A stretch of DNA of 64,000 nucleotides from Planctomycetota bacterium. Lineage in GTDB: Bacteria > Planctomycetota > PLA2 > JAEUHO01. The notes under the pieces were generated by a model. It ran no database searches, was not told the origin of the DNA, and worked only from the letters and a program-made list of their open reading frames with translations. Shown piece by piece: positions 1-64,000 of the stretch. Within the stretch, counting starts at the first letter, position 1. Each line of letters starts with the position of its first letter. Location: contig CBDCWP010000010.1 of the NCBI GenBank assembly GCA_965223505.1, forward strand, positions 142,971 to 206,970. The letters run 5' to 3'. Both the position numbers and the translations under genes were made by a program.

Positions 1-35
1 CCTGACAGCTGTCGCAAAGACGGCCGCGCGCCTGG

Positions 36-983
36 TCAGTTGTCGAACGTGAATCGAATCGTCCAGTCGTCGAGGAACGCGCCCGGGTCCAAGGCGCCGA
101 CGCCCGCCGCGAGGAAGATCGTGATTCGAATCTGAAGGAACTCATCGCCGTTCAGGCTCGCCATGTTGTCGATCCCGGCGTTGCCGACGTTGTCGGGTGC
201 GCGTGTCACGGCGCCGGGGTGACCCGGCATGTACGTCGGCGCGCTCTCGATGCCCGAGTCCAGGAAGTGGCCGATCGTTCGCCAGCCGTTGCCCACCGGC
301 TCCGGTGTGCCGTCCGGGAGGATCCCGAAGCTCTGGGCCTCGATCAGAATCACGACCGATCCCGGTCCGGGACTCGAGATGGAAGGCGCGCCGGCGACGA
401 AGTCCCCCTGCACCGGCTCGATGAAGGTCGGGTTGAACGGTCCGACCGTGAAGATCTGCGTGGTCGCCTGGGGCCTGAGCCCGCCGCCACTGAACCGGGT
501 GGCGTCGAAGACGCCGCGGTAGAACCCCGTCGCACCCTCGCCGGGCGTGACGGCGGCGCCGCCCAAGCCGCTGATGATGGAGTCGCCGTCCTCGATCGCG
601 AGCCGGCCAACGCCCCCTGGGCCGCCGTCGTTGGCGCCCGGGTCCCCGCCCTGCGTTACGCCACTCGGGCCGCCGGAGCCGCCCGCCGCGGTGATCACCG
701 TGTCCGAGTTGAACTTCACCTCTTGGGGTGTGAGCAATCGCAGTCCGCCACCGCTACCCGCCGCCGCCGCCGCCGACGCCCGGGTTCCACGCGTAGTTCG
801 GACTGAACGTCCCACCCTTGCCGTCGCCGCCGCGGGAACCTGCCACGTCGATCGTGCCCATGATGGAGATGTCACCTTGCGCCGTGAGGTCGATGAACCC
901 ACCGCCGGCGCCACCTGACGCGCCCGGCCCGCGGCCGATGTTGCCCGTGAACGGGCGCAGCTCACCCGCCGCGCCGCCGCCAC
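36..983 (-). CDS. C-terminal segment of a Gly-rich beta-helix-like surface protein; probably the frameshifted continuation of the 2885->36 lipoprotein gene
   Basis: ORF-track protein: N-terminal 75 aa look out-of-frame (Arg/Ala-rich). Then a coherent Gly/Thr/Asp-rich sequence (LRLLTPQEVKFNSDTVITAAGGSGG...WTIRFTFDN) with high GC3. Same frame as 2160-2885 and overlaps the 754-1254 segment. Confidence 0.45.
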   Translation of the reverse strand: MAAARRVSCARSRATSAAGRARQVAPAVGSSTSRRKVTSPSWARSTWQVPAAATARVGRSVRTTRGTRASAAAAAGSGGGLRLLTPQEVKFNSDTVITAAGGSGGPSGVTQGGDPGANDGGPGGVGRLAIEDGDSIISGLGGAAVTPGEGATGFYRGVFDATRFSGGGLRPQATTQIFTVGPFNPTFIEPVQGDFVAGAPSISSPGPGSVVILIEAQSFGILPDGTPEPVGNGWRTIGHFLDSGIESAPTYMPGHPGAVTRAPDNVGNAGIDNMASLNGDEFLQIRITIFLAAGVGALDPGAFLDDWTIRFTFDN

Positions 984-1254
984 TGCCCGCTTCGGGTGTC
1001 AGGAGCCGCCCGGCAGTCTGGCCGTACGTCTCACCGCCTTCACCCTCCAGCGGCAGATCCAACGTCGTGGGCTGGGTCCCACTGCCGTTCGCCTCACCCG
1101 GCATGCCGGCTTCGGCGTGTCCGCCGCCGCCGCCCGATGGTGTGTTTCGATTGTTCGGATTCTGCTGCGCGTTCCACTTCGCGGATGTGTTCCCCTTCCC
1201 ACCCCCAGGACCGGTGTTCGTGCCGACCGTCGGGTCGATGCTCGCTCCGGTCAT
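754..1254 (-). CDS. Internal Gly-rich segment of the same surface protein (separate frame; begins 6 codons after an in-frame stop ending the 1273-2262 segment)
   Basis: Gly-rich, secreted-protein-like composition (GTIDVAGSRGGDGKGGTFSPNYAWNPG). Same frame as 1273-2262. Confidence 0.35.
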   Translation of the reverse strand: MTGASIDPTVGTNTGPGGGKGNTSAKWNAQQNPNNRNTPSGGGGGHAEAGMPGEANGSGTQPTTLDLPLEGEGGETYGQTAGRLLTPEAGSGGGAAGELRPFTGNIGRGPGASGGAGGGFIDLTAQGDISIMGTIDVAGSRGGDGKGGTFSPNYAWNPGVGGGGGG

Positions 1255-1272
1255 GAGTAGCCCTGGAAGCCG

Positions 1273-2262
1273 TCACCGCCGACGCGCCGCGCGTTGGCGA
1301 CACCCGAAGGGACCACCGCCGCCGTCGCCGCCGCCGAGCACGCCGATCCCCCCGTCGGTCCCGGCGGTCGTCGTCGCAGTCTTGCCGTCACCGCGGCCTT
1401 GCGGAACACCGGTGCTCCCGTCGCCCCGTCCGAGCAATCGACCGAGCTTTTCGATGACGACGTCACCCTGCACCAGGATGATCGCCGGATTCTCGCCGAT
1501 CATGCGGACCGTGATTCCAGCGCGAATGCGGAATGAAGCGAATTCCCAGATGACGGCGGTGGAGTTGTCGGTCGTGTTGATACACGAGTTCGAAGCACCG
1601 GTGTCGAGAATGGTGTCGACGGTCGGATCGAAGTGATCTTTGTCCGCGTTGTTCATCTGGAACGGATCGCTGCAACCGCTGGCGTCGCTGTTCGGCAGCG
1701 ACGGGTCGACGAGGCTCGCACCGTTGTCGCCGTCGCCGGCAAACAGCAGGAAGCCCTGTACCACGCTCCGTGACCGCGATGTGTTCACGTCCGCCGTTGT
1801 GTCATTCTCGCTGTACGGCGTCTCGCCGTCGTTGGCCAGGACGTAGGAACTCGGGGTGCCGTCGAGATTTTGGGTCGTGAACGAGAGCGTGAACGGCGTC
1901 AACGGCTGTCCACCGAAGTCGGAGATGCCGAACGTGAGCGATACCACGATCAGGACGTTCTCCGGCAGGATTCCTCCCAACTCGGGGCTGTTCGGATGCT
2001 GTCCGAACACCGGGGAGATCACGATGCGCGTCGAATCGAAGTCCTGAAGCAGATGAACCGTCGCAGGCAGCGTCTGGGCACCGCCGGGCCATGCCATGCC
2101 GGTGTCCGACCCCCATGTGAGCGGATCCGCGTCCTGGTCGGTGACGTCGACACCGCCGGTCACGAACCCGACAGATTGTCGTTGGGGGCTTGGACCGACG
2201 CGCCGAACGCGCCGCCGACCTCGTGAATACGTACGGAGACCGTGGCATTGGAGACGCTGCAC
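1273..2262 (-). CDS. Internal segment of the surface protein with parallel beta-helix-like repeats
   Basis: Protein-like sequence (ITVRMIGENPAIILVQGDVVIE; Thr/Asn/Asp-rich). The first ~35 aa and last ~15 aa look out-of-frame. Overlaps 2160-2885 by ~100 nt in another frame. Confidence 0.4.
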   Translation of the reverse strand: MQRLQCHGLRTYSRGRRRVRRVGPSPQRQSVGFVTGGVDVTDQDADPLTWGSDTGMAWPGGAQTLPATVHLLQDFDSTRIVISPVFGQHPNSPELGGILPENVLIVVSLTFGISDFGGQPLTPFTLSFTTQNLDGTPSSYVLANDGETPYSENDTTADVNTSRSRSVVQGFLLFAGDGDNGASLVDPSLPNSDASGCSDPFQMNNADKDHFDPTVDTILDTGASNSCINTTDNSTAVIWEFASFRIRAGITVRMIGENPAIILVQGDVVIEKLGRLLGRGDGSTGVPQGRGDGKTATTTAGTDGGIGVLGGGDGGGGPFGCRQRAARRR

Positions 2263-2885
2263 GGATCCACGTTCTCGGTGAGCTCCATCTCGATGCGTTG
2301 CGGGTTGAGCGCCGAGCCGATGGACACCGCGGCCGTGCCCGGCTGCGGGGAGACCGAGCTCAGTACGACGGCGGGTGCCACCGCCGGGATCTGATCGAGG
2401 AACTTGGCGGGATCGTTGTCAGCGCGCGTGCTGAAGTTCCACGTGGTCGTCGCGTCGAGCGGTTGCCCGACCGTGTTCCGCACGGCGAATTGTTCGGGAT
2501 AGCCGATGACCTGCACCCGATAGTCGGTATCGGCTTTGAACGCGGCGTCGCTCAGATCGCAAAGACTCGGGAGACGCGGCTCGAACGTCACCACGCTTCC
2601 GTTGATGATGAACTGGCCGTCCACGGTGAGGCCGAACGCGCCGCCTTCGCGGATCTGAATCGACGCGGGGGTGATCGTCGCGCCGTTCACGGGTTCGCTG
2701 AATCGCCACTCGAGAATCGTGTTCAGCGCGACGTTGTCCGTCGAGGCTTGCACGAAGCTGATGAGCACGAGGCCCTGCCCGTCGCCGGTCGGGCCCTGGC
2801 CGCCCGTGCCGCCGGCGCAGGAGGCGAAGAAGAGGATGGAAACTGCGACGATCGACGTGCAGCCGGTGCGGGAAGCGGTGGGCAT
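2160..2885 (-). CDS. N-terminal segment of a large secreted lipoprotein with Ig-like / beta-rich domains
   Basis: Signal peptide with lipobox (MPTASRTGCTSIVAVSILFFASC-AGG). Coherent beta-rich sequence thereafter. Frame changes near 2160-2260. Confidence 0.6.
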   Translation of the reverse strand: MPTASRTGCTSIVAVSILFFASCAGGTGGQGPTGDGQGLVLISFVQASTDNVALNTILEWRFSEPVNGATITPASIQIREGGAFGLTVDGQFIINGSVVTFEPRLPSLCDLSDAAFKADTDYRVQVIGYPEQFAVRNTVGQPLDATTTWNFSTRADNDPAKFLDQIPAVAPAVVLSSVSPQPGTAAVSIGSALNPQRIEMELTENVDPCSVSNATVSVRIHEVGGAFGASVQAPNDNLSGS

Positions 2886-3138
2886 GCGGAGGTCCCTCGG
2901 GCCGGGACCGGCGTCCCGCTTCGGAACGCCACCCGCAGGTCCGTCGATCCGCGCGGCTGCAATGATCGTAGTCCCATGAACACTCGAACTGGAAGCGACA
3001 AAGCATCAGTTATGAGCAGATCTCTCATGTTCAAGTGAGAATGGACCCCGAAATGAAGTGGAACGGAAATTGATGAGAGGTGAGTCAGGCCTGTCGATGG
3101 CCTGCCTGTCGCGAGCCCAGCTTCCGATGACGACTCCC

Positions 3139-4682
3139 TCAGCGGTGGGAGCTGCGGCACGTCGCGGGCCGCGTGCTGACGACCGGCGGGTCGTCGGGGG
3201 CGTACACACTGCCGTGAAGCGCTCTGGCCGCCGCGACGTCCGCCCAGATGCGGTCGCGCACGCGTTCGACCTCCTCGCACATGGCGTCGTTCCACGCGGC
3301 GTCCGACGGGCCGAGGGGGCGGCGCTCGCCGGGGTCGGCGGCGAGGTCGAAGACGGTCTCGTGCACGCGACCCGCGGCTCGATCGTATTGAATCACGAAC
3401 TTCCAGCGTTCGGATCGCACACTTGCCAGGATGGCGCGGTGGCCGGGGCCCGCGTTGTTGCGCGTCAGCCGCTCCTGCGAGATGACGGGACGGCCGGAAG
3501 CCTCGTTCGAGCACCGGCAAGAAGGAGCGACCACGCGTGCCGGGCTGTGATGTCAGTCCGGCCCAGCCCATGAACGTCGGCAGCACGTCAATCAGCCCGA
3601 CACACTCGTTCACGAGGGCAGGGCGGTCGAACGGGGCGGGGCCGGTCATCACGAGCGGAATGTGGACCAGCTCGTCAAAGAGTTGCCGGCCGTGCCCGAG
3701 CATGCCGTGCTCGCCAAACGTCTCGCCGTGGTCGGCGGTGACCACGAGAAGCGTGTTCTCGAGCAGGCCCGCCGTACGCAGCTCGTCGACGGCGCGCTCC
3801 AGGACCGAGTCGACCCAGCGCACGCCGGCGAGATACGCCGTCCTCAACTCGTCGGCCAGCGCCGCATCGGGCTTCGCGGCGAATCCGTGGACGCGTACCC
3901 GACGACCTCGTTCTGGAAGTACGCGCCGTGGTGAGCGGTCATCAGCTCACGACCGGGCCGATCGAGCCAGGTAGACCCTCGTCATGTCGCGGGGTGTGGT
4001 GATCGCCGCCGGATCGAAGGTCTCCGCGTACGCGCGAAGCTCCTCCGGCGTCCATGCGGCGTGCGAGTCCGGAACGCGGTGGTTGGCCCGACCGTACGGG
4101 TCGTGGGCCTCGAAGGTGTGCAGGTACAGGAAGAACGGCTTGTGGGGGTCGCGCTCCGATTGCCAACGCTCGATCGCCGGGCGGGTGCCCTGGAGGCCGA
4201 ATCCCTCGTTCACCGATCCGCGCTGAATCCCTGTAAGATCGAGTGGTCGTCTCGACGAACCACGGCGCGCCGGTGAATACCGCGGTCTCGTAGCCGTGCT
4301 CGTCCCTCAGCAGCTCCGCGAAGGTGGTCACACCCGCGGGCAAGTGCGGAACGCCCTTGGTCGAGTCGCAGCCGTGCTCGCGCGGAAGAAGTCCGGTCAG
4401 CATGCTGGTGATCGACGGAACGGTCCACGGCGCGGGCGCGGCAGCGCTCTCGAACGCGACGCCGTCCGCCGCCATCGACGCGAGGAACGGCATGTGCGCC
4501 GGCTCCTGGCCGGGCAGCGCGACGGCGTCGCGCCGCAATGAGTCGATGACGATGATGATCAGATTAGGCGCCGGTCGCGCCTCGGCGTTGCCGTCGCTTT
4601 GCGGCCGCGCACCGTCGTCGCCGCAGCCGATGCCGACGGCGGCGAAAGCGACGAGTAGCACGATGGCTCGGAGAACGTTCAA
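3139..4682 (-). pseudogene. Sulfatase-like (alkaline-phosphatase superfamily) lipoprotein gene interrupted by several frameshifts and one in-frame TGA
   Basis: Sulfatase family pieces appear in 3 frames across four ORFs: NLIIIVIDSLRRD...WTVPSITSMLTGLLP, PFFLYLHTFEAHDPY, LLVVTADHGETFGEHGMLGHG...GRSFLPVLE, and RWKFVIQYD...FDLAADPGERRPL. Putative TTG start at 4682 with a GGAAG Shine-Dalgarno and signal peptide NVLRAIVLLVAFAAVGIGC. Confidence 0.55.
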
Positions 4683-4862
4683 AGGGCGGGCTTCCGTGCG
4701 AATTGGCGCGTCGTTCCTCTTTACCCCCAAGGGGTATGTGTTTGTCGCTTTCAAGTAGCGTGCGGAGGGCGGTTCGGCGGCCCAAGTCCCGGCAGCCGGA
4801 TTGCCTGAATCGGCGAAGGGTAACACCGTTTCCGGCCTGTCTCGCGCGGTGTTTCGTTTCGA

Positions 4863-7800
4863 CTACGGAATGCGGATCTTGATGTTGCGGTACCACACCG
4901 GATCGCCGTGGTCCTGCAGCCCGATGTGTCCGCGCGGCTGGACGCCGAACCCTTCCATGTCCTGGAACTTGCTCTTCGCGATGGCGGCGTTCCATGCCTC
5001 GCCACCCAGCTCTACGTCGACGATCTTCCACCCGTTCAGCCAGTGCTCGAGCCGGCCGTTCGCGACCACGATGCGTGCCTGATTCCACGCGCCGGCGGGG
5101 CGGGTGACATCGAACCGGGGTGCGAAGAGCGCGTAGCACGCGCCCGCCGACGTGAGGGTGGACCCGCCATCCGCGTGCACATCGTTGTCGAGCACCTGCA
5201 TCTCCGGACCGGTGGTCCACATGGCGCCGCCGTCCTCCGTGAGGCGGTAGCACACCCCGCTGTTGCCGCCGGGCGCGAGCTTCCACTCGAGCTTCAGATC
5301 GAATTCGGCGTATTCGGTCTCGGTGACGAGGTCGCCGCCGGTTCCTTCCTTCGAGAAATGCAGCGCGCCGTCCTCGACACGCCACGCGGCGGGCGGCCCG
5401 TCCTGCTTGTAGCCGCGCCAGCCGGCAAGCGTCTCGCCGTCGAAGAGGAGTTTCCAGCCCGCGTCTTGCTCGGCTGGTGTCAGCCGGTTGGGAAGCGGCG
5501 GGGGCGCAGGCAGCTGGGCGTCCGTGCGGGGCCCGGGCAGGCGGTTGAGCGTGTACCACGCCTCCGAGCTCCACGGCCGGTCACCGGCGGCGTTGCGGAT
5601 CGTGCGCGCCAGTCGGAGGTACACGACGTGCCCCTCCTCGAGCCCGGGGATCCGGAGCCACGCCTTGCGTCGGTCCTTCGAGACCGACGCGCCCGCGACC
5701 TCGAGCCGCTCGACGTCCTTCTTCGGGCCGCCGTAGCTCTTCGTCGGCTCGTACCACCACTGCTGAACGAGGTAGTCGGCCGGGTCGTCGCCCGAGACGT
5801 TCGCGAGCGGCTCGGTGAACTCGATCTCGAGTGTGCGGTTCGGCTTGACGCGCACCGCCTTCATCTCGAAGACGCTCTTGCCGTTGTAGGCGAGCCGCTG
5901 CAGCCCGTACTTGAGCTTCCCGGTCTGGCCCCAGTTGCCGCTGCTGCCGATGCCGCCGACGTACAACGCGCCGTCCGGACCCTGTCGCCAGCGGTTGATG
6001 CCGGCTTCGAGTCCCTGGATGAAGCGGAACACGCACCCTTGGTACTGCCCGCAGACCTTTTCGACGAACACGCGCTTGAGCCCGCCATGGGTGACGTCGG
6101 CATGCAGCATCTGTCCGCGCCAGGGTCCGAAGGTCAAGAGGCCCGGTTCGCCGGGTGAGTTGCCGATCTCGCCTTGGGGCAGCCAGACCACGGGTGGTTT
6201 CTCGGGTACGCCCTCCGTGCCCTCGAAGTCGACGGAGCGACTGCCGAAGAAGGCACCGGGCGAGACGTGGACGACCTTGCTGACCGGAAGCCAGTCGCCC
6301 TGGTTGTCCGTGACGAAGATCTCCCCGTGCACACCGAGCCCGATGCCGTTGGGCGTACGCAGGCCGTGCGCGATCAGCTCGTAGCGCCCGTCGGGATCGA
6401 TCTTCACGACCTTGCCGCGGTCGGGATTCTGGGGATGCGTGCTGGCGCCGCCGGGATTGATCGCCGTCGCGAGCGTCGCGTAGAACGCGCCGTCTTTGAA
6501 GACGAGACCGAACGCGAATTCGTGGAAGTTGCTCGTGACGCCCCAGCCGTCGGCGACCGTGCGGTATTCGTCGATGGCGCCGTCGCCGTCCCTGTCGATG
6601 AGCTCGGTCAGTTCCTGCTTCTGCAAGACGAAGATGCGTCCGTTCACGACCCGAATGCCGAGCGGCTCGGCGAGTCCGGCCGCGATGCGACGCACCTCGA
6701 TCTTCGCGGGGTCGCCGGTTTCCGCGCCCTCGAGCACGTACACGCCGCCCATGGGTTCCCAGCAGCAGACGATCATGCGGCCGTCGGGCAACCAGTCGAT
6801 GCCGCCGATACGAGGCTGAAAGCTCTCCGGGCGCGCCTGCGCGAGGTCGAAGGCCGGATGAACGCCGGTCAGCGGTTGGCCGTCGCCCGGAACACCCTTC
6901 GCCGCGACGGGGACCAGCTTCTTCTTGCCGGGCGAGGTCACACGCACCTCGCCCTTCGGCGCGCGCAGCGCTTCGTTCGGCACGATCGCCCAGTCCGCCG
7001 CGCCGGGCGGCTGCCACTCGAGCGTCAGCTGCTCGCCGCCGCCGTTCTCGAAGTGCTCGACGAAGAGCTTGTGGCGGCCCACGGCCAGCTCGAGCTTGCC
7101 TTCCATCGCGGTGACGCCGTGAAGCCCGTCGTGGTCGATGACGACCTCGTCGTTCAGATACAGGCGCGAGCCGTCGTCGGAGAGCAGCCGGAAGCGATAG
7201 ACGCCCGCCGTCTCGACCTCCAGGAAGCCGTCGACGTGCGTGATGAACGTCTCGTCGATGTCGCCGAAGTCCCCGCGTTCCGTTCGCAGATCGAGCACCG
7301 GGATCACGTGCGAGACGTTGGGCGTCTGTCCCGGGACCAGCTTGCGGATTCGGCTCATGGACGCGCCGATGTGATAGACGCGAACCGAGACCCCGTTGCC
7401 CACGGGCGTATCCTTCGGATGCTCGACCACGGCAGGCTCGGGAGGCGCCGCCGCCGTCGGCGCATCCTTGGCGCGGACGGTCGCTTCCTCGGCAGCCTTC
7501 GCCTCGGCGCGCTTGCGCAGCGCGTCCGCATCGAAGAACGCCTCCACGTAGGTCGTGTCCCCCGGACGCAGCCGCACCATGATGTCGCGGGTCGGGAGCA
7601 CCTTGTCCATCGGCGAGACCGGGCCGCCCATGGTGGCCGCCTCGTTCGAGCGCGCGTGGACCAATGCTCGCACCGGCCAGCGCAGACGGATGCGGGGTGC
7701 GCGGCGGCTTCGCACCCGAAAGGTGCGCCGAAGCCCCGGTCGTCCCTGCTTGTCGCGCCGGAACGACGGCGTTTCCTCGACGGTGTACCAGCGTCGTCCG

Positions 7801-8198
7801 AATTGCATCGAGTAGCGCAACGTCACGGTTCGTCCGTCGACGCGGTACCCCAGGAACCGGCAGTCGTCGTTGCGCCACTCGCCTTCCATGTAGAAGTGAC
7901 CGGTGTAGCTGAATCCGGTGCTCGTCGGCTGTGGGCCGTGCACCGTCGTATAGACGGCGCCGTCGAATTTCACGCCGCCCGACCAGGCGTTCTGGAGCTG
8001 GCAGAACTGCGCGTCGTACGTGAGCCACATCTCCTCGTGCAGGGGCAGAGTCACCATGCGGGGGTTTCCGTCGAGCACCGAGCGGAAGACCGGCAGCGGA
8101 TGGGGCGGCGGCGGTTCTTCGTTCGCCAGTGACGTGACCGGAGCGCCGATCAGAAGGGAGCCGAGGATCAACAGGATGCCGAGCCGTCGTGTGCGCAT
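4863..8198 (-). CDS. Secreted 1111-aa multidomain protein: PA14 domain + PQQ/GSDH-like beta-propeller ('membrane-bound dehydrogenase' type) + C-terminal DUF1080 (3-keto-disaccharide hydrolase-like) domain
   Basis: Intact ORF with signal peptide (MRTRRLGILLILGSLLIGAPVTSLA). PA14-like segment (GVYRFRLLSDDGSRLYLNDEVVIDHDG). Propeller motifs (DWLPDGRMIV, FVTDNQGDW). DUF1080-like C-terminus (GWRGYKQ...VCYRL...GHIGLQDHGDPVWYRNIKIRIP). Confidence 0.85.
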   Translation of the reverse strand: MRTRRLGILLILGSLLIGAPVTSLANEEPPPPHPLPVFRSVLDGNPRMVTLPLHEEMWLTYDAQFCQLQNAWSGGVKFDGAVYTTVHGPQPTSTGFSYTGHFYMEGEWRNDDCRFLGYRVDGRTVTLRYSMQFGRRWYTVEETPSFRRDKQGRPGLRRTFRVRSRRAPRIRLRWPVRALVHARSNEAATMGGPVSPMDKVLPTRDIMVRLRPGDTTYVEAFFDADALRKRAEAKAAEEATVRAKDAPTAAAPPEPAVVEHPKDTPVGNGVSVRVYHIGASMSRIRKLVPGQTPNVSHVIPVLDLRTERGDFGDIDETFITHVDGFLEVETAGVYRFRLLSDDGSRLYLNDEVVIDHDGLHGVTAMEGKLELAVGRHKLFVEHFENGGGEQLTLEWQPPGAADWAIVPNEALRAPKGEVRVTSPGKKKLVPVAAKGVPGDGQPLTGVHPAFDLAQARPESFQPRIGGIDWLPDGRMIVCCWEPMGGVYVLEGAETGDPAKIEVRRIAAGLAEPLGIRVVNGRIFVLQKQELTELIDRDGDGAIDEYRTVADGWGVTSNFHEFAFGLVFKDGAFYATLATAINPGGASTHPQNPDRGKVVKIDPDGRYELIAHGLRTPNGIGLGVHGEIFVTDNQGDWLPVSKVVHVSPGAFFGSRSVDFEGTEGVPEKPPVVWLPQGEIGNSPGEPGLLTFGPWRGQMLHADVTHGGLKRVFVEKVCGQYQGCVFRFIQGLEAGINRWRQGPDGALYVGGIGSSGNWGQTGKLKYGLQRLAYNGKSVFEMKAVRVKPNRTLEIEFTEPLANVSGDDPADYLVQQWWYEPTKSYGGPKKDVERLEVAGASVSKDRRKAWLRIPGLEEGHVVYLRLARTIRNAAGDRPWSSEAWYTLNRLPGPRTDAQLPAPPPLPNRLTPAEQDAGWKLLFDGETLAGWRGYKQDGPPAAWRVEDGALHFSKEGTGGDLVTETEYAEFDLKLEWKLAPGGNSGVCYRLTEDGGAMWTTGPEMQVLDNDVHADGGSTLTSAGACYALFAPRFDVTRPAGAWNQARIVVANGRLEHWLNGWKIVDVELGGEAWNAAIAKSKFQDMEGFGVQPRGHIGLQDHGDPVWYRNIKIRIP

Positions 8199-8278
8199 GG
8201 CCGAGGATCATGGCCCGGCGCGGCGCGGATTGGTAGGGTTCGGCCCCCGCGCGGTGCGCGCGGACGGAGGGCGCGTGC

Positions 8279-9523
8279 ATGAGCGACCGGCTCGGCGTTG
8301 GGATCATCGGTGCGGGCTTCGTGGGCCGCTTCCACATCCAGTCGTGGGAGAGCGTTCGGCACGCCGACATCCGCGCTGTCTGCAGCCGAACGCTGGACAA
8401 GGCCGAGAGCGGCGCGCAGCTGGCGCGCGACCTCGGCGTGGGCGACGCGAAGGCGTTCGACGACGTCGAGGCGATGGTGCGGGATCCGAACGTCGACGCC
8501 GTTTGGATCTGCGTGCCCAACTTCGCGCGGTTGCCGGTGATGAAGGCGATCGCCGCGGTCGGGAAGGGCAACCTGCGCGGCGTGGCCTGTGAGAAGCCGC
8601 TCGGCCGCGACGTCTCCGAGGCGCGGCGCATGCTCGAGCTCGCCGAGGAAGCGGGCCTCTCGCACGGCTATCTCGAGAACCAGTGCTTCATGCCGACGAT
8701 CGTACGCGGCAAGGAGCTGCTGTGGCGTCGCGGGGCGCGCGCGACCGGCCGGCCCTATCTGGCGCGTTGCGCCGAAGAGCACGGCGGGCCGCACGAACCC
8801 TGGTTCTGGCGCGGCAACGAGCAGGGCGGCGGCGTGCTCAACGACATGATGTGCCACAGCCTCGAGGCGGCGCGCTTCCTCTTGCAGGATCCCGACAAGC
8901 CGCGATCGAGCCTTCAGCCGAAGACGGTGTCCTGCGACATCGCCTCCATCAAGTGGAGCCGCGACACGTACATCCGCAAGCTCAAGGAAGAGATGGGCGT
9001 CGACTACTCCGAGAAGCAGTCGGAGGACTTCGCCCGGGCGACGGTGGTCTGGCAATCCGATGAAGGCCACCCCGCCATCACGGAGGCGACGACGTCGTGG
9101 AGCTACGTCGGGCCCGGGCTGCGACTCTCCGTCGAGGTGATGGGCCCCGAGTACTCGATGCAAGGCACATCGCTCAACAATCACCTCAACGTCTTCTTCA
9201 GTCGCGAGGTCAAGGGCGACGTCGGCGAGGACATCGTCGAGAAGCAGACGGCCGAGCAGGGGTTGATGCCGGTCGTGACGGACGAGGCGACCGAGTACGG
9301 CTACACCGGCGAGAACCGGCACATGGTCGATTGCTTTCGCAACGGCACGGCGCCCTCGCTGACCTTCGCGGACGGCCTGGAGGTGACGAAGCTGCTGATG
9401 GCCTGCTACATGTCGGCCGAGCGCGGGGAACGACTCGCGTGGGAGCCGGACGGACTCGAGGACTTCCTCCCCGCGGTGGCGCGCGGCGCGTTCAGCGCCG
9501 AAGACGCTTTCGAGGGCAAGTAG
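8279..9523 (+). CDS. Gfo/Idh/MocA family NAD(P)-dependent oxidoreductase
   Basis: N-terminal Rossmann motif (GVGIIGAGFVGRFH) and typical Gfo/Idh/MocA central region. Intact 414 aa. Confidence 0.9.
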   Translation: MSDRLGVGIIGAGFVGRFHIQSWESVRHADIRAVCSRTLDKAESGAQLARDLGVGDAKAFDDVEAMVRDPNVDAVWICVPNFARLPVMKAIAAVGKGNLRGVACEKPLGRDVSEARRMLELAEEAGLSHGYLENQCFMPTIVRGKELLWRRGARATGRPYLARCAEEHGGPHEPWFWRGNEQGGGVLNDMMCHSLEAARFLLQDPDKPRSSLQPKTVSCDIASIKWSRDTYIRKLKEEMGVDYSEKQSEDFARATVVWQSDEGHPAITEATTSWSYVGPGLRLSVEVMGPEYSMQGTSLNNHLNVFFSREVKGDVGEDIVEKQTAEQGLMPVVTDEATEYGYTGENRHMVDCFRNGTAPSLTFADGLEVTKLLMACYMSAERGERLAWEPDGLEDFLPAVARGAFSAEDAFEGK

Positions 9524-10801
9524 ATGAACGCGACGCCGCCGCTCTCGTTCGGATTGAACAGCCGCCTCTCGTTGATGATGCTGCTGCAGTACGCCATCTG
9601 GGGCGCGTGGCTGCCGCTGTTCGTTCCGTATCTTGCGAACCACCACGGGCTGGGCGGCGCGGAGATCGGGAACCTGTTCGCGATCGGCGCCGTGGGGGCG
9701 TTGCTGGCGCCGTTCATCGCGGGGCAGATCGCCGACCGCTGGTTCAACACGGAGACGTTTCTCGGCATCAGCCACATCCTGGGCGCCGTGCTGGTGTGGC
9801 AGCTCGCCACCGTCGAGACGTACGACGGTCTGCTCTGGTTCTCGCTGGCCTATTCGCTGATCTACGCGCCGACGATTCCGCTCACCAACTCGCTCTCGTT
9901 CCACCACCTGCCCGATCGCGACCGCGACTTTGGCAAGGTCCGCGTTTGGGGCACCGTCGGCTGGATCATCGTCGGCATCGGCGTCGGGCAGTGGCTGCTG
10001 CACCGGCACACCCCCGCGGGCGCCACGGACGACGTCGTCAAGGCGGCGCAGGCGGCCGGGATCGCGGACGCGTTTCGTCTGAGCGCCATCTTGGGCGCGA
10101 TCCTGGGCGTCTTCTGCTTCACGCTGCCGAAGACGCCGCCGCTGAAGGGCAAGGAGAAGTTCGCTCCGAAGGAGGCGTTCGCCGAGATCGTGTCGCGTCC
10201 GCGAACGAATCCCTTGTTCTGGCTCTTCCTCCTGGCGTTTCCGATCTCCTGCGTGCACCAGTTCTACTTCTTCCACACGGCGAACTACCTGACCAGCCTC
10301 GCGCTCGACTCCGAGCTCATTCAGAACGTGTTCGGCGTGGGCGGCGGCGGTCTGATGACCATCGGTCAGATGGCGGAGATCGTGGTGCTGGCCGCCATGC
10401 CGTTCGTCGCGAAACGCGTCTCTCGGCGCGCGCTGTTGCTGACCGGCGTCGCCGCGTACTGCTTGCGCTTCGCCGTCTTCGCGTACCTGCCCTACGGCTG
10501 GGCCGTCGTGCCCGCCTTGGCGCTTCACGGCCTGTGCTTCGGGTGTTTCTTCTTCGTCGCGTTCATGATCGTCGACGAAAACACGACGAGCGACGTGCGT
10601 GCCAGCGCGCAGAGTTCTTTCAACTTCATCGTCATCGGGGTCGGCATCATCGTCGGCAACCTCTTCGCGGGCATGGTCGACGAGCTGGCCGCGGGGGACT
10701 ACCGCGTGCTGTTCGGCGTCCCGATGTGGGTGTCGCTGGGCGTGCTGGTCCTGTTGTTTGCGTTCTATCCTCGGAAAACCCGGGACAAGGCATCCGAATA
10801 G
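9524..10801 (+). CDS. MFS transporter of the nucleoside:H+ symporter (NupG/XapB-like, NHS) family
   Basis: 12-TM profile. NupG-like motifs (QYAIWGAWLP, VRVWGTVGWII). ATG immediately follows the upstream stop. Confidence 0.85.
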   Translation: MNATPPLSFGLNSRLSLMMLLQYAIWGAWLPLFVPYLANHHGLGGAEIGNLFAIGAVGALLAPFIAGQIADRWFNTETFLGISHILGAVLVWQLATVETYDGLLWFSLAYSLIYAPTIPLTNSLSFHHLPDRDRDFGKVRVWGTVGWIIVGIGVGQWLLHRHTPAGATDDVVKAAQAAGIADAFRLSAILGAILGVFCFTLPKTPPLKGKEKFAPKEAFAEIVSRPRTNPLFWLFLLAFPISCVHQFYFFHTANYLTSLALDSELIQNVFGVGGGGLMTIGQMAEIVVLAAMPFVAKRVSRRALLLTGVAAYCLRFAVFAYLPYGWAVVPALALHGLCFGCFFFVAFMIVDENTTSDVRASAQSSFNFIVIGVGIIVGNLFAGMVDELAAGDYRVLFGVPMWVSLGVLVLLFAFYPRKTRDKASE

Positions 10802-10839
10802 GCGGTGGTGTCCTCGAAGAACGCAGGTAGAACGCTTCG

Positions 10840-11790
10840 ATGCCCGCGTCCGCCTACACGTTTTCGGAGGACCCGCAGCTTCATCCGCTGCGGCGGCGCG
10901 AAATTCTCTCCCGGCACCCGGAAGCGAAGGATCTGACCGGGCCGTATCGACCGACGGCGTTCATCATCCTCGGGCTCGTCGGGGCCCAGCTGGCGTTGAG
11001 CTACTTCGTTCGCGACGTTCCGATCTGGTTGAATCTGGTGGGCGCCTACGTGGTCGGCGCCGTGATGAGCCACGCGCTCTACGTGATGATCCACGAAGCG
11101 ACGCACAATCTGGTGTTGAAGAAGTCCTGGGGCAACAAGCTCATGGGCATCGCCGCCAATCTGCCGACCGTCGTGCCGAGCGCAATTCCGTTCCGGAAGT
11201 ACCACCTGCTGCACCACGCCAAGATGGGGGAGCCGGATCACGACGCGGACCTTCCTTCGGCCGCGGAGGGTCGCTGGGTGGGCAACTCGACGCTACGCAA
11301 AGCGATCTGGATGCTCTTCTTCTCGATCGCGCAGTCGTTTCGGCCGGCGCAGATCCGCGGCGCGAAGCTGATCGACGGCTGGACGGTCGCCAATCTCGTC
11401 GCCGTCCTCGCGGTGGACGCCGCGGTCTGGATCTTCTTTGGTCCCACGGCGTTGCTGTATCTGACGGCGTCGACGCTGTTCGGGCTGGGGCTGCACCCGC
11501 TCGGGGGCCGCTGGATCCAGGAGCACTTCGTCACGCACCCCGGCCAGGAGACCTACTCCTACTACGGCGCCGCGAACTGGATCGCGTTCAACGTCGGCTA
11601 CCACAACGAGCACCACGACATGCTGAACGTGGCCTGGAACCGGTTGCCCGCGCTGCGTCGCACGGCGCCCGAGCTCTACGACGATCTCGTCTCGTATCGT
11701 TCGTGGACGGCGGTCTTGCTGCGGTTCATCTTCGACCGCAACCTGTCACCGCATTCGCGCGTCGTTCGGGCGGGCAAAGCGAGCCTCTGA
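10840..11790 (+). CDS. Sphingolipid delta4-desaturase (dihydroceramide desaturase, DEGS/Des1-like) family fatty-acid desaturase
   Basis: Three His boxes (HEATHN, HLLHH, HNEHH). N-terminal Lipid_DES-like region (LRRREILSRHPEAKDL...) closely parallels eukaryotic DEGS1. Confidence 0.9.
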   Translation: MPASAYTFSEDPQLHPLRRREILSRHPEAKDLTGPYRPTAFIILGLVGAQLALSYFVRDVPIWLNLVGAYVVGAVMSHALYVMIHEATHNLVLKKSWGNKLMGIAANLPTVVPSAIPFRKYHLLHHAKMGEPDHDADLPSAAEGRWVGNSTLRKAIWMLFFSIAQSFRPAQIRGAKLIDGWTVANLVAVLAVDAAVWIFFGPTALLYLTASTLFGLGLHPLGGRWIQEHFVTHPGQETYSYYGAANWIAFNVGYHNEHHDMLNVAWNRLPALRRTAPELYDDLVSYRSWTAVLLRFIFDRNLSPHSRVVRAGKASL

Positions 11791-11809
11791 CCGGGGTAGG
11801 GGAGAGGGC

Positions 11810-11926
11810 ATGCGAGTCGTGGCGCGTGCCGCTTGGTGGTTGCTCGAGCTGCCGTTCTTCGTCCTGTACTGCACGTCCTGGGGATGGGCGCACGCGCACC
11901 CGCCCGGCGGCCTCGCCGAGATCTGA
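11810..11926 (+). CDS. Possible 38-aa hydrophobic micro-protein downstream of the desaturase
   Basis: ATG preceded by GGAG at -9. High GC3. Sequence MRVVARAAWWLLELPFFVLYCTSWGWAHAHPPGGLAEI. Confidence 0.25.
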   Translation: MRVVARAAWWLLELPFFVLYCTSWGWAHAHPPGGLAEI

Positions 11927-12090
11927 CGCGTCTTCTATCCGCGTCGCAAGACGCAGCCGATGTGGAGCGAGGTCTTCGCGTAGCCGCCGCGCCGGCACGA
12001 CGGCCATGAGCGGCGCCCCGGGGCTGTTGACGCGTCGCGGAAGTGCGTTGTAGCCTCTCGGCCCTCGACCCATAGGAGGAGGGCTTTCGC

Positions 12091-12612
12091 ATGCAGCAAC
12101 ACGGAAGATACGGACTCGCGATTCTGGGGCTCGCCGTTTTTGCACTCTTGCTCGTGCCCGAAGTCACGCAGGCCCGCACCCGCACCGGAACGGACCTGGG
12201 CGCGCGAGTGGCGGCCCTGGAGGAACAGCAGGCGACCAACGCGGAGGACATCGCCGCCAACGCGGCTGACCTCCTCGCGCACATGAGCAGCGGCGATCAC
12301 GACGACCGCTACGTACGAGACAGTGGCGAGGATCTACGCCTGATCCGCGGGGGACTGGCGCCGGACGCTACGATCGTGTTCGGCGACGGGTTCACCGCGA
12401 GCAATCCCGAGACCGGCGTGTACGTGATCACGTTCGACGAGGCGTTTTCGGACGAACCCGCAGCCGTCGCGACCATCTTCAATGACGAGGAGGGCGGCTT
12501 CACCGTCGTCAGGGTCGACGACGAGGTCGACCAGGTGACGTTCAATACGTACGACGCCTCGAACGCCGCGGCCGACGTCGACATCGATTTCGTCATCGTG
12601 GGCCCGCAATAG
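12091..12612 (+). CDS. Secreted hypothetical protein (signal peptide, coiled-coil N-terminal part, beta-rich C-terminal part)
   Basis: Signal peptide (GLAILGLAVFALLLVPEVTQA). High GC3. No family recognised. Confidence 0.55.
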   Translation: MQQHGRYGLAILGLAVFALLLVPEVTQARTRTGTDLGARVAALEEQQATNAEDIAANAADLLAHMSSGDHDDRYVRDSGEDLRLIRGGLAPDATIVFGDGFTASNPETGVYVITFDEAFSDEPAAVATIFNDEEGGFTVVRVDDEVDQVTFNTYDASNAAADVDIDFVIVGPQ

Positions 12613-12622
12613 CAGCCGAGAC

Positions 12623-12654
12623 ACGCACCGGCGTCCGTCGGAAGGCCGGTGCGT
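12623..12654. terminator. Perfect 10-bp inverted repeat (ACGCACCGGC / GCCGGTGCGT, 12-nt loop) between the convergent genes 12091-12612 and 12703-13383; candidate bidirectional terminator hairpin
   Basis: Seen directly in sequence. No U-tract, as is common in high-GC genomes. Confidence 0.3.
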
Positions 12655-12702
12655 CACGTATCGCTGGGATCGCTCGCGCACCGCGTCGTGCGCCGCGGCC
12701 GC

Positions 12703-13383
12703 CTACCAGACGCCCGGGATGATCCGGAAACGTACGCGGGCGGCGTACGCGGCGTAGCCGTCGAGCTCGCTGCGCAGCGTCCGGTCTTCGAGCGCCGCCC
12801 GTAGGAAGACCCACATCACGACCACGGCGGCCCCCGGCAGCGCCCACAGGCTGCGCAAGACCAGCGGGATGCCGAGCGTGAGCACGAGGAACCCGACGTA
12901 GCCGGGATGACGAACGTACCCGTACGGGCCCGTGTCGATCACGCGATGACCGCGGTCCGTCTGGATGCGGACCGTCGACTCGAAGTGCGGGTTGACCAGC
13001 ATGGCCCAGAGCAAGAAGGCATAGCCGGCGGCGTACAGGCCGATGCCGACGTACACCCACGACGCGTGAAGCCGAGGCCAGCCGAACCGAACGCCGAATG
13101 ACGGCACGACGACCAAGCCGACGAAGATCAGCTTCAACGCACCCATCAAGTAGAGGTCCCAGCGCTTCGTGCCCTTGCCGATGCGTGTCCTGCGGCCCAC
13201 GAGCTCCGGCTGGAAGCGCGCCAGAAGCAAGGTCGTGACCAACCAGGTGAGGAAGATCAATGCGACGAAGATCCAGCCTTCGGGCCACTGCCAGGTCCCG
13301 GCCGGCCAGAACACCATGGCGAGCAGCGAGCCGAATCCGATCAGGATCAGCATCGATACGCGCAGGAGCTCGGGTCTAGTCAA
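12703..13383 (-). CDS. Isoprenylcysteine carboxyl methyltransferase (ICMT) / phospholipid methyltransferase family membrane protein
   Basis: Multi-TM protein with C-terminal RHPGY motif (YGYVRHPGYVGFLVL). Confidence 0.8.
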   Translation of the reverse strand: MTRPELLRVSMLILIGFGSLLAMVFWPAGTWQWPEGWIFVALIFLTWLVTTLLLARFQPELVGRRTRIGKGTKRWDLYLMGALKLIFVGLVVVPSFGVRFGWPRLHASWVYVGIGLYAAGYAFLLWAMLVNPHFESTVRIQTDRGHRVIDTGPYGYVRHPGYVGFLVLTLGIPLVLRSLWALPGAAVVVMWVFLRAALEDRTLRSELDGYAAYAARVRFRIIPGVW

Positions 13384-14098
13384 AGACGTCGCCCCAGAAC
13401 GACTTCCAGCTCGGGCGGTCGGCCAGCCCGTCGATCAGCGCGAGCGGTGCGACGATCCAGATGAAGGGCAGTACGAGGCCCATCACGAAGTCCGTGTGCG
13501 AGTCGGCGCAGAACAGGATCACGTAGGCGAGCCAGCCGACGAGCAGCACGATGTGGAACGTTGCGGCGGTCTTGCGCCCGCCTTCCGCGGACAAGAGGCG
13601 AACGACGACCGTCGCGTGCATGAGCCATGCGATGCCCATGATCGACAGCACGACGATCTCGAACGCGTTGAGCGTGATCGGGATCTCCGGGCCGATGCTG
13701 AACACGGCGAGATCGTCGTCGGGCAGGTGCCGGCGCGCGGAGTGCAGCATGATCAGCGCGAAGACGAGCGCGATGGTGAGTGTCACGATCAACGTACGGC
13801 GCGCCGAGAGTCGCTTCGAGCGCTCCCAGGCGAGGTGGTTCTCGGGCTTCGGCTCCGGCTTGGGCCTGGAACGTTCCCTCCGGCGGGGCGTGGGCGGCTG
13901 CGACACGTCGACGAACTCGCGAACGTCGTCGGCGTGCCGCTCGCCACTGTCGGTGTTTTCGTCGGGGATCAAGGGATCGCTCAAGAGTGTCGTCGTTCGC
14001 TCCCAGCCGATGAAAATGTAGCTTGGATCAGGACGGTCGACACGAACCGGGCCGCGGAGAGCGCGGGCCGCAGGACCCGCCCTTGCGCGAAGATCCAC
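13376..14098 (-). CDS. Hypothetical polytopic membrane protein (start uncertain)
   Basis: Several TM helices. Stop overlaps the downstream ICMT-like gene start by 8 nt. High GC3. Confidence 0.55.
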   Translation of the reverse strand: MDLRARAGPAARALRGPVRVDRPDPSYIFIGWERTTTLLSDPLIPDENTDSGERHADDVREFVDVSQPPTPRRRERSRPKPEPKPENHLAWERSKRLSARRTLIVTLTIALVFALIMLHSARRHLPDDDLAVFSIGPEIPITLNAFEIVVLSIMGIAWLMHATVVVRLLSAEGGRKTAATFHIVLLVGWLAYVILFCADSHTDFVMGLVLPFIWIVAPLALIDGLADRPSWKSFWGDVFD

Positions 14099-14122
14099 CG
14101 ATCTTGCGCAGGACGCGCGACG

Positions 14123-14507
14123 TCACGAGGCGTCCGGATCGACGGGGACGCGAATGGAGCGAATCCACCATCGGCCGACGCGCCGTCGGCCGTCCCGCCG
14201 GCCGATTAGGCGAATGATCGCCCCGCACTTCGTGCGCACCTCGAAACCGTGGCGGCGCACGTACTGATCGACGCCCGGCGCGTCACCGGAGCTGACCTCG
14301 CGCCAGGAGCGCCGGAGCGTCTCGACCTCGTAGCGGGTGCCGCGCCAGTGGAACACGTGCGGAAACCCGGGCTCGCCGCGACTCATGGCGGCGGTGTCCC
14401 AGGTGCCCGGCTCGGGCTCGATGCGCTCCATGACGGAACGGAATGTCTCGTCGTCTGCGGCCATCCGCTTCCGATCGTACGCGGCCCCGTATGCTCTGCG
14501 CTCGAAG

Positions 14508-14527
<20 letters not shown>
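14123..14527 (-). CDS. Hypothetical protein; the true start may be an internal Met near 14464
   Basis: ORF-track protein with coding-like composition (HWRGTRYEVETLRRSWRE...). Divergent from the MutS-like gene. No family recognised. Confidence 0.35.
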
Positions 14528-16310
<1,783 letters not shown>

Positions 16311-16369
16311 ATCCGACCGGGCGTGAACCGCGCCGCCCCGATTCCGTCCAAAGGCGTATGGAGGTCCTC

Positions 16370-17995
16370 ATGCGTCGCCATCTCGCCCTCGTTTGCGTTC
16401 TGCTCCTCGGCGCCTGCGGGGAGCCTCCCCGGGAGGAACGCCACGAAGAAGCGCGGGCCTACGACCAGGTCGAGGTGCCGGAGGCCACGAGCCTATCGGG
16501 GCGCGCGATCGAGCGGCGCGAGGACGGCCCCTGGACGGTGCGCCGGGCGGCGGCCCCCGGACCGGCAAACGGAGCCGAGGAGAAGGCGCGCTTCTCCGGG
16601 GCGATGGGTGGCCCGCCCTCCGGGCCGGCCGGATCGGTCGAGGCGCCGGTGATGAAGGACGAGGAGATCGACGATCACGTCGAGACCGACCACGATCTGC
16701 CGCTCGCGGAAGGCGACCCGGAGGACGCGTCGGAGGCCGGCCTGTCCGACGCCCCGTTCGAGGGGCCGAGCAGCACGGGCGTGGTGGGCGTCGCCGGTGG
16801 CGGGGGCGCGCCCCGGCCGAGAGCGCCCGCGAGGACCGAACGCATGCGTGGACGCCTCGGCAGCGCCGGCACCCCGCTGAAGGCCGGCACCACCGATGAC
16901 AACGAGCAGTTCGACGCCTTTCTCGAGTTTCTCGCGACGTGGTCCGACCGGGACGGCGTTGCCGATCGTTACGATCCGATCGACGTGCGCGACCGTCGCT
17001 ATGTGCGCGTCGTCGACGGCAAGGGCGACATCGTGCCCGCCGCGCGCGTCTACATCGTCGACGAAGCGCGGGACGCCGTCGTCCTCAGCGCGACGACGTA
17101 CGGCGACGGCCGTGTTCCGTTCTACCCGCGGGCTCACGCCGCGAGCCTCGCGCCAACGCCCGAACCTGCGCCCGCAAACGGCTACCTCGTCGAGGTTCGC
17201 AAGGGCGACGCCCGCAAGCGCATGCGCTGGAACGGCGAAGACGACGAGCTGACGATCGCGCTCGATACCGAGATCGCGGCGGAAACCGTCGTGAAGCTCG
17301 ACGTCTGCTTCGTGATCGACACGACCGGGTCGATGTCGGACGAGATCGCGCGCATCAAGGCGACGCTGCTGTCCGTGACCGGCCGATTGCGCGGTCTCGC
17401 ACGCGAATTCGACCTGAAGTACGGCGCCGTGCTCTATCGCGATCTCGGCGATCCGTACGTGACGATGGCGCACCCCTTCACACGCGACGTCGAGGCGTTC
17501 TCGAAGGCGCTTCAGAGCGTGCAAGCCGGCGGCGGCGGCGACACGCCCGAGAGCCTCAATCAGGGCCTGGCGGAGGGCGTCGGTCGCCTTGCCTGGCGCG
17601 AAGGCGCAGCGAAGGTGATGTTCCTCATCGCGGACGCGCCGGCGCACATGGACTACGAAGGCGACGTCAAGTACGGCACGAGCCTCCGCGCGGCGCTCGA
17701 CAAGGGCATTCGCATCCACGCCGTCGCGGCGAGCGGGCTCGACGCGTTCGGGAGCCTCATGTTCCGCCAGATCGCCCAGTTCACGCGCGGCAAGTTCGTG
17801 TTCATCGAATACGGGGGCAACGTCGCCCAGAGCGGCGCGAAACACGGCGTCAAGGGCGCCAAGAAGAGCAACAACCTCGACGACATCCTCTACGAGCAAA
17901 TCGAGCGCGAGCTGGCCGAGTGGGGCCGCGAGCAACGCGCGACGGGCGCCGGCGACGCTGCGGCTGCGGTCCAGAGCGAGCAAACCAGGCGCTAG
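16370..17995 (+). CDS. von Willebrand factor type A (VWA) domain lipoprotein
   Basis: GGAGG Shine-Dalgarno 5 nt upstream. Lipoprotein signal (MRRHLALVCVLLLGAC). MIDAS motif DTTGSMSDE. Confidence 0.8.
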   Translation: MRRHLALVCVLLLGACGEPPREERHEEARAYDQVEVPEATSLSGRAIERREDGPWTVRRAAAPGPANGAEEKARFSGAMGGPPSGPAGSVEAPVMKDEEIDDHVETDHDLPLAEGDPEDASEAGLSDAPFEGPSSTGVVGVAGGGGAPRPRAPARTERMRGRLGSAGTPLKAGTTDDNEQFDAFLEFLATWSDRDGVADRYDPIDVRDRRYVRVVDGKGDIVPAARVYIVDEARDAVVLSATTYGDGRVPFYPRAHAASLAPTPEPAPANGYLVEVRKGDARKRMRWNGEDDELTIALDTEIAAETVVKLDVCFVIDTTGSMSDEIARIKATLLSVTGRLRGLAREFDLKYGAVLYRDLGDPYVTMAHPFTRDVEAFSKALQSVQAGGGGDTPESLNQGLAEGVGRLAWREGAAKVMFLIADAPAHMDYEGDVKYGTSLRAALDKGIRIHAVAASGLDAFGSLMFRQIAQFTRGKFVFIEYGGNVAQSGAKHGVKGAKKSNNLDDILYEQIERELAEWGREQRATGAGDAAAAVQSEQTRR

Positions 17996-17997
17996 AA

Positions 17998-18018
17998 GCC
18001 CCGTTCGGGGCCGTTTCG
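17998..18018 (+). terminator. GC hairpin (GCCCC gttc GGGGC) followed by CGTTTCG just after the VWA gene stop; candidate intrinsic terminator
   Basis: Seen in sequence 3 nt after the TAG stop. Confidence 0.35.
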
Positions 18019-18325
18019 ACCTGAACGATCCGTTCAGCAATGCGTGCAACGAAGCATGCAGTCGATGCCTCGTGCAACGCCCGTCGCGCGCCCCGACCGC
18101 CGCGGCGGGTCCACCCGCACCCCTTGCGCCGCCGAAGGCCGATGGGCACAATCTCGGGCCCAGAAATTAGGCGTTTGCAGCCTGGTTCGCGGGCCGGGGG
18201 CGCGAGGGCCGGGCGCGTTCCCCGTAGGGCGTTGGATGTTCGTGGCACCGGGTGGGGGCACGCGATTTGCCCCTGGGAGGGCGGCAACCCGAACCCGGGT
18301 TGCGCGGGCTTTCGGAGGACCGCAC

Positions 18326-18883
18326 GTGGAGCACACGATCTATCTCGTACTCGCCGTGGGCGGATGCAGCTTGATGCTGCTGCAGATCGTCCTGCAGGTG
18401 TTCGGCCTCGTGGACGACGTCGGCGACGCCGACATCGAAGCGGCCGACATGGACGCCGATCACGGCGCCGCGGGCAACTGGTTCTTCGGCTTTCTTTCGT
18501 TCAAAGCGCTCGTCGCGTTCTGCGGCGTCTTCGGATTGACCGGACTGATCCTGATCGACACCGACATGTCGACCTGGCTCCGCATTCTCTGCGCTCTGCA
18601 AGCCGGCGTCGTCGCGATGCTCGCGGTCGCGTGGCTCATGCGCATGCTGCACAACCTGTCCAGCTCGGGCACCCTCGACATCAAGAACACGATCGGCATC
18701 GAGGGAAAGGTGTACCTGCGCATCCCGGCGGAGAAGGGCGGCGCGGGCAAGGTCACGCTCGAGGTGCAGGGCCGCAGCGTGGAGCTGCCGGCCATGACCG
18801 ACGGGGAAGAGATCGCGACGGGCGCACGCGTACGCGTGACCGAAGCCCTCGGCGACGACACGGTGAAGGTCGAGCCCGCCTAG
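18326..18883 (+). CDS. NfeD-like (YuaF-type) membrane protein with C-terminal OB-fold beta-barrel
   Basis: GTG start with a GGAGGA Shine-Dalgarno 6 nt upstream. TM helices, then GKVYLRIPAEKGGAGKVTLEVQGRSVELPAM. Directly precedes a flotillin gene. Confidence 0.6.
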   Translation: MEHTIYLVLAVGGCSLMLLQIVLQVFGLVDDVGDADIEAADMDADHGAAGNWFFGFLSFKALVAFCGVFGLTGLILIDTDMSTWLRILCALQAGVVAMLAVAWLMRMLHNLSSSGTLDIKNTIGIEGKVYLRIPAEKGGAGKVTLEVQGRSVELPAMTDGEEIATGARVRVTEALGDDTVKVEPA

Positions 18884-18908
18884 AAATCAACGAACAAGGG
18901 AGTTTGTC

Positions 18909-20546
18909 TTGCCTCATTCGCTCATGACGCCGGCCGCCAACTTCGACCTCACCGATCCCACGGTGATGCTCGTCGCCTTCGCGGTCTTGTTCCTGTTCAG
19001 CTTCCTGATCCTGCTGATCAAGCGCTACAAGCGCTGTCCGTCCAACAAGATCCTCGTCGTCTACGGCAAGGTCGGCGGCGGCGGCGCCTCGAAGTGCATT
19101 CACGGCGGCGGCGCGTTCATCTGGCCGCTGATCCAGAACTACGAGTTCCTCGACCTCGAGCCGCGGCAGATCGAGATCCCGTTGCGCGGCGCGCTGTCGA
19201 TCGAGAACATCCGCGTGAACGTTCCGTCGATCTTCACCGTTGCGGTCGGGACCGAGACGGGCGTGATGAACAACGCCGCGATCCGCCTGCTGGGGTTGGG
19301 GCACAAGGAGATCGAGGCCCAGGCGCGCGACATCATCTTCGGCCAGCTGCGCCAGGTGATCGCCTCCATGCAGATCGAGGAGATCAACCGGGACCGCGAC
19401 TCCTTCCTCGAACGTGTGCAGTCGTCTCTCGAGCCGGAGCTCAAGAAGATCGGCCTCGTGCTGATCAACGTGAACATCACCGACATCACGGACGAGTCCG
19501 GCTACATCGAAGCCATCGGCCGTAAAGCGGCCGCGACCGCGATCCAGCAGGCCGAGATCGACGTCGCCGATCAGGAGAAGAAGGGCTCGGTCGGCGTCGC
19601 GGAGGCCAACCGCGAGAAGGACGTGCGGGTCGCGGAGGCGATCAAGGACCGCGACATCGGCACCAAGGCGGCGGATCGGGAGCGTCTCGTTCAGGTCGCG
19701 GACCTCGACAAGGAGACCAAGATCGGCGAGCAGCGCGCGGCGTATCAGCGCGACGCGGAGATCGCGGACGCGGAGCGCGAAAAGCGCGTGCGGGTCGCGG
19801 ACGCGGACGCGCAGGCCGTCACCGGCGAGAACACGGCCAAGGCGCAGATCGCCAAGGCGGATGCCGATCTGCAGGTCGAGCGCGCCGAAGCGTTCCAGCG
19901 CGGCGAGACGCGCAAGCGCGTCGCCGAAGCCGAGGTCTTCAAGGCGCAATACGAAGCGCAGGCGGAAGCCGCGAAGGCCGAGGCCGCGAAGGTCGAGCAG
20001 GAGAAGATGGCCGACCTCGTGGCGCCCGCGAAGGCGACCAAGGCCAAGGTCATGGTCGACGCCGAGGCGGAAGCCGAGAAACGGCGCATCGAGGCCGAGG
20101 GTGAAGCCAAGGCGATCTACGCCAAGCTCGAAGCCGAGGCGCGGGGTCAGTACGAGATCCTGGCCAAGAAGGGCCAGGGCTTCGGAGAGATCGTCCAGGC
20201 CTGCGGCAGTGCGCAGGCGGCCTTCCAGATGCTCATGCTCGAGCACATGGATCACCTGTCCGAGAACGCGGCCAAGGCCATCTCGAACATCAAGTTCGAC
20301 AAGGTCGTGGTCTGGGACTCCGGATCGGTGGACGGCGGCGGCAGCGCCACGTCGAACTTCCTCTCGAACATGGCCGGCTCGTTGCCTCCGATGCTCCACA
20401 TGATGAAGGACATCGGCGGTGTCGAGATGCCGGAGTTCTTCGGCAAGCTCGTCGACGCCGAGAAGGCGAAGGACGTCAAGCCCGCCAGGCCCACCAAGCG
20501 TGGAAAGGGCGCGGACGAGGACAGCAGCGGCGGCGGCAAGGCGTAG
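18909..20546 (+). CDS. Flotillin (SPFH/band-7 domain, FloT/YuaG-like)
   Basis: N-terminal TM, SPFH domain, and long Ala/Glu/Lys-rich coiled-coil 'flotillin' repeats. Confidence 0.85.
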   Translation: MPHSLMTPAANFDLTDPTVMLVAFAVLFLFSFLILLIKRYKRCPSNKILVVYGKVGGGGASKCIHGGGAFIWPLIQNYEFLDLEPRQIEIPLRGALSIENIRVNVPSIFTVAVGTETGVMNNAAIRLLGLGHKEIEAQARDIIFGQLRQVIASMQIEEINRDRDSFLERVQSSLEPELKKIGLVLINVNITDITDESGYIEAIGRKAAATAIQQAEIDVADQEKKGSVGVAEANREKDVRVAEAIKDRDIGTKAADRERLVQVADLDKETKIGEQRAAYQRDAEIADAEREKRVRVADADAQAVTGENTAKAQIAKADADLQVERAEAFQRGETRKRVAEAEVFKAQYEAQAEAAKAEAAKVEQEKMADLVAPAKATKAKVMVDAEAEAEKRRIEAEGEAKAIYAKLEAEARGQYEILAKKGQGFGEIVQACGSAQAAFQMLMLEHMDHLSENAAKAISNIKFDKVVVWDSGSVDGGGSATSNFLSNMAGSLPPMLHMMKDIGGVEMPEFFGKLVDAEKAKDVKPARPTKRGKGADEDSSGGGKA

Positions 20547-20555
20547 CCTCGACAG

Positions 20556-21494
20556 GTGCCGCTCACCGCATGGATGCCGAGCCCGCCGGAGAGCGGGTTC
20601 CTCGAGACGCTTCGCGCGGCGCTTCACGACGACGTGGACCTCGTGGTCGGCGACGAGGCGCCGCGCGACGCACACGTCCTCGTGAGCGGCGTGCCGACGG
20701 CGGCACAGCTCGCGGCGCTTCCGTCTCTCCAGACGCTGGTCGTTCCCTACGCGGGGCTGCCCGCGCGCACGCGTGCGCTGCTGCTCGAACAGGGTGACGA
20801 CATCCGTGTCCACAACCTCCATCACAACGCCTCCGCGACGGCGGAGCTCGCCCTTGCGCTGTTGCTCGCCGCCGCAAAGCGCATCGTGCCGATGGACCAA
20901 CAACTCCGCACCGACGACTGGACGCCGCGTTACGACCCGTCGCAGGTACGGTTGCTCGCCGGCAAGACCGCGGTCGTGCTGGGCGTCGGCGCGGTCGGGC
21001 GGCGCGTCGTTCGCGCGCTGAAGGCGCTGGGCATGGACGTCATCGGGGTTCGGCGCGACGACGCGCAGGAAATCGACGCCTTGCTGCCGCGCGCCGACGT
21101 CGTGATGTGCTGTCTGCCGGGCACGCCTCGAACCGACGGGCTGATCGACGAGCGCGCGCTCGCGCGTTTTCCGGCGGGGGCCTTGCTGGTGAACGTCGGT
21201 CGCGCCGCCGCCATCGACGAGGACGCGCTGTTCGCGGCGCTTCAGAGCGGGAGGCTGGGCGCAGCAGGTCTGGACGTCTGGTACGCGTACCCGCAGTCGG
21301 AGGACGAGCGCGCGCAGACGCCGCCGTCGGCGCATCGTTTCGGCGACCTCGACAACGTCGTCTTGAGCCCGCATCGCGGCGGGCAGACCGAAGAGACGGA
21401 GCGACTTCGGGCCGAGGGTCTCGCGAAGCTGTTGAACCAGGCCGCGGCCGGCGAGCCGATCGACAACGCGGTCGACGTCGAGCGCGGCTACTGA
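20556..21494 (+). CDS. D-isomer-specific 2-hydroxyacid dehydrogenase family NAD-binding protein
   Basis: GxGxxG (VLGVGAVGRRV) plus a conserved catalytic region. Confidence 0.8.
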   Translation: MPLTAWMPSPPESGFLETLRAALHDDVDLVVGDEAPRDAHVLVSGVPTAAQLAALPSLQTLVVPYAGLPARTRALLLEQGDDIRVHNLHHNASATAELALALLLAAAKRIVPMDQQLRTDDWTPRYDPSQVRLLAGKTAVVLGVGAVGRRVVRALKALGMDVIGVRRDDAQEIDALLPRADVVMCCLPGTPRTDGLIDERALARFPAGALLVNVGRAAAIDEDALFAALQSGRLGAAGLDVWYAYPQSEDERAQTPPSAHRFGDLDNVVLSPHRGGQTEETERLRAEGLAKLLNQAAAGEPIDNAVDVERGY

Positions 21495-21509
21495 GCGGCG
21501 GTCCGTGCG

Positions 21510-21929
21510 CTAGTTCCGCGCGGCGTTCAGCGCCGCTTCCTCGTCGTCGTAGTGGGGCACGAGCCTACCGACGCCCGTGATGTCCAGCACCTTCATCGGT
21601 TGTTTCTGCACCCCGGAGAGAAGGAACTGCTTGCCGGCGTTCTTGGTCGAGGTGTAGCAGGCGGCGATGATGCCGACGCCGGCGCTGGTGATGAAGTCCA
21701 CGTCGGCCATGTTGAAGAGCACGATCGAGCGGCCGGCGAAGTGCGCTTCCTTCGCTTCTTCACGAATCTGATCGAGGAACTCGTAGCATCCCTCGGTCTC
21801 GCCGAGGACGCCGTGCAGGCGATAGACCAGCGCGTCTTCGGCGCTCTCATCGCGTTCCACTTGCAGACGATGGGACTCGGTGTTCACGGTTCGACCTCCG
21901 TGCGCTTCGGCGCGGGCGGACGATACCAC
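21510..21929 (-). CDS. STAS-domain protein (anti-sigma-factor antagonist SpoIIAA-like); the true start is possibly an internal GTG near 21887
   Basis: Motif DFITSAGVGIIAACYT. Located 19 nt downstream of the patatin-domain membrane protein gene on the same strand. Confidence 0.6.
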   Translation of the reverse strand: MVSSARAEAHGGRTVNTESHRLQVERDESAEDALVYRLHGVLGETEGCYEFLDQIREEAKEAHFAGRSIVLFNMADVDFITSAGVGIIAACYTSTKNAGKQFLLSGVQKQPMKVLDITGVGRLVPHYDDEEAALNAARN

Positions 21930-21950
21930 GCCTCGGCGGCCGGGGGCCCG

Positions 21951-24719
21951 CTAGGGTCGAAGCGCTCGCTTCAGGCGCGCGGGCAGACTACCGGACGCAG
22001 GGTCGTCCTTGGTCCAGCCTCGCTGGATCCACTCGCGCACCCGCGCGGCGTCACCGTGGAGCTCGATGCCGTCCAGCCGCTCCTGGTCGAAGATCGCGTG
22101 GAGCAACTCGAGCATCGTGGCACGGCAGATTTCGACGTCTGCGCGCGCCGTCCGATCGAGCTCGAACGGATCGCGTACGCGAAACGCCGGCGGCACCATC
22201 CAGTGCGTGCCGAAATCGGCGGCGTCCCGCAGCGCGGGCGGCATCGGGAGGTAGTGGATCTCGATCGGGCGCTCGATCGGCGGCAGCGCTCTCGCCTCGC
22301 GAGCCGCATTGATCTTCGCGTTCGCATCGTCGAGGAGCATGGCGATCAGCTGATTGGCGAAGCGCTCCTTCGACGTGCTCAGCGCGCCGAGGCCGCGGTC
22401 CCGCGCGTACTTGACGCCGCCAAGGGCCGAGGCCTCAGCGACGAGGATGCGGATCGGACGCCACGTCGACGCGTCGTTCTCGTTCATCGTGATCCGGAGG
22501 GCGACGAGCAGAGAAAGCACACCCCGATTGTCGATGGTGCCGCCATCCGTCAGCCAGAACAGCTCCTCGACGTCGCCTTTCTTCAAGACGGCGCCGACAT
22601 TCGAGAACACGGGTGGGAAGTTCGCGTTCGTCGCGGCGGCGCGACAGATCCCGAGCGCGGGGCCGGAGAGGAACACGTACGGGAGCTTCATTTCCCACGC
22701 GTCCGGGTCGGGCTGGATCGCAGCATGGGCAGAGGTCTCCGACAACCCGGCGATGTTCGTGAACACGCACCGTCCCCCGCTCTCGAAGGTCGTCGTGACC
22801 GATGCGTTCGTGCCGTCCACATCGAAGGCTGCAGCTTCGGGACGGCGCACCGCTCCCGTTCTCCTGGATCCCGAGATGCCGGTGTTGAACATCAGGCCCA
22901 GATCGGTGATGGAGTGCAGTGCGGTGTCGTTGCGGCCGCCGTTCCCGCCGCCGGCGGTGAAGGTCCGCACGAAACTCTCCGTGAGCACGTCGCCGAAGTG
23001 GGCTCCTTGCTGCAGGCGCAGCTCGGGCGCGCTCCGCACGACCTCCGCGATGAACTCGTGCGTGAGCTGCGTCTGGAACGTCTGCCACTGCTTCTCGGCG
23101 GTGAGCGCATCCTTGTGCAGCGCGTAGTAGGCCAGCGCCGCCCCGCCGCCGGAGACCGAACTGCCCGCCACGATGCGGCGCATCGCCTCCGGGTCGTGCA
23201 CCCAGATGCCGTGCATCAGCGCCTCGGCGAACAGCGCGGCGCGGGATCCCCCGCCTGAGACGGCCAGCAACAGCGCGGGCTCGTTCGTTTCCGAGAGTTT
23301 CGCATGCAGGTCGAAGGGTCGCGTGCCGTCTGCGTTGTCGCCGGCGTCGTTGGTCACCGCGATGCTCGTATTCTTGGTGTCGTTGAACCGGCTGTAGACG
23401 TTGACCGCCATCACGCCCAGCAGGACGGCCAAGAGGATCCCGTTGTAGATCGTCTGACGGCGTCGCATGGCGCGCAGATGGCGCGCGCCAGGGCCGTCTT
23501 TGTAGTCCTCCACGAAAACGACCTGTTTCGGGGTAAACGTGGGCTCTGCCGCCGGCTCCTCCGACGGCGAGGCGTCGTACGCCTCTCGTAGCGATTCGGG
23601 GGTCGGTAGCTGCTCGGCTTCTTTCGGCGCGTTCTCCGCAAGGATGGAGAAGAGGTCGATCGGCTCGAAGCTCTCGTAGCGCCGGGTCTTCCCGCCGGAT
23701 TTCTCGATCGCCATGAGCCGCCCCGCTCCGTGCATCTGGATCGTGCAGCCGTCACGCTTCCCGTAGGCGATCTCCTTGGTCTCGTTGTTTGGGTTCAGGA
23801 CGCGCATGAACCAGGCACCTGCGGTGATGCGCGTCCAGTAGTCATACAGCCAGAACAGCACATAGAAGCCCAAGACGTACGCGCCCAGCACCCGCGGGGC
23901 GCCCGCCATCACGACTTCGACGTACTGCACGCCGAAGATGCGGCAGATCGCGATGAGGATCACCGCCACGGTCACGATCGCGGGCGCGCCGCTGGTGAGC
24001 AGACGTCCCACCCCGCCCCGTAGGATGGCGAGACGGTATTTGTAGTGCGAGATCGTCAGTAGCACGATGCCGACGACGAGCCACCAGCCAATGACGGGGC
24101 CTCTCGGTCCACAGACCAGGACGCCCACCGAGACGAACCACAGCAGGAGGATCGGCGTCTGGATCGGCGCCATGAAGACGGCGCGGATCAACGCGCGCCA
24201 GTCCCACTCGGTCTTGGTCGGCTGCCGAAAGAGCTCGGTCTCGTCCACGCATTCGTGGAAGTACTCGTGCATCTCATCGTGTGCGACGCGAAACAACAGC
24301 CACGCAAGAAGCTGGGACACCAGCATGCCGATGCCGAGCACGAAGACGGCGAAGTAGCCCATTGTGTGCTCGAACGGCTTGTCGCTGTGTTCGAGCTGGT
24401 TGCCGTCCGCCAATCGAAACGTGAGCCATGTCATGCCCGCGATCACGGCAAAGTGCATGTAGCGCGCGAGCGTGAACGGGACCTTGTGCGCGAGGGCGGC
24501 CGAAAGCACGAGGAGCGCGAACGCCAGTGCGCACCACAGCGGCAGTCCCGCGCGTGCCGTGAACGGCAGCCACGTTCCGTACGAGGCGAGGAAGACGACC
24601 AGTGCGGGGAGGAGCAGTGAGTAGACCGTGTGACCGCGTAGCCACGGGAAGTCGGTCCGATTCATGAAGAGGTCGAAGCCGCGCAGTCTGTTGTTGATGA
24701 CGCTTGCAATCCAGCCCAC
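21951..24719 (-). CDS. 922-aa polytopic membrane protein with C-terminal patatin-like phospholipase (PNPLA) domain
   Basis: About 10 TM helices in the first ~430 aa. Patatin oxyanion motif (SGGGSRAA), nucleophile-elbow-like (AGSSVSGGG) and catalytic DGG (FWLTDGGTIDNRG). Confidence 0.85.
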   Translation of the reverse strand: MGWIASVINNRLRGFDLFMNRTDFPWLRGHTVYSLLLPALVVFLASYGTWLPFTARAGLPLWCALAFALLVLSAALAHKVPFTLARYMHFAVIAGMTWLTFRLADGNQLEHSDKPFEHTMGYFAVFVLGIGMLVSQLLAWLLFRVAHDEMHEYFHECVDETELFRQPTKTEWDWRALIRAVFMAPIQTPILLLWFVSVGVLVCGPRGPVIGWWLVVGIVLLTISHYKYRLAILRGGVGRLLTSGAPAIVTVAVILIAICRIFGVQYVEVVMAGAPRVLGAYVLGFYVLFWLYDYWTRITAGAWFMRVLNPNNETKEIAYGKRDGCTIQMHGAGRLMAIEKSGGKTRRYESFEPIDLFSILAENAPKEAEQLPTPESLREAYDASPSEEPAAEPTFTPKQVVFVEDYKDGPGARHLRAMRRRQTIYNGILLAVLLGVMAVNVYSRFNDTKNTSIAVTNDAGDNADGTRPFDLHAKLSETNEPALLLAVSGGGSRAALFAEALMHGIWVHDPEAMRRIVAGSSVSGGGAALAYYALHKDALTAEKQWQTFQTQLTHEFIAEVVRSAPELRLQQGAHFGDVLTESFVRTFTAGGGNGGRNDTALHSITDLGLMFNTGISGSRRTGAVRRPEAAAFDVDGTNASVTTTFESGGRCVFTNIAGLSETSAHAAIQPDPDAWEMKLPYVFLSGPALGICRAAATNANFPPVFSNVGAVLKKGDVEELFWLTDGGTIDNRGVLSLLVALRITMNENDASTWRPIRILVAEASALGGVKYARDRGLGALSTSKERFANQLIAMLLDDANAKINAAREARALPPIERPIEIHYLPMPPALRDAADFGTHWMVPPAFRVRDPFELDRTARADVEICRATMLELLHAIFDQERLDGIELHGDAARVREWIQRGWTKDDPASGSLPARLKRALRP

Positions 24720-24778
24720 GCGGCTCCCCCCAATCGATCAATCGTCGGAGCGTACCCGGTGGAGCGAGACGGGCGCAA

Positions 24779-25756
24779 CTACCAGGCGTACGCCTCGGGG
24801 GCCGCACCGCCGGGGCCCGGGAAGATCTCGTCGAGCCGGTTCAGCTGCGCGGCGTCGAGCTCGATCTCGAGCGCGCGCAGGGACCCGTCGAGCTGCGCCA
24901 CCGTCCGCGGTCCGAGGATCGGCGCGGTGACCGCCGGGTTGGACAGCACCCACGCGAGCGCAATGTCCGCGGGCTGCTCCCCGGCGTCGTCGCAGAAGGC
25001 CTCCCACTGCTCGATCTTGGGCCGCTCCTTCTCGAGGCGTTCTTGCAGGAGCTCGCGCGCGCGGCGCGTGCCCTCGGCCGCCTCCTTCTTCAAGACGCCG
25101 GCGAGGAGGCCGCCGCCGAGCGGGCTCCAGGGCAACAGACCGAGACCGTACTGCTCGCACGCGGGAATCACCTCGAGCTCGATCGTGCGCGCGTTGAGGT
25201 GATAGAGACTCTGCTCCGAGACGAGCCCCAGGAAGCTGCGCGCCCTGGCGGACTCGTTGGCTTGGACGAGGTGCCAGCCGGCGAAGTTCGAGGAGCCGAC
25301 GTACAGCACCTTGCCCTGCTGCACGAGGACCTCCATGGCCTGCCAGATCTCGTCCCACGGGGCTGCGCGCCAGACGTGATGCATCTGATAGAGGTCGATG
25401 TAGTCGGTCTGTAGCCGCGTCAGGCTGGCGTCGCAGGCGCGGCGGATGTTGAGCGCGGAGAGCTTGCCCTCGTTGGGCCAGTCGCCCATGTCGCCGTAGA
25501 GCTTCGTTGCGAGCACGGTCTTCTCGCGCCGGTCGCCGCCCTGGGCGAACCAGTTGCCGATGATCGTCTCGGTGGCGCCCTTGCCGGCCGTTCCGCCGTA
25601 GACGTTGGCCGTGTCGAAGAAGTTGATGCCGAGCTCGTGCGCTCTATCCATCATCGCGAAGCTCTCGTCCTGCGTCGCGATGGGGCCGAAGTTCATGGTG
25701 CCCAGACAGAGGCGACTGACCGAGAGGGCGGTGCGGCCGAGCGTCGTGTACTCCAT
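24779..25756 (-). CDS. Aldo/keto reductase
   Basis: Start moved to the internal ATG, which has a GGAG Shine-Dalgarno. Typical AKR sequence (MEYTTLGRTALSVSRLCLGTMNFG...). Confidence 0.9.
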   Translation of the reverse strand: MEYTTLGRTALSVSRLCLGTMNFGPIATQDESFAMMDRAHELGINFFDTANVYGGTAGKGATETIIGNWFAQGGDRREKTVLATKLYGDMGDWPNEGKLSALNIRRACDASLTRLQTDYIDLYQMHHVWRAAPWDEIWQAMEVLVQQGKVLYVGSSNFAGWHLVQANESARARSFLGLVSEQSLYHLNARTIELEVIPACEQYGLGLLPWSPLGGGLLAGVLKKEAAEGTRRARELLQERLEKERPKIEQWEAFCDDAGEQPADIALAWVLSNPAVTAPILGPRTVAQLDGSLRALEIELDAAQLNRLDEIFPGPGGAAPEAYAW

Positions 25757-25795
25757 GGCGTTCTCCGTCGACGGGCGCGGTAGGGTACCCGAAGC

Positions 25796-26497
25796 ATGGT
25801 CATCGCGATCGACTTCGACGTGTACGAGTTCGCCTGCGACGGCGCGCGGTGGGGCGTTCCCCACGCGTGGAACGTGCTGTCGAACGTGCCGTTCCTGTTC
25901 GTCGGCTTGTGGGGCCTGGTCACGATGGCGCGCGGCGGCGCCTTGTCGGACGGCCGGTTCCGCAACTGGACCGGTCTCTGGATCTCGACGGCCCTGCTTT
26001 GTTTCGGGTCCGGCGTCTATCACTGGGTGCCGGAGCCCTGGTCGCTGGCGCTCGATCGAGCGTGCATCGGGGGCATCATCGCGTTCATCGGCGCGCACGC
26101 CGTCACGACGTGTCTGCAGGTGCCGTCGACGCGCGAGCTGTCTCTCGCCCTGCTGATCGTCTGCGAGCTGTCCGTGGGGGCGTGGTACCTGGGAATCGAC
26201 GGCGGCTGGATGTACGCGACGCTGCAGGCCGGGGGGGGCGTGGGGGTGTTGCTGTTGTACGCGGTCGCGTGGCGCAAGGGCCGGCTGCGAACGTCACCGG
26301 CGCCGGTCTTCCTGTTCTCGGCCTGCTACGCCTTGGCGAAGATCGTGGAGGTGGGCGACCAGGTCGTCTGCGACTGGACGGGCGTGATCGGCGGCCACCC
26401 CTTCAAGCACCTGCTCGCCGCTCTGGGGCTGATCTTCCTGGGCGGCATGATGAAAGCGGAGATGGAACAGCATGGGCAATCCGTGGACGCAGGCTGA
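25796..26497 (+). CDS. Alkaline ceramidase-like (Ceramidase family) 7-TM membrane hydrolase
   Basis: Conserved Ceramidase-family residues in order: NVLSNVPF, SGVYH, LALDRAC, GGHPFKHLL. Confidence 0.6.
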   Translation: MVIAIDFDVYEFACDGARWGVPHAWNVLSNVPFLFVGLWGLVTMARGGALSDGRFRNWTGLWISTALLCFGSGVYHWVPEPWSLALDRACIGGIIAFIGAHAVTTCLQVPSTRELSLALLIVCELSVGAWYLGIDGGWMYATLQAGGGVGVLLLYAVAWRKGRLRTSPAPVFLFSACYALAKIVEVGDQVVCDWTGVIGGHPFKHLLAALGLIFLGGMMKAEMEQHGQSVDAG

Positions 26498-27167
26498 GCA
26501 CGCGCGGCATTGGTTGTCGGGGCCGCGGCCCGGCAACCCGTACTCGGACGAGCAATGGGGCGTCGTGTTGGCGCTCTGCGAGGCGCAGCGTCCGCGGCGG
26601 ATCCTCGATCTGGGTTGCGGTCCCGGCGACTTCGACCGGCGCCTGCTCGATCGCGCGCCGGAAGCGTCGCTCGTCTGCCTGGACGCGTCGGAGACGATGC
26701 TCGAGCGCGCGCGTCACCGGCTTCGCGACGACGAATCGCGCGTTGCGTTCGTACGGGCCGAGGTCGAAGACGACTGGACGGGACAGACGGGCGCCGATTT
26801 CGACGCGATCCTCGCGCTCAATGTGGTTCACCATCTCGACGGCCCGGCCAAACGCAGTGTGTTCGCGCGCTGTCGTGACGGGTTGCGGCCCGGGGGACTG
26901 CTCGTGCTGAGCGATCGGGTGACCGTGGACGAGCGCTGGTTCGGACACTACAAGGCGCTGTGGAACCGCGCGCGGCGAACGCACGACTACGAGCCGCTCC
27001 CGGCCGACTACGGCCACGACGACCACCTCGAGCAGAACGAGCGGGCCGGCGACGTGCCGGACCGATTGCGGGATCAGCTCGAGTGGATGTCGAACGCGGG
27101 GTTCGACCCGGTCACGTGTTTCTGGCGGCACGCGAATCGCGCCGTGTTCGGTGGGTTGCGCGGGTAG
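26472..27167 (+). CDS. Class I SAM-dependent methyltransferase
   Basis: Motif I ILDLGCGPGDF and post-I acidic residue. Confidence 0.7.
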   Translation: MGNPWTQAEHARHWLSGPRPGNPYSDEQWGVVLALCEAQRPRRILDLGCGPGDFDRRLLDRAPEASLVCLDASETMLERARHRLRDDESRVAFVRAEVEDDWTGQTGADFDAILALNVVHHLDGPAKRSVFARCRDGLRPGGLLVLSDRVTVDERWFGHYKALWNRARRTHDYEPLPADYGHDDHLEQNERAGDVPDRLRDQLEWMSNAGFDPVTCFWRHANRAVFGGLRG

Positions 27168-27239
27168 GTAGGGGCAGCCCTTGTGGCTGCCCAACAGCCG
27201 TACGCGTCCGAATTGGGCGACCACGAGGGTCGTCCCCCC

Positions 27240-28667
27240 TCAGCGCGCGAGATGCTCGGCCAGCACCTGCGCGACACAACACGTCACGGCCTTGCCCGTC
27301 GGGATGTGCAGGAACTCGTTGGGACCGTGTGCGTTCGAGCCCGGTCCCAAGACGCCCGTGATCAAGAACTGCGCCTTCGGGAACTTCTCGCCCAGCATGC
27401 CCATGAACGGAATCGTCCCGCCTTCACCCATCAGCACCGCCGGCTTGCCGAAGTACGCCTCCGACGCCTTCGTGACCGCCGATTCGAGCCACGGCTCCAG
27501 CGGCGGCGAGTTCCAACCGCTGCCCGGCATGTGGACGTCGAACGAAACGGTCGCGCCGTAGGGCGGGTCGGCCTCGAGTCGTTCCTTGATCCGCTGCGCG
27601 GCCTGCTCGGCGTCCATGGTCGGCGGGACGCGGACGGAGAGCTTCAGCGCGGTGTGGGGGCGCAGCACGTTGCCCCCGTCTTCGATGGCCGGCAAACCGC
27701 CGGCTCCGGTCACCTCGAGGGAAGGCCGCCAGGTCCGGTTCAGGACGAGATCACGTAGGGTCGTCTCGCCCGGTCCCGCTCGTTCCGCGAACGGGAACGT
27801 GTCGCGGAGTTCCCGTCCCAACACCTCCCCCGCCAGCTTGGCCTGGGTCATACGGTCCGGCGGGACGTCCACGTGGAAGTCCGCCATGACGCCGGTGCTC
27901 TCGTCCTCGATCCGGGAGAGCAGTCGGCGGGCGATGCGGAAGCTCGACGGCACCACGCCGCCCGCGTTTCCGGAGTGGACGCCCTCGCGCAGGATGTCCA
28001 CCCGTAACGTGCCGACGACGATGCCGCGCAGCGACGTGGTGAGCCAGAGCTGTTCGTAGTTGCCGCAGCCCGAGTCGAGACAGATGACGAGGCTGGGATC
28101 GCCGATGCGCTCCTCCAGCGCCTCGATGTACGCCGGCAGGTCGTAGCTACCGCTCTCTTCGCAGGCTTCGATCAGCACGACGCAGCGCGCGTGTCGGCCG
28201 CCGGCCTTGCGCAGCGCCTCGATGGCGGCGAGCGACGCGAACGCCGCGTAGCCGTCATCCGCACCGCCGCGGCCGTACAGCTTGTCGCCCTCCAGGACGG
28301 GCGTCCACGGCCCGAGGCCATCGCGCCAGCCGGTCATCTCCGGCTGCTTGTCGAGATGCCCGTACAGGAGCACGGTGTCGTCGGTCTCGCCCGGGATCTC
28401 CATGTAGATGAGCGGCGTACGTCCCTCGAGACGCACGACCTCGAGCTGCAGTCCTTCGATCGGCCGCTCGCGGCACCAGGCGGCAATGAGCTCGACGGCC
28501 TCGTCCATGTGGCCGTGCTCGGCCCAGTCGGCGTCGAACAGCGGGGACTTGCACGGAATGCGGATGTACGTCGTCAGCTGCGGGACGATCTCCGCGTCCC
28601 AGGTCTTCGCGACGAACGAGGTCAAGACGTCCTGATCGAGGGACGGCGTGGCTTCGGCGGTGCTCAT
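27240..28667 (-). CDS. M20 family metallopeptidase (dipeptidase / ArgE-DapE-ACY1-like)
   Basis: HLDKQP, GRGGADDGY and other M20 metal-binding motifs. Intact 475 aa. Confidence 0.9.
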   Translation of the reverse strand: MSTAEATPSLDQDVLTSFVAKTWDAEIVPQLTTYIRIPCKSPLFDADWAEHGHMDEAVELIAAWCRERPIEGLQLEVVRLEGRTPLIYMEIPGETDDTVLLYGHLDKQPEMTGWRDGLGPWTPVLEGDKLYGRGGADDGYAAFASLAAIEALRKAGGRHARCVVLIEACEESGSYDLPAYIEALEERIGDPSLVICLDSGCGNYEQLWLTTSLRGIVVGTLRVDILREGVHSGNAGGVVPSSFRIARRLLSRIEDESTGVMADFHVDVPPDRMTQAKLAGEVLGRELRDTFPFAERAGPGETTLRDLVLNRTWRPSLEVTGAGGLPAIEDGGNVLRPHTALKLSVRVPPTMDAEQAAQRIKERLEADPPYGATVSFDVHMPGSGWNSPPLEPWLESAVTKASEAYFGKPAVLMGEGGTIPFMGMLGEKFPKAQFLITGVLGPGSNAHGPNEFLHIPTGKAVTCCVAQVLAEHLAR

Positions 28668-28689
28668 GCCGCGAATGATAGAGGCGCGC

Positions 28690-29985
28690 CTACCGCACGG
28701 GAATCCTGGCGGCGACGAGCCGCCCCGGATCGCCGGTGCGGCGGAACTCCTCGAGCATCAGCTTCACGTCGCCCTCGAGGTCCTTCACCACCTTGCCCCG
28801 CACGATGAACTGCTTCCCCGCGAGCACGTCCTCGGGCGAGACGAGATACGCGACCTTGTGGTTCTTGGCGCCGGTGGCGGTGAGCGTGCCGTCCTCGGCG
28901 AGCTCGCACTTGACCCGGAAGTCGCGCGAGACGTCCTGCGGCGCCTCGATGTGGAAGCGGCCCTCGTACCCCTGCTGCACGTGACGAAGGTGGCGATCGA
29001 CGGACACGGGAATCGTGCGCCGCTGCTCGCACGCCCAGGTCAGGACGTTCTGCAGGCGCAGATGATGCGGACCGGGATGCCGTTTCGGGAACGGGTTGCC
29101 GCCGTAGTCGGCGTCGGTGTACGTGATGAGCTCCGGGTCTGCGCCGGCCTGTTTCAACCGGTCGACCATGCCCTTGGCGTGCTCGTAGGGCGTGATTTCG
29201 TCACCCTCGCTGTGCAGCACCCTGATCTTCAGATTCGTCAGGTTCGGCGCATGGCGGTAGATCAGGGCCGGCATCACAGTGCCGCCCGCCGACTCCGGGA
29301 TGATGGCCGCGAATTGGTCGGGGAACGAGATCGCGTAGTACCAGGTGTAGAAGCCTGCTTGCGAGAGGCCGGTCATGGCGAAGCGGTCGTGATCGACCGC
29401 GTAGTTCAAGCGCAGGTGTGTGAGCGCGTCGAGCATGACCTGGGCCAGCGCCTGGTCGCGGCGCAGGAACTGCTGCTCCTTGAAGCGCTTCTTGTCGTTC
29501 TGGTGCTTGACGATCACCGGACGGAAGAGAATGTACTTGTCGCCCCACTTGCCCGCCCAGAAGGAGATGCCGGCCTCCGCGTCGACCGCGCCGTGATCCG
29601 GCAACACGAGGACGGGAAAGCGCGTCTTGTTGTCGTAGCCCTTGGGCAGGTAGATCGAGTAGACCCAGTTCTTTCCCAGGCTTTCGAACTCGACGCCGTG
29701 CGTCGTCGTCTCGGCCTTGCCCTTGGTCAGCGGCTTCATCGTGCGCAGGGCCTCGGCGGCGACGGCGACGTCGTCCTTGATGGCTTTGAGCGCCTTCTTG
29801 AGCGCCGACTTCTGCTTCTTGGGCTTGGCCGCGAGGTAGTCGGCCACGGCTTTGCGAACCGCGGCAGGCACCTTGACCTCGTCCGCGGCAACGCGCCGGT
29901 CGGGCGCCACCCAGAGCAGCGCCAGCAACGCCGTGAACATCACACCTGTCCGCATCGATCCTCCTCCCGGCCGGGCCCTCAGCAT
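28690..29985 (-). CDS. Secreted alpha/beta hydrolase (esterase / depolymerase-like) with C-terminal extra domain
   Basis: Signal peptide (likely start MRTGVMF...). GxSxG nucleophile (TGLSQAGF). Confidence 0.8.
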   Translation of the reverse strand: MLRARPGGGSMRTGVMFTALLALLWVAPDRRVAADEVKVPAAVRKAVADYLAAKPKKQKSALKKALKAIKDDVAVAAEALRTMKPLTKGKAETTTHGVEFESLGKNWVYSIYLPKGYDNKTRFPVLVLPDHGAVDAEAGISFWAGKWGDKYILFRPVIVKHQNDKKRFKEQQFLRRDQALAQVMLDALTHLRLNYAVDHDRFAMTGLSQAGFYTWYYAISFPDQFAAIIPESAGGTVMPALIYRHAPNLTNLKIRVLHSEGDEITPYEHAKGMVDRLKQAGADPELITYTDADYGGNPFPKRHPGPHHLRLQNVLTWACEQRRTIPVSVDRHLRHVQQGYEGRFHIEAPQDVSRDFRVKCELAEDGTLTATGAKNHKVAYLVSPEDVLAGKQFIVRGKVVKDLEGDVKLMLEEFRRTGDPGRLVAARIPVR

Positions 29986-30095
29986 AGCCGTTCGAACGCG
30001 TCCCGGGGGCGAGCGGCGACTCGCCGGAAACGGTGACGGCGACCGCCCGGCCGGTACCTTGTCGGGTTCCAGAACGGTTTTCGGAGGACCGCGCC

Positions 30096-32036
30096 ATGAC
30101 CGCTCAAGCCGAGACCCGCCGCTTCGAGGCGGAGGCCCAGGAGCTGCTGGGTCTGATGATCCACTCGCTCTACACGCAGAAGGACATCTTCCTGCGGGAG
30201 CTGATCTCCAACGCCAGCGACGCGCTCGACAAGCTCCGGCACGCCGCGTTGACGGACGGCTCGTTGCTCGCCGAGGACGAAACGCTCGCGATCCGGCTCG
30301 AGGCGGACAAGGACGCCGGGACGCTGTCGATCATCGACAACGGCATCGGCATGACCCGCGACGAGATGGTCGAGAACCTCGGCACGATCGCGCGTTCGGG
30401 CACGCGCCGCTTCCTCGAAGAGCTGAAGGCGGCGAACGCGGAGCAGGCGCCCGAGCTGATCGGTCAGTTCGGCGTCGGTTTCTACTCGAGCTTCATGGTC
30501 GCCGACGAGGTCGTCGTCGAGTCCCGCAAGGCAGGCGCGGCGCAGGGCGCGCGGTGGTCGTCGCGGGCCGACGGCGAGTACACGCTGGAGGACGCCGACG
30601 TCGCGGAGCGGGGGACGCGCATCACGCTGCACCTGAAGCCGCTCGACAAGAAGGACAAGGACGCGCAGAACTTCCTCGAAGAGTGGACGCTGCGATCGAT
30701 CGTGAAGCAGTACTCGGACTTCGTCGAGTACCCGATCCAGATGGACGTCGAGCGGGACGAGCCCGTGCTCGACGACGAAGGCAAGCCGAAGCCCGGCAAG
30801 ACGACGAAGGTCGTCAAGACCGAGACGCTCAACTCCATGAAGCCCCTCTGGCTGCGCGACAAGCAGTCGATCAAGAACGAGGAGCACGCCGACTTCTACC
30901 GGCACATCACGCACGACTGGAACGAGCCGTACGCCAAGATCCACTTCACGGCCGAGAGTCCGGTCGAGTACACGGCGCTGCTCTATCTGCCGAAGCAGCG
31001 GCCCATGGAGTGGATGGAGGGACCGACTCGCGAGAGCCGGCTCTCGCTCTACGCGCGGCGCGTGCTGATCATGCCCGAGTGCGAGGATCTGCTGCCGCCG
31101 TGGCTTCGTTTCGTGCGCGGCGTCGTGGACTGCTCGGACCTGCCGCTCAACGTCTCCAGGCAGACGCTGCAGGCGAACCCGGTCACCGCGAAGATGCGCA
31201 AGCACCTCGTCAGCAAGCTCCTGCGCACGTTCGGCGAGAAGCTCAAGAAGGACCGCGAGGGCTACGGGGCGTTCTTCGGCGCATTCGGACCCATCCTGAA
31301 AGAGGGCATCTATCAGGGCGACGACGACAAGAACCGCATCAGCAAGGTGTGCTTGTTCGCGAGCACGCACGGCGACGAGCTGACGACGCTCAGTGAGTAC
31401 GTCGAGCGCATGGCGGACGACCAGGACGCGATCTACTACATCACCGGCCTCGACAAGGAGACGTTGGCGAAGTCGCCGCACCTCGAGGCGTACAGGGCGA
31501 AAGGTCACGAGGTGCTCGTCCTGTCGGATCCGGTCGACGAGTGGATGCTGCAGAAGCTGCCGACGTTCGAGGAGAAGCCGCTCAAGGCGATTCACAAGGG
31601 TGACGCAGGTCTGGAGACCGAGGACGACAAGAAGGCGCGCGAGAAGAAGCAGGAAGAGAGCAAGGACCTGCTCGAGGCGATGCAGAAGCAGCTCGACGAG
31701 TGGGTGGGGGAGGTGCGCTTCTCGAGCCGTCTCACCGACAGCCCTGCGGTGCTGGTCTCGCCCGAGGGCTCGATGGGGCCGGCCATGGAGCGCGTCATGC
31801 GGGAGATGGACAAGAACCTCCCCGGCATGCGCCGCATCCTGGAGCTCAACCCGGATCACGCGCTCGTCGCGCGGCTCGAGGCGTGGCACGACGAAGAGCC
31901 CGAGGGCGAGCGCTTCGTCGACTACACCGACCTGCTCCACGGCCAGGCGCTGGTGCGGGAAGGGGAGCAGCCCCCGGACCCCGCTCGGTTTGCGTCGCTG
32001 GTGACCGCGCTCATGCTGCAGGCCGCCGAGTCGTAG
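30096..32036 (+). CDS. htpG: Molecular chaperone HtpG (Hsp90)
   Basis: GGAGGA Shine-Dalgarno 7 nt upstream. Hsp90 N-terminal ATPase motifs (ELISNASDALDK, IGQFGVGFYS). Confidence 0.95.
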   Translation: MTAQAETRRFEAEAQELLGLMIHSLYTQKDIFLRELISNASDALDKLRHAALTDGSLLAEDETLAIRLEADKDAGTLSIIDNGIGMTRDEMVENLGTIARSGTRRFLEELKAANAEQAPELIGQFGVGFYSSFMVADEVVVESRKAGAAQGARWSSRADGEYTLEDADVAERGTRITLHLKPLDKKDKDAQNFLEEWTLRSIVKQYSDFVEYPIQMDVERDEPVLDDEGKPKPGKTTKVVKTETLNSMKPLWLRDKQSIKNEEHADFYRHITHDWNEPYAKIHFTAESPVEYTALLYLPKQRPMEWMEGPTRESRLSLYARRVLIMPECEDLLPPWLRFVRGVVDCSDLPLNVSRQTLQANPVTAKMRKHLVSKLLRTFGEKLKKDREGYGAFFGAFGPILKEGIYQGDDDKNRISKVCLFASTHGDELTTLSEYVERMADDQDAIYYITGLDKETLAKSPHLEAYRAKGHEVLVLSDPVDEWMLQKLPTFEEKPLKAIHKGDAGLETEDDKKAREKKQEESKDLLEAMQKQLDEWVGEVRFSSRLTDSPAVLVSPEGSMGPAMERVMREMDKNLPGMRRILELNPDHALVARLEAWHDEEPEGERFVDYTDLLHGQALVREGEQPPDPARFASLVTALMLQAAES

Positions 32037-32053
32037 CGGGGCGTCCCGGCGTC

Positions 32054-32356
32054 CTAGGCGTCCACGTCCCTGGCGATCTGCTCGAGGCGCGCCACGTGTG
32101 CCAGGAAGGCCTTGCGGCCCTTGGCCGTCAGATTGCAGGTCGTCAGCGGCTTCCGGTCGACGAACGACTTCGTCACGGCGACGTAGCCGGCGTCCTCGAG
32201 CTTGCGTAGATGCACGCCCAGGTTGCCCTGCGTCATGCCGAGCAGCGTCTTCAGGTCCGAGAACGTCGCCTTCGGGCGCGTCACCAGCACCGTCACGATG
32301 CCCAGGCGCGCCTGGGACAGCAGCATGACGTCGAAGTCGTTGTGGCGCTGGGTCAC
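32054..32356 (-). CDS. Small winged-helix (MarR/PadR-like) transcriptional regulator
   Basis: GTG start overlapping the upstream stop (GTGA). wHTH signature LGVHLRKLEDAGYVAVTKSFVDRKPLTTCNLTAKGRKAF. Confidence 0.55.
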   Translation of the reverse strand: MTQRHNDFDVMLLSQARLGIVTVLVTRPKATFSDLKTLLGMTQGNLGVHLRKLEDAGYVAVTKSFVDRKPLTTCNLTAKGRKAFLAHVARLEQIARDVDA

Positions 32357-32982
32357 TCGGCTCCCTGTGCGACTTCCCTGCGCATCGCACGCACCCGGCG
32401 TTCGGCCCGCAGTCCGGGCACCAGCAGCCCGAGCCCCATGAACGGCCCGAGGATGTAGCCGTTTTGGACCGGGAAGATCATGGCGAGAACGACGCCGACG
32501 AAGATGAACAGCCCGAAGCCGATGAACTCCTTGCGGTAGACGACGCCGATCATCGTGGCCATCACGGCGTACACCCAGCCCCAGACGACGGGGGCGTTCT
32601 TGCCGTCGATGAAGCCGATCGCGGGGCCGGTGGACGACAGCACGATGCCCGCGCCCACGCACAGCCATGCGATGGTGCCGATCTGATTGGAGATGACGGT
32701 GTTCTCGCCGGGCAGGCGCGGCTTCTTGCGCAGTCGCGCCTCGCCCCAGAACGTCAGCGTCATGCCGAGCACGAACGAGATCACGCCCGTCCAGATCATG
32801 CCCGCGGTGTTGCCTTGCGCATCGAACCAGTGGGCGAGGGGGTACCAGATCAAGACGATGGCGCCCCAGTGGACGAAGTGAAACGCGTGCGGATCGATGT
32901 GCAAGTCGGTCTTGCGGACCAGCTCCCGGATGAAGTCGAGGTCCTTGATCGCGCTGTGGCGGTCCATCGCGGCCTCCATCAC
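32353..32982 (-). CDS. Hypothetical integral membrane protein (5-6 TM)
   Basis: High GC3. ATGA overlap with the upstream TPR gene. No family recognised. Confidence 0.6.
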   Translation of the reverse strand: MMEAAMDRHSAIKDLDFIRELVRKTDLHIDPHAFHFVHWGAIVLIWYPLAHWFDAQGNTAGMIWTGVISFVLGMTLTFWGEARLRKKPRLPGENTVISNQIGTIAWLCVGAGIVLSSTGPAIGFIDGKNAPVVWGWVYAVMATMIGVVYRKEFIGFGLFIFVGVVLAMIFPVQNGYILGPFMGLGLLVPGLRAERRVRAMRREVAQGAE

Positions 32983-33839
32983 TCACCCAGCCCTTCGAGC
33001 TCCTTGCGAAGCGACGTGCTCTCGGGATGGCGCGCGATCGCCGACTCCAGCGCCGCCTTCGCCTTGTCGCGCTTGCCTTGCTTCACGTAGAGACGCGAAA
33101 GCTGCAGATACGTCTGCACGTGCTTCTCCTCGGGCGCGTTGCGTTCCTGGACCTCGCGCACCTTCTCGAACTCGCGAATGGCGTCGGGACCCTTGCCGAG
33201 GAAGTCCGGGTAGTTCGCATAGCTCATCCCGATCGAGAAGCGGGCGTCCCAGTGGTTCTCGTCGCGCTCGAGCACTTCCTTCCACTGCTTTTCGGCCCTC
33301 ATCGCCCAGTCGCCCTTCTCGGGACCGTCGGGCACGGTGAACAGCTTCAAGATGTAGCCGTTGGCGAGCTCCATTCGGGCGTCGATGTTCTCGGGATCGG
33401 CCTCGACCTTCTTCTCCATGCCGCCGAGCATGGCTTCGAGCGTCTTGCCGTCCTTGACGAGCGCCCAATACTCCTTCTGCTCCTCGTCGCTCAGCTTGCG
33501 TTCCCAGTACTTGGGGGCGAGCTCCGCGAGGCGGGCGATCCGCTTCTCCGCCGTGTCCGGCGTCTCCGCATCGGGGGCGGGCGTGTTCGCCGCCGTTCGC
33601 GCGGGCGGCGGCGCGACCGGTTCCGACGCGGGGCCCGGCGCGTCCGGCCGGCCCTCGAGCTGGGCGCGCTCGCGTTCCTGCATCTGCTGCGTCAGTCGTT
33701 CGATGGAGGCCTCGATGCGCTCGAGGCGCGCTTCGTCGAGCGCGCTGTCGTCGGCGGGGGACTCGTTGAGGATGGATACGACACCGACCGCCAATGCGCC
33801 GAGGGCGACCACCATCGCGGGAATGCTCATGTTGTTCAT
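32979..33839 (-). CDS. Membrane-anchored TPR-like repeat protein
   Basis: Internal ATG with a GGAG Shine-Dalgarno. N-terminal TM (MSIPAMVVALGALAVGVVSIL) and a helical repeat C-terminus. Confidence 0.7.
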   Translation of the reverse strand: MNNMSIPAMVVALGALAVGVVSILNESPADDSALDEARLERIEASIERLTQQMQERERAQLEGRPDAPGPASEPVAPPPARTAANTPAPDAETPDTAEKRIARLAELAPKYWERKLSDEEQKEYWALVKDGKTLEAMLGGMEKKVEADPENIDARMELANGYILKLFTVPDGPEKGDWAMRAEKQWKEVLERDENHWDARFSIGMSYANYPDFLGKGPDAIREFEKVREVQERNAPEEKHVQTYLQLSRLYVKQGKRDKAKAALESAIARHPESTSLRKELEGLGE

Positions 33840-33941
33840 CGGACGTCTCCGGCCCCTGTGTGGGGCTGTCACTCTATGTGGTCTGAAAAATAGACTAGTT
33901 TGTGGAGATGTCAACTCTGCGCCGCGAGAAATTCGGCGGGG

Positions 33942-34571
33942 CTAGGGGAGGGCGGCCGCCAGTGCCGTGAGGTGGCGCTGGAGGCGGCGGCCCGTCGGCG
34001 TGGCGCGGTACCGCGTGGACGGCGGGTAGCCCGACTCGACGATGCGCCGCAGCCAGCCGCACGCCTCGAGCTCCTTGAGCGCCAGGGCCAGCGCCCGCGG
34101 CGAGATCTGGGGCAAAACGGCGCGCAGTTCGCTGAACCGACAGGCGCCGCGGCCCACGGCCGCGAGCGTGGGGCACGACCACTTTTGGAGCCCGATCCGG
34201 ACGTGGTCCGCGCTGCGGAGCGCGCGCCAGAGCGACCGCACGGGCGCCGCGATACGTACGCCGGCGGGTCCGAGGACGTACTCGGGGCGCATCGGGTGCC
34301 CGTAGCCCGGATTGCGCACCACCAGATCGAGCCGCCGCAGCTCGTCCAGCGTGCGGCGCAGGCTGTCGCGGCTCACGCCCAGGCGCTTGACCAGCGTGAC
34401 GAACTTGCACCCCTTCGAGCGCGCGACCTCGGCGACGACGGGGACGCTCCACCGATGGTGGAACAGCGCGACCAGCCGGGACGCGCCCACAGGATCGGCG
34501 TCCTGGGCGGAGGGGGATCGGGCCGTGGTCCGGGCGGCGGGCGCCATGCGATCAAGCCTAGGTTGACACAA
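33942..34571 (-). CDS. HxlR-family transcriptional regulator with two tandem HxlR-like wHTH halves
   Basis: Two copies of the HxlR signature (HHRWSVPVVAEVARSKGCKFVTLVKRLGVS... and LQKWSCPTLAAVGRGACRFSELRAVLPQISPRALALALKELEACGWL). Divergent from a VOC-family gene. Confidence 0.7.
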   Translation of the reverse strand: MCQPRLDRMAPAARTTARSPSAQDADPVGASRLVALFHHRWSVPVVAEVARSKGCKFVTLVKRLGVSRDSLRRTLDELRRLDLVVRNPGYGHPMRPEYVLGPAGVRIAAPVRSLWRALRSADHVRIGLQKWSCPTLAAVGRGACRFSELRAVLPQISPRALALALKELEACGWLRRIVESGYPPSTRYRATPTGRRLQRHLTALAAALP

Positions 34572-34635
34572 AACAGTATCAAGTATAAAAACCGTACTCC
34601 GGTGATGGGATACCGGTGCTGAAGGAGAGACACGA

Positions 34636-35016
34636 ATGGCTTCATCGCTCGGCTATGACGGCGGGATCACCGCGGCGCTCGGTGTGAGCAACCTCGACGA
34701 CGCGATCGCGTGGTACAGCGGCGTTCTGGGCTTCGAGCTGCTCTACAAGCTCGACGAGATGGGCTGGTGCGAGCTCAAGACCGAGACCGGGGGCGTGAAC
34801 GTGGGCCTGTCCCAGGTCGAGAGCGTGGCCGCCGAAGGCGGCGCGACGCTCACGTTCGGTGTCAAGGACATCGGTGCGGCGCGGACCGAGCTCGAAGGCA
34901 AGGGCGTTCGCTTCGACGGCGAGACCCAGGTCATTCCCGACATGGTCAGCCTCGCGACGTTCTTCGACCTGGACGGCAACAAGCTGATGTTGTTCCAGGA
35001 CCTCTCGTCCAAGTAG
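34636..35016 (+). CDS. VOC family protein (glyoxalase/bleomycin-resistance fold)
   Basis: 126 aa, beta-alpha-beta-beta-beta modules. Classic divergent pairing with an HxlR regulator. Confidence 0.85.
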   Translation: MASSLGYDGGITAALGVSNLDDAIAWYSGVLGFELLYKLDEMGWCELKTETGGVNVGLSQVESVAAEGGATLTFGVKDIGAARTELEGKGVRFDGETQVIPDMVSLATFFDLDGNKLMLFQDLSSK

Positions 35017-35028
35017 GCGTCCGCCAGG

Positions 35029-36087
35029 CTAGGCCCACACGTCGGCGACGGCGTGAGATGCCGCGATGGCCTCGGCGGGGTGGGTGACGTCGAGGCCGCG
35101 CGGCCTGCCGGTGTCCACGCGTGCGAACACGAAGTGCACGTGCGTGTCCCCCCGCTGTTCCAGCTCCCGCGACCACGCGTCGTAGTTGCGGTGCGATGCG
35201 AATGGCTCGAGGTGGGTAGCGATGGGCTCGATGCCGAGCAGGTGGACGTCGATGTGCGCCTTCGGGAAGGCCTCGCGCAGCAGGTCGAGCAGTCGGACGC
35301 GCTTCGTCTCGTCGCCGGGGCTGTAAGTGATGATCTCGAAGCGGCCGTCGGCATGCAGCCGGCACGGCGCTTCCTCGAGGATCGCGCGGATGACGTCGAG
35401 GCCGTCGGCGCCGCCGTGCGAGTGCAGGAAGTGCGATCCGCCCGGGGGGACCAGCTCGAAAGGCGGATTCACGAGGATCACGTCGAAGCGACGTTCGGCC
35501 GCGAACGGCTCGAACAGCGATCCCTGGTGCAGCGTGATCGCGCCGCGTTGATCGTTGAGCGCCATGTTGAAGCGCGCGAAGGCGAGCGCGCGCGGGTTGA
35601 TATCGACGCCGTCGACAGCGGCTGCGCGCTCCGCGGCGAACAGACTGTTCACACCCGAGCCGAGACAGAGCTCCAAGACCCGGTCCTTCGGCCGGACGTC
35701 CATGTGCCGGACGAGATAGACTTGCTCGAACATCAACGAGAAGACCTGGTCTTCGCTCCGGTGACTGAGCAGGTCGGTGGCGATCAGCTTGCCGTCGAGC
35801 TCGAACACGCGCACCTGCGGGCGGTGAAGGTCCGTGTCGCCGTGCGTGCGCGACAGCCCCGCCTGCGCGAGGACGCCCGAGATTCGACGATCTTCGTCCG
35901 CGAACGTGAAGCGCGCAGGTTCGGCGCGCAGAAAGAAGGCATCGAAGCGCTCGGGATCGGACCTCAGCCAGCCCGCGAGGCCGTCTCGCGCGCGCCGCAT
36001 CGCGTCGGGCTCCAGGACCGTGGGGGGATCGAACGCCGTGCGCTCGCCCGCCCTCGACGCCAGGAACCTGCGAAATGCCTCGAACAT
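35029..36087 (-). CDS. SAM-dependent methyltransferase with NPPF motif (HemK/RsmC-like small-domain MTase)
   Basis: Motif I LELCLGSGVNS and motif IV ILVNPPF. Start at the internal ATG; the upstream part of the long ORF looks out-of-frame. Confidence 0.7.
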   Translation of the reverse strand: MFEAFRRFLASRAGERTAFDPPTVLEPDAMRRARDGLAGWLRSDPERFDAFFLRAEPARFTFADEDRRISGVLAQAGLSRTHGDTDLHRPQVRVFELDGKLIATDLLSHRSEDQVFSLMFEQVYLVRHMDVRPKDRVLELCLGSGVNSLFAAERAAAVDGVDINPRALAFARFNMALNDQRGAITLHQGSLFEPFAAERRFDVILVNPPFELVPPGGSHFLHSHGGADGLDVIRAILEEAPCRLHADGRFEIITYSPGDETKRVRLLDLLREAFPKAHIDVHLLGIEPIATHLEPFASHRNYDAWSRELEQRGDTHVHFVFARVDTGRPRGLDVTHPAEAIAASHAVADVWA

Positions 36088-36204
36088 GGGCGCATTGCAC
36101 GGAAGGGGGCCGTCGGAATCAACGCCCCGCCCGCATCTCTCGGGAAACCTTTTACAACTGTAAAAGGTCGGCCTAGCATGCGTCGACCCGTACCGAGGGC
36201 CGCC

Positions 36205-36666
36205 ATGAAGACGATGTCGTTCGATTTCCGTTGCACACCCGAGCAGCTCTGGCCCTGGCTCACCGAGCTGGAGCGCCAGAAGCAGTGGATGAAGGGGCTG
36301 CTCGAGAGCGAGCTCGTCGAAGGGGACGGGGGTGCCGGCTCCAAGATCCGCATGAAGATCAAGGAGGGCGGTCGCGTCGCGGAGTACGACGGACGATTGA
36401 CCGCGTTCGAGCCGGCGAAGGAGCTCGCGCTCGACATGACCGGCGGGTGCTTCAAGGAGGGGCAATCGTTCTCGATCGTCTATCGCCTGCATCGCCTCGG
36501 CGACGGCGGCACTCGCCTCGACATTGGATCCGACGCGAACGGCATGTCCGGCGTCACGTGGCGGCTCTTCGGCCGGCTGTTCATGTGGCTCGGCAAGATG
36601 CAGCTCAAGCGGCACATGAAGACCCTGAAGCGCCTGGCCGAGACGCCCGAACGCCAGGTCGCGTAG
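36205..36666 (+). CDS. SRPBCC (START/Bet v1/polyketide-cyclase-like) family protein
   Basis: GAGGG Shine-Dalgarno 5 nt upstream. 153 aa with typical SRPBCC length and composition. Confidence 0.8.
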   Translation: MKTMSFDFRCTPEQLWPWLTELERQKQWMKGLLESELVEGDGGAGSKIRMKIKEGGRVAEYDGRLTAFEPAKELALDMTGGCFKEGQSFSIVYRLHRLGDGGTRLDIGSDANGMSGVTWRLFGRLFMWLGKMQLKRHMKTLKRLAETPERQVA

Positions 36667-36779
36667 CGCCTGCGGGGGCGCCCGTTTCGCCGCTGCCATC
36701 TTTCTGGAATAATGCCGCCCCGGCCCGATCCGGCACGCGGGCACAAGGGGGGAGTCCGCGACGTCGCCAGGAGAACCTC

Positions 36780-38792
36780 ATGCGCTCACGCAAGCGTTCC
36801 GTCATCCGTATTGCCGCAGCGGCACTCACGCTCGCGCTGGTCACGGGAGGCTGCGGCGGCGGCGGGGGGCCGGGCTTCGTCATTCCGCTGCCGGTCGCGG
36901 GTCTGGCGCCCGCGGCGCAGATCTGGGTGCAGGACGCGACGATCGGCACGGGCGGCGGCGGCCAGTTCTTCCACGGCCAAGGGGTGGACGCCGACGGCGA
37001 TGTGGTCGGCTACGAGTGGGACTTCGAGTCCGACGGCACGTTCGACAGCACCGATCAATTCGCGATCTTCCCGTACGCGACGGAGGGATTGAAGACCGTC
37101 ACGTTGCGCGTTACGGATGACGAAGGCGCGACGACGACGGCGACCGCGGTGATCTCCGTTCGAAACGCACCGCCGACCGCCTCGGCGCCGACGCTGAACG
37201 TCCGCGCGTTCACGCTCTGTGCGCAGGCGAGCAAGGAGATCCTGTTCATCGCGGAAGCAGAAGACCCGGACGGCGACGCGATCACGAACTTCGCCTGGGA
37301 CTTCGAGTCGGACGGCACGATCGACGTGGCCGTCGACCCGACCGGCCGCCAGAAGTTCACGTACGCGACGTCCGACACGTTCAAGTGCACGTGCACCGTC
37401 ACGGACGCCGACGGGGCCACCACCGAGGCGTCCGTGGCCGTGGCCTTGTGCGACCCCGGGACCGTGCCGGAGCTGCCGCCGGCGCTGCAGATCGTGCGAG
37501 GGGACGGCATCCGCCAGACCACGGCGGGTGGATCGATCACCTTCTGCGCCGTGGGCGGGGACGTCGACGGAGGCATGCTGCCCGACGCGAGCTACACGTG
37601 GGATCTGAACAACGACGGCATCTTCGACAACGGCGTCGGGCAGACGGTGACCACCGACTTCGGATCGGTCGTCGGCGCGTACAACGTGCGCGTGCGCGCG
37701 CTGGACGACGAGGGGAACTCCGCCGAGGCCATGATGACGGCACTGGTGCTCGCCGCGCCGGGAGCGGCTGGCCCGCCCAACGCGAGGGCGTGGGCCGAAA
37801 CGATCCTGGCTCCGTCCGGCGAGGCCATCCAATTCCACGGGCGCGGCAACGACCCTGCAGGGGATCCGGTCACGCTCAGCTGGGACTTCGACGGGGACGG
37901 CATCGAGGACTCGACAGCCAGCAACCCCATCTTCACGTTCCCGGTGCCGGGCATCTACCGGCCGACCTTGACCGTCACGGACGGAGCGGAGACCGCCGAG
38001 GCCGACCTGACCGTCGTGATCGAGGACTGCAACGACGCAGGTCCCGGGCCGTACTTCTGGTTCGACTGCGACCCCGTCACGATCTTCCACGGCGGCAGGG
38101 CCACGATCTCGATGGGTCCGGGCGTCGTCGCGGGCAGCTCGCCGACGATGTTCTCGGTCAAGAGCATCAACGGGACCATCGGCGGCGACTTCGCGGCCGC
38201 CGAGCTGGCGACACCGGGGCTCGGTCCGCTGCCCACGGGACTGATGGCGGTTCCGGGCGTCCCGATCGCAATCACGATCGACTCCATCGCCGTCGACGGT
38301 CCGCCGGGTCTCGAGGTCTACACCGTCACGACGCGTCTGGTGGACCCGGGCGTCCGCGTGCAAATCCTCAAGTGCCGGCTCAGCGTGGCCCACGACGTCG
38401 TGAACGCGACGTTCGACATCGCGCCGTTCGAGATAAGCGATCAATGGAACGCGCACATGCGGGTGCGGGTGAATGCCGGAGGCCAGCCGTTCGGCGGGAT
38501 CCTGCCGGAGGTGTTCGCGGTCGAGATCCACCGGATGGATCAAACCCCCAACATGACCAACCTCAACTTCGTTCCGATGACGATCACGCCCGGCTGGATT
38601 CCGGCGAACATCCCCGAGGGGATCCAGTTCGGATCCATGACGCCGCTGGTCGACGGTGGTTCGGACCTCGAGTTCACCTTCAACTACCAGACCGGCGCCG
38701 GCGTTGCCGGACCGCCGGTGACCCAGGGGACGATCATCCTCCGGGGCAACAGCGGCGAGATCGTCGGCCGGCAGGCGATTCCCTATCCGTAG
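36780..38792 (+). CDS. PKD-repeat lipoprotein (at least 4 PKD domains)
   Basis: AGGAGA Shine-Dalgarno. Lipoprotein signal (ALTLALVTGGC). Repeated WDFESDGT / WDLNNDG / WDFDGDG PKD motifs. Confidence 0.85.
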   Translation: MRSRKRSVIRIAAAALTLALVTGGCGGGGGPGFVIPLPVAGLAPAAQIWVQDATIGTGGGGQFFHGQGVDADGDVVGYEWDFESDGTFDSTDQFAIFPYATEGLKTVTLRVTDDEGATTTATAVISVRNAPPTASAPTLNVRAFTLCAQASKEILFIAEAEDPDGDAITNFAWDFESDGTIDVAVDPTGRQKFTYATSDTFKCTCTVTDADGATTEASVAVALCDPGTVPELPPALQIVRGDGIRQTTAGGSITFCAVGGDVDGGMLPDASYTWDLNNDGIFDNGVGQTVTTDFGSVVGAYNVRVRALDDEGNSAEAMMTALVLAAPGAAGPPNARAWAETILAPSGEAIQFHGRGNDPAGDPVTLSWDFDGDGIEDSTASNPIFTFPVPGIYRPTLTVTDGAETAEADLTVVIEDCNDAGPGPYFWFDCDPVTIFHGGRATISMGPGVVAGSSPTMFSVKSINGTIGGDFAAAELATPGLGPLPTGLMAVPGVPIAITIDSIAVDGPPGLEVYTVTTRLVDPGVRVQILKCRLSVAHDVVNATFDIAPFEISDQWNAHMRVRVNAGGQPFGGILPEVFAVEIHRMDQTPNMTNLNFVPMTITPGWIPANIPEGIQFGSMTPLVDGGSDLEFTFNYQTGAGVAGPPVTQGTIILRGNSGEIVGRQAIPYP

Positions 38793-38909
38793 TCGCGGCC
38801 CCGTCGCGCAATCGGAGCGGAGCGCGAAGCGAAGCGTTGTCTCGCTGCGTCGTCCCGCGTAGCGTGCGCGGCACGGACGGATCGAAACCCAGGGAAAAGG
38901 AGGAAACTC

Positions 38910-39587
38910 ATGTTCATCAAGACGGCGCGGCGGTCTCATCTTGCAGTCTGTGCAATCGTGCTCGGCATGGCGCTCGGCGCGTGCGGCGGCGACGGAGACA
39001 ACGGCGGCGGCGGGAGCGCAGGGGCCGATGGCGCCGCGTCACCCGACGAGCTCGTCAGCAAGATGCAGGTGGCGGTCAACAACGACGACTTTCCGGCCAT
39101 GCTGCCGCTGCTGGTCCCGAAACAACGCGCGATGATCACCTTCGGCGTGTACATGGGCGCGGAGATGATGGTCGGCATGAGCACGAGGATGGCGGGGATG
39201 GGCGGCGACGAGGGGCAGGCCGCGGCCAAGAAGCTGAGTGACGACTGGTCCGCCATCAAGAAGCGGCACGGCCTTCCGGGGGACAAGGGCGCGAAGCCGG
39301 AGGGACTCGACACCGACGACAAGGATCAGATGATCGAGGGCATGAACAAGCTATTGGGCCACGTGGACCACGCGGCGTTTCTGAAGGACGCGCTCGCGTT
39401 CATGCGCGCCAACAAGGACCCCGATGAAGAGGGCGGCGCGATGGACACCATGAAGGGCACGTTCAAGAACCTGAAAGTCGACGGTGAGAGCGGCACCGTC
39501 GAGCTGGAAAAAGACGACGGGACCGAGACCGTCGGCATCGTCAAGATCGACGGTCGGTGGTACGCCGACCTGAAGGACACGATGTAG
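38910..39587 (+). CDS. Hypothetical lipoprotein
   Basis: Strong AAGGAGGA Shine-Dalgarno. Lipoprotein signal (AIVLGMALGAC). Confidence 0.75.
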   Translation: MFIKTARRSHLAVCAIVLGMALGACGGDGDNGGGGSAGADGAASPDELVSKMQVAVNNDDFPAMLPLLVPKQRAMITFGVYMGAEMMVGMSTRMAGMGGDEGQAAAKKLSDDWSAIKKRHGLPGDKGAKPEGLDTDDKDQMIEGMNKLLGHVDHAAFLKDALAFMRANKDPDEEGGAMDTMKGTFKNLKVDGESGTVELEKDDGTETVGIVKIDGRWYADLKDTM

Positions 39588-39776
39588 CGTCGGGCGGCTA
39601 CATTCGTCGGGATCTCACGGCATGAGATACGCCGCGGCCGTGAGCACGGCCGCGGTGATCGACGCCTGGAGGTAGAGCCGGCGCGACTTCGCGCGTAGCG
39701 CGTCGCGCAACGCCTCGTCGTCGATCGCTTCCGTCTTGCCGTTCACCTCGCGCACACCCTGTGCGGCGCGCGCGAC

Positions 39777-39974
39777 TCACGTGCCCGCCGCGGCCTGGAA
39801 GAAGCTCAGGCCCGCGACGAACAGCGGCAAGAACAGAAGCAGGCGCCAGGTCTTCGCGAACCCCTGCTGGTCGAACCAGAACAGGATCCCGCCGCAGACC
39901 AGGAGGATCACGAAGCCGCTCCACCAGCGTTTCGAGCGGCCCCCGCGGTCGAGATTGGTCGCGTTCTTGGACAA
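39777..39974 (-). CDS. Possible 65-aa small two-TM membrane protein (DUF2892/YgaP-like flavour)
   Basis: TTG start with a GGGAG Shine-Dalgarno 7 nt upstream. Very high GC3. It is the C-terminal tail of an otherwise spurious long antisense ORF. Confidence 0.3.
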   Translation of the reverse strand: MSKNATNLDRGGRSKRWWSGFVILLVCGGILFWFDQQGFAKTWRLLLFLPLFVAGLSFFQAAAGT

Positions 39975-40031
39975 GGTCGAGCTCCCGCGCCAACGCGCTG
40001 CCGCCGGATTGCATCCTACACTTGCTCGGCC

Positions 40032-42191
40032 ATGAAACTCCGTCGCGCCCTTTGCCTGATTGTCCTGATCTCGGCCTCCCGAGGACTCTGTGTGCCGAGC
40101 GCAGACGGCGAGGAACGGATCGAGCGGCGCGCGCCGGGCACGATCGTGCTCCGCGGCGACCCCGACCGCGTCGCCGGACACCGCATCGTGCCGGCGTTCC
40201 CGCGGCTGCGGTTCCGGCGGCCGCTCTACTTCGGCTTCCTCCCGGACGGTTCGGGCCGGCTGTGCGTGTTGGAGCAGGACGGACGCGTCTTGCTGTTTCC
40301 CAACGCCGACAACGTCGGCCCGGAGCAGGTCCACGTCGCGCTCGACATCCGGCAGAAGGTCTATCGGAAGCACAACGAAGAGGGCCTGCTCGGCATCGCG
40401 TTCCACCCGCGGTTCGCCGAGAACCGAACGCTGTTCATCCACTACTCGGCCAACGGCCCGCGCCGCGGCGTCGTCTCGCGCTTCCGGATGAATCGCGCGC
40501 GAACGAAGATCGATCCCCGGAGCGAGCGCGTCGTCCTGGAACAGCGCCAACCGTGGGGCAATCACAACGGCGGGGGGCTGGAGTTCGGTCCGGACGGGTA
40601 CCTGTACATCACGTTCGGCGACGGCGGCGCCGGCGGCGACCCCCAGGGCAACGGCCAGAATCTCGGCACGTGGCTGGGCTCGATCTTGCGCATCGACGTG
40701 GATCGCAAGTCGCCGTACGCGGTTCCGCCCGACAACCCATTCGTCAAGCACCGCGGCGCGCGCCCGGAGATCTGGGCGTACGGTCTGCGCAACGTGTGGC
40801 GATTCTCGTTCGACCGGCTGACCGGCGATCTGTGGGCCGGCGACGTCGGTCAGAACGCGTGGGAAGAGATCGACCTGATCGTCAAGGGCGGCAACTACGG
40901 CTGGAAGATCCGTGAAGGCGCGCATCCGTTCCGCGGGCAGGGCCGAACGGAAGGCTTGATCGATCCGGTGATCGAGTTCGACACCTCCCAAGCGCGATCC
41001 ATCACCGGCGGCTACGTGTACCGCGGCAAGAAGCTCCCGGGCCTCGTCGGTACGTACGTCTACGCGGACTATGCGACCGGCAACGTGTGGGGCTTGAAGT
41101 GGGACGGCGAGACGGTGCGCGAGAATCGCTTGCTCGGCCGCGGCCGCAGCGTGTCGAGCTTCGGAGAGGACGCCGACGGCGAAGTCTACTTCACGTCTTT
41201 CGACGGTCGCATCTACACGTTCACACGTCCGCGTCATGCGAACGCGGGCGGGCGATTCCCGCGCAAACTCTCCGAGACGGGTCTGTTCACCGACACCGCC
41301 GCGCTGACGCCGCACGCCTCGCTGATTCCGTACGAGGTCAACGTGCCGCTCTGGTCCGACGGGGCGGCGAAGCAGCGCTACGTCATGCTGCCGGGCATGG
41401 AGCGGGTGCGTGTCGGTGCCGACGGTCGCTTCACGTTCCCCCAGGGCACGATCTTCGTGAAGACGTTCTTCGCCGGCACCTCGGCGAAGGCCCCGCGGCT
41501 CGAGACCCGACTCTTTGCCCGTCGTGACGAGGGTTGGCGGGGCTACACGTACGTCTGGAACGAGGCGCAGACCGACGCCGAGCTGATCGACGGCCGCGTC
41601 ACGGCGCCGACCTCCGCCCAGGCGCGTCGCGCGGGACTGGCCGACCGCTGGACGTTTCCGAGCCGTTCGGACTGCATGAGCTGCCACACGGAGGCAGGGG
41701 GCTCGGTGCTCGGTTTTCGCGCGGAGCAGCTTCACCGCACGAACGAGCACTTCGACGAGGCCACCGTCAGCCGGCTCGAGGTGCTGCAGCGCATCGGCGT
41801 CTTCGAGGAAGGCGCCGACCCACGCGCCGTGACGTCGTTTCCGCGGTGGGACGACGGCAAAGCACCCCTCGACGGCCGGGTCCGCGCGTACCTGGATACG
41901 AACTGCGCGAGCTGTCATCAGCCGGGCGCGCCCGGCAACGCTCGCATCGACCTGCGGTACGACACGCCGCTCGGCGAGTCGCGCATGCTCGAGGAGCCGC
42001 CGGGCGACGACGACCTGGGCGTGCCGAACGCGCGCATCGTCAAACCGGGCCGTCCGAATCAGTCGCTGCTGCTGCTTCGCATGTTACGCACCGACGAGAA
42101 GGGCATGCCGCACATCGCCCACGAGTCGGTCGACCGCAAGGCCGTCGACCTCGTCACGCGATGGATTCGATCGCTGCGTCCGCTGAAGTAG
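40032..42191 (+). CDS. PQQ-dependent sugar dehydrogenase (GSDH/sorbosone dehydrogenase family) fused to a C-terminal dihaem cytochrome c domain (two CxxCH)
   Basis: Signal peptide. HNGGGLEFGPDGYLYITFGDGG and the other GSDH propeller motifs. CMSCH and CASCH haem-binding motifs. Confidence 0.9.
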   Translation: MKLRRALCLIVLISASRGLCVPSADGEERIERRAPGTIVLRGDPDRVAGHRIVPAFPRLRFRRPLYFGFLPDGSGRLCVLEQDGRVLLFPNADNVGPEQVHVALDIRQKVYRKHNEEGLLGIAFHPRFAENRTLFIHYSANGPRRGVVSRFRMNRARTKIDPRSERVVLEQRQPWGNHNGGGLEFGPDGYLYITFGDGGAGGDPQGNGQNLGTWLGSILRIDVDRKSPYAVPPDNPFVKHRGARPEIWAYGLRNVWRFSFDRLTGDLWAGDVGQNAWEEIDLIVKGGNYGWKIREGAHPFRGQGRTEGLIDPVIEFDTSQARSITGGYVYRGKKLPGLVGTYVYADYATGNVWGLKWDGETVRENRLLGRGRSVSSFGEDADGEVYFTSFDGRIYTFTRPRHANAGGRFPRKLSETGLFTDTAALTPHASLIPYEVNVPLWSDGAAKQRYVMLPGMERVRVGADGRFTFPQGTIFVKTFFAGTSAKAPRLETRLFARRDEGWRGYTYVWNEAQTDAELIDGRVTAPTSAQARRAGLADRWTFPSRSDCMSCHTEAGGSVLGFRAEQLHRTNEHFDEATVSRLEVLQRIGVFEEGADPRAVTSFPRWDDGKAPLDGRVRAYLDTNCASCHQPGAPGNARIDLRYDTPLGESRMLEEPPGDDDLGVPNARIVKPGRPNQSLLLLRMLRTDEKGMPHIAHESVDRKAVDLVTRWIRSLRPLK

Positions 42192-42194
42192 CGC

Positions 42195-43178
42195 CTACAA
42201 GAACTTGGTCTTGAGCTTCTCGGCGATCTTCTGCGCTTCCTGGCCTGCCTTGGTGTTCTCGTACTTCTTCTTCGTCAGCGACTTGATGATGGCGTACTGC
42301 TTCTTGTAGTTCGACTCTTCCGCCATCTTCGCTTTGGCCTTCGCGAGCTTCTTGCTGGCATCCACCTCGAGCTTGAGCTCCTTGTCCTTCAGGATCTCCT
42401 TGGCGGCGGCCTGCGCCTGCTTGCCGTAGTCGTGCCCCTTGAACTCCTTGGCGACGCGCTCGTAGGCGAGGAACGCGTCGTACACGTTGCGCTCGCGCAG
42501 CGCCGCCGCCGCCTCCTCGAGCGAAGAGGTCGCGGTCCACTCCAACCAGGCCTTGATCTCGTTCGCGGCTTCCAGCTCGTCGCCTTCGACCTTTTCGCCC
42601 TCGATGGCCGCGTTCACCTTCTTGAGCGCGTCGGCGAACTTCTGCTTGCCGATGGCCTTCTCGACCTTCGAGAGCGACGCCGGGAACGCCGGAAGGAGCC
42701 GGATGCTCGCCAGGGCCTCCTCGATCATCTCGGTGGTGACGGACGCCGGGTGGTCCACGACGAGCACCTTGCCGCGCGCGTCGATCAGAACCGCCGAGGG
42801 GTAGCTGTTGCGGCCGTACGCCGCCATGGAGTCGGTTTTCTCGCTGATGATCGGGTGCTTCGCGTCGGTCTTCTCGATGAACGCCTCGATGCGCGATGCC
42901 GGTTCCTTCGAGATGGAGATGACCGTCAGGCCCTTGGGGCCGTACTTCTCGTGAAGCTCGTCCAGGTGACCCACCTGGTTCACACACGGGCCTCAGGTCG
43001 TTGCGAAGAGCTCGAGGAACACGACGCGCCCGCGCAGGTCCTCGAGGGTGACCGGGTCGGTGTTGAAGAACTCGTCGCCCTCGAAGGCGGCGGCGGGATC
43101 CCCGACCCCGGCGACGGCCGAGGTGCTGGACAGGAGGAGAACGCCGAGGACGGCGCCTGCAACGGCGATCTTGCTCAT
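42195..43178 (-). CDS. Secreted TlpA/ResA-like thioredoxin-fold protein with in-frame TGA at the catalytic Cys position (candidate selenoprotein, U-G-P-C motif) and a C-terminal Lys/Ala-rich helical extension
   Basis: Two same-frame ORFs (42993-43445 and 42195-42983) are separated only by TGA at 42993-42995. Signal peptide MSKIAVAGAVLGVLLLSSTSAVA. Context VVFLELFATT-TGA-GPCV aligns with WCxxC. Hairpin immediately downstream of the TGA. Confidence 0.7.
42962..42978 (-). promoter_or_regulatory. bSECIS-like hairpin (CCAGGUG-GGU-CACCUGG; 7-bp stem, GGU loop) starting 15 nt after the in-frame UGA
   Basis: Perfect inverted repeat read directly from the sequence. The position relative to the UGA fits bacterial SECIS geometry. 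Confidence 0.5.
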
Positions 43179-43231
43179 CGAACACTCCAGATCGAGTTGC
43201 CGCGAGTATAGCGCTACGCGCCGAAATCCGG

Positions 43232-44332
43232 CTACGCGCTCGTCAGCACCACGGCGCCGGCTTGCCCGAGAAGGCCGCCGGTCAGGACCAAGACCCCGTT
43301 CGAGGCCCGTTGGGCGGCCAGCGCGACGACGATCGACTCGTGGGCTGCGGCGAGATACCCCAAGTGCTTCGACGGCGTCCAGGCCTCGGCTTCGAGCGTC
43401 GCAACGGCCGCGTCCGCCTCGGCGCGGGCCGCCGCGGTCGCGCACGGGGGCGTCACGACGAGGGCGATCCGCGCTCGGCGCGCGTCACGCAACGCGCCCT
43501 GAAGCGCCGCCGCCAGCGTCTGTCGTTCGGGCCCGTAGCCCACCGCCGGCCCCGTTGACGCGGCCGATCCGGCGATGGTCGCGAGCGGACGCGCGCCGCG
43601 TCGCTCCGCGTGCGCGCGCGTCTCGATCACCAACGCGCCCGCGCCGTCGCCGGGCTCCAGCGCGTCGAGCTCGAGCTGATCGATCTCGTGCAACGCGACG
43701 GGCGCGCTGCCGACCGACGCGCCGACGACGACGGCGAGGTCGAGCCGTCCGGTCGCAACGGACCGGGCTGCGAGCGAGAGCAGGTGTTGCGACGTCGCGG
43801 AGAACCCCGCCACGCTCGTGTTCGCGCCTTGCAGCTCGTACCAGGTAGCGAGAAACGAGTAGACGTTGTTCTTCAGGTTCTCGAGCAGGAAGAACGGCTT
43901 CACGCGGCGCGCGCACGCCTGGTTGAGGGTCTTTGCCTCGTACGTTCGCCCTTCCGGGTTCGCGGCCACGAACCCCGGCCGGAAGTCCAGGCACGCCCAC
44001 TCGGTTGCGTCGCCCTGTGCGAGATAGAGTCCCTTTCTCGGGCCCGCGATCTCGCCGCCGTCCAGCCCGGCTTGCAGCGCCGCCTCGCGCGTGGCGTCCA
44101 CGGCGAACCGGCCGCTGGCGCTCAGGAACTTGATCTGGCTCTCGAGGTCGCGCGGCACGTCGCAGTGGATCGACGTGTCCTCGATGCGCGCGCCGCGAAC
44201 GGGCGTTGCGCCGTAGAGATTGCGAACGGCGGACGCGCCGGATGTCAGTTGCGACGTCGTGGTATCCACGCCCCGCCCGAGCGCGGTGACGACACCGGCG
44301 CCGGTGATGACGACGTCGCACTTGTCGTTCAC
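43232..44332 (-). CDS. Ketosynthase-like protein lacking the active-site Cys (chain-length-factor-like)
   Basis: GTG start in GTGA overlap with the upstream dehydratase. Thiolase/KS fold, with VAGFSATS in place of the CSS nucleophile. Confidence 0.8.
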   Translation of the reverse strand: MNDKCDVVITGAGVVTALGRGVDTTTSQLTSGASAVRNLYGATPVRGARIEDTSIHCDVPRDLESQIKFLSASGRFAVDATREAALQAGLDGGEIAGPRKGLYLAQGDATEWACLDFRPGFVAANPEGRTYEAKTLNQACARRVKPFFLLENLKNNVYSFLATWYELQGANTSVAGFSATSQHLLSLAARSVATGRLDLAVVVGASVGSAPVALHEIDQLELDALEPGDGAGALVIETRAHAERRGARPLATIAGSAASTGPAVGYGPERQTLAAALQGALRDARRARIALVVTPPCATAAARAEADAAVATLEAEAWTPSKHLGYLAAAHESIVVALAAQRASNGVLVLTGGLLGQAGAVVLTSA

Positions 44333-44781
44333 GACGACTCCGGCGCGCCGCGAAGCATGTCGAACGACCGCCGGGCCGCCTCTCGCGAGGCGAGATCCTC
44401 GAGCGCGGTCACCCGTGCTTCGAACTCGATCACGGCGGCGCGTTCGCCCTCGACCGACGCCTCGGCCCGGTAGGCGCGGCGTGCTTCGTCGTCCGACGCC
44501 GTCCGCTCGATCGACAGGTCCACGCGGTCGCCCGGCGCGGCGAACCGGTAATAGCGGGCGGAGACGACGCGATCCAAGAGCACCCAACGCTCGAACGCCG
44601 AGGACGACGCCTCCATCCAGCCGGCGAGCTGTGCGAGCGCCTCGAGAATCAGCATGCCGGGCAGGATCGGCCGCTCGGGAAAGTGCCACTCGAGGTAGTC
44701 CTCGCTCATGGCCACGTTCTTCCAGCCGGTTGCGCGGTCGGCCTCGATGGACCGGATCCGATCGACGAGCAGGTACCTCAT
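44329..44781 (-). CDS. FabZ/FabA-like hot-dog beta-hydroxyacyl-ACP dehydratase
   Basis: Motifs LLVDRI and EWHFPERPILPGMLILEALAQ. ATGA overlap with upstream acpS. Confidence 0.8.
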   Translation of the reverse strand: MRYLLVDRIRSIEADRATGWKNVAMSEDYLEWHFPERPILPGMLILEALAQLAGWMEASSSAFERWVLLDRVVSARYYRFAAPGDRVDLSIERTASDDEARRAYRAEASVEGERAAVIEFEARVTALEDLASREAARRSFDMLRGAPESS

Positions 44782-45176
44782 GCGCCCGCCCTCTGGAGGA
44801 TCACCGATGCCATGGCGTGCGCGCCGGTGTGGGTCAACGAGACCGACGCTGCTCCGAGCGCCTGCGTGCGGGCGACGCGCAGCGGCCGTCCCGAGAGCCG
44901 AAGCGTCGGCGCGCGGCCTTCCCGCACGACTTCGATCTCCTTGAGCGCGCGGTCGATGCCGGTGGGCGTGATGCCGATGCCCAGCGCCTTGAGCGCGGCC
45001 TCCTTCGCCGCGAAACGGGCCGCGAAGTGCGGCAGCGGATCCGGGTGTCGCCGGCAATAGCTGCGCTCGTCGTCGGTGAACACGCGCGCCTCGAACGCTG
45101 CGTGCCGCGCCATCACATCGCGCAGATGCGCGACGTCGACGAGGTCGATGCCGTGGCGAACCGAGCCCTTCTTCAT
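44778..45176 (-). CDS. acpS: Holo-ACP synthase (AcpS-type 4'-phosphopantetheinyl transferase)
   Basis: GIDLVDV...AAKEAALKALG signature. ATGA overlap with fabG. Confidence 0.85.
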   Translation of the reverse strand: MKKGSVRHGIDLVDVAHLRDVMARHAAFEARVFTDDERSYCRRHPDPLPHFAARFAAKEAALKALGIGITPTGIDRALKEIEVVREGRAPTLRLSGRPLRVARTQALGAASVSLTHTGAHAMASVILQRAGA

Positions 45177-45928
45177 GCGACCGACATCCCTCCGTCGACC
45201 AGGAAACCCTGGCCCGTAATGTAGGCGGCGTCGTCCGAGCAGAGGAAGAGGACCAGGCCCGCCACGTCTTCCGGCGTGCCGAACCGTCCGGCCGGAATGC
45301 GTTCGAGGACCTGATCGCCGGCACGCCGCTTGACCACCGCCGTCATGTCCGTGTCGATGAAGCCGGGCAGAACCGCGTTGGCCTGGATATTGCGCCCCGC
45401 CATCTCCAGGGCGGTGGCGCGCGTGAACGCGAGCACGCCGCCTTTGGCCGCGGCGTAGTTGGCCTGCCCGACGCCGCCGCGCACCGAGCTGATCGAGGCG
45501 ATGTTGACGATGCGACCGGCGCGCGCGCGCATCATCGGCCGCAGCGCGGCGCGCGTGCAGAGATAGACCCCCGTGAGATTCACGTCGATGACGCGCTGCC
45601 AGTCCTCGGGTCGCATCGTGAGCAGCAACGTGTCCTTCACGATGCCGGCGTTGTTCACGAGCGCGTCGAGGCGACCGTGGTCATCGAGCACACGTTCGAA
45701 GAGCGCGCGTACGCCGTCTTCGTTGCCGACGTCGGCCCGGACGGCTTGGGCGCTGCCGCCGGCGGCCTCGATCTCCGCGACCAAGGACGCGGCGTCATCG
45801 GCGGACGACGCGTAGTTGGCGATCACGTGGGCGCCGTTCGCTGCGAGACGCCGGGCCACCGCCCGTCCGATGCCGCGGGAAGCGCCCGTCACGAGCGCGA
45901 CGCGGTCATGCAGGTTGTCGCGAATCAT
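45173..45928 (-). CDS. fabG: 3-oxoacyl-ACP reductase (FabG-type SDR)
   Basis: TGASRGIGRAVA cofactor motif, NNAG, and catalytic S...YAAAK. ATGA overlap with the upstream KS. Confidence 0.9.
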   Translation of the reverse strand: MIRDNLHDRVALVTGASRGIGRAVARRLAANGAHVIANYASSADDAASLVAEIEAAGGSAQAVRADVGNEDGVRALFERVLDDHGRLDALVNNAGIVKDTLLLTMRPEDWQRVIDVNLTGVYLCTRAALRPMMRARAGRIVNIASISSVRGGVGQANYAAAKGGVLAFTRATALEMAGRNIQANAVLPGFIDTDMTAVVKRRAGDQVLERIPAGRFGTPEDVAGLVLFLCSDDAAYITGQGFLVDGGMSVA

Positions 45929-47154
45929 GCGTCGTCTCCGAAAGCCCGCACCGCCAAGACGGCGTTCTGTCCGCCGAACGCGAAGGAGTTGTTCAGCGCG
46001 GCGGTGACCACCGCTTGCCGGCTCGCGTCCGGGACGAGGTCCAGATCGCATGCCGGGTCCGGTTGCGTCAAGTTGCGTGTCGGCGGCACCGCGCCGCGGC
46101 GGATGGCGAGGACGCAGAAGATGAACGCGACGCCGGCCGCGGCCGAGAGCAGATGGCCGATCGCGCCCTTGCCGGACGACACGGCCAACGCGGCGGCGTG
46201 ATCCCCGAACACCGTGTGGATCGCCCGGACCTCGGCGGGGTCGTTGCGCTTCGTCCCGGTCCCGTGGGCGTTGACGAACTGGACCTCGCTCGGCGCGAGT
46301 CCGCCGTCGCGCAGCGCGGCGTCCATGGCTTCCGCGGCGCCGCGGCCGTCCGGCGGCGGTGCGGTCGTGCGATAGGCGTCCAGCGAGGAGCCGTAGCCGG
46401 CCACCTCGGCGTAGATGCGCGCCCCACGGGCGCGGGCGTGTTCGAGCTCCTCGAGCACGACGCAGCCGGCGCCCTCGCCCATGACCAGCCCCGAGCGCTT
46501 GCGGTCGAACGGCTTGCAGGCCGCGGCCGGATCGTCCCCGACCGAAGCGGAGGCGCCCAGCAGCACGAAGAAGACGAGTCCCAGCGGGTTGATCATCGAG
46601 TCCGCGCCGCCGGCGATCATCCAGTCCGTCTCGCCCCGGCGAATGCTGCGAAACGCGGCGCCGAGCGCCTGGTTGGACGCGGAGCAGGCCGTGGTCACCG
46701 CGTGCACCGGACCGCCGAGACCCAATTCCCGGGCCAACAGTACGGCCGGCAGCTCCGCCGTGTTGCGGATCAGACTCTCCGGATGGACCGCCGCCGCATC
46801 GTCGACGCCGACGTCCTCGAGCCGGTGGACGCCGGGGCCGGAACCCAGGATCACGCCGGCCCGGTCGTGCGCCCCGCGTTCGATGCCGGCGTCGGCAGCC
46901 GCGTTCGTTCCGGCGGCGACGCCGAACAGCGTGCGCAGATCGCATGCCGCGGCGGCAGGCAGGGAGGTGCGCAGGCGCTCGACCACGGCGTCGTCGACCT
47001 CGCCGACCGCGCCCGTGGGGGGGCGCGTCGCACCGTGCCGCCGCGACGCCGTGACGCCCGCGTCTCCGCCCAGCATGCGCTCCCACACCGTGTCCACGTC
47101 GTCTCCGAACGGTGTGACCAGCCCCAGCCCTGTGATGACCACGCGCCGGCTCAT
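45925..47154 (-). CDS. Beta-ketoacyl-ACP synthase (KS, active-site Cys present)
   Basis: TTACSAS nucleophile, NAHGTGT and GHLLSAAG His motifs. ATGA overlap with the upstream dehydratase. Confidence 0.9.
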   Translation of the reverse strand: MSRRVVITGLGLVTPFGDDVDTVWERMLGGDAGVTASRRHGATRPPTGAVGEVDDAVVERLRTSLPAAAACDLRTLFGVAAGTNAAADAGIERGAHDRAGVILGSGPGVHRLEDVGVDDAAAVHPESLIRNTAELPAVLLARELGLGGPVHAVTTACSASNQALGAAFRSIRRGETDWMIAGGADSMINPLGLVFFVLLGASASVGDDPAAACKPFDRKRSGLVMGEGAGCVVLEELEHARARGARIYAEVAGYGSSLDAYRTTAPPPDGRGAAEAMDAALRDGGLAPSEVQFVNAHGTGTKRNDPAEVRAIHTVFGDHAAALAVSSGKGAIGHLLSAAAGVAFIFCVLAIRRGAVPPTRNLTQPDPACDLDLVPDASRQAVVTAALNNSFAFGGQNAVLAVRAFGDDA

Positions 47155-47594
47155 GCGCCGAGGACCCCGCCGTAGTACGCGAACCGCTTCCGCAGGACGT
47201 CGGGTTCGGGATGGGGGAGATGACCGTACAAGACCCGGCCGATGCGCGCGACCTCGACCCCGTCGACCTCAGCCCACGCGTGCCCGATCGACCCCTTGGG
47301 GTTCGTGCCCCGTAGCTCGCCGAAGAGCGTCAGCGTGCGCCCGGGACCGATCTCGGGGACCACCTCGACGTCCTCCAGCACCGAGAGAACGACCATGAGC
47401 GTGTAGTCGTGGCGGTGGATCGCGAGCCAACCGAGGAGCTGCACCATCGCCTCGATGATCAGCGACGACGGCACGAGCGCCCTGCGATCGAAGTGGCCGC
47501 GCAGGTACTCCTCGGAGATCGACAGTGACTTCACGCCCTCGATGCGGTTGCCGGGCTCGAAACGGGTGACGCGGTCGAAGAGAAGGAATCTCAC
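47151..47594 (-). CDS. FabZ-like hot-dog dehydratase
   Basis: GTG start (GGAG Shine-Dalgarno) in GTGA overlap with the upstream stop. Sequence FLLFDRVTRFEPG...LGWLAIH. Confidence 0.75.
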   Translation of the reverse strand: MRFLLFDRVTRFEPGNRIEGVKSLSISEEYLRGHFDRRALVPSSLIIEAMVQLLGWLAIHRHDYTLMVVLSVLEDVEVVPEIGPGRTLTLFGELRGTNPKGSIGHAWAEVDGVEVARIGRVLYGHLPHPEPDVLRKRFAYYGGVLGA

Positions 47595-48541
47595 GGCGAC
47601 TCCAACAGGATCGCAGCGCAACCGCCGTGGCTGGCCCGCGTGAGCACGAGCGCGCTGCCCGCGCCGGTCGCGTGGAAGTGGTCCACGCAGGCGACGAGAT
47701 CGACGAGCGGTTCCGCCGCGCCGCGGCTCGAGCGCACGGCGCCGCGTTGCTCGACCAGCGCATCGGCGAGGCCGTAGGCCTGGAGCTCGAACCACAGGTC
47801 CAGTGGCGCGCGGACGTGCCCGACGCTCTGCGGATCGCGTTCTCGAAGCACCGTGCGAATGGCGCGCGTGCAGGCGTCGCCGGAGCCGTACTCGAAGGTC
47901 GACGTTCCCGCGACGACGAAGGCCAGGGCAGCGACCCCTCGATCCTTCGCCGACGCCTCCGACTCGAGCACGCACGCCGCGCCCGCCTGCTCGCGTTCGG
48001 CCGGCTCACCCCGCAGCGCGTCCCGTAGCCGGGCGGGCGTCGTCAGGTCCTCGGACACGCCCGCGCACAGCGCGGCCTGTGCGGCGCCTTCGTCGATGGC
48101 GTGATGGGCTTCGATGAGCGCGCGCATGCCGGCATCGGACTCGCTGGCCAGGACGGCGTTGTCTCCGCGAATGCCGAGGTCGGTGGCGATCTGTCCCGCC
48201 GCGACGTTGTTCAGCATCGCGAGCGGCCACAACGGGTGAATCGAACGGTACGCGCCCGCGAAGAAGCGGGCTTCGTCGATCCGCCCGTCCACGCGCGACG
48301 CGTCGGCGGCCGCGACGAGATCGTCGGCGCCGTCGACCATGCCCATGCCGAAGAAGAGCCCCACGCGGCGCGGGTCCAGCTCCTGCAGACGTCCCCGGCG
48401 GTACGCCTCCGGCGCGACCGTCTCCAACATCCGACCGTGCGCGCCGAGAATGCGGAGCGCCGGATCGGCATCGACGTCCATCACGTCCGACGACGCCATG
48501 TCGCTTCGACACGCGGCCGTGATCGCGACGCGCCCGGCCAT
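47591..48541 (-). CDS. KS-fold protein without catalytic Cys (chain-length-factor / KS-beta-like)
   Basis: LASESDAG in place of the Cys nucleophile. Start overlaps the upstream KS stop by 1 nt (TGATG). Confidence 0.8.
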   Translation of the reverse strand: MAGRVAITAACRSDMASSDVMDVDADPALRILGAHGRMLETVAPEAYRRGRLQELDPRRVGLFFGMGMVDGADDLVAAADASRVDGRIDEARFFAGAYRSIHPLWPLAMLNNVAAGQIATDLGIRGDNAVLASESDAGMRALIEAHHAIDEGAAQAALCAGVSEDLTTPARLRDALRGEPAEREQAGAACVLESEASAKDRGVAALAFVVAGTSTFEYGSGDACTRAIRTVLRERDPQSVGHVRAPLDLWFELQAYGLADALVEQRGAVRSSRGAAEPLVDLVACVDHFHATGAGSALVLTRASHGGCAAILLESP

Positions 48542-49830
48542 CAAGCAGCCGGTCCCAGGCACAGACAGCCGTTCTGCCCGCCGAACCCGAACGAACTGGA
48601 GAGCACGACCGAGTGTTCCATCTCGCGCGCCTCGTTGGGCACGTAGTCGAGGTCGCAGCGCCGGTCGGGAAACTCGTAGTTGATCGTGGGGAGCACCACG
48701 CCGTCGCGCATGCCGCGAAGGCTCAGGATCGCTTCGATCGCGCCCGCGGCGCCGATCGTGTGCCCGAGCATGCTCTTGTTGCTGGAGACAGGCACCCGCG
48801 CGGCGCGCCCGCCGATCACGCGCTTGATCGCGAGCGTCTCGACGGGGTCGTTGGTCGGTGTCGAGGTGCCGTGGGCGTTCACGTAGTCGACGTCGTCGGG
48901 CGTGAGCCCGGCGTCGCGGATCGCGCGCCGCATGGCGAGCACGGCCCCGTCGCCGCGCGGATGCACGTCGGTGATGCGATAGGCGTCGGCCGAGTCTCCG
49001 TATCCGAGGATCTCGCCGAGCGCGTCCACCCCCCGCGCGCGTGCGTTCGCGAGCGTCTCCAGGATCAAGATGCCGGCGCCTTCGGCGATCACGAAGCCGT
49101 TGCGCTTTCGATCGAACGGTCGGGACGCGGCCTGCGGCGATGGATAGCGCCTGGTGAGCGCACCGAGAATGGCGAACCCGAGGTAGCCCGAGTAGGACAG
49201 CAACGGCTCGGCGCCACCGGTGACGACGGCGTCGGCGCGGCCCTCCCGTAGGAGCCGTGTCGCCTCGCCGATGGCCTGCGCACCCGCGGCGCACGCGCTC
49301 ACGATCGGCAGCGCCGCGCCGCGCGCGTCGACGTAGTTCGCCAACAGCGCCGGCGCCGCGTCGGGCTGACGGACGGTGAATTGGCGGCTGTCGTACTGCG
49401 CCTCCCCGGCGAGGCCGGCGGCGTCCAGCACGCCGTCGTCGTCGGTATGGCGAACGTAGCGGTCGATCTCGGCGATGCCGGGGGTCGAGCCGTGGCCGCC
49501 GAGCACGACGGCGACGCGGGTGCGGTCCTCGATCTCGTCGAGCTTCGCGGTGCGGCGCGCGTCGTCGGTGGCCGTGCGTGCGAGGCGTAGCTCGGAGCCG
49601 CCCCGCTCGTCGTCCGGGTGCGGCGGCGCGAGATCGTCGTCATCGATCTGGCCGGCGATGTCGCACGGCAGGCCCGTGGCGTCGAAGCGGCGCACGACGT
49701 CCACGCCCGAGCGGCCCGCGCGCATGGCCGCGAAGACGTCGTCCAGGTCGCGGCCGAGCGGTGTGACGAGCCCCATGCCGGTGACGACGACGCGCTGCCG
49801 CGGGTCGATGTCGTCACGGCCCGCGAGCAC
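48541..49830 (-). CDS. Beta-ketoacyl-ACP synthase II (FabF-like)
   Basis: VVVTGMG, SACAAG nucleophile, NAHGTSTP, KSMLGHTIGAAG. Confidence 0.9.
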   Translation of the reverse strand: MLAGRDDIDPRQRVVVTGMGLVTPLGRDLDDVFAAMRAGRSGVDVVRRFDATGLPCDIAGQIDDDDLAPPHPDDERGGSELRLARTATDDARRTAKLDEIEDRTRVAVVLGGHGSTPGIAEIDRYVRHTDDDGVLDAAGLAGEAQYDSRQFTVRQPDAAPALLANYVDARGAALPIVSACAAGAQAIGEATRLLREGRADAVVTGGAEPLLSYSGYLGFAILGALTRRYPSPQAASRPFDRKRNGFVIAEGAGILILETLANARARGVDALGEILGYGDSADAYRITDVHPRGDGAVLAMRRAIRDAGLTPDDVDYVNAHGTSTPTNDPVETLAIKRVIGGRAARVPVSSNKSMLGHTIGAAGAIEAILSLRGMRDGVVLPTINYEFPDRRCDLDYVPNEAREMEHSVVLSSSFGFGGQNGCLCLGPAA

Positions 49831-49834
49831 GGGG

Positions 49835-50407
49835 CTAGGCCCCCGCGAAGAGCTTCTGCTCGGACTCGACCTTCTGGATCCACTGTTGGATCAACACGTC
49901 TCCGTCGGGGTAGACGCAGTCCGCGCCGCATGCCCCGCACTTGACGCGGGCGCCGTCCTCGCTCTTCCACGTGTCCTGCGCGTTGCAGGCGGTGCACGCC
50001 TGTGGCAGGTGGTCCAGGATGTTCGCTACGCCGTCCGCGACGATCTTCGGTGTGACGAGCGCGGGGATCTCGTCGGCGTACAAGCCGGCTTCGAGCGCGT
50101 CGAGATCGCCCATGTACATGCGCAGCAGCTTCGCCGCCGGCTCCGTGATCTTGTTGTCCCTGTCGATGGCGACGCCGTCGCCCAGCTGCTCCTCGACGTG
50201 GTCCAGGATCAGCTGCGAGGCGAGCTGGATGCCGAACGCGTTCTCGAGCCGGAAGTTCACGTCGAGGAAGTCGATGGACGTGGCCTGGAGCGACTTGACG
50301 ACCGAGGCGTCCATCGCGATGTCGTCCTCGTTCAGGCGGAGGGTCGCGGCCAGGGCGCTGCGGACTTCGGCCTCGATGCGTTCGCGACTGACGAGCGGGT
50401 TCGACAT
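49835..50407 (-). CDS. Acyl carrier protein fused to a C-terminal Cys-rich (CxxC-x17-CxxCxxxC) zinc-ribbon-like domain
   Basis: ACP signature ATSIDFLDVNFRLENAFGI (phosphopantetheine Ser), then about 110 extra residues ending ...CTACNAQDTWKSEDGARVKCGACGADC.... Confidence 0.75.
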   Translation of the reverse strand: MSNPLVSRERIEAEVRSALAATLRLNEDDIAMDASVVKSLQATSIDFLDVNFRLENAFGIQLASQLILDHVEEQLGDGVAIDRDNKITEPAAKLLRMYMGDLDALEAGLYADEIPALVTPKIVADGVANILDHLPQACTACNAQDTWKSEDGARVKCGACGADCVYPDGDVLIQQWIQKVESEQKLFAGA

Positions 50408-50475
50408 CGATCGGGGTCTCCGGGGCGGCGGGTCGGTGTACCCGGCACTCGGGGCGTTTGCAAGGCGTGCGAAGG

Positions 50476-51234
50476 TCAGTCGGCGCTCCCGCGAAACAGC
50501 CGATTGGAGAGGCCCCGATCTACCACGAGCGTTTGTCCCACCACGCCCGCCGACCCGGCGCCGCACAGGAAACGGACCGCGGCGGCCACCTCCGCTTCGG
50601 GCACGAAGAACCGCTCGGGCAGCGACTCGAGCTCCGGCCAGACCCGCCGCAGCGTCTTGTAGGCGTCCGTCTTGACCAGGCCCGCGCAGACGGCGTTCGC
50701 GCGAATGCCCCGCGGACCCAGCTCTTCGGCCCACTGTCGCGTCATCGACTCCATGGCGGCCTTGATCGGTCCGAGGGGGTACTGGCGGTTCATGAATCGC
50801 GAGCCCAGACTCGAGATGAACACGATCGATCCCCCCTGGCGCTCCAGCAGGGGCAGCGCCTTCTGAACGCAATAGACGTTGCCCAGCAGATTCGTGTCGA
50901 CCAGCTGCCGCAGGTCACGCTCCAGCAACCGCGCCGTGTCCTTGAACGGTGCGCGCGCCGCGTTGAGCACGAGGATGTCGAGGCGGCCGAACGCCTCCTG
51001 CACGCCGGACAGGAGCGCGTCGACCTGTTCTTTCGACGCGATGTCCGCACCGACGAAGGTCGCCCGACGCCCGAGCGCGGCCACGGCCTCCACGGTCTCG
51101 TCGGCGGCGCGTCCGGGCGCGCGTCCATGGACCACGACGTCGGCGCCGTCCCCGGCGAGCCGTAACGCGATCGCGCGGCCGATGCCGCGGCTGCTGCCGG
51201 TGACCAGTGCGACCTGTCCGTCGAGGGTTCCCAT
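50476..51234 (-). CDS. SDR family oxidoreductase (second ketoreductase-like enzyme of the operon)
   Basis: VTGSSRGIGRAIA, NAA, and catalytic S...Y...K. Confidence 0.85.
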   Translation of the reverse strand: MGTLDGQVALVTGSSRGIGRAIALRLAGDGADVVVHGRAPGRAADETVEAVAALGRRATFVGADIASKEQVDALLSGVQEAFGRLDILVLNAARAPFKDTARLLERDLRQLVDTNLLGNVYCVQKALPLLERQGGSIVFISSLGSRFMNRQYPLGPIKAAMESMTRQWAEELGPRGIRANAVCAGLVKTDAYKTLRRVWPELESLPERFFVPEAEVAAAVRFLCGAGSAGVVGQTLVVDRGLSNRLFRGSAD

Positions 51235-51341
51235 TGCGGCGAATCGTACCGGCCCGGATCGTCCATGAACACGTGTTGCGTCGCGGGGGACCCGTACGAT
51301 CCAAAGTAGCGCCGGGGTTCCCGCTCCGTACCATCCTGCGC

Positions 51342-52523
51342 ATGACGATTGCGATCGAGGACCGCGTGGCAGTCAAAGAGACGACCAGAACCGTGCGCAA
51401 CTTCCAGGCGTTGAGCTCGCTCTTCGATGCGATCGAGTCCGGCGAGACGCCGAAGCCCCGATTGGATCGATCTCGCCGGCGACGCCCGGCTCACGTCGCT
51501 GGACGACGAGCAGCTGCGCGGCGTCCTCGCGCGGATTCACGCGTGCACGTTGCGGGGGGTTCAAGGCCAACAACGTGAAGAAGCGCGGGAAGCAGGAGTT
51601 CCTGCGCTACTGGCAGTCGATCACCCGGAGCGGGTTCCACGACTTCGCGGAAGACTGCTGGATGAAGTGCTACGACTCGCCGCACGTCGAGAACTACGAC
51701 TACGTACAGGCGTACCTGGACCGCGGGCTCGACGCGCTCGACCCCTACATGGTGTATTCGTCCGTTCTCGGCACGTGGGAGTACTCCGTCGAGGACTTCG
51801 TCAACACGGAGCTCTGCCGCGACGTGCAGACCGTCGTGGAGCCGCTGGCAGGCAGCGCCGAGTTCTGCCACACGGGGCACTTCCGGTATCCGGACATGAA
51901 GCTTTTTCATGTTCGACCTCGACGAAGAGGCCAAGAAGCACGTCGAGGAGAAGTTCTGGCACCCGCAGACGCGGCGCGAGTACCTGATCGGCGACGCGCT
52001 TGCGGAGGAGACCTGGAAGCAGGTCAAGGCCTTCTCGCACGGGAAGTCGCTCAGCTACATCGGCAAGCAGAGCCACAACTTCTTCGACACGAAGGAGCTC
52101 GTGCAGCTGCTCGACTGGGGTACGCGGTACACCGACTACTTCATGCTCGAGGTGAGTGAACCCTATCTCGTCGAAGACGAGCCCACGCGCGACGATCTCA
52201 CTCGGCGCGAGATGAAGGCCGCGGGATTCCGCGTGGCGCTCGACGACGTCGACGACCTCGTCCCGAACCCGTTGACGAACCGGCTCGACTTCAGCTTGAT
52301 CGCGTGGAACAAGGCGGGCGACAAGCGCACGCTGTTCGACTATCTCGGTTGGATCGGGTGGCAGGCGCCGACGCTGACCGCGCTCGGTCGTTTCCTCGGT
52401 CTGGAGTGCATGTACTTCCACTCGGAGGACACCGAGTTCCTGCCCGTCACCGAGGGCACGGAGACGTCCGACTGCCGCGAGAACAACACGTTCCTGCTGT
52501 TCCGACGGCCCGCCGACGCGTAG
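51342..52523 (+). pseudogene. Hypothetical ~390-aa protein whose reading frame is broken three times by single-base insertions in C4, G6 and T5 homopolymer runs
   Basis: Four consecutive ORF pieces in frames 0, 1, 2, 2 read continuously if one base is removed at 51456-51459 (CCCC), 51554-51559 (GGGGGG) and 51913-51917 (TTTTT). High GC3 throughout. Confidence 0.5.
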
Positions 52524-52526
52524 GCG

Positions 52527-52946
52527 CTAGATGTGGTTGCGGCGTTTCTTGTTCGCTGACGGGCCCTGTTTCATCACGAAGCGGTGATCTTCGACCAGAC
52601 GCAACAGGTCGAACGCGCTCAGAATCCCCACGACCCGCTGCTCGTGCGTGACCACGACATGGTGAATCCCGTGATTGCGCATCACCCGCGCCGCCACCGA
52701 CGGATCCGCGTACTGCGGCACCGTGAACACCTTGGTGCTCATGAGCAGGCTCGCCGGCGTCGAATCCGAGGGAACCTCGAGCACGTCCGACTTCGACACG
52801 ATGCCGGCGGCGCATCCCTCGTCGTCCACCACGGGGACGCAGCTGATCCCTGCTTCGTCCATGGCGATGCGGATCAAGTCCACCGTCGTGGACCGTGAGA
52901 TCGTCTTCACGTCTTTGACCATCAGATCGTCGACCGTCGTGTGCAT
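52527..52946 (-). CDS. CBS-domain pair protein
   Basis: GAGGAG Shine-Dalgarno 5 nt upstream. Two CBS motifs (DLMVKDVKTI...; HHVVVTHEQRVVGILSAFDLL). Confidence 0.8.
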   Translation of the reverse strand: MHTTVDDLMVKDVKTISRSTTVDLIRIAMDEAGISCVPVVDDEGCAAGIVSKSDVLEVPSDSTPASLLMSTKVFTVPQYADPSVAARVMRNHGIHHVVVTHEQRVVGILSAFDLLRLVEDHRFVMKQGPSANKKRRNHI

Positions 52947-53168
52947 CGAAGCTCCTCGTGCGAGATTTTCCTCACAGGCGTGGGGTCCCGTTCTCAGCTG
53001 CGCAGCGGGTGCTCTCGACACAACCTCCTCCCGTAGGCGAAGTTGGCCCGTTTTCGGCCCGGAACGGGTGCTGAGGACGCTCCGAATACGCAAGAGCGGG
53101 ACCGATTCGGCGTCCGGTGCCCGCGGCACGCCCTTCGCGCAGTGGCGCACACTCCCGGAGGGCTTGAC

Positions 53169-55301
53169 ATGGCTACCCGCAAGACCGTGTTCGTCGCGAT
53201 CGTCGTCGGCATCGCGTGTGTCGTGGCGGTTCAGGTGTCGGCGCAGGAGGGGCTGCCGGAGCGCAGTCCCGGCACCGTACGCCTCGAAGGAGACCCGGAC
53301 GGTCTGCCGGAGTACACGATCGTCAAAGCGTTCCCGAATCTGCGGTTCGAGCGGCCGACGTGCATTGCGAGCCCGCGCGACGGCTCGGACTCGCTGTTCG
53401 TCGCGGAGCAGGACGGCCGGATCAAGGGCTTCGAGAACGATCGCGACACCAAGAAGACCTGGGTGGCGCTCGACATCCGGAAGAAGGTCTCGCGTCAACA
53501 CAACGAGGAGGGCCTGCTGGGTCTCGCCTTCGATCCGGCGTTCAAGAAGAACCGCGCCGTCTTCGCGTACTACAGCACGTCGGAGCCGCGGCGGACGGTG
53601 CTGATGCGCTACAAGGCGACGTCGAACCGCCGGTACTTCGATCGACGCAGCGAGTCGTTGGTGCTGCGTCAGCGGCAACCAACCGGCAGCCACAACGGTG
53701 GCTGCATGGCCTTCGGTCCCGACGGCATGTTGTACCTGTCCATCGGTGACGGCGGCGAGGCCGGCGATCCGCACGGCCATGGCCAGAACCTGCAGGACTG
53801 GCTCGGCACGATCTTGCGCATCGACGTGAGCGGCGCACAGCGCTTCGCGGTGCCGCCCGACAATCCCTTTGCCAACACCCAGCACGTTCGGCCGGAGATC
53901 TGGGCGTACGGCTTCGCGAACGTCCGGGGCCTCGGATTCGACAGCGTCACCGGCGACCTGTGGGCCAGCGACGCGGGCGCCGGCAAGTTCGAGGAGATCA
54001 ACCACGTCCGGGCGGGTTCGAACTACGGCTGGCCGCTTCGCGAGGGCGCGGACGTTCACAGCAAGGGGAACGCGTTGACGCCCCTGCGGGGGCCCGTTGC
54101 GGTGTTCCCGCGCGGCACCGCGCGGCGACTGGTGGGCGGCATCGTCTATCGCGGCCGGCGTCTGCCGCAGCTCGTCGGCGCGTATCTCTGCGCCGACTAC
54201 GAGACCGGCACGATGTGGGCGCTGCGCTTCGACGGGACGCGCGTCAAGGAACGACGTCGGCTGGGCCGCGCGCCCGGCATCACGCACTTCGGAACGGACG
54301 CAGCGGGGGAGGTGCTCTGCACGGCCGCTGACGGCTACGTCTACACGCTCGCGCCGTGGAGCGGGGACAAGTCCAAGGCCGTCTTCCCGCAACGTCTGTC
54401 CGAGACGGGTCTCTTCAGCGACATCGCGTCGGTGACGCCGATCCCGGCGTTGATCCCGTACGACGTGAGCACGCCGCTCTGGTCGGACGGCGCCGGCAAG
54501 TCGCGGTTCGTCATGCTGCCCGATCTCGAGAAAGTCAAGATCGCCAAGGACGGCACGTACGACTTCCCGGTGGGCACGATCTTCGTCAAGCACTTCTTCC
54601 AGGGTGCGACGATCGAATCGGCGTTTCGCCGCCTGGAGACGCGGCTGTACACGCGCGGCGCGGAGGGATGGGCCGGCTACACGTACGTGTGGTCGGACGA
54701 CCGGTCGGACGCGTTCCTCATCGACGGTCGTGTGGAGAAGACGTTTCAAAGCGACGGAAAGGTGTCGAAGTGGACGTTCCCGAGTCGCGGCGACTGCTCC
54801 AGCTGCCACACTGCCGTCGCCAACGAGATCCTCGGCTTCCGGCGCGAGCAGCTCGACATCTCGATGAAGTACGGCGACCTGGAGATGAACCAGCTCGACG
54901 CGCTGGAGGCGATGGGAGTGTTCGAGGGCAAGAACAAGCGCAAGCACACCTGGCCGGCGTGGCCGGCGGAGGGCGAGGACCTCGACAGGCAGGTGCGGGC
55001 CTACCTCGACGCCAATTGCGCGATGTGCCACCAGCCGGACGGCCCGGGGAACGCCAACATCGACCTGCGCTACGACACGCCGTTGAAGAAGACGAACGTG
55101 CTTGATCGCAAGCCGGGCATGTGGAACCTCGGGGTCTTCGACGCGCGGCTCATCGCGCCGGGCGATCCGGAGCGGTCGATCCTGTACCTACGCATGAAGC
55201 GCACCGACCTGAAGGGCATGCCGACGATCGCGCACAACATCCCGGACGAGAACGCGCTCGCGCGCATCGAGAAGTGGATCCGGGCGATGCCGAAGAAGTA
55301 G
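53169..55301 (+). CDS. Paralogue of the PQQ-dependent sugar dehydrogenase / dihaem cytochrome c fusion protein
   Basis: Signal peptide (MATRKTVFVAIVVGIACVVAVQVSA). Same architecture and collinear similarity to 40032-42191, including CSSCH and CAMCH. Confidence 0.9.
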   Translation: MATRKTVFVAIVVGIACVVAVQVSAQEGLPERSPGTVRLEGDPDGLPEYTIVKAFPNLRFERPTCIASPRDGSDSLFVAEQDGRIKGFENDRDTKKTWVALDIRKKVSRQHNEEGLLGLAFDPAFKKNRAVFAYYSTSEPRRTVLMRYKATSNRRYFDRRSESLVLRQRQPTGSHNGGCMAFGPDGMLYLSIGDGGEAGDPHGHGQNLQDWLGTILRIDVSGAQRFAVPPDNPFANTQHVRPEIWAYGFANVRGLGFDSVTGDLWASDAGAGKFEEINHVRAGSNYGWPLREGADVHSKGNALTPLRGPVAVFPRGTARRLVGGIVYRGRRLPQLVGAYLCADYETGTMWALRFDGTRVKERRRLGRAPGITHFGTDAAGEVLCTAADGYVYTLAPWSGDKSKAVFPQRLSETGLFSDIASVTPIPALIPYDVSTPLWSDGAGKSRFVMLPDLEKVKIAKDGTYDFPVGTIFVKHFFQGATIESAFRRLETRLYTRGAEGWAGYTYVWSDDRSDAFLIDGRVEKTFQSDGKVSKWTFPSRGDCSSCHTAVANEILGFRREQLDISMKYGDLEMNQLDALEAMGVFEGKNKRKHTWPAWPAEGEDLDRQVRAYLDANCAMCHQPDGPGNANIDLRYDTPLKKTNVLDRKPGMWNLGVFDARLIAPGDPERSILYLRMKRTDLKGMPTIAHNIPDENALARIEKWIRAMPKK

Positions 55302-55308
55302 CCGCCGG

Positions 55309-56178
55309 CTATTTCTTCTTCGCGGCCTTCTTCTTGGCGGCCTTCTTGGCCGCCTTCTTCTTCGCAGCCTTCTTCTTCACAGCCTTCTTGGCCGCTTTCT
55401 TCTTGGCCGCCTTCTTCTTCGAAGCCTTCTTCTTCGCTGCCTTCTTCTTCGAAGCCTTCTTCTTGGCGGCCTTTTTCTTCGCGGCCTTCGGCGCCTTCTT
55501 GGCCGCCTTCTTCTTCTTGGCCTTCGCCCGCAGCTGGCGTCGTAGCTCCAACGCGCGCTTGCGGGTCTTCTCCTTCAGCGCCGCACGGTTGGCCTCGGCT
55601 TCGGCGAGCGCCTCCGCGGACGGCGCGGACTGCATGTCCTCGGGCATGCTGACGTCCGGTCCGTGGTCGAGCGCCTCGCGCGCGCCGCTGAGGCGACGAT
55701 CCCACACCTCGATCTCCTCGGGCCGGATGTGAGGCCAGATCTTGGACCGCATCTGGAGCGACAGAATGCCGATCACGGTCAGCTGGTGCCGGAGGGTCAT
55801 TCCGGGAATTCCGGCCGCCGGCACGTCGGGCCAGATGCCGGGGTTCTTCGCCGGGGGCACGTCGGGCGGGTAGGGATCCCCGAACCCGGGCAGCATGGGC
55901 AGGAACATGGAGGAGTACGCACGCTGGACCCGCCGGCCCCATTCTTCACGCTCCGGACCGGCGTGATACCCCAGCTGCCGCATCTCCCGGCAGATCCAGA
56001 TGAGGTAGTCGAGGATCGACCGGAGGGTCTCGCCGGGCCGCACCTGCGACTCGATTTCCGGCCATGCGGTGTTCAACACGTCCTCCCTGTCCCGTTGGCG
56101 AGGCAGGATCCAGGGCCAGGGTGAGAATTGCAAGCATCCTGCCACCAGGCCGTTTCGGTCGCACGAACCAAAGTCCAT
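55309..56178 (-). CDS. Hypothetical protein with ~90-aa C-terminal Lys/Ala-rich (AKKA-repeat, histone H1-like) tail
   Basis: Globular N-terminal ~200 aa, then KAKKKKAAKKAPKAAKKKAAKKKASKKK.... Start placed at the internal ATG 56178; weak Shine-Dalgarno, so uncertain. Confidence 0.55.
   Translation of the reverse strand: MDFGSCDRNGLVAGCLQFSPWPWILPRQRDREDVLNTAWPEIESQVRPGETLRSILDYLIWICREMRQLGYHAGPEREEWGRRVQRAYSSMFLPMLPGFGDPYPPDVPPAKNPGIWPDVPAAGIPGMTLRHQLTVIGILSLQMRSKIWPHIRPEEIEVWDRRLSGAREALDHGPDVSMPEDMQSAPSAEALAEAEANRAALKEKTRKRALELRRQLRAKAKKKKAAKKAPKAAKKKAAKKKASKKKAAKKKASKKKAAKKKAAKKAVKKKAAKKKAAKKAAKKKAAKKK
55312..55535. repeat. Imperfect tandem 9/15-nt repeats (GCCTTCTTCTTGGCGGCC-like) encoding the Lys/Ala tail
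   Basis: Seen in sequence. This is coding low complexity, not a CRISPR array (no spacers). Confidence 0.6.
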
Positions 56179-56343
56179 GAAACGAAAGGACTTGTGGAGA
56201 TCCGCATTTCTCCTGCCGCGGCTCGCCCCCTGGTCGCGAGGAAGGCGAAGGAGTAAGGTGGCCGTCGAGACGCGGGAACGGGCCTTCCCTGTTGCCGGGG
56301 CGCCCCTCTTGCGACGTTCGCCGAGTCCCCCGGCGTTCCCGCC

Positions 56344-56895
56344 GTGCTCATCCGCATGGAGCCCTTCCACATGTCGCGGGTACGCGTCCGCCTACGCATG
56401 GACGAGCTGCGCCTCGAATTCGAGGGCGAGCAACGCTTCTTCGACCGTTGGGTCGCTCCGCTGATGGAGATCGCCTACGAGCGGCGCGACGTCGCGGTGT
56501 CCGCCAACGCGGGCGACGGCGCGAGCGTGCCGAGAACGGGATCGGCACCGCCCGAGCCGTCCCACAAGACCGGCGAGCCCGAGGGCTACCTGCCGCAGTC
56601 CGTGCACTTCGCCAAGTTCCTGCGCCAGGTGGGGGACCGGGCGCCCCAGCCGGACCAGCAGGTCATGGCGTTCGCGTTCTTCCTGTGGAACTACGAGCAG
56701 ATCGAGATCTGGGGCCTCGAGGAGATCCGCGGATGCTTCGGGGCCGTCGGGCTGCCGGTGCCCGACGACATCGGTGCGATGCTCGACGATCTCGCACGGC
56801 GGCGACGCTTCCTCGAGTCCGCCGGAGACGGTGCCTGGCGGTCGACCCGCAAAGGCGTCAACTACGTCAAGAACCGGCTGCTGGCGCCGCCGTAG
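56344..56895 (+). CDS. Hypothetical protein (divergent from the Lys/Ala-tailed protein gene)
   Basis: Very high GC3 and a coherent sequence (FLWNYEQIEIWGLEEIRGCFGAVGLPVPDDIGAMLDDL). Start uncertain. Confidence 0.5.
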   Translation: MLIRMEPFHMSRVRVRLRMDELRLEFEGEQRFFDRWVAPLMEIAYERRDVAVSANAGDGASVPRTGSAPPEPSHKTGEPEGYLPQSVHFAKFLRQVGDRAPQPDQQVMAFAFFLWNYEQIEIWGLEEIRGCFGAVGLPVPDDIGAMLDDLARRRRFLESAGDGAWRSTRKGVNYVKNRLLAPP

Positions 56896-56938
56896 GGGAG
56901 GCGGTCGAGCCCGCCGCGTGCGGATGCCGCGCCGCGTC

Positions 56939-57592
56939 CTACTTCTTCTTGGCCGCCCGGATCGCGACGAGGCCGCCGTTCGGGCCCGGAACGCCGCCCT
57001 TCACGTACAGCAGGTTCTTCTCGGCGTCGACACGCAACACCTCGACGTTCTGCACCGTGATGCGCGTGTTCCCGTACTGACCCGACATCCGCGTCCCACG
57101 CAACGTGTGCTGCGGCTTGCGGCTTCCGATCGAGCCCGCGTGACGGACGAAGAAGTGCGAGCCGTGCGACTCCTTCAACGTGGCGAAGTTGTGGCGCTTC
57201 ACCACACCCGCGTAGCCGCGGCCCTTCATCGTTCCGATCAGGTCCACGTAGTCGCCTTCGTCGAACACGTCGCACGTGATCGACTCGCCTACCGCCGGCG
57301 CGTTCTCGACGGCGTCGTCACCCGTCAGGCGCACCTCACGCAGGAAACGGACACTGTCGATGCCCGCCTTCTTGAAGTGCCCCTTCATCGGCTTCGTCGT
57401 GCGCTTGTCGCGCTTGGCCGTGAAGCCGATCTGGATCGCGTCGTACCCGTCGGTCGCGGCGGTCTTGCGCTGGACCACGGGACACGGTCCCGCCTCGATG
57501 AGGGTGCAGGCGATCGCCTCGCCGTCTTCGCGGAAGACCCGGGTCATGCCGATCTTCTTGCCCAAGATGCCCTTGTTGATCATGGTCGCCAT
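56939..57592 (-). CDS. rplC: 50S ribosomal protein L3
   Basis: GGAGAGG Shine-Dalgarno. Motifs GILGKKIGMTRVF...KGRGYAGVVKRHNF...VLRVDAEKNLLYVKGGVPG. Not flanked by other ribosomal genes. Confidence 0.9.
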   Translation of the reverse strand: MATMINKGILGKKIGMTRVFREDGEAIACTLIEAGPCPVVQRKTAATDGYDAIQIGFTAKRDKRTTKPMKGHFKKAGIDSVRFLREVRLTGDDAVENAPAVGESITCDVFDEGDYVDLIGTMKGRGYAGVVKRHNFATLKESHGSHFFVRHAGSIGSRKPQHTLRGTRMSGQYGNTRITVQNVEVLRVDAEKNLLYVKGGVPGPNGGLVAIRAAKKK

Positions 57593-57696
57593 GGTGCGTA
57601 CCTCTCCTGTGGTGGGTCCTCCAGGGGCGGATCGCCTCGACGTACGGCAGCGGGCGAGCCGCCGCATTGGTCGATTCCCGGAAGACGGGCCGCGCG

Positions 57697-57724
57697 GAGA
57701 CTAGGCGCGGGTAGACGGCCGTCA
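57697..57724 (-). promoter_or_regulatory. Candidate sigma70-like promoter (TTGACG-N16-TAGTCT) about 110 nt upstream of rplC, embedded in palindromic ACGGCCGT repeats
   Basis: Pattern match only. Confidence 0.25.
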
Positions 57725-57851
57725 AGAAACGGCCGTTTGGGGCCGGAGCCAGGACCATCGTTGCCGGTGGCGGAAGCTGGGATTCGCCGTCCGGGCGGGG
57801 GAACATGGGCCCCTCCACAGGCGTCTTTCGGGGGACCGGAATCACACCCGT

Positions 57852-58259
57852 ATGAACGATCTCAACGACCAAGCCCGACGCCCCACGGACCTCGAGACCG
57901 AGGAAATGGCCGTGGCGGGATGGATGGCTCACTTGCGCCGCGTCGACGCCCCCGCTCACCTGCGGGCGGCCGTCGAGGTGGCGATCCTGCCCCGAGCAGG
58001 CACACGCTGGGGTACGGGACGTTGGTCCGTAGCCGTGGCGGCCATGCTTCTCATGGGGCTGGGCGTGGCGGCGCTGGGCTCGACGGCCGGCGACGTCGGC
58101 GAGACGTCGGCGCCGGCGCCGGTGGCGGTGCACCAGGTCCACGGCGGGCCCGCGGGCAACGTGGTGGTCGTGGACGACCCGAACATGGTCCTGTTCCACG
58201 GCGTCGAGACCTTCGACAGCCTGGGCAGCGGCGGCCCCGGGATGCTCGCGGATCGGTAG
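57852..58259 (+). CDS. Hypothetical single-TM protein (anti-sigma-factor-like topology)
   Basis: High GC3. Central TM (WSVAVAAMLLMGLGVAALG). No clear Shine-Dalgarno. Confidence 0.4.
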   Translation: MNDLNDQARRPTDLETEEMAVAGWMAHLRRVDAPAHLRAAVEVAILPRAGTRWGTGRWSVAVAAMLLMGLGVAALGSTAGDVGETSAPAPVAVHQVHGGPAGNVVVVDDPNMVLFHGVETFDSLGSGGPGMLADR

Positions 58260-58380
58260 CAGTGTTCCGAGCAACGGCTTGGTCCATGCGCGGATACGAT
58301 CGGTTTCCGGAAACCGTGGCTGGTTGGCGGTCGGATCGGCCCATGGGGTCGCGCGGACCGGTGGCGCTAGGAACTGAGGC

Positions 58381-59424
58381 ATGAATCGATCCGGCTTGCT
58401 CGCGCTCGCTGCGATTGCCGCGCTCGGCGCGGTCATCTTCCTCGTTCCGGAACGCAAGGAGACCAGGGCGCCGTTCTCGACGCAGGGCCTCGGTCGGTTC
58501 CTCAAACAGGGGCCGTCGGAAGGCAAGTGGGAGCTCTGCAAGCTCTCCAGCTGTTTCGCGCTCTTCGTCGCGCCGCATCCGACCGAGGACGAAGAGCTGC
58601 TCGTCGGCACCGACGGCCCGTGCTCGACCGGCGACGCCTGCCACGCCGTGCCGCGCCGGAAGATCACACGTCTCATGTTCGAGGCGTCGGCCGATCTGTT
58701 CTTCCGCAACTACGCCCGGCGCGGTTTCGCGCAGCGCGACACGCTCGACGACGGCACCGTCGCCATGCACGCCGTCTGGGTGCCGAGATTCGACCCGGAG
58801 GGCATGTCGGCGCGCCACGTCTGGTTCGAGGAGTCGACCGGCAACGTGATCCAGGTCCAGGACGTGTCGCGCAACGGCCATCCGATCCGCACCATTCGGC
58901 GCCTCTCCGTCGACACGGAGGACTGGGATCCGGCGACGTTCGACCCGAACTTGAAGCAATCGGAATGGGCGCCCGCGTGCGGCAGCGAGACCGTCGAGTC
59001 GGTGGACGAGCTGGATCGCATCGTCGCCCTCGCGCCGTTCCCCATGCTGGTGCCGGACACCCTGCCCAAGGGCTACGAGCTGGTGCGCGCTACGTATCAG
59101 GAGTGCAACATCCGGCCGTTCAACGCGCAGCAGGGCGCGCCGGGCTTGGCCGCCCAGCTGGCCACGCTGCTCTACTCCGACGGCATGGGGCTGATCTCCA
59201 TCGCGATCTCGCCCCAGGACGACATGGACGCCATCGAGGCGCAGTACGGGCGTCAGATGGCGCAGGTGAACCCGGACGATCCGCAGGCGTGCCCCGGGCT
59301 GCCCGCCGAACCGCAGTCGATCCGCACGGGCGGCGGGGTCGTGCGCATGCGCACCGACAAGTGCCGAACGGTCGTGCGTCGCGACGGCATCCACGGGCGT
59401 CAGCGTGATGATGATCACGCGTAA
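58381..59424 (+). CDS. Secreted hypothetical protein
   Basis: Signal peptide (LLALAAIAALGAVIFLVP). Coherent composition. No family recognised. Confidence 0.65.
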   Translation: MNRSGLLALAAIAALGAVIFLVPERKETRAPFSTQGLGRFLKQGPSEGKWELCKLSSCFALFVAPHPTEDEELLVGTDGPCSTGDACHAVPRRKITRLMFEASADLFFRNYARRGFAQRDTLDDGTVAMHAVWVPRFDPEGMSARHVWFEESTGNVIQVQDVSRNGHPIRTIRRLSVDTEDWDPATFDPNLKQSEWAPACGSETVESVDELDRIVALAPFPMLVPDTLPKGYELVRATYQECNIRPFNAQQGAPGLAAQLATLLYSDGMGLISIAISPQDDMDAIEAQYGRQMAQVNPDDPQACPGLPAEPQSIRTGGGVVRMRTDKCRTVVRRDGIHGRQRDDDHA

Positions 59425-59639
59425 CGAACGCGCCGTGGAGGAGTACCTGGACGTCGTGATGAGCTTGCGCAAGGTCGACGCGCCCACGAAGTAGAGAAAA
59501 CTAGACTCACGTGTCACCGGAACGTCCGACGCCGGCGTGAATCCATCGTGAATCGCTGCGGCACGCGGTAGCTTCGGCCCGACTCATGGAGCAGTGGGGC
59601 TTCATGACGACTTCGAAGTCCCCGTGAGGCCGACCTCCC

Positions 59640-60962
59640 TTGTATCGAGTCTTTCTCGCACTTCGCTACCTCCGTAGCCGACTCGTCAACCTGATCTCGG
59701 TCGGCGGCGTGGCGGCGGGCGTCGCGGTGCTGATCGTCGTCGTGGCCATCATGGACGGCTTCCAGGAGCGCGTGCGCAAGGTGGCGCGCGGCAACCTCTC
59801 CGATCTCACGATGTTCCCCGTTCCCGCGCCCGACGGCGTCGGGAACGGCGAGTGGCCGCCGCCGTTCACGGACATGGACAAGAAGATCCGCGGCGCTGAC
59901 GAGCGGGTCGAGGCGACCGCGCCGCAGATGCGGGTCGTCGTGGGGTACTTCCACGAGACGCGCAAGGTCACCGGCGGTTTCGTGCACCAGGGCAAGCAGG
60001 TGCACATCATGGAGGCGACCGGCATCATCTGGGACCGCGAGCGGCAGGTCTCGGACCTCGAGCGCAACCTGCTGGCGGCCCACGACTACAACGACCCGTT
60101 CCGGCATCCCCTGGAGGAACGCGGCAAGCGCACCGTGCTGATCAGCCGGCGATTCGCGGAGGTCTTCTTCGGGGTCGAGGACGGGTGGCAGCGGCTCGTG
60201 GACGGGGCGGCGGACCTCCCGCTGCACGTGCTCGTCGAGCGTTCCGACGGGTCGCTCAACCCGGACAGCTACAACCTGGTCATCTCGGGCGTCTACGACG
60301 GGCAGGACGCGACGCAGGACATCAACCGGGTGTTCATCGAGCTTCCCTCGCTGCGTGAGATGGCCAACCGCACGGACGAATACACGGAGATCAAGGTCCG
60401 TCTTCAGCACACGGACCAGGGCGTGGCAGCGAAGAAGGTCATGAACGACACGTTTCCGGGTTTCGACACCGTGACGTGGGAAGACCAGCAGCGCACGTTC
60501 CTGCAGGCCGTCGAGAACGAGAAGGTGCTGCTGGTCATCGTGCTCTCGTTCATCGTCCTGCTGGGCGGGTTCATCATCCTGGCCACGCTCACGCTCACCG
60601 TCGTCGAAAAGACGCGCGACATCGGCATTCTCGGCGCGCTCGGCGCCTCGCGAACCGGCGTCCTGACCGTCTTCCTGTGGACCGGTCTGCTCATCGGAAT
60701 TCTGGGGTCGCTGATCGGCCTCGGGCTCGGCTATTGGTTCACGATGAACGTGAACGAGGTGAAGGACTTCCTCAAGTCCGCGTTCGACATCGACATCTTC
60801 CCGCAGGAGATCTACCGCTTCCGGGACATCCCCACGGTCTGGGATTGGCCGAGCTGCTTCAAAATCATGACCGGCAGCACGCTGATGGCGTTCTTCGCCG
60901 GTTTCCTTCCCGCGTTGCGCGCGGCGCGACAGGACCCCATCAAGGCGCTGCGCCATGAGTGA
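59640..60962 (+). CDS. lolE: Lipoprotein-releasing system permease LolC/LolE (FtsX-like ABC permease)
   Basis: TTG start. N-terminal TM, large periplasmic loop, C-terminal 3-TM FtsX domain. Followed by lolD. Confidence 0.85.
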   Translation: MYRVFLALRYLRSRLVNLISVGGVAAGVAVLIVVVAIMDGFQERVRKVARGNLSDLTMFPVPAPDGVGNGEWPPPFTDMDKKIRGADERVEATAPQMRVVVGYFHETRKVTGGFVHQGKQVHIMEATGIIWDRERQVSDLERNLLAAHDYNDPFRHPLEERGKRTVLISRRFAEVFFGVEDGWQRLVDGAADLPLHVLVERSDGSLNPDSYNLVISGVYDGQDATQDINRVFIELPSLREMANRTDEYTEIKVRLQHTDQGVAAKKVMNDTFPGFDTVTWEDQQRTFLQAVENEKVLLVIVLSFIVLLGGFIILATLTLTVVEKTRDIGILGALGASRTGVLTVFLWTGLLIGILGSLIGLGLGYWFTMNVNEVKDFLKSAFDIDIFPQEIYRFRDIPTVWDWPSCFKIMTGSTLMAFFAGFLPALRAARQDPIKALRHE

Positions 60963-61743
60963 TGCCATGGAACCGAGCTTCGACGCACCGAGCCGCGAGG
61001 ACGCCGCGGTGATGCTACCGCTGCTGGTCGCGAAGAACGTGCACAAGCACTACAAGATCGGCGGCCACAAGCTCGAGGTGCTGCGCGGGGTGGATCTCGA
61101 AGTGCGCGAGGGCGAGATTCTCGCGATCCTCGGCAAGAGCGGCTGCGGCAAGAGCACCCTGTTGCACGTGCTCGGTTGGCTCGACGCGGTGAACGAAGGC
61201 AAGATCTACTTCGACGGCAAGGACCGCGCGTCCCAGCCTGCCGGCGAACGGGCGCGCCTGCGCAACCGGGTGATGGGCTTCGTCTTCCAGTTCTATCACC
61301 TGATGCCGGAGCTCAACGCGCTCGAGAACGTGATGCTCCCGTCGATGATCCGGTACGGGTCGTTCGCGTGGCGGGGCGCGAAACGCGAAGTGCGGGAACG
61401 TGCGCGGGACCTGCTCGCCATGGTCGGGCTGAGCGAGCGGATCAAGCACCGGCCGCGGCATCTCTCGGGCGGGGAGCGCCAGCGCGTGGCGATCGCGCGC
61501 GCGCTGCAGAACGAACCCCGGTTCCTGTTCTGCGACGAGCCGACGGGCAACCTCGACGGTCGCACGGCCGAGGAGGTGCGGGAGCTGCTGTGGCGCCTCA
61601 ACGCCGAAAACCGCCAGACGATGGTGGTCGTGACGCACGACGCGAAGCTGGCAAGGCAGGCCGACCGCATCGTGCACTTGGTGGACGGGCGCGTGAGCAC
61701 CGAGAGCGAGCCGGAGCTGGTCGAGGAGATCGACCTCGAGTAG
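60955..61743 (+). CDS. lolD: Lipoprotein-releasing system ATP-binding protein LolD
   Basis: Walker A GKSGCGKST, signature LSGGERQRVAIARAL, Walker B LFCDEPTGNLD. 8-nt overlap with the permease gene. Confidence 0.9.
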   Translation: MSDAMEPSFDAPSREDAAVMLPLLVAKNVHKHYKIGGHKLEVLRGVDLEVREGEILAILGKSGCGKSTLLHVLGWLDAVNEGKIYFDGKDRASQPAGERARLRNRVMGFVFQFYHLMPELNALENVMLPSMIRYGSFAWRGAKREVRERARDLLAMVGLSERIKHRPRHLSGGERQRVAIARALQNEPRFLFCDEPTGNLDGRTAEEVRELLWRLNAENRQTMVVVTHDAKLARQADRIVHLVDGRVSTESEPELVEEIDLE

Positions 61744-61753
61744 GCGACGTTCT

Positions 61754-62371
61754 CTATCGCTTGCGGCGCATTCGTTCCGCGGCGGGGGATCGGTGGGGCC
61801 CCTTTGCGTACCGCGGCATGCCGATGACCTCGCTCCAGAGAATCGCCGTTCGCAGGGCCTGCCGTTCTTCACGACGACGGATCCCGAGACGGCGCATCGC
61901 GCGGCGCCGACGGATCTGAGCCGACGTCTGCGACACGACCGCGGCGACGCCGGACGACTTGAGCCGCACGAGCGTGCGTCCGCCGACCGTCTCCGTCGTG
62001 AGATCCCTGCCGAGCTCGTCCGCGACGAGCGACCGAGCGCGCGGGACGGGCGGGGACGGTGGAACGGGCGCCTCCAGCTCGATCGGTTCCGGCGCGCCGT
62101 GCGCGTGCGCACGCTGCGGCGGCGGGGGCGGCGGCTTCTCCTCGGTCTCGACGTCGAGGAAGCCCTCGGCGAGCGCCTTCGCCGTCGCCTCGAACCCGCG
62201 ACGCAGCCGTGACGGCTGCTTCTGCTGCTTCGTCTCGTCGTTCCGCTTGTCCTGCCGCGCGCGCTCCTCCCGCGTCTCCACGATCGTCTTGATGATCCAG
62301 CCGATCAACGCCACCAGGACGAAGATCAGCTGGCCCCAGTCGCCGATCGCGGAGAGCTCGAGGTGCGGCAT
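61754..62371 (-). CDS. Hypothetical membrane-anchored Pro/Glu-rich protein immediately downstream of floA
   Basis: ATG 4 nt after the floA stop. N-terminal TM. High GC3. Confidence 0.5.
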   Translation of the reverse strand: MPHLELSAIGDWGQLIFVLVALIGWIIKTIVETREERARQDKRNDETKQQKQPSRLRRGFEATAKALAEGFLDVETEEKPPPPPPQRAHAHGAPEPIELEAPVPPSPPVPRARSLVADELGRDLTTETVGGRTLVRLKSSGVAAVVSQTSAQIRRRRAMRRLGIRRREERQALRTAILWSEVIGMPRYAKGPHRSPAAERMRRKR

Positions 62372-62374
62372 CGC

Positions 62375-63435
62375 CTACTCCATCGGCGCCGAGTCGGTGC
62401 CGGTCTCCTCGCCGCCTAGGCTGCGGCGCATGTCCGTGTCCGCCTCGACGTTCTTGAGGTTGTAGTAGTCCATGACGCCGATGCGGCCTTCGCGCAGCGC
62501 CTGGGCCATCGCCTTCGGCACCTCGGCCTCTGCCAGCACGACCTTTGCCCGGTTCTCGACGACCGCCGCCTGCATCTCCTGCTCGGCCGCGACGGCCAGC
62601 GCGCGGCGCTTCTCGGCCTTCGCCTGCGCGACGCGCTTGTCGGCCTCGGCCTGGTCGGCCTGCAGCCGCGCACCGATGTTGCTGCCGATGTCGACGTCCG
62701 CGATGTCGATGGACAGGATCGAGAAGGCCGTACCCGAGTCGAGCGCCTTGCCCAGCACGGTCTGGCTGATCAGGTCCGGATTCTCGAGCACCTGCTTGTG
62801 GGACTCGGCCGAGCCGATGGTGCTCACGATGCCTTCACCGACGCGCGCGATGATCGTCTCTTCGGTCGCACCGCCGATGAGCTGCTTGAGGTTCGTACGT
62901 ACGGTCACGCGGGCGCGGGCGAGCACCTGGATGCCGTCCTTGGCCACTGCCGCCACCTCGCGCTTCTCCTTGCGCGGGTCGGGGCAGTCGATGACCTTCG
63001 GGTTCACGCTCGTCTGAATGGCGTCGAGCACGTCGCGTCCGGCGAGGTCGATGCCCGCGCCGGTCTTGAAGTCCAGCGGAATCGCAGCGCGGTCGGCCGC
63101 GATCATCGCGCGCGCGACCGCCGGGACGTTGCCGGCCCGCGAGGTAGTGCGCCTCGAGGTCCTTCGTCGGGACCGGAATCGACGCCTGAACGAGCCGCGA
63201 TCTTGCTCTGCACGATCGTCGTCGCGCTGACCTTCCTCAGCCACATGCCGACCAGCTCGAACAGGCTGATGTTGGCATTGGAGAAGTACGCCTGGATCCA
63301 CAGCTTGAAGAACTTGAGGAAGATGATCAGCAGGGCCAGGACGACCAGCAGCCCGACGATCATCACGATGAACCAGACGTCGTCGCCGTCCATGGCCAGC
63401 GGGGACAGCGTCCCGAGCAAGTGCGATGTCAACAT
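62375..63435 (-). pseudogene. floA: Flotillin-like protein FloA (YqfA family, SPFH) with two +1 insertions ~45 nt apart
   Basis: The N-terminal part (63103-63435) and C-terminal part (62375-63301) both match B. subtilis YqfA collinearly. The connecting [10 protein letters not shown] peptide is only readable in the third frame. Confidence 0.65.
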
Positions 63436-63461
63436 GTTGAACCCCTAGGTCGAAGACGAGA

Positions 63462-63942
63462 TTACGACGCCGCCCGTTCGTCCGGACGCACCTTGATCTC
63501 CGTGCCTTCGATCGAAATCACTACCACGCGCGTGCCTTTGTCGATCATGCCACCTTGGGAAACGACGGACACCCGCTCGCCGGCCAGCCGCGCGGTGCCG
63601 GACGGCCGCAGGTCGGTCAGCGCCGGCCCCGCCTCGCCCATGAGGTGCGACAGATCAGGCGCGCCCGCGCCCGGATTCTCGGTCGGCCCGGTGAGCATCA
63701 TCGTCTTTCCGAAGCGGGTGTGCGGCAGCGCCTTGAAGGCGAGCTGGACCGTGAGCGGAATCAGCACGACCTCCGCCGACGATGAAGGACCAGCCGACGA
63801 CGTTGCTCTCTTCGAACGCGAGGATGTCCGCGATGATCACGCAGGTCGCCGCGATCAGACCGAACGCGCCGAGCGACGGAAAGAACACCTCGGCCAGGAC
63901 GAAGCCGATTCCGACGAGGAGCAGGACGATCGCGCCGATCAT
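63462..63942 (-). pseudogene. NfeD-like membrane protein (partner of FloA) split by a +1 insertion
   Basis: The N-terminal TM part (63655-63942) and the C-terminal OB-fold part (63462-63767; [32 protein letters not shown]) are in different frames. Confidence 0.55.
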
Positions 63943-64000
63943 GCGGACTTGCTCTCGTCCGACGGGACCACCGTGACGCGCTCGCCCTCGACCCGCAGGA
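63939..64000 (-). CDS. 3' end of an upstream gene running off the window (stop overlaps the NfeD ATG as ATGA)
   Basis: In-frame coding-like sequence ...LRVEGERVTVVPSDESKSA* ending at 63939-63941. Confidence 0.3.
   Translation of the reverse strand, partial: LRVEGERVTVVPSDESKSA

Follow-up and report, generated by a model that had tools for sequence, protein, structure and literature searches.

Does a gene that resembles the animal sphingolipid delta4-desaturase show that a bacterium makes its sphingolipids along a eukaryote-like route, or does it belong to the ceramide chemistry of bacteria themselves? The question is raised by a 64-kb stretch of DNA of probable planctomycete origin (64,000 nucleotides; here, "the window"), in which the initial annotation had combined such a gene with a ceramidase-like gene and a short downstream open reading frame (ORF) into a sphingolipid metabolism based on eukaryote-like enzymes. 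Three core enzymes have been described for the bacterial ceramide pathway, namely Spt (serine palmitoyltransferase), the acyltransferase bCerS, and the reductase CerR, and no desaturase is among them (Uchendu et al. 2024, PMC11087976). We therefore considered the gene product, its relatives across bacteria, and the genes that surround them.

The gene and its bacterial relatives

The gene is an ATG-initiated ORF on the plus strand (positions 10840 to 11790) that encodes 316 amino acids, and Pfam, the identity to DES1 and DES2, and an AF2 model all assign the product to the DES/DEGS family of membrane di-iron desaturases/hydroxylases. Pfam placed the Lipid_DES N-terminal domain (PF08557) on residues 6 to 35 (positions 10855 to 10944), with 27.7 bits for a gathering score of 23, and FA_desaturase (PF00487) on residues 63 to 288 (E value, 1.1e-27). 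The ORF and the three DEGS histidine boxes previously reported for it were present and could be read directly from the DNA, all on the plus strand: HEATH (H85 and H89; positions 11092 to 11106), HLLHH (H122, H125, and H126; positions 11203 to 11217), and HNEHH (H255, H258, and H259; positions 11602 to 11616). Their spacing (HX3H, HX2HH, and HX2HH) and their locations are those of the DES/DEGS family, and all three boxes were invariant in the alignment described below. The G+C contents at the first, second, and third codon positions were 0.62, 0.44, and 0.88, a pattern also shown by the flanking genes in this window of 67.7% G+C.

BLASTP aligned 306 residues of the protein with primate DES1 (41% identity; 4 gaps; E value, 8e-74) and with primate DES2 at 39% identity over 309 residues (E value, 8e-64). 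Judged by these alignments, the similarity to DES1 is far beyond chance. The match of the N-terminal, Lipid_DES-like region to animal DEGS1, on which the initial annotation had relied, proved to be real: the domain scored above the Pfam cutoff, the BLASTP alignment was collinear, and the segment QLHPLRRREILSRHPEAKDLTGP paired nearly residue for residue with the corresponding segment of animal DES1.

Relatives of the protein formed 5,337 protein clusters at an E value of ≤0.001 (clusters at 90% identity; 8,000 candidates scored), and the best foreign protein matches reached 65% identity. At least 591 stretches of bacterial contigs, taken from one genome per species, encode a relative, as do at least 586 further stretches of metagenome contigs. 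Among the matches listed, the best species representative was a metagenome-assembled genome (MAG) of Planctomycetota (60% identity), and the carriers included Bacteriovoracaceae, Acidobacteriota, Gemmatimonadota, Anaeromyxobacter, Ignavibacteria, and Gammaproteobacteria, as well as Cytophagales, Chitinophagaceae, and Saprospiraceae, with the cultured Puia, Chitinophaga filiformis, and Flavisolibacter longurius. The family thus ranges over Planctomycetota, Bdellovibrionota, Bacteroidota, Acidobacteriota, Myxococcota, Gemmatimonadota, and Gammaproteobacteria. Many of these relatives are named "sphingolipid delta-4 desaturase" by JGI, and the NCBI name is "fatty acid desaturase."

In a neighbor-joining (NJ) tree, all bacterial sequences fell into one group and vertebrate DES1 and DES2 into the other, with the window protein placed together with two relatives (P0003 and P0004) beside sequences from Planctomycetota MAGs. 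The tree was midpoint rooted, with no outgroup and with vertebrates as its only eukaryotes, and is therefore silent on the direction of any ancient transfer. The window gene is one member of a large bacterial DES/DEGS branch rather than a lone gene of eukaryotic type. The 41% identity to the animal enzymes would fit a gene recently acquired from a eukaryote, or an assembly contaminated with eukaryotic DNA, but the probability of either is close to nil, contradicted as they are by a third-position G+C content (GC3) of 0.88 equal to that of the flanking bacterial genes, by nearest relatives that are bacterial or metagenomic (56 to 65% identity), and by the separation of the bacterial clade from vertebrate DES1/DES2.

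Kinship with the vertebrate enzymes and predicted fold

The sphingolipid delta(4)-desaturase family is said to have been defined by Ternes et al. in 2002 (J Biol Chem). Our alignment comprised the window protein, 25 homologues of bacterial or metagenomic origin, and 10 vertebrate sequences of DES1 or DES2. The vertebrate sequences were obtained with a human DEGS1 query, which was validated by its match to DES1 clusters in the database at 97 to 100% identity. Across the 26 bacterial and 10 vertebrate sequences, 45 columns were invariant, including all eight box histidines and also H15, H78, H219, and H229; within the Lipid_DES domain, H15, R18, and P27 were invariant in both groups.

The window protein and DES1 have in common the Lipid_DES plus FA_desaturase architecture and the positions of the histidine boxes, and their lengths are similar (316 and 323 amino acids, respectively). 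However, the window protein is missing the N-terminal Met-Gly of the vertebrate enzymes, which we take to be their myristoylation site, and does not have the 2-residue insertion that vertebrate DES1 has after the first box. Two motifs also set the groups apart, GGRWIQEH in the bacterial clade versus SGHFIAEH in vertebrates and GQETYSYYG versus GHETYSYYG. Boxes and domains are likewise common to the window protein and to DES2, with the 39% identity over 309 residues given above. Vertebrate DES2/DEGS2 is a bifunctional delta4-desaturase/C4-monooxygenase, and in the NJ tree, the window protein was equidistant from DES1 and DES2.

The NCBIfam models of other desaturase-type enzymes fitted poorly. 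DesA (NF052548) and DesB (NF052549) scored 31.7 and 23.5 bits for a cutoff of 500, and the scores of DesB, DesA, CrtR, and CrtW lay between 23 and 32 bits, versus cutoffs of 350 to 500, matching partial stretches only. An ordinary acyl-lipid (glycerolipid fatty-acid) desaturase with a superficial resemblance to DEGS would also match the generic FA_desaturase domain, and several relatives are named just "fatty acid desaturase" by NCBI; nevertheless, this reading has only a very slight probability, as it is contradicted by the low and partial NCBIfam scores, by the end-to-end DES1 alignment (41% identity; E value, 8e-74), and by a Lipid_DES score that exceeds the Pfam cutoff. The assignment to the DEGS family made in the initial annotation thus stands, on both Pfam domains, on full-length identities of 41 and 39%, and on the 45 columns held in common with the vertebrate enzymes, and the protein is not one of the ordinary acyl-lipid desaturases. 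These comparisons identify it as a true member of the DES/DEGS family.

The AF2 model, built on the alignment, had a pLDDT of 86.4 and a pTM of 0.86. Its best matches in the PDB were a desaturase-like chain of the Ycf2-FtsHi complex (Foldseek TMq, 0.61 to 0.64), AlkB, and SCD1. SCD1 (4ymk, 4zyo, and 6wf2) and AlkB (8f6t) share the general fold with the model (probability, 0.92 to 1.0; TMq, 0.34 to 0.44), but their identity to the protein is only 14 to 16%. As modeled, the protein has a membrane di-iron oxidase fold. Sequence searches of the PDB with the protein or its profile gave no match and no structure of the DES family.

Gene neighborhoods in the window and around the relatives

Within the window, the gene is preceded on the same strand by a GFO/IDH/MocA oxidoreductase gene (positions 8279 to 9523) and, abutting it, a gene for a nucleoside-H+ symporter-type MFS protein (positions 9524 to 10801) that ends 38 nucleotides before the DEGS start, both identified by Pfam. 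The two genes may be cotranscribed with the DEGS homologue, but they have no functional tie to it, and the arrangement is common to none of the closest DEGS relatives. On the 3' side follow a 300-nucleotide spacer and a secreted-looking protein of 173 amino acids that belongs to no family; an ICMT/PEMT-type membrane methyltransferase gene (Pfam) lies on the opposite strand. The spacer had an unremarkable RNA folding z-score of −0.35, promoter and terminator scans of it stayed at background, and the window contained no Rfam family. Some 45 further ORFs of the window, picked by codon-position G+C, were scanned with Pfam. With proteins from related DEGS loci as queries, tblastn found in the 64-kb window no Spt, no GNAT (bCerS-like) protein, no epimerase-family (CerR-like) reductase, no acyl-AMP ligase, and no DAG-kinase-type lipid kinase. 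The DEGS homologue is a stand-alone gene here, behind an unrelated transporter gene.

The surroundings of the relatives were more telling. All-against-all clustering of the ORFs from 80 loci revealed no universal conserved neighbor and only lineage-specific synteny; around the three closest relatives (61 to 65% identity), the neighborhoods were unrelated to that of the window and to each other. A targeted search for sphingolipid-type genes covered 164 related DEGS loci (2.1 Mb). Ten of them had a sphingolipid-type neighbor, in about four independent arrangements and always with bacterial-type genes, and the DEGS homologues of these ten loci were 50 to 53% identical to the window protein. In two loci (L056 and L113), five directly adjacent genes on one strand encode, in this order, a fatty acyl-AMP ligase, a reductase of the NAD-epimerase family, acyl carrier protein (ACP), Spt, and the DEGS homologue; with the NCBIfam model NF047599 (cutoff, 500), their Spt proteins scored 679 and 622 bits. 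The former locus comes from a Gammaproteobacteria MAG and encodes, in addition, a GNAT homologue 7 kb downstream. In two other loci (L123 and L147), a bona fide Spt gene (620 and 617 bits) lies 8 kb upstream. In both loci from Bacteriovorax (L002 and L004), an Spt-like gene lies 5 to 8 kb downstream and is followed by genes for a 395-amino-acid GNAT and an epimerase-family reductase; the best NCBIfam match of this Spt-like gene was Spt, at 495 to 503 bits and thus under the cutoff of 640. Finally, a DAGK_cat lipid kinase gene stands directly downstream of the DEGS homologue in six loci (L123, L147, L137, L039, L026, and L017), and the characterized ceramide kinase of Caulobacter, CpgB, has a DAGK_cat-type domain (PMC10331486).

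Relatives of the window protein hence adjoin Spt, ACP, acyl-AMP ligase, reductase, and GNAT genes, that is, genes of the bacterial Spt/bCerS/CerR type, although none of the genes of that pathway occurs within the 64-kb window. Stankeviciute et al. reportedly described this bacterial pathway of Spt, bCerS, and CerR in 2022. The neighbors support a tie between the DEGS family and the tailoring of ceramide from the bacterial pathway, and the 10 loci with bacterial-type sphingolipid genes among the 164 point to a sphingolipid-tailoring role and contradict a separate eukaryote-like route. The proposal that the gene signals sphingolipid metabolism by enzymes of a eukaryotic kind, and not just the ceramide pathway of bacteria, gained no support from this comparison, given a large bacterial clade whose informative neighbors are bacterial-type genes.

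The same proposal extended to two other features of the window. The first is a 38-codon ORF on the plus strand (positions 11810 to 11926), described as a hydrophobic micro-ORF with a Shine-Dalgarno sequence and a possible small membrane partner of the desaturase. The micro-ORF exists, with the length reported and with a purine-rich Shine-Dalgarno-like run (GGGGAGAGGG; positions 11799 to 11808, plus strand) before it, but it starts 19 nucleotides after the TGA and not 18. Its G+C contents by codon position (0.64, 0.56, and 0.87) resemble those of a gene but amount to weak evidence over 39 codons in DNA with an intergenic G+C content of 0.70; by a binomial estimate, roughly one frame in 50 to 100 would show such a bias. 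Searches with tblastn of 84 and then 164 related loci gave no match. When 1.84 billion representatives were searched with HMMER, the only three matches fell within long repetitive proteins, and the strongest of them (5e-12) was the sum of matches along the tandem repeat of a 3,655-amino-acid protein. When small ORFs from 155 loci were clustered, no conserved small ORF appeared behind the DEGS homologues, and the micro-ORF fell into no cluster. Small ORFs downstream of Puia-type homologues were also considered and set aside: their conservation extends to several frames simultaneously, and we take them to be the shadow of other conserved DNA and not a partner gene. Conservation thus lends no support to a membrane partner, and the micro-ORF is probably noncoding; that it encodes an orphan small protein is the less probable option.

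The second feature is the ceramidase-like ORF on the plus strand (positions 25796 to 26497; 233 amino acids), whose profile and AF2 fold are those of a seven-helix protein of the CREST/alkaline-ceramidase superfamily. PF05875 gave 13.2 bits (E value, 0.058) for a cutoff of 32.5, with nothing at an E value of ≤0.001. No more than 48 homologues of the protein could be detected, the majority with PF05875, and N30, S72, H76, D87, H201, and H205 were invariant in 31 of its homologues; the resulting pattern of Ser-x3-His, Asp, and His-x3-His presumably corresponds to the zinc-site positions of ACER3. The family profile matched SIDT2 (5.5e-5) and ACER3 (8.8e-5) about equally, and the best PDB match of the AF2 model (pLDDT, 93.4) was ACER3 (6g7o; TMq, 0.71; root mean square deviation, 3.8). 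The protein is a putative lipid hydrolase of the CREST superfamily and a distant member of the alkaline-ceramidase superfamily that misses the cutoff of the Pfam Ceramidase family. The 14 kb between it and the DEGS homologue hold MutS-, SPFH-, 2-hydroxyacid-dehydrogenase-, STAS-, patatin-, and aldo-keto-reductase-type genes, and none of the 164 DEGS loci contained a relative of it. Lying so far away behind unrelated genes, it adds little to the sphingolipid argument; of the ceramidase-like gene as first described, the ORF and its superfamily remain, as a distant member and unlinked.

Put together, the DEGS homologue, the ceramidase-like gene, and a 38-amino-acid membrane partner would form a eukaryote-like sphingolipid module, for which one can adduce the Shine-Dalgarno-like run and GC3 of 0.87 of the micro-ORF and the ACER3-like fold of the 233-amino-acid protein with its S/H/D/HxxxH positions kept. 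We regard such a module as improbable to a high degree, as the micro-ORF has no homologue in 164 loci and only repeat artifacts in HMMER, no small ORF is conserved downstream in 155 loci, ceramidase-like relatives occur in 0 of 164 DEGS loci and the two genes stand 14 kb apart in the window, and the DEGS relatives adjoin genes of the bacterial-type pathway.

Candidate function and significance

The explanation that we favor, with reasonable though not high confidence, is that the gene encodes a bacterial DES/DEGS enzyme that carries out an optional tailoring step on ceramide from Spt/bCerS/CerR. By homology, the eight box histidines would hold a di-iron center at the cytoplasmic face, where O2 and two electrons would drive the abstraction of hydrogen at C4 of a sphingoid base. 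The substrate would most likely be N-acylated sphinganine (dihydroceramide), oxidized at C4(-C5), and the product would carry either a 4,5-double bond (4E; DES1-like) or a 4-hydroxyl (DES2-like), two outcomes between which the sequence cannot separate. Eukaryotic DES enzymes take their electrons from cytochrome b5; no cytochrome b5 domain is fused to the DEGS homologue or encoded nearby. The enzyme would act on ceramide from the bacterial Spt/bCerS/CerR route and not in a separate eukaryote-like pathway.

Sphingolipid production by the source organism would not in itself be surprising. A set of 138 Black Sea MAGs of Planctomycetota has been reported to carry Spt-like genes (PMC11334938), so that a planctomycete that makes sphingolipids would be unremarkable. 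What counts against a sphingolipid role is that the window holds no sphingolipid genes and that 154 of the 164 related loci have no sphingolipid neighbor. Both observations would be accommodated if the enzyme had kept the fold and the chemistry but acted on another substrate, either not a sphingolipid or a sphingolipid-like compound, in an organism without Spt. Candidates for such a substrate are the capnine-type sulfonolipid base, an N-acyl amino lipid, or another long-chain amide, and many of the carriers are Cytophagales or Chitinophagaceae, groups in which sulfonolipids occur. We consider this alternative unlikely but worth keeping in view, and two observations weigh against it: the conservation with the dihydroceramide-specific enzymes extends over the full length, Lipid_DES included, and the informative neighbors of the relatives are always sphingolipid genes. 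A tailoring step on bacterial ceramide therefore remains our preferred reading.

Studies of sphingolipids in bacteria have established the roles of Spt, bCerS, CerR, and a ceramide kinase. Our search of the literature found no experimentally characterized bacterial DEGS member, sphingoid-base desaturase, or sphingoid-base hydroxylase. Since the DEGS family is widespread and, in some genomes, lies inside Spt clusters, it is an obvious candidate for the missing tailoring step and also for studies of where the eukaryotic enzyme came from. This candidate role belongs to the whole family, which annotation pipelines already call "sphingolipid delta-4 desaturase," and the window locus is one more member of it, in a context that is itself uninformative. 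We advance tentatively the proposal that bacterial DEGS homologues, this one included, are responsible for the 4-unsaturated or 4-hydroxylated sphingoid bases of bacteria. If it is true, bacteria and eukaryotes would share, after Spt, a second ceramide step by true homology (ca. 40% identity), in contrast to the convergent bCerS and CerR steps. For the probable planctomycete source of the window, it would mean the production of sphingosine- or phytosphingosine-type ceramides.

Gene neighborhood of the desaturase

Directly upstream of the gene for the sphingolipid delta4-desaturase (DEGS) family protein (window positions 10840 to 11790, plus strand) lie a GFO/IDH/MocA and MFS gene pair (8279 to 9523 and 9524 to 10801, plus strand) and, farther out on the minus strand, a gene for a 1,111-aa protein with PA14, DUF7133, and C-terminal 3-keto-disaccharide hydrolase domains (4863 to 8198). 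We infer that such gene content is common in Planctomycetota and Verrucomicrobiota. An ICMT/PEMT-family membrane methyltransferase is encoded 0.9 kb downstream of the desaturase, on the opposite strand (12703 to 13383, minus), and it had no relative in the all-against-all clustering of ORFs from 80 loci encoding DEGS homologues.

Other lipid- and membrane-related genes in the window

The CREST/ceramidase-like ORF, a distant member of the alkaline ceramidase superfamily (25796 to 26497, plus strand), shares its last 26 nt with the beginning of the next gene, which encodes a class I SAM-methyltransferase (26472 to 27167), and this overlap suggests that they form a two-gene unit (25796 to 27167). 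On the minus strand, three ketoacyl-synthase-type genes (43232 to 44689, 45925 to 47154, and 48541 to 49830), a FabA-like dehydratase (47151 to 47975), and an SDR/FabG-type reductase (50476 to 51234) make up a run (43232 to 51234) that looks like a dedicated fatty acid or polyene-type biosynthesis cluster. A 922-aa protein carrying a patatin-like phospholipase domain in its C-terminal half only is followed directly 3′ by a small STAS-domain protein on the same strand (both within 21510 to 24719, minus). The window also encodes two membrane-microdomain-type proteins, SPFH/Band 7 (18909 to 20546) and flotillin-like FloA (62375 to 63301), together with two large paralogues with glucose/sorbosone dehydrogenase (GSDH) domains (40032 to 42191 and 53043 to 55301), the former of which has a C-terminal cytochrome c domain as well.

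Genes adjacent to DEGS homologues in other genomes

A compact, single-strand five-gene cluster including the DEGS homologue was found in a gammaproteobacterial MAG (L056, 5036 to 10921) and a metagenome contig (L113, 1435 to 6822). Its order in both is fatty acyl-AMP ligase, epimerase-family reductase, ACP, serine palmitoyltransferase, and DEGS homologue, an arrangement like the spt neighborhood of Caulobacter with the desaturase added. In Puia-type Chitinophagaceae (L036, L051, L067, L080, L130, and L140), conserved small ORFs in several overlapping frames lie 3′ of the DEGS homologue; their conservation is most simply explained as conserved DNA of another feature, rather than as a small partner protein. 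At six loci (L123, 9932 to 11929; L147; L137; L039; L026; and L017), for the most part from gammaproteobacterial MAGs, the gene directly 3′ of the DEGS homologue encodes a DAGK_cat (YegS/LCB5-type) lipid kinase, a possible partner enzyme that would phosphorylate ceramide or long-chain bases.

Follow-up and report, generated by a model that had tools for sequence, protein, structure and literature searches.

A single minus-strand gene (43178..42195) in the window, by which we mean the whole 64-kb stretch of DNA analysed, very probably encodes a TlpA/ResA/DsbE-type thiol-disulfide oxidoreductase that is exported and in which selenocysteine (Sec) stands in for the nucleophilic cysteine (U-G-P-C). 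A preliminary description of this DNA had proposed such a selenoprotein, and that interpretation is now strongly supported by an in-frame TGA that is conserved among orthologues, by a column that is Cys in homologous proteins, and by a downstream hairpin that is kept in the Sec forms of the gene and broken in the Cys forms.

Gene Structure

The open reading frames 42993..43445 and 42195..42983 share one frame, the TGA being their sole separator, and all coordinates given in the preliminary description hold (Table 1). Translated from 43178 to 42195, the read-through product is a protein of 327 residues, MSKIAVAGAVLGVLLLSSTSAVAG...LFATT-U-GPCVNQVGHLDELHEKYG.... A scan for promoters and terminators around the gene found none. 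Gene callers split the locus, as had been anticipated, and the form in the source record is a 262-aa fragment (P0001).

Table 1. Features of the proposed selenoprotein gene
Feature	Position	Strand	Remarks
Probable selenoprotein gene, complete	42195..43178	-	327 codons plus TAG stop, one internal UGA
Shine-Dalgarno-like GGAG	43185..43188	-	6 nt 5' of ATG; read from sequence, function putative
ATG start codon	43178-43176	-	Read from sequence
Predicted Sec-type signal peptide, residues 1-24	43107..43178	-	MSKIAVAGAVLGVLLLSSTSAVA followed by G; inspection and hydropathy
TlpA/ResA/DsbE-like thioredoxin-fold domain, residues 25-159	42702..43106	-	
UGA, probable selenocysteine, residue 62	42993..42995	-	First position of U-G-P-C redox motif
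Resolving Cys codon TGT, residue 65	42984..42986	-	Invariant in orthologues; Cys in 31/37 full-length homologues
SECIS-like hairpin CCAGGUG-GGU-CACCUGG	42962..42978	-	Within codons for Q-V-G-H-L-D
C-terminal all-helical domain, residues 160-327	42198..42701	-	Lys/Ala/Glu-rich, family not assigned
TAG stop codon	42197-42195	-	Read from sequence

The locus could also be read as two small genes, the first encoding a secreted peptide of 61 residues with the TGA as its stop and the second a 262-residue protein. A possible GTG start at 42983, 10 nt past the TGA, and the presence of the 262-aa product in databases fit this reading, which we nevertheless consider highly improbable. Judging from the structure model described below, division at the TGA would sever the thioredoxin fold between strand beta-1 and the active-site helix, and the second product would have neither signal peptide nor nucleophile. 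Cys-containing homologues, moreover, are single uninterrupted ORFs, and the first start codon past the TGA differs in position from one orthologue to another.

Conservation of the TGA Codon

The TGA occupies an identical column in 12/12 distinct orthologues, drawn from independent metagenome-assembled genomes (MAGs) and metagenomes, whose pairwise amino-acid identity ranges from 36% to 89%. It is also found in 3/3 distant relatives checked (approximately 29-35% identity), where the active-site motifs are FAYW-U-GPC, YAHW-U-GPC, and WATW-U-GPC; that of the window protein is F-x-T-x-U-G-P-C. Coding conservation continues in one frame on either side of the TGA in the orthologue alignment, and the conserved residues upstream of it include F32, G34, E36, F37, N39, T40, R49, G50, E56, F58, and T60.

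The TGA had been assigned to the first Cys position of a TlpA-like CxxC motif, and the homologues agree: the column is Cys in 24 of the 37 full-length proteins, Ser in nine, Asp in two, and Asn and Tyr in one each. Trp, which the preliminary description had named as the residue that would speak against selenocysteine, appears in 0/37. In P0009 the residue aligned with it is the first Cys of CPPC (the alignment that includes this protein is too divergent for a locus scan), and in L016 and L022 it is the first Cys of CGPC. Two of the characteristics by which bacterial selenoproteins are recognised are therefore present, namely a UGA aligned to Cys and a UGA conserved together with its flanking coding sequence.

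A HMMER search of a library of 1.8 billion proteins, with the C-terminal fragment as query, returned 241 representatives at E<=1e-10. Of the 156 that were examined, 37 are full-length proteins and 119 have fewer than 300 aa. Most of the short representatives start at xHL(N/D)EL, just past the Sec motif. Every taxonomically placed locus comes from a Planctomycetota MAG, and the subfamily stays below the cutoff of every NCBIfam model.

A pseudogene or an assembly error, in which TGC (Cys) or TGG (Trp) was mutated to or misread as TGA, would account for one in-frame stop and for a locus that gene callers split. We see scarcely any chance of this. The same TGA column recurs in 15 independently assembled, differing genes (the 12 orthologues and three distant relatives), which disposes of the read error considered in the preliminary description; protein-level conservation persists in both halves; most family representatives in the protein library end up truncated at the same point; and Trp is never the residue at this column in homologues.

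The Hairpin Downstream of the UGA

The sequence bears out the perfect 7-bp stem and GGU loop reported 14 nt past the UGA (42978-42962), as well as the suggestion that its geometry is that of a bacterial SECIS. Published rules call for a loop of 3-9 nt, a stem of 4-16 bp, a G in the first two loop positions, a UGA-to-loop distance of 16-37 nt, and a minimum free energy <= -7.5 kcal/mol (PMC13188914); the window hairpin conforms in its loop, its stem, the G, and a spacing of 21 nt, and it folds at -9.7 kcal/mol when taken bare and at -10.8 kcal/mol when flanks are added.

All 12 Sec forms retain a bulge-free stem of 6-7 bp that stays within the published limits on stem, loop, G, and spacing. With flanks, all 12 also pass the energy limit (-7.7 to -11.2 kcal/mol); as bare hairpins, 4/12 miss it (L004 and L007 at -7.4, L012 and L017 at -6.4). 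The stem is broken in the Cys forms L016, whose core with flanks reaches -0.6 kcal/mol, and L022, which has a different, marginal 4-bp hairpin of -7.5 kcal/mol. Of the two Cys orthologues with a broken stem, one retains the peptide: P0014 has QVGHL, but its GTC and CTC codons disrupt the stem. Synonymous sites at the hairpin are unusually conserved: the Leu at +10 is encoded by CTG in all 12 Sec forms and by CTC in both Cys forms, and at the other ten conserved Leu columns the use of a single codon runs to 50-82% in eight and 90-92% in two. Since the hairpin overlaps a conserved peptide, part of its conservation is owed to the protein.

By itself, the hairpin is not beyond chance. In the window, with its 68% GC, a hairpin of equal or greater stability that fits the consensus follows approximately 5% of positions and 4.5% of all UGA triplets, making it roughly a 1-in-20 event there. 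The surrounding 63-nt region folds no better than shuffled sequences (z -0.69), compensatory changes are seen in 0/7 stem pairs, and in two of the three distant Sec forms (L020 and L021) a search for simple, bulge-free hairpins turned up none matching the consensus. An Rfam gathering scan of the whole window gave no match, a result that is uninformative for bacterial SECIS elements; Rfam is not known to include a general bacterial SECIS model.

Sec Machinery and UGA Usage

No selA, selB, or selD was noticed when the translations of all high-GC3 ORFs in the window were read by eye, none was seen in the fetched loci, and ARAGORN, run on the window and 12 loci, detected no tRNA-Sec and no tRNA whatever. 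By inspection, the large ORFs of the window read as MutS2-like, HtpG, ABC-transporter, and ketosynthase proteins. Genome-wide reassignment of UGA was considered and rejected, as many window genes terminate at TGA, which is the ordinary stop for at least 13 high-GC3 ORFs.

The lack of Sec machinery in the window and fetched loci, and a hairpin that alone is a roughly 5% event and shows no covariation, could be taken to favour read-through of the UGA without selenium, either by near-cognate insertion of Trp or Cys or through lineage-wide reassignment, the hairpin being stimulatory or incidental. We think this unlikely. The use of TGA as a stop in the window argues against reassignment, and the column corresponds to a redox-active Cys in homologues and never to Trp. 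Sec/Cys pairs are typically marked by this very pattern, in which TGA and TGC stably replace one another at a catalytic Cys and a downstream hairpin is gained or lost with them (PMC1794560; PMC13188914). Planctomycetes, furthermore, include Sec decoders, complete machinery being documented in several of them (PMC4807772).

Domains of the Predicted Protein

The N-terminus of the window protein resembles a Sec-type signal peptide, with Lys at position 3, an AVA motif, and a hydrophobic core whose mean Kyte-Doolittle hydropathy is 2.58 for residues 4-17; comparable N-termini are seen, by inspection and hydropathy, in all orthologues. Structural predictions were taken from the AlphaFold model of the Cys orthologue P0014, which is 43% identical to the window protein and in which residues 1-30 are of low confidence. 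The modelled fold is DsbE/ResA/TlpA/CcmG-like, of the thioredoxin kind expected for the TlpA/ResA/DsbE type. CGPC lies at residues 68-71, after a strand at 58-63, and the DSSP helix starts at residue 69; the first Cys thus directly precedes helix alpha-1 in the model, and the U62 column would fall at the N-terminus of that helix. Invariance of the cis-Pro (P127) among orthologues, together with the CxxC position, agrees with the TlpA-like family (cd02966).

The protein passes the gathering threshold of Pfam PF00578 (AhpC/TSA; 60.9 vs 26). Identity as a peroxiredoxin was rejected: the peroxidatic motif PxxxTxxC/U, as given in PMC13188914, is absent, there being no Pro at -7 and the Thr lying at -2 rather than -3, and the resolving Cys is at +3, as in thioredoxins.

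The Lys/Ala/Glu-rich character ascribed to the C-terminal extension is evident, these three residues making up 49% of the last 168 positions vs 25% of the N-terminal domain. In the P0014 model this region forms a domain of eight helices (residues 173-333), with pLDDT mostly >90. A Pfam search with the domain gave no usable match (its sole entry, PF21912, scored 10.5 bits at E 0.67, where the cutoff is 27), and a search of PDB sequences found no relative.

Genomic Neighbourhood

The 53-nt gap that had been described between the gene and the upstream operon is present; the ketosynthase-like ORF ends at 43232. The PQQ-dehydrogenase/cytochrome gene adjoins on the other side, as described, but it is not the next gene in line on the same strand: it occupies 40032..42191 on the plus strand and is convergent, and it is a neighbour rather than a downstream operon partner. 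This PQQ-type dehydrogenase has two CxxCH haem-c motifs, and the synteny recurs in four lineages. In one clade the gene is fixed beside a PQQ-type dehydrogenase-cytochrome c fusion and an aryl-polyene-like fatty-acid synthase cluster. No ccm, res, DsbD, or CcdA genes were noticed among the window ORF translations, which were read by eye. The same window may contain a second, orphan membrane selenoprotein at 39974..39613, which, if true, would point to a selenium-rich lineage.

Discussion

Thioredoxin-fold selenoproteins with a UxxC motif are a long-known class, described since 2005 (PMC1088965; PMC1794560; PMC13188914). The published members have an AhpC-TSA/Redoxin-type domain, place Sec first in UxxC where homologues have Cys, carry a SECIS hairpin a short distance downstream in the coding region, and are usually mis-annotated as truncated or split genes; the window gene shares all of these traits. 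Going by the published descriptions, the window subfamily differs in its helical C-terminal domain of approximately 170 residues, its predicted signal peptide, and the restriction of its placed loci to Planctomycetota MAGs.

Among characterised proteins, ResA, TlpA, and CcmG (DsbE) resemble the window protein in the (W/F)xTx-C/U-xPC context, the conserved cis-Pro, the predicted export signal, and, in four lineages, an adjoining c-type cytochrome gene; they differ in having Cys where the window protein has Sec and in lacking the extra helical domain. NCBIfam equivalog or subfamily cutoffs are missed by a wide margin for ResA (NF002854, 69.7 vs 170), TlpA (NF047696, 34 vs 230), and DsbE (TIGR00385, 16.6 vs 123.15). 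The protein is related to ResA, TlpA, and DsbE and an orthologue of none.

Two curated selenoprotein families invite comparison. NF041382 (VPGUxxT type 1) is similar in length (349 aa vs 327) and has the same two-part layout, and in its C-terminal helical half profile positions 186-347 weakly match residues 160-319 of the window protein (E 2.4e-4; 5.8e-5 for L004); however, the score is 20.5 bits where 350 is required, the window protein has UGPC and not VPGUxxT, and the N-terminal domains do not match. The selenoproteins of NF041054 (WAxxUGC_long) are TlpA-like and have U in their active site, and their thioredoxin domain aligns with ours (E 4.5e-11), but the score is 42.6 bits vs a cutoff of 300, the motif is U-G-C rather than U-G-P-C, and members of that family have an N-terminal extension of approximately 90 residues. 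Within the same phylum, split selenoprotein candidates annotated as 'thiol-disulfide isomerase-like thioredoxin' and 'AhpC/TSA' were reported for planctomycete P1 from Porphyra (PMC4807772, S9 table). By description they are proteins of the same kind, each entered as a pair of neighbouring genes owing to an in-frame UGA, and their closest matches carry Cys at the UGA position; unlike the window gene, two of them were reported to lack a detectable SECIS.

From these comparisons we infer how the gene might work. A ribosome arriving at UGA-62 would encounter the hairpin 14 nt downstream, which would recruit SelB-GTP-Sec-tRNA(Sec), and Sec would be inserted in place of termination. Export of the pre-protein would use the Sec translocon, and the signal peptide would then be cleaved off. 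In the periplasm, Sec62 and Cys65 would cycle between the selenol/thiol and selenenylsulfide states, with the disulfides of partner proteins presumably being reduced or isomerised. Binding of these partners is probably the task of the folded, helical domain at the C-terminus. As for the substrate, we would guess, by analogy with ResA and CcmG, at the neighbouring PQQ-type dehydrogenase with its two CxxCH motifs.

Genes of this sort are routinely mis-annotated as two fragments, and the present one is an unexceptional member of a familiar type of bacterial selenoprotein. Selenoprotein biology is unchanged by it, Sec-for-Cys replacement in exported CxxC oxidoreductases being already well documented. 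It does mark the organism as a probable user of Sec, even though no Sec machinery was seen in the window. It is possible, although we hold the idea only tentatively and incline somewhat against it, that TGA-containing TlpA-like proteins with the unclassified helical C-terminal domain make up a large selenoprotein family that is not yet curated.

The chief value of the finding lies in annotation. Most members of a sizeable family are truncated in public protein sets, with >100 representatives (at 50% clustering) appearing to be cut at the Sec codon, and as a consequence of this truncation, predictions of domains, export, and redox function at the locus are wrong for these Planctomycetota. A full-length family profile that allows for the Sec exception would repair >100 cluster representatives.

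Gene Structure and the U Column

A single TGA (codon 62) interrupts one open frame on the minus strand, as the preliminary description had it; its coordinates for the ORFs, the TGA and the hairpin were all correct when re-read in the sequence (see table), as was the 53-nt gap between the TAG of the upstream ketosynthase-like ORF and the ATG. The read-through product has 327 residues, with an N-terminal signal-peptide-like segment (MSKIAVAGAVLGVLLLSSTSAVA|G) and, around the recoded position, ...VVFLELFATT-U-GPCVNQVGHLDELHEKYG.... We consider it very probable that the gene truly encodes a selenoprotein, the interpretation first made from the sequence alone and now supported by a conserved TGA column, Cys homologues, and a hairpin kept in the Sec forms.

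When 5.8 billion proteins were searched by word index, the close homologues numbered eight, all fragments of ~257 aa beginning just past the TGA column; a full-length homologue, 25% identical, with CPPC was found as well. Orthologues were assembled from the contigs of matches (loci given L-numbers) and a scan of one genome per GTDB species. The TGA occupies the same column in 12 of 12 distinct orthologous Sec-form genes, with the motif F[SAR]T[TGW]-U-GPC; all seven genome-scan matches are Planctomycetota or Planctomycetia MAGs, and one of them, L016, carries TGC instead (FRTWCGPC). Residues F32, G34, E36, F37, N39, T40, R49, G50, E56, F58, and T60 are conserved in frame upstream of the TGA, which places the 61 N-terminal codons in one translated unit with the remainder of the gene. 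Two separate genes on either side of the TGA are contradicted, since the thioredoxin fold would be cut at its active site and the Cys forms are single ORFs.

Exhaustive HMMER searching with the C-terminal fragment against 1.8 billion representatives gave 970 matches at E<=1e-3 and 241 at E<=1e-10. We examined 156 family representatives: 37 are full length, and the remaining 119 fall below 300 aa, mostly starting xHL(N/D)EL. Three distant short ones, checked on their contigs, all have the TGA (FAYW-U-GPC, YAHW-U-GPC, WATW-U-GPC). TGG in place of the TGA, or Trp in homologues, had been named as grounds for doubt. The same TGA recurs in independent assemblies, which excludes a sequencing error or pseudogene, and the U column of the 37 full-length homologues holds C 24 times, S 9, D 2, N 1, Y 1, and W never, with C at the +3 column in 31; neither ground for doubt was thus borne out.

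In roughly one-third of the full-length homologues the first redox residue is gone (for example P0036, P0042, P0045, P0046, P0063, P0084, P0094, P0096, P0111, and P0118), mostly replaced by Ser, as in FRTWSTAC and AHTQSEPC, and some of these also lack the second Cys; this suggests that the same two-domain protein has given rise to derivatives that are non-catalytic or monothiol. The TGC orthologues are L022 (355-1359, protein P0014) and L016 (JAEUHO010000147.1). L001, whose ENA name bears the genus label JAEUHO01, is a Sec form, and L016, a contig of the JAEUHO01 assembly, a Cys form, so genomes that are closely related may harbour both Sec and Cys versions, whether as orthologues or as paralogues.

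Features of the window and of two fetched loci
Feature	Position	Strand	Remarks
Start ATG	43178	minus	GGAG at 43188-43185 ahead of it
In-frame TGA	42995-42993	minus	codon 62
Hairpin CCAGGUG-GGU-CACCUGG	42978-42962	minus	starts 14 nt past UGA
Stop TAG	42197-42195	minus	end of frame
Type II FAS/aryl-polyene-like cluster	43232-51400	minus	several ketosynthases, KR, ACPS, FabA/ApeI-like dehydratases; directly upstream of selenoprotein gene
Same-type clusters, other loci	L001 1259-9621; L015 5552-9855
GSDH (PQQ-type beta-propeller dehydrogenase) fusion	40032-42191	plus	C-terminal region with two CxxCH haem-c motifs
Paralogous GSDH fusion	53037-55301	plus	likewise two C-terminal CxxCH haem-c motifs
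Possible second selenoprotein gene	39613-39974	minus	2.2 kb from first; TTG start 39974, in-frame TGA 39779-39777, stop 39615-39613
ORF with long C-terminal Lys/Ala repeat tail	55309-56391	minus	…AKKKKAAKKAPKAAKKKAAKKKASKKK…; resembles histone H1-like or DNA-binding tails

The Hairpin and the Reading of UGA

The bacterial SECIS (bSECIS) consensus calls for an apical loop of 3-9 nt with G in either of the first two positions and usually G or U next, an upper stem of 4-16 bp, a UGA-to-loop distance of 16-37 nt, and an MFE <= -7.5 kcal/mol (PMC13188914). The perfect 7-bp stem and GGU loop, with 21 nt spacing and -9.7 to -10.8 kcal/mol, fit it, as had been proposed. By itself the hairpin is weak evidence for recoding. 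In this window, whose GC content is 68%, a hairpin within the consensus limits and of equal or greater stability follows 5.2% of the positions sampled and 4.5% of UGA triplets overall (12-13% at the -7.5 kcal/mol threshold), and shuffled versions of the 63-nt stretch fold equally well (z -0.69). The case for recoding accordingly rests on sequence comparison.

A 6-7 bp stem is kept in 12 of 12 Sec orthologues, with loops GGU, GUU, GUC, or CGUGC and energies, flanks included, of -7.7 to -11.2 kcal/mol; as bare hairpins, 4 of the 12 just miss the -7.5 kcal/mol limit (L004 and L007, -7.4; L012 and L017, -6.4). Covariation is absent, none of the seven pairs being doubly changed, because the stem is conserved in sequence. 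It coincides with codons of the conserved peptide Q-V-x-H-L-D, and constraint on the protein thus accounts for some of the hairpin's conservation. Yet fixed synonymous sites and the missing stem in both Cys orthologues argue for constraint on the RNA as well. Gln CAG, His CAC, Leu CTG, and Gly+1 GGC are each used in 12 of 12, set against single-codon use of 50-82% in eight of ten other conserved Leu columns and 90-92% in two, and in third-position identity the 7-codon window from +6 ranks second within the gene. L016 reads QAPHLT and has no stem (core energy -0.6 kcal/mol); L022 keeps the peptide QVGHL in codons that break the stem (CAG GTC GGG CAC CTC), with a different, marginal 4-bp hairpin (-7.5 kcal/mol). 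Leu+10 is CTG in 12 of 12 Sec forms versus CTC in both Cys forms. No bulge-free consensus hairpin was found in L020 and L021, two distant Sec forms.

Read-through of the UGA without selenium is a less likely alternative, but exchange of TGA and TGC at the catalytic Cys is coupled here to gain or loss of the downstream hairpin, which is the accepted signature of a Sec/Cys pair (PMC1794560, PMC13188914) and speaks against it. Genome-wide reassignment of UGA is unlikely, since TGA terminates many ordinary genes in the window. No tRNA genes or Rfam matches were seen in the 64-kb window, nor SelA, SelB, or SelD among the translated high-GC3 ORFs, read by eye, nor tRNA genes or Sec machinery in the fetched loci; the machinery is documented in Planctomycetes P1, P2, Gemmata obscuriglobus, and Isosphaera pallida (PMC4807772).

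Stop usage in high-GC3 ORFs of >=150 codons in the window (TAG 34, TGA 13, TAA 1) is unusual for 68% GC. Several related Planctomycetota loci prefer TGA (L001, L013, L014, L016, L018), and others likewise lean to TAG (L010, L015, L017).

Protein Fold

With U replaced by C, the product matches Pfam AhpC-TSA (1.5e-16) and Redoxin (4.1e-13). The best NCBIfam match is ResA (2.7e-19), with TlpA and DsbE weaker and two curated selenoprotein families also matched (NF041054 WAxxUGC_long; NF041382 VPGUxxT type 1, C-terminal half only); every NCBIfam score falls far below its curated cutoff, as do those of three further family members. We modelled P0014, the full-length Cys orthologue (43% identical; 40-sequence alignment; pLDDT 92, pTM 0.85). 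A strand at 58-63 is followed by CGPC (residues 68-71) opening helix alpha-1, in the model the canonical place of the nucleophilic Cys, and the cis-Pro position, P127, is invariant. The Lys/Ala/Glu-rich helical extension of the preliminary description is borne out: these residues make up 49% of positions 160-327, and the domain is modelled in P0014 as a confident eight-helix bundle, not a disordered tail. It had no usable Pfam match (sole entry PF21912, E 0.67, far below cutoff) and no relative among PDB sequences.

Neighbouring Genes

The PQQ-type dehydrogenase/cytochrome gene does adjoin the selenoprotein gene, but it lies convergently on the opposite strand, with its stop 3 nt from the other; the two genes adjoin but are not co-transcribed partners. 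An aryl-polyene-like fatty-acid synthase cluster (KR, ACPS, FabA/ApeI-like dehydratase, KS) and a convergent GSDH-type dehydrogenase flank the gene in the window, L001, L002/L011, and L015; the fusion gene is a conserved neighbour in four lineages, its counterparts 59-60% identical. Synteny with the cluster is confined to the FST[TG]-U clade, and in the FRTW-U clade different genes adjoin.

The possible second selenoprotein gene would encode ...FFQAAAGT-U-VARAAQG.... TM helices are predicted on both sides of its TGA, two ahead and one beyond. Over the 53 codons past this TGA the GC pattern remains that of coding sequence (0.74/0.51/0.91, P about 1e-4), and a strong hairpin follows the UGA (-29.3 kcal/mol, z -2.25). 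Comparison lends it no support: it has no significant Pfam match (only POTRA, E 0.32) and no NCBIfam match, its own 65-aa fragment P0012 is the sole homologue in 5.8 billion proteins, and the fetched loci hold none.

Proposed Function and Relation to Known Selenoproteins

Gene structure, fold, residue position, and conservation pattern are established by the analysis. Beyond these, we infer that the hairpin would direct SelB-dependent Sec insertion at UGA-62, followed by Sec-pathway export and signal-peptide cleavage. In the periplasm, a U62/C65 selenenylsulfide-selenol couple could then reduce or isomerise disulfides, with the helical domain probably binding partners. By analogy with ResA and CcmG, one candidate substrate would be the neighbouring cytochrome domain.

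The cataloguing of UxxC thioredoxin-fold selenoproteins goes back to 2005-2008 and covers Prx-like, thiol-disulfide isomerase-like (cd02966), Redoxin-family, and UGC-containing TlpA-like groups (PMC1088965, PMC1794560, PMC2398784, PMC13188914), and a planctomycete genome paper already lists candidates of the 'thiol-disulfide isomerase-like thioredoxin' and AhpC/TSA types whose genes are split (PMC4807772, S9 table); the gene thus belongs to a known selenoprotein type. Its subfamily, U-G-P-C plus the helical domain, in which all taxonomically placed loci are Planctomycetota, is large and reached by no NCBIfam model at cutoff, which gives the finding modest value for annotation.

Follow-up and report, generated by a model that had tools for sequence, protein, structure and literature searches.

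The closest described precedent for the locus analyzed here comes from rhizobia, in which a five-gene cluster encodes a dedicated acyl carrier protein (ACP), two FabF proteins, a FabZ, and LpxXL (PMC5613085, PMC11901934). This cluster, acpXL-fabZXL-fabF2XL-fabF1XL-(adhA2XL)-lpxXL, serves to equip lipid A with its very-long-chain fatty acid (PMC5613085, PMC11901934). A second described architecture is that of the aryl-polyene (APE) clusters, which are built around an ApeO-ApeC/ApeR/ApeQ/ApeI-ApeP core (PMC8358021) and which also make a non-aryl conjugated C26:5 acyl chain (bioRxiv 10.1101/2020.12.19.423268). Here, we analyze a ten-gene operon lying in a 64-kb window (the whole stretch of 64,000 nucleotides under study) of an uncultured planctomycete; besides an unusual carrier protein, it encodes most of the enzymes needed to make a fatty acid. 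No description of such an operon was found in the literature searched. We hold with moderate confidence that it encodes a dedicated system, one that derives from type II fatty acid synthesis (FAS II) and would supply an envelope lipid with a special acyl chain. [quoted passage not shown] As in rhizobia, the operon combines a dedicated ACP with two genes of the FabF family and a FabZ-type dehydratase, which is a match of architecture only.

Ten consecutive genes, here called g1 to g10, occupy 43232–51234 on the minus strand, as delimited by GC3 frame switching and start-codon mapping. Pfam and NCBIfam searches confirmed the order given in the initial annotation: SDR, ACP, ketosynthase (KS), KS-like protein, FabZ-like dehydratase (DH), KS, FabG, AcpS, FabZ-like DH, and KS-like protein. 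The gene content proposed there, namely two pairs of a KS with a noncatalytic partner, two dehydratases, two SDRs, an ACP of its own, and a phosphopantetheinyl transferase (PPTase) of its own, is likewise supported. The tight overlaps reported between genes are real, but they number seven of the nine junctions rather than eight: TGATG at g3/g4, where the stop of g3 and the start of g4 share 1 nt; GTGA at g4/g5 and g9/g10; and ATGA at g5/g6, g6/g7, g7/g8, and g8/g9. The g2/g3 junction is a 4-nt spacer (TAGCCCCGTG) with no overlap, and 68 nt separate g1 from g2. The same seven-overlap pattern is seen at two orthologous loci, L001 and L002.

MAGs of 14 Planctomycetota species share the identical ten-gene order, as do Nitrospinota-like and Ca. 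Tectomicrobia contigs. Conservation of this order in 14 species-level Planctomycetota genomes and two other phyla is far beyond chance. The g10 family occurs in 14 of 185,579 species-representative genomes, all within a subset of Planctomycetota, and a search among 5.8 billion proteins returned ~20 homologs of g10 at 39–47% identity. Within the window clade, the neighborhood of the operon is otherwise ordinary and syntenic, which looks like clade synteny. Neither FabD nor FabH is encoded in the operon or in the 64-kb window, and no other fab genes lie elsewhere in that window. Together with an atypical 190-aa ACP and the restricted range of g10, the absence of FabD and FabH supports the earlier proposal of a dedicated, non-housekeeping FAS II/PKS-like set.

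Two of the four KS-family proteins, g3 (48541–49830, 429 aa) and g6 (45925–47154, 409 aa), are FabF-like and predicted to be active; alignment to E. coli FabF shows that both keep C163, H303, K335, and H340, residues that are invariant in all orthologs. Against TIGR03150 (fabF) they score 406 and 411 bits, respectively, and both pass the PRK07314 subfamily cutoff in NCBIfam. By BLASTP, each shares 38% identity with E. coli FabF, as against 29–34% with ApeO and ApeR (for g3, 34% with ApeR and 32% with ApeO), and g6 is 40% identical to g3. FabF structures head the PDB matches of g3, at 306 bits compared with 209 bits for the actinorhodin KS.

The other two, g4 (47591–48541, 316 aa) and g10 (43232–44332, 366 aa), are noncatalytic KS-like proteins by their residues. 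They had been described as Cys-less, and the cysteine is in fact missing from both in every ortholog. The possibility that their catalytic residues lie elsewhere found no support in the alignment to E. coli FabF, which revealed no relocated residues. In the truncated, CLF-like g4, the Pfam match is limited to the N-terminal KS domain, the C-terminal catalytic residues are missing, and the Cys position holds Glu, Asp, Ala, or Gln across orthologs; no ortholog, including the full-length Tectomicrobia versions, has a Cys or His at the catalytic positions. Its top PDB match is the type II PKS CLF AntE (6smo_C, E = 0.002). At L027, g4 is fused to a g5-type DH, which supports a physical association between the KS-like protein and the dehydratase. 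The Pfam match of g10 is the ketoacyl-synt N-terminal domain, and at its Cys site the window copy has Ser, where orthologs have Ser, Ala, or Gly. The window copy of g10 has Pro at H303 and Tyr at H340 (E. coli FabF numbering); the g10 proteins of Tectomicrobia and Nitrospinota keep Ser-His-Lys-His.

The dedicated carrier, g2 (49835–50407, 190 aa), scores 21.8 bits against PP-binding, and its phosphopantetheine serine sits in the motif ATSIDFLD. Its C-terminal extension of ~110 aa contains a CxxC-x15-CxxC pair, a zinc-ribbon-like element whose four Cys are conserved in Planctomycetota members only. When an AlphaFold model of g2 (pLDDT 92, pTM 0.87) was searched against the PDB, approximately residues 1–70 matched ACP structures, the specialized R. 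palustris ACP 3LMO being one among many, and the rest of the protein, the ~110-residue extension, had no structural match. The g2 family comprises ~120 clusters at 90% identity and 293 clusters at 50% identity (E ≤ 1e-10). The AcpS-type PPTase, g8 (44778–45176, 132 aa), matches Pfam ACPS at 1.3e-14, scores 66.5 bits against the NCBIfam acpS model TIGR00516 (cutoff 59.8), and is found in every locus but L027.

Among the reductases, g7 (45173–45928, 251 aa) is a FabG 3-oxoacyl-ACP reductase by its score of 308 bits against the NCBIfam FabG equivalog TIGR01830 (cutoff 297.75), and it is 44% identical to E. coli FabG versus 40% to ApeQ. The atypical SDR g1 (50476–51234, 252 aa) is a putative FabL-like enoyl-ACP reductase. 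It matches Pfam adh_short_C2 at 1.7e-52; its top NCBIfam match is FabL, at 185 bits and under the cutoff of 328; and its top PDB match is B. subtilis FabL (3OIC, 2e-37), narrowly ahead of FabG. A motif kept in all lineages, SSLGSRFxNxxYPLGxxKAAME, contains Y-x5-K and no canonical YxxxK. The FabL assignment is weakened because the margins over the next match are small (185 vs. 158 bits in NCBIfam and 132 vs. 127 bits in the PDB) and because the Y-x5-K spacing fits neither reductase type. At L028 and L029, g1 is translationally coupled to the ACP gene in an SDR-ACP pair that stands without the remaining operon genes.

The dehydratase g5 (47151–47594, 147 aa) matches FabA in Pfam and FabZ in NCBIfam. 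Its window copy has the catalytic His (GHF) and Glu (IIEAM), and the His is lost in the orthologs L014–L016. In g9 (44329–44781, 150 aa), which scores 84 bits against NCBIfam FabZ, the catalytic residues are intact, and the His (WHFP) and Glu (LILEA) are invariant in all orthologs. By BLASTP, g5 and g9 match E. coli FabZ at 1e-13 to 1e-17 (1e-16 for g9), whereas neither is significantly similar to ApeP or ApeI (E > 0.2).

The likeness to aryl-polyene/dialkylresorcinol loci suggested in the initial annotation was not upheld by direct BLASTP comparison with the E. coli CFT073 ape cluster and the E. coli Fab proteins. In this comparison, g3, g6, g7, g5, and g9 are all nearer to FabF, FabG, or FabZ than to their Ape counterparts, and g4 and g10 have no similarity to ApeC. 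With g7 over the FabG cutoff and g3 and g6 over the FabF subfamily cutoff, the enzymes are, as judged from sequence, FAS-like rather than PKS- or APE-like. The companion claim that adenylation, thioesterase, and exporter genes are lacking holds at every locus examined: neither the window flanks nor the related loci encode an aryl-starter ligase (ApeH-type) or TAL, a thioesterase, or a LolA/MMPL protein or other exporter.

Relatives of the operon are linked to an acyltransferase gene. In Ca. Tectomicrobia GCA_016192135.1 (L021) and contigs L022–L025, an eleventh gene overlaps g10 by 4 nt and encodes a PF03279 acyltransferase that has the HX4E motif and whose top NCBIfam matches are lipid A lauroyl acyltransferase families. 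In Planctomycetota, a complete PF03279 gene lies divergently upstream of the operon at L017 and L027, and a fragment is found at the edge of L011, where tblastn matched the first ~110 residues. The window locus and its clade have no such clustered LpxL/LpxXL-family gene: none lies within 10 kb of the operon in L001/6, L002/4, L008, L009, L012, L014–16, L026, or L030, and tblastn with the L017 acyltransferase gave no match in the 64-kb window. This linkage, present in relatives and outside the window, favors an envelope lipid over a free polyene. Identity between the Planctomycetota acyltransferases and those of Tectomicrobia and Nitrospinota is only ~30%, so it is not proven that the linkage has a single origin. 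Non-lipid-A enzymes also belong to the LpxL family, such as the PIM acyltransferase, which is among the weaker NCBIfam matches of the cluster acyltransferase.

Other neighbors vary. At L010 and L011, a lipid-type GT2 lies directly upstream of g1 on the same strand, accompanied by a GDSL hydrolase, and a halogenase-like FAD enzyme is encoded near the operon at L012. Accessory genes of these kinds (GT2, acyltransferase, halogenase-like FAD enzyme) are typically found in aryl-polyene lipid clusters as well. In the window, an orphan gene whose membership in the system is doubtful lies divergent from the operon on the plus strand (51427–52523). Its product, 380 aa in relatives, has no match in Pfam, NCBIfam, or the PDB. 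Two frameshifts break the window copy, one at a run of six G near 51560 and the other at a run of five T near 51905, and the L001 ortholog used as a tblastn query matched the window in three frames. The gene is found upstream of the operon in 8 of the 11 Planctomycetota loci with upstream sequence and also at L026 and L030.

We propose that the ten genes, as a single operon, encode a self-contained factory that builds acyl chains iteratively and is drawn from type II fatty acid synthesis. In this scheme, g8 would activate the dedicated carrier g2, and malonyl units would presumably come from the housekeeping FabD. Each active FabF-like KS would work with a noncatalytic partner, g3 with g4 and g6 probably with g10. 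By analogy with KS-CLF heterodimers, the KS-like partner may shape the acyl pocket and so set priming or the chain length of the product. Every round would involve reduction by the FabG g7 and dehydration by the FabZ-like g5 and g9; saturation would probably fall to the FabL-like SDR g1. The finished acyl-ACP would not be freed as a metabolite. Instead, an LpxL/LpxXL-family acyltransferase, encoded inside or beside the operon in relatives and not within the window, would move the acyl chain to an acceptor that may be lipid A or another glycolipid.

A bolder extension of this proposal, which we offer tentatively, is that the operon represents an undescribed envelope-lipid pathway in a subset of Planctomycetota, Nitrospinota, and Tectomicrobia. 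A new class of ACP, with a fused ~110-aa domain that lacks structural relatives and would bind zinc in Planctomycetota, might then dock to the dedicated SDR and to two modules, each of a KS, a pseudo-KS, and a dehydratase. The acyl chain made might be of a type new to these phyla, for example very long or (omega-1)-functionalized, and the window clade might have swapped the LpxL-type transferase for the orphan 380-aa protein, which would constitute a new acyltransferase family.

It is useful to weigh these proposals against other readings of the same genes. An unlikely one is a polyene-type lipid pigment system, in the style of aryl polyenes or of a "highly reducing type II PKS", in which KS/KS-like heterodimers, a KR, and a DH pair would iterate without enoyl reduction to yield a conjugated polyunsaturated chain, anchored to a membrane lipid by an acyltransferase and a glycosyltransferase. 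The KS, CLF-like partner, KR, two hot-dog DHs, and ACP do mirror the ApeO-ApeC/ApeR/ApeQ/ApeI-ApeP core (PMC8358021), APE clusters can also yield the non-aryl conjugated C26:5 chain (bioRxiv 10.1101/2020.12.19.423268), and GT2, acyltransferase, and halogenase-like FAD enzyme genes occur near the operon in some relatives. However, no operon protein is nearer to its Ape counterpart than to Fab, and the conserved extra SDR that always heads the operon is most like an enoyl reductase. The listing of the ApeI-like family PF22818 on g9 orthologs in precomputed Pfam assignments speaks for this reading, and a scan of the window g9 at E ≤ 0.01, which returned FabA and AfsA only, speaks against it. The linked acyltransferase belongs to PF03279 and not to the PlsC type of ApeD, and the starter ligase, thioesterase, and LolA/MMPL genes are missing from all loci examined.

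We consider it improbable that the operon is instead a type II PKS-like route to a diffusible specialized metabolite, such as an alkyl or hydroxy acid or a lipid tail that becomes part of a larger natural product, with release and tailoring enzymes encoded elsewhere. Type II systems for secondary metabolites are characteristically marked by KS/CLF-like pairs and by a dedicated ACP that comes with its own PPTase, and the AntE match of g4, the lack of a linked acyltransferase in the window clade, and the conserved orphan gene beside the operon would all suit this reading. Against it, the enzymes score as FabF, FabG, and FabZ; no thioesterase, cyclase, ligase, NRPS, or transporter was seen in ~20 loci; the window-clade neighborhood is ordinary and syntenic; and lipid-A-type acyltransferase linkage occurs in three phyla. 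Finally, there is very little chance that these genes are simply the housekeeping FAS II of the organism. The scores of FabG and both KSs do reach or approach the cutoffs of the FabG/FabF families, AcpS usually serves a housekeeping role, and the window holds no further fab genes. Yet the set has no FabD, no FabH, and no canonical 78-aa AcpP, the ACP bears its 110-aa extension, two of the four KS-family proteins appear catalytically dead, the g10 family occurs in only the 14 species representatives noted above, and the SDR-ACP pair exists without the other genes at L028 and L029.

The operon can be set beside several described systems. Like type II PKS KS-CLF pairs, those of highly reducing systems among them (AntD-AntE, 6SMO; ishigamide Iga11-Iga12, 6KXD), it has an active KS with an immediately downstream, translationally coupled Cys-less homolog. 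It differs in that its KS subunits are FabF-like, the glutamine of CLFs is missing from its KS-like partners (Gln is never conserved at their Cys position), it contains two KS/KS-like pairs in one operon, and, unlike aromatic type II PKS systems, it encodes no cyclases or aromatases. With the APE cluster (E. coli CFT073 apeA-S) it shares a KS, a short noncatalytic KS-like partner, a second KS, one KR, two hot-dog DHs, and a private ACP, and in both the product is expected on a membrane lipid. However, its proteins have no sequence affinity to Ape proteins beyond common FAS ancestry; it lacks the aryl-starter ligase, thioesterase, LolA/MMPL, and methyltransferase of APE clusters; it adds an SDR and an AcpS that those clusters lack; and the acyltransferase of its relatives is of the PF03279 and not the PlsC (ApeD) type. 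Its catalytic domains fall in or border the families of housekeeping FAS II (FabF, FabG, FabZ, FabL/FabI, AcpP, AcpS), and each step presumably uses the same chemistry; it is set apart from that system by the absence of FabD and FabH, the atypical ACP, the apparently dead KS paralogs, and the restricted taxonomic range.

Compared with the rhizobial cluster, the operon is larger, with two extra noncatalytic KS-like proteins, a second DH, its own FabG, a FabL-like SDR, and an AcpS, and the 110-aa extension of its ACP, which in Planctomycetota includes a Zn ribbon, is a further difference. The hosts also differ, being Planctomycetota, Nitrospinota, and Tectomicrobia rather than Alphaproteobacteria. 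Against the NCBIfam models PRK06501, PRK06519, and PRK06553, which we take to cover rhizobial AcpXL/FabF1XL/FabF2XL/LpxXL-type proteins, the scores fall far under the cutoffs (339 of 629, 44 of 320, and 141 of 273 bits), the comparison being with these models. Since the acyltransferase and KS scores lie under the family cutoffs, the operon is an analogue of the rhizobial system, not a demonstrated ortholog. In both clusters, the genes lie together and are partly translationally coupled, and both include an LpxL-family acyltransferase, in the case of the operon in its relatives only. Overall, the common logic would be that a special acyl chain is built on a private ACP and then passed to an envelope lipid.

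In the order of transcription on the minus strand, Pfam and NCBIfam recognize an SDR (g1, 50476–51234, 252 aa), an ACP (g2, 49835–50407, 190 aa), a ketosynthase (KS; g3, 48541–49830, 429 aa), a protein with the KS N-terminal domain only (g4, 47591–48541, 316 aa), a FabZ-like hot-dog protein (g5, 47151–47594, 147 aa), a second KS (g6, 45925–47154, 409 aa), FabG (g7, 45173–45928, 251 aa), AcpS (g8, 44778–45176, 132 aa), another FabZ-like hot-dog protein (g9, 44329–44781, 150 aa) and a KS-like protein (g10, 43232–44332, 366 aa). These are the families, in the same order, that the initial annotation had assigned. The G+C content of the window (65–72%) makes raw ORF lists noisy; a GC3 frame plot shows ten successive minus-strand frame switches from 43232 to 51234, and gene bounds were taken from start-codon mapping and translation. 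Seven of the nine junctions are overlaps of 1 or 4 nt (TGATG, GTGA, four instances of ATGA, and GTGA), one fewer than the eight first counted, and spacers of 4 nt and 68 nt separate g2 from g3 and g1 from g2. The same seven overlaps are present again in orthologous loci. The operon is real and strongly conserved. At 44001–50000 its G+C content (70–72%) is slightly above that of the rest of the window (65–69%). A promoter scan returned no promoters and placed terminator-like sites only within coding sequence, and the window gave no match to Rfam and no tRNA. The 64-kb window has no further fab genes outside the operon.

The g10 protein has one exact match, on an NCBI/ENA contig of 230 kb, and ∼20 homologs at 39–47% identity, of which the named ones carry the label Planctomycetota. 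Across 185,579 species genomes, the g10 family was located at 14 loci, every one in a Planctomycetota MAG. A tblastn search with the window proteins showed an unchanged order of all ten genes on every contig of sufficient length, at 55–75% identity for the enzymes and ∼40% for g10. Loci beyond the Planctomycetota were reached through the ACP family: one in Ca. Tectomicrobia (GCA_016192135.1; locus L021) and others on several Nitrospinota-like ENA contigs (L022–L025), the ACPs of which carry Nitrospinota names elsewhere. Loci L021–L025 hold the same ten genes in identical order, plus an eleventh. In one relative (L012), the SDR and ACP genes are separated by an insertion in the opposite orientation, which encodes a Trp-halogenase-family FAD enzyme of 408 aa (2413–3639, minus strand).

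Alignment to E. coli FabF distinguishes the condensing enzymes from their paralogs. C163, H303, K335 and H340 are kept in every ortholog of g3 and g6. In g4 the Cys position is taken by Glu, Asp, Ala, Gln or Pro and the histidines are missing; the full-length protein of Tectomicrobia (442 aa) is no exception. The corresponding residue of g10 is Ser, Ala or Gly; in the window copy H303 is replaced by Pro and H340 by Tyr, and g10 of the Tectomicrobia and Nitrospinota-like loci keeps Ser-His-Lys-His. Thus, g4 and g10 are conserved non-condensing KS paralogs, which bears out the initial description of them as Cys-less. That they might be FabH or FabB with catalytic residues elsewhere is ruled out by the same alignment. 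The FabZ His and Glu are kept in all orthologs of g9; g5 has both in the window copy, and the His is missing in three orthologs. The g7 protein scores above the NCBIfam FabG equivalog cutoff (308 versus 297.75 bits). For g1, the best NCBIfam match is the enoyl-ACP reductase FabL, below cutoff (185 bits versus 158 for the next family), and the best PDB match is also FabL (3OIC, 132 bits versus 127 for a FabG). It is without the canonical YxxxK, and the motif SSLGSRFxNxxYPLGxxKAAME is strictly conserved in all lineages. We tentatively regard g1 as a putative enoyl reductase.

The carrier protein g2 has its phosphopantetheine serine within ATSIDFLD, followed by an extension of ∼110 residues ending in CxxC-x15-CxxC. 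The AlphaFold model, built with 24 homologs, is confident (pLDDT 92, pTM 0.87). In Foldseek searches of the PDB, residues ∼1–70 match ACPs (among them the type II PKS protein AntF, AcpP and a specialized ACP of R. palustris), and the remainder of the model has no structural match. The four cysteines are conserved in the Planctomycetota members, and the Nitrospinota and Tectomicrobia members keep one. The extension is therefore a trait of the family, and putative zinc binding a feature of one lineage. The family is of modest size, with ∼120 clusters at 90% identity among 5.8 billion proteins and 293 clusters at 50% identity (E ≤ 1e-10) among 1.84 billion representatives. At two loci of another lineage, the FabL-like SDR and the extended ACP occur as a pair alone with a 4-nt overlap (L028, 3308–4662; L029, 266–2058), and KS, DH and KR genes are absent nearby; the L029 ACP has a further C-terminal tail of 140 aa, for a total of 326 aa.

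The eleventh gene of L021–L025 overlaps g10 by 4 nt and encodes a 320- to 340-aa PF03279 "lipid A biosynthesis acyltransferase" (LpxL/LpxXL family) with an HX4E motif (PHLGNWE); in NCBIfam it scores best against models of lipid A lauroyl acyltransferases, with every score below the cutoff. Among the Planctomycetota, L017 and L027 have a complete PF03279 gene upstream of g1, in divergent orientation, and in L011 tblastn matches the first ∼110 residues of one at the edge of the locus. Directly upstream of g1 and in the same orientation, L010 and L011 carry a GT2 gene with GT21-like matches and a C-terminal membrane region, as well as a GDSL hydrolase. In the window clade (L001/6, L002/4, L008, L009, L012, L014–16, L026, L030), a PF03279 gene is absent within 10 kb, and a 380-aa orphan occupies the divergent upstream position in its place. 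Pfam, NCBIfam and PDB-profile searches with the orphan gave no match, a word-indexed homolog search returned three proteins only, and the AlphaFold model failed on a shallow alignment (pLDDT 39). A methyltransferase-like motif spotted by eye, VEPLAGSGEF, was unsupported. Since the wider neighborhood (an L3-like gene, a GSDH and a TlpA-like gene) is also syntenic in the window clade, the orphan may lie next to the operon because the genomes are related, not because of a shared function.

The window ortholog of the orphan (51427–52523, plus strand) is split across three reading frames, with frame changes at a G6 run (∼51560) and a T5 run (∼51905); it is either a pseudogene or the product of homopolymer sequencing errors, and the other window genes inspected are intact. 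Two paralogous genes for glucose/sorbosone dehydrogenases (PF07995), both on the plus strand, lie on either side of the operon region; the one at 39699–42191 has a C-terminal cytochrome c domain, and the one at 53037–55301 is inserted between the orphan and a gene that adjoins it in relatives. On the operon strand, 53 nt downstream of g10, lies a secreted AhpC/TSA-Redoxin (TlpA-like) gene (42195–43178, minus strand) with an in-frame TGA at 42993–42995. It likely encodes a selenocysteine protein, because the redox motif T-T-[TGA]-G-P-C would read U-G-P-C. A 7-bp hairpin (CCAGGUG-GGU-CACCUGG) follows ∼17 nt downstream of the TGA and does not stand out against shuffled sequences (z = −0.7); the L002 ortholog keeps both the TGA (FRTW-TGA-GPC) and the hairpin. 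No SECIS family was matched in Rfam, and the window holds no tRNA-Sec. Small predicted membrane proteins of ∼120 aa (L001, 11162–11521; L002, 18603–18959; L026, 17559–17930) are interrupted in frame by a TGA, within the conserved context (A/G)(G/K)T-TGA-V; some relatives have them beside the operon, L002 also has them elsewhere, and they may be a second selenoprotein family.

We consider it very probable that the operon is a dedicated, non-housekeeping acyl-chain system. AcpS (g8) would prime g2, and KS/pseudo-KS heterodimers would form between g3 and g4 and, probably, between g6 and g10. This pairing is supported by the coupling of g3 to g4 and of g9 to g10, and by a 559-aa protein in which the KS-like g4 is fused to a g5-type FabZ-like dehydratase (L027, 11870–13549, an operon without an AcpS gene). 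The gene arrangement suggests two KS–pseudoKS–DH modules. FabG (g7) and the dehydratases g5 and g9 would complete each cycle, with g1 as a possible enoyl reductase, and malonyl-ACP loading would require the housekeeping FabD. The acyl-ACP would then be handed to an LpxL-family acyltransferase; the acceptor would be lipid A or, as the GT2 of certain loci may suggest, a different glycolipid. We rate the chances that the chain reaches an envelope lipid through an LpxL-type enzyme as about even, and more tentatively suggest a long, largely saturated chain.

The main rival, which we consider unlikely, is a conjugated polyene lipid; a conjugated C26:5 chain of non-aryl type is a further product of aryl polyene (APE) clusters (bioRxiv 10.1101/2020.12.19.423268). 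We compared the operon by BLASTP with the ape cluster of E. coli CFT073 and the fab genes of MG1655. Identity is higher to FabF than to ApeR or ApeO for both g3 (38% versus 34% and 32%) and g6 (38% versus 32% and 29%), and g7 is closer to FabG (44%) than to ApeQ (40%). Against FabZ, g5 and g9 have E values of 1e-13 to 1e-17, against ApeP and ApeI only E > 0.2, and g4 and g10 have no match to ApeC. The APE acyltransferase ApeD is of the PlsC type, unlike the PF03279 enzyme of the relatives' clusters. FabF structures lead the PDB matches of g3 (306 bits, versus 209 for the actinorhodin KS and 213 for the 408-aa KS entry 7F27), and the best match of g4 is the chain-length factor (CLF) AntE (E = 0.002). 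Thus, the enzymes are FAS II-derived with a KS/CLF-like organization. The likeness to aryl-polyene loci seen initially fails both the sequence and the accessory-gene comparison, and the APE hypothesis itself is rejected on sequence grounds. Rule-based mining tools would probably call such a cluster "aryl polyene" or "type II PKS-like"; sequence comparisons support neither.

For uncultured Planctomycetota, Nitrospinota and Tectomicrobia, almost nothing is known of the chemistry of membranes and lipid A, and this conserved module of 10–11 genes offers a concrete genetic handle on what may be an unusual acyl chain of their envelopes. At the protein level it brings two new objects, namely an ACP predicted to carry a large structured extension, and FabF/pseudo-FabF pairs in a FAS-like rather than PKS-like system. 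Literature searches for the cluster in Planctomycetota, and for an ACP with a chain-length factor, found no description of the operon. In place of a dialkylresorcinol or aryl-polyene locus, the nearest analogy is a private-ACP fatty acid system for envelope lipids. [quoted passage not shown] Sub-threshold NCBIfam scores suggest analogy with the rhizobial system rather than membership in it. Overall, the logic of a private ACP plus an LpxL-type transferase, seen in rhizobia, Brucella and Legionella, would extend to distant phyla with a richer enzyme set.

Follow-up and report, generated by a model that had tools for sequence, protein, structure and literature searches.

The window, a 64-kb stretch of DNA from a Planctomycetota bacterium, carries on its minus strand a gene for an unusually long acyl carrier protein (ACP), here called ACPx. 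Around it lie genes for FabF-like ketosynthases (KS), ketosynthase-like partners (CLF), dehydratases (DH), a FabG-type reductase (KR), a FabL-like SDR and a phosphopantetheinyl transferase (AcpS). The features of ACPx and of the operon are collected in Table 1.

Table 1. ACPx, its parts and the surrounding operon, with positions in the window
Feature	Position	Strand	Basis or remark
FabL-like SDR, directly upstream of ACPx	50476..51234	minus	best NCBIfam match is FabL enoyl-ACP reductase, under the model cut-off
GGAG, ribosome-binding-site-like	50418..50421	minus	10-13 nt 5' of the ACPx ATG, read from sequence
ACPx, complete ORF, 190 aa + TAG	49835..50407	minus	ATG start, GC3 0.94, full-length homologues
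ACP helices I-III, residues 8-75	50183..50386	minus	sole part of ACPx matching ACP profiles and solved ACP structures
Ser44 codon, predicted phosphopantetheine site, T-S-I-D-F-L-D at start of helix II	50276..50278	minus	invariant, 116/116
Insertion, residues 76-119 (44 residues), between ACP helix III and presumed helix IV	50051..50182	minus	AF2 secondary structure
Helix 120-131, probable equivalent of ACP helix IV	50015..50050	minus	inferred from covariation with helix I and one Foldseek ACP alignment
Cys4 zinc-ribbon-like element, residues 136-166, two CxxC(G) knuckles	49910..50002	minus	Cys conservation, short strands in AF2
C138 codon	49994-49996	minus	
C141 codon	49985-49987	minus	
C157 codon	49937-49939	minus	
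C160 codon	49928-49930	minus	
C164 codon, non-conserved Cys	49916-49918	minus	
C-terminal helix 169-184	49856..49903	minus	invariant G169-D170 cap, invariant W176
KS1, FabF-like ketosynthase, Cys-His-His triad	48541..49830	minus	starts 4 nt past the ACPx stop
CLF1, ketosynthase-like partner without catalytic Cys and His	47591..48553	minus	start codon approximate
DH1, FabZ/FabA-like dehydratase	47151..47597	minus	start codon approximate
KS2, second FabF-like ketosynthase, Cys-His-His triad	45925..47154	minus	
KR	45173..45928	minus	FabG model TIGR01830, 308 bits vs cut-off 298
AcpS-type phosphopantetheinyl transferase, operon-encoded	44778..45176	minus	
DH2, second FabZ-like dehydratase	44329..44790	minus	ApeI-like Pfam matches in homologues at related loci
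CLF2, second ketosynthase-like protein without catalytic triad, last operon gene in window	43232..44326	minus	

Both strings on which the initial annotation was built, ATSIDFLD...ENAFGI and CTACNAQDTW...KCGACGADC, are present in the translation of ACPx, in a single unbroken frame with a GC content of 0.66/0.38/0.94 by codon position. The annotation had raised the concern that an error might have fused two genes. Apart from the unusual length of the protein, the one thing that could suggest that faulty sequencing, assembly or gene calling had joined a normal ACP gene to a small zinc-ribbon gene is that the C-terminal part stands alone in some short database entries; those we examined were fragments at contig edges or came from a chimeric contig. 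We searched the ORF and its homologues for a stop or frameshift between the ACP and the cysteine-rich part and found none, and the frame is colinear with full-length homologues. The same 185-190 aa architecture is found in more than 120 independent protein clusters and in 163 GTDB species, with whole-length identities of 49-83% among homologues of the first-ranked cluster and of about 40% in the Nitrospinota/Tectomicrobia, and no homologue was found in which the ACP part and the extension are two separate genes. Moreover, conservation is equally high in the residues that link the ACP motif to the ribbon and in the ACP part, the high GC3 spans a continuous frame, and the AlphaFold2 (AF2) model is one compact body. 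Comparison with the homologues thus rules out an assembly fusion, and the chance that the long protein is an artefact is vanishingly small.

We also searched 1.84 billion representative proteins with a profile of the extension only, which recovered 63 proteins. The matches listed comprised ACP fusions similar in length, short fragments and spurious long or repetitive proteins, and among them the extension was found neither apart from an ACP nor in any other fusion; the combination is unusual, as had been supposed. One match, P0150, was a frameshifted junk ORF, and P0168 is an example of the spurious repeat proteins.

The N-terminal part of ACPx matches ACPs. Pfam PF00550 (PP-binding) matches residues 14-70 with 21.8 bits, narrowly above the gathering score of 20.8, while relatives reach 34-39 bits, and the equivalog and subfamily ACP models of NCBIfam match residues 8-72, all under their cut-offs. 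When the full model was compared with the PDB, only ACPs were found, over the first 50-66 residues, and helices I-III superpose on solved ACPs with an rmsd of 1.0-1.7 A over 50-60 residues. The closest solved sequence relative is the specialised ACP RPA2022 (41.7 bits, E 9e-10), a preference of only 5-6 bits over ordinary ACPs (36.1 bits). Helix II begins at residue 44 in the model, and the serine at this position lies in the context (T/L/D/E)-S-(I/L)-D-F-L-D in the homologues. The sequence supports the view that ACPx is a carrier of the ACP type, ending in a zinc-ribbon-like Cys4 element. It is predicted to be phosphopantetheinylated, for which the AcpS gene of its operon gives contextual support.

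In the usual ACP fold about 70-100 residues form a compact bundle of four helices, and the first 80 residues or so of ACPx had been taken for a canonical ACP followed by a further 110 residues or so. This description has to be revised, since ACP profiles and solved ACPs all stop at residue 62-72 or thereabouts and account for helices I-III only. Instead of being followed by a tail, the ACP fold itself appears to hold an insertion, which contains a conserved G-(D/E)-G-x-A-I-D turn and two helices (89-99 and 111-117); the insertion also occurs in relatives of 130-160 aa that have no ribbon. The fourth ACP helix is probably formed, non-contiguously, by residues 120-131: in an exploratory covariation analysis (about 119 effective sequences) helix I was coupled to this segment (I11-A128, R8-A128, R8-D125, S7-L131). 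The same analysis coupled helices I and III with the ribbon, and loop 2, helix III and helix 89-99 with the last helix. In addition, one of the Foldseek alignments with an ACP extends over 124 columns. AlphaFold2 modelled full-length ACPx as a single compact unit (pLDDT 91.7, pTM 0.86), better than residues 100-190 by themselves (pLDDT 81.3, pTM 0.58). Since the full-length model is superior to the isolated part, the ACP matches end at 62-72 and covariation links the parts, the ACP fold appears to be split by the insertion, with the additions and the ACP core forming one integrated body.

Compared with canonical type II ACPs (AcpP and type II PKS ACPs such as AntF), ACPx has in common helix I, the long loop, helix II with its N-terminal serine and helix III, and its gene likewise adjoins a ketosynthase gene. 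It differs in its size (190 aa vs about 77-90 aa), in the residue before the serine (Thr instead of Asp), and in the displacement of helix IV by the insertion, after which come the ribbon and an extra helix; no solved member aligns contiguously with ACPx past residue 70 or so.

The spacing of the ribbon is C138-x2-C141-x15-C157-x2-C160-x3-C164. The cysteine-rich string had thus been recognised correctly, but its central gap is 15 residues rather than 17 (8, not 9, residues separate W147 from K156), and the fifth cysteine included in the motif, C164, is not conserved: 108 of 116 homologues have Ala there, and Cys occurs only in the window protein and its closest relative. The other four form two CxxC knuckles and are retained in 90 of the 116 close homologues, as well as in at least 90% of an alignment of 23 relatives in which most members are only 23-42% identical to the reference, a retention beyond chance. 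Even relatives of 27% identity, cultured Pseudomonas among them, keep the four in about 90% of cases. The assignment to a zinc-ribbon type of arrangement is supported. Short strands flank both knuckles in the two AF2 models (full-length and residues 100-190). In a fold search with residues 100-190 the only neighbours were zinc-ribbon proteins, none of them significant (Foldseek E >= 0.09, probability <= 0.44). The extension matched no family in Pfam or NCBIfam, and no described zinc-ribbon family reached significance; the weak Pfam matches (Anti-TRAP, Zn_Ribbon_YjdM, Lar_restr_allev, S27e and RRN7; E 0.02-0.7) were far under their cut-offs. With ribosomal protein eL43, the TFIIB/TFIIS/RPC10 ribbons and the rubredoxin knuckles ACPx shares two CxxC(G) knuckles 15 residues apart and, in the model, short beta-strands, but its ribbon is part of an ACP rather than of a protein that binds nucleic acids or belongs to the ribosome.

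The proposal that ACPx belongs to the adjacent operon was supported. Across 86 loci, which come from about 10 phyla, the genes keep the order SDR-ACPx-KS-CLF-DH-KS-KR-AcpS-DH-CLF with hardly any variation. The SDR lies immediately 5' of ACPx in 81 of these loci, and in each type of operon seen on a sufficiently long contig ACPx adjoins genes for KS and KS-like proteins. Of the related loci, 59 are complete, and 43 of these carry an LpxL-type acyltransferase; tblastn over the 64 kb of the window found no such gene, and in Planctomycetota it lies close by at only 5 of 15 loci, which leaves the acceptor lipid in the window uncertain. An LpxA-type gene adjoins a distant member of the ACPx family. 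Since this operon recurs across about 10 phyla, in many cases accompanied by an acyltransferase of the LpxL or LpxA type, its product is probably an envelope lipid to which no genes have so far been assigned. In Pseudomonas and Photobacterium relatives, an ACPx-type gene lies in an aminotransferase cluster.

We compared the operon with two known systems. Aryl-polyene (APE) pathways use KS-CLF heterodimers, the dehydratases ApeI and ApeP, the reductase ApeQ, the acyltransferase ApeD and ACPs of ordinary size, and their clusters carry an aryl-starter AMP-ligase, a thioesterase and LolA/MMPL export genes. With these and other highly reducing type II PKS systems the ACPx operon shares the pairing of KS with Cys-less CLF, FabZ-like DH and FabG-like KR; homologues of its DH2 match the ApeI-like Pfam family, and related loci carry a transferase of the Lip_A_acyltrans family found in aryl-polyene systems. 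However, aryl-starter ligase, thioesterase, methyltransferase and LolA/MMPL export genes are absent from the conserved operon (in the window and in the loci with gene tables). The operon differs further by its enoyl-reductase-like SDR, which suggests a reduced chain. The second system is the acpXL-fabZXL-fabF1XL-fabF2XL-lpxXL cluster, responsible for the C26-C30 acyl chains on lipid A (PMC5613085). It resembles the ACPx loci in having a dedicated ACP, a dehydratase and two ketosynthase-family genes, in most of them with an LpxL-family acyltransferase, and the AcpXL-type RPA2022 (PDB 2kw2, 3lmo) has the motif SLDFLD...F...FGI in common with ACPx. Nevertheless, AcpXL proteins of about 92-101 aa have neither ribbon nor insertion, both of which are found in the 190 residues of ACPx, and the ACPx operon adds its own KR, ER-like SDR, AcpS, second DH and Cys-less CLF partners. 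The AcpXL cluster, in turn, includes an acyltransferase gene that has no counterpart in the window.

How could the extra lobe serve such an operon? The reading that we prefer, to which we give about even chances, is that ACPx is a dedicated carrier in which the lobe alters the partner-binding face and insulates a private type II pathway for a fatty-acid- or polyketide-like lipid. The operon AcpS would place phosphopantetheine on Ser44; the KS1-CLF1 and KS2-CLF2 pairs would elongate a chain on this arm, and the FabG-type reductase, the two FabZ-type dehydratases and the FabL-like SDR would act on that chain. An LpxL-family acyltransferase, present in most of the related genomes, would then pass the acyl group to a membrane lipid. 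The lobe would pack against the helix II/III side of the ACP, the face used by ordinary partner enzymes, so that ACPx would be recognised only by its own enzymes, above all by the KS-CLF pairs, and kept apart from housekeeping fatty-acid synthesis. A private pathway is suggested by the near-invariant operon with its own AcpS, KR, DH and ER-like SDR, and the link to lipid acylation by the LpxL-type gene of most complete loci and the LpxA-type gene beside the distant member. The comparisons establish the ORF, the ACP motif, the conserved architecture and operon, and the way in which the cysteines are kept or lost; from these results and the models we infer metal binding, the packing position of the lobe, its role in docking and insulation, and the nature of the product. 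Of the two roles that the initial annotation had offered for the cysteine-rich domain, partner recognition is plausible for the lobe and is the one we favour. In another context DUF35, a zinc-ribbon/OB scaffold, binds thiolase-fold enzymes, as in the thiolase/HMG-CoA synthase/DUF35 complexes. There, a small Cys4 ribbon protein serves for docking onto condensing enzymes of the thiolase superfamily (PMC12960953). The resemblance is conceptual only, an analogy without relationship: ACPx lacks the OB fold, and the matches listed by a Pfam scan with E up to 10 include no DUF35 family.

The same data might also reflect the chain instead of the partners. Extended ACPs such as AcpXL and AcpM are used for very long chains, and the lobe of ACPx could enlarge the hydrophobic interior of the ACP to shield an acyl chain longer or bulkier than a 77-aa ACP would hold, with the ribbon merely clamping the lobe in place. 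This would fit the observations about as well as docking and insulation do. The nearest solved relative is the AcpXL-type RPA2022, with SLDFLD-x-x-F in common, two CLF-type proteins suggest a controlled and possibly long chain, and covariation sets the last helix and helix 89-99 beside helix III and loop 2, where the acyl chain enters ACPs. In addition, the LpxL-type gene after the operon in 43 of 59 loci parallels the AcpXL cluster (PMC5613085). On the other side, the same type of ACP is found in clusters whose products are probably different, such as the aminotransferase cluster of Pseudomonas and Photobacterium, C28 chains are handled by an AcpXL of only about 95-100 aa, and RPA2022 leads ordinary ACPs by a small margin only (41.7 vs 36.1 bits). 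We therefore regard chain shielding as possible but doubtful.

A role of the four cysteines as a redox or metal sensor or an electron carrier, with rubredoxin-like iron or reversible disulfides switching the carrier or the pathway, is much harder to sustain. The CxxCG form of both knuckles is common to rubredoxins and zinc ribbons, relatives show weak rubredoxin-like Pfam matches (RUBY_RBDX, E 0.001-0.09), and in the window an AhpC/TSA-like gene comes after the operon. However, the rubredoxin and zinc-finger family matches are all far under threshold, the operon has no conserved redox partner, three of the four cysteines have been lost across the Nitrospinota/Tectomicrobia clade, in which the operon is unchanged, and the ACP of the orthologous Photobacterium cluster lacks the entire ribbon. 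These losses make both a sensor and the metal-dependent regulation envisaged initially very unlikely, and point to a structural staple: to judge from sequence, the site made by the four cysteines most likely binds a metal ion, probably zinc, in a structural role. They also imply that the ribbon itself is dispensable for whatever the lobe does. We had considered whether the Cys4 site was an ornament specific to Planctomycetota, an idea rejected on wider sampling, which showed the site to be ancestral, with a single loss in the Nitrospinota/Tectomicrobia lineage.

The docking and insulation reading can be taken further, to a point where we would sooner expect to be wrong. ACPx may represent a so far undescribed, composite class of carriers whose metal-stapled lobe latches KS-CLF heterodimers, holding the carrier on the condensing enzymes or handing the chain from the first KS-CLF pair to the second, and which would help to define a widespread, uncharacterised envelope lipid, possibly with a lipid-A-linked long chain. 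The lineages concerned are Planctomycetota, Nitrospirota, Nitrospinota, NC10, Desulfobacterota and some Gammaproteobacteria.

ACPs are among the most uniform of small proteins, and their specificity is usually ascribed to subtle surface changes on a four-helix bundle of about 80 residues. In the ACPx family, the ACP has about doubled in size, its fold is split by an insertion, a Cys4 ribbon has been added, and the carrier, on contigs long enough to show it, is always accompanied by two KS-CLF pairs and usually by its own phosphopantetheinyl transferase. If the lobe insulates or latches the carrier, it would offer a new and engineerable route to type II synthases orthogonal to primary metabolism. 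We found nothing relevant on an ACP with a zinc ribbon, or on the Pseudomonas-type cluster, in the searchable literature. The hosts of the operon, spread over about 10 phyla, are mostly uncultured bacteria, and the cultured Pseudomonas relatives make these proposals directly testable. Among the cultured species that carry ACPx relatives are P. shirazica and P. mandelii.

The long carrier protein of the window (ACPx, 190 aa) is the second gene of a tightly packed minus-strand operon. Its GC contents at codon positions 1, 2 and 3 (0.66, 0.38 and 0.94; 68% for the whole window) are typical of a genuine gene, the sequence GGAG lies 10-13 nt 5' of the ATG, and the long ORFs facing it on the other strand are ordinary high-GC shadows. 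The initial annotation had described an ACP fused to a cysteine-rich tail, and both strings it quoted are found in the ORF, which is split by neither a stop codon nor a frameshift. Searched against 5.8 billion protein clusters, ACPx matched more than 120 that are 185-190 aa long and colinear over 97-100% of the query; their labels, where there were any, read simply 'acyl carrier protein' or 'phosphopantetheine-binding protein'. With so many colinear homologues a casual fusion of two genes was rejected, and an artefact of assembly or gene calling is excluded.

Nor were homologues found with the ACP and the ribbon as separate genes. A profile of residues 100-190 alone matched 63 proteins among 1.84 billion representatives, most of the matches listed being proteins of ~175-240 aa that match at approximately residues 100-185, or short fragments; others were one frameshifted junk ORF and a small number of spurious proteins, long or repetitive. 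Every such full-length match whose sequence was read has the ACP N-terminal part. The short matches examined begin at a contig edge or sit on a chimeric contig, so stand-alone extension proteins were rejected. One false example, P0126, originates from a metagenome contig (L093, 1-529) on which the SDR N-terminus is joined directly, with a change of frame, to the C-terminal half of ACPx, a junction that is either a chimeric assembly or a deletion of ~1 kb.

When one genome per GTDB species was scanned, ACPx-type proteins were present in 163 species, the closest relatives there (at most 66% identity) belonging to Planctomycetota MAGs, which makes this phylum the probable source of the window. 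The 80 loci listed, nearly all from metagenome-assembled genomes, span Planctomycetota, Syntrophobacteraceae and other Desulfobacterota, Nitrospirota/Thermodesulfovibrionia, Binatia, NC10/Methylomirabilota, Acidobacteriota, Chloroflexota, Nitrospinota, Tectomicrobia and Gammaproteobacteria. The residues that link the ACP motif to the cysteines are as well conserved as the ACP part, with identities to ACPx of 0.60 and 0.66, respectively, in close relatives and 0.39 and 0.42 in distant ones.

The carrier part departs from the canonical ~80-aa ACP initially proposed, since ACP profiles reach only residues 8-72; Pfam PP-binding scored 21.8 bits (threshold 20.8) and the NCBIfam ACP models matched below their cut-offs. 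AlphaFold2, run with a 116-sequence alignment, modelled ACPx with confidence as a single body (pLDDT 91.7, pTM 0.86) with helices at 8-23, 44-58, 67-75, 89-99, 111-117, 120-131 and 169-184, and short strands between residues 137 and 163. The PDB fold matches of this model were all ACPs, covering only the first 50-66 residues, and included AntF, AcpP, the anammox amxACP and RPA2022 (best fits at rmsd 1.0-1.7 Å); one ACP, with the highest target-normalised TM-score (0.75), aligned over 124 columns, implying that its last helix aligns far downstream in ACPx. In an exploratory mean-field covariation analysis of 214 family members (effective number ~119), helix I was coupled with helix 120-131 (I11-A128, R8-A128, R8-D125, S7-L131), the last helix with loop 2, helix III and helix 89-99 (L62-I177, L75-I177, L94-I177), and the ribbon with the start of helix I and with helix III; pairs inside the ribbon included V155-Y166, C138-C160 and C141-C160. 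Taken together, the model, the PDB alignment and the covariation suggest that the ACP bundle consists of helices I-III plus helix 120-131, with residues 76-119 as an insertion, and that the ribbon (136-166), the terminal helix and the insertion form a second lobe on the helix II/III side.

Modelled alone, residues 100-190 gave lower values than the full-length protein (pLDDT 81.3, pTM 0.58), with pLDDT 65-71 for the first 20 residues and 83-92 for the ribbon core. The structural neighbours of this fragment were exclusively zinc-ribbon proteins (for example eL43, the RNF216 IBR domain and RPC10), all non-significant (E at least 0.09), and neither Pfam nor NCBIfam has a family covering the extension. 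ACPx carries the Cys4 sequence signature of a zinc ribbon and belongs to no described ribbon family. The pattern itself is C138-x2-C141-x15-C157-x2-C160-x3-C164, with a spacer of x15 and not the x17 initially reported. The four cysteines of the two knuckles are kept in 90 of 116 close homologues; the fifth, C164, is not conserved, its position being Ala in 108 of the 116. The C164 codon (49916-49918) lies four residues past the second knuckle, and Cys was seen there only in the window and in an 83%-identical relative (P0002).

Cys4 occurs in every sampled clade of genome loci except Nitrospinota/Tectomicrobia, in which the first knuckle has become S-P-A with a two-residue deletion and the second C-x-x-T. 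In an alignment of 23 relatives, most of them 23-42% identical to its reference, all four cysteines are nearly invariant. A profile search from this alignment found 365 proteins, among them 'acyl carrier proteins' of 189 aa from cultured Pseudomonas (P. shirazica, P. mandelii, P. fildesensis and others), Atopomonas, Tahibacter and Montanilutibacter; a Pseudomonas protein aligns with ACPx end to end, both knuckles included (27% identity, E 9e-21). The same search returned shorter relatives of 130-160 aa that retain the ACP part, the insertion and helix IV and end before the ribbon. In one Planctomycetota homologue (L015, 3229-3801) the second knuckle carries a two-residue insertion (CGAEGC, CxxxxC for CxxC).

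A cluster of cultured gammaproteobacteria encodes, in order, an ACP, a KS, a KS-like or unannotated protein, a KS, another KS-like or unannotated protein, a 956-aa class III aminotransferase and two SDRs. It is present in Pseudomonas shirazica (L094, 10001-20570), with the long ACP, and in Photobacterium sp. (L095, 10001-20459), whose ACP has no zinc ribbon. Long and short forms thus occur in one cluster type, and the ribbon, although ancestral and widespread, is dispensable.

Features of the ACPx operon and its surroundings (KS, ketosynthase; CLF, ketosynthase-like partner; DH, dehydratase; KR, ketoreductase)
Feature	Position	Strand	Remark
GSDH paralogue, first copy	40032-42191	+	cytochrome c Pfam match in this copy only
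AhpC/TSA-like	42195-42983	-	long Lys/Glu/Ala-rich C-terminal tail
CLF2	43232-44326	-	without catalytic triad
DH2	44329-44790	-	FabZ-like
AcpS	44778-45176	-	phosphopantetheinyl transferase
KR	45173-45928	-	FabG, above TIGR01830 cut-off
KS2	45925-47154	-	Cys-His-His present
DH1	47151-47597	-	FabZ-like
CLF1	47591-48553	-	without catalytic triad
KS1	48541-49830	-	Cys-His-His present; begins 4 nt past ACPx stop
ACPx	49835-50407	-	ATG start, 190 codons + TAG
SDR	50476-51234	-	best NCBIfam match FabL enoyl-ACP reductase, E 1e-54, below cut-off
204-aa protein	51909-52523	+	no Pfam match; divergent, upstream of operon
CBS-pair protein	52527-52991	-	upstream of operon
GSDH paralogue, second copy	53043-55301	+

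The gene order of the window is repeated in nearly all of 86 related loci, with the SDR immediately 5' of ACPx in 81. Four loci keep the operon without its internal AcpS gene (L076, L077, L080 and L084; three gammaproteobacterial, one Desulfobacteraceae). Of the 59 loci extending to the operon end, 43 have an LpxL-family acyltransferase gene (38 of 44 outside Planctomycetota, 5 of 15 inside), which among NCBIfam models comes closest, below cut-off, to 'lipid A biosynthesis lauroyl acyltransferase' (PRK06553); none was found in the whole 64-kb window. Comparison with L001, L003, L005 and other loci places this gene 3' of the operon in most other phyla, whereas some Planctomycetota have it upstream in divergent orientation. 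Around a distant relative, P0151 (L087, 2689-4792), the order is KS, KS, ACPx, SDR, followed by an LpxA-type acyltransferase (Hexapep + Acetyltransf_11) and a QueG-like gene. In the window, the AhpC/TSA-like gene directly follows the last operon gene and is not part of the conserved operon at other loci; the operon is flanked by two paralogues of ~720-750 aa, both with an N-terminal glucose/sorbosone dehydrogenase (GSDH) domain and C-terminal CxxCH haem-c motifs.

ACPx is a carrier-type protein, conserved and with an invariant serine; its gene lies among those of a full set of elongation enzymes private to the operon, a dedicated phosphopantetheinyl transferase among them. Ketosynthase genes always adjoin it in the operon types found on contigs long enough, and the window operon has KS-CLF pairs. 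The added lobe would pack on the helix II/III face used by ordinary partners and remodel the recognition surface, restricting use of ACPx to its cognate enzymes and chiefly to the KS-CLF pairs, while the Cys4 metal site would merely keep the small ribbon in shape. We give an even chance to this combination of cognate restriction and metal staple, since the AcpS, KR, DH and ER of the operon duplicate functions present in every bacterium and the lobe appears to be packed on the partner face.

The main rival is that the lobe enlarges the acyl-binding interior to take a very long chain, a proposal already made for AcpXL and AcpM, which are extended ACPs. We consider this less likely than cognate restriction. 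In its favour, the best solved relative is the AcpXL-type RPA2022 (E 9e-10, only 5-6 bits over ordinary ACPs), LpxL- and LpxA-type genes accompany the operon, and a parallel exists in the rhizobial cluster acpXL-fabZXL-fabF1XL-fabF2XL-lpxXL (PMC5613085). Cognate recognition and a chain-holding interior can coexist. A redox or metal sensor, in line with the metal-dependent regulation suggested at the outset, seems improbable given the repeated loss of the cysteines; a structural staple fits an ancestral, widespread and dispensable ribbon much better.

ACPx satisfies the sequence tests for an ACP but exceeds the size of that family and appears to depart from its compact bundle. Its motif and context resemble those of AcpXL, from which it differs in its 190 aa, insertion and Cys4. 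Highly reducing type II PKS and aryl-polyene systems have KS-CLF, DH and KR genes like those of the operon, but the typical accessory genes of aryl-polyene clusters are absent from the conserved operon. Full-text literature searches turned up no account of an ACP that integrates a zinc ribbon, of the ACPx operon or of the aminotransferase cluster, which is apparently uncharacterised. As the databases likewise offer only generic names, we regard ACPx as an ACP subfamily that has not been described before, distinguished by the accessory lobe built into it, and it probably marks an uncharacterised, widely distributed lipid pathway, our view of the lobe function and of the operon product being inferential. 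Specialists in ACPs would find such a protein surprising, and cultured Pseudomonas offers a way to test it. In P. shirazica L094, a DUF1302 gene lies 3' of the aminotransferase cluster, and MMPL and BNR/YCF48-like genes lie ~9 kb upstream, past a methylamine-dehydrogenase-type gene block.
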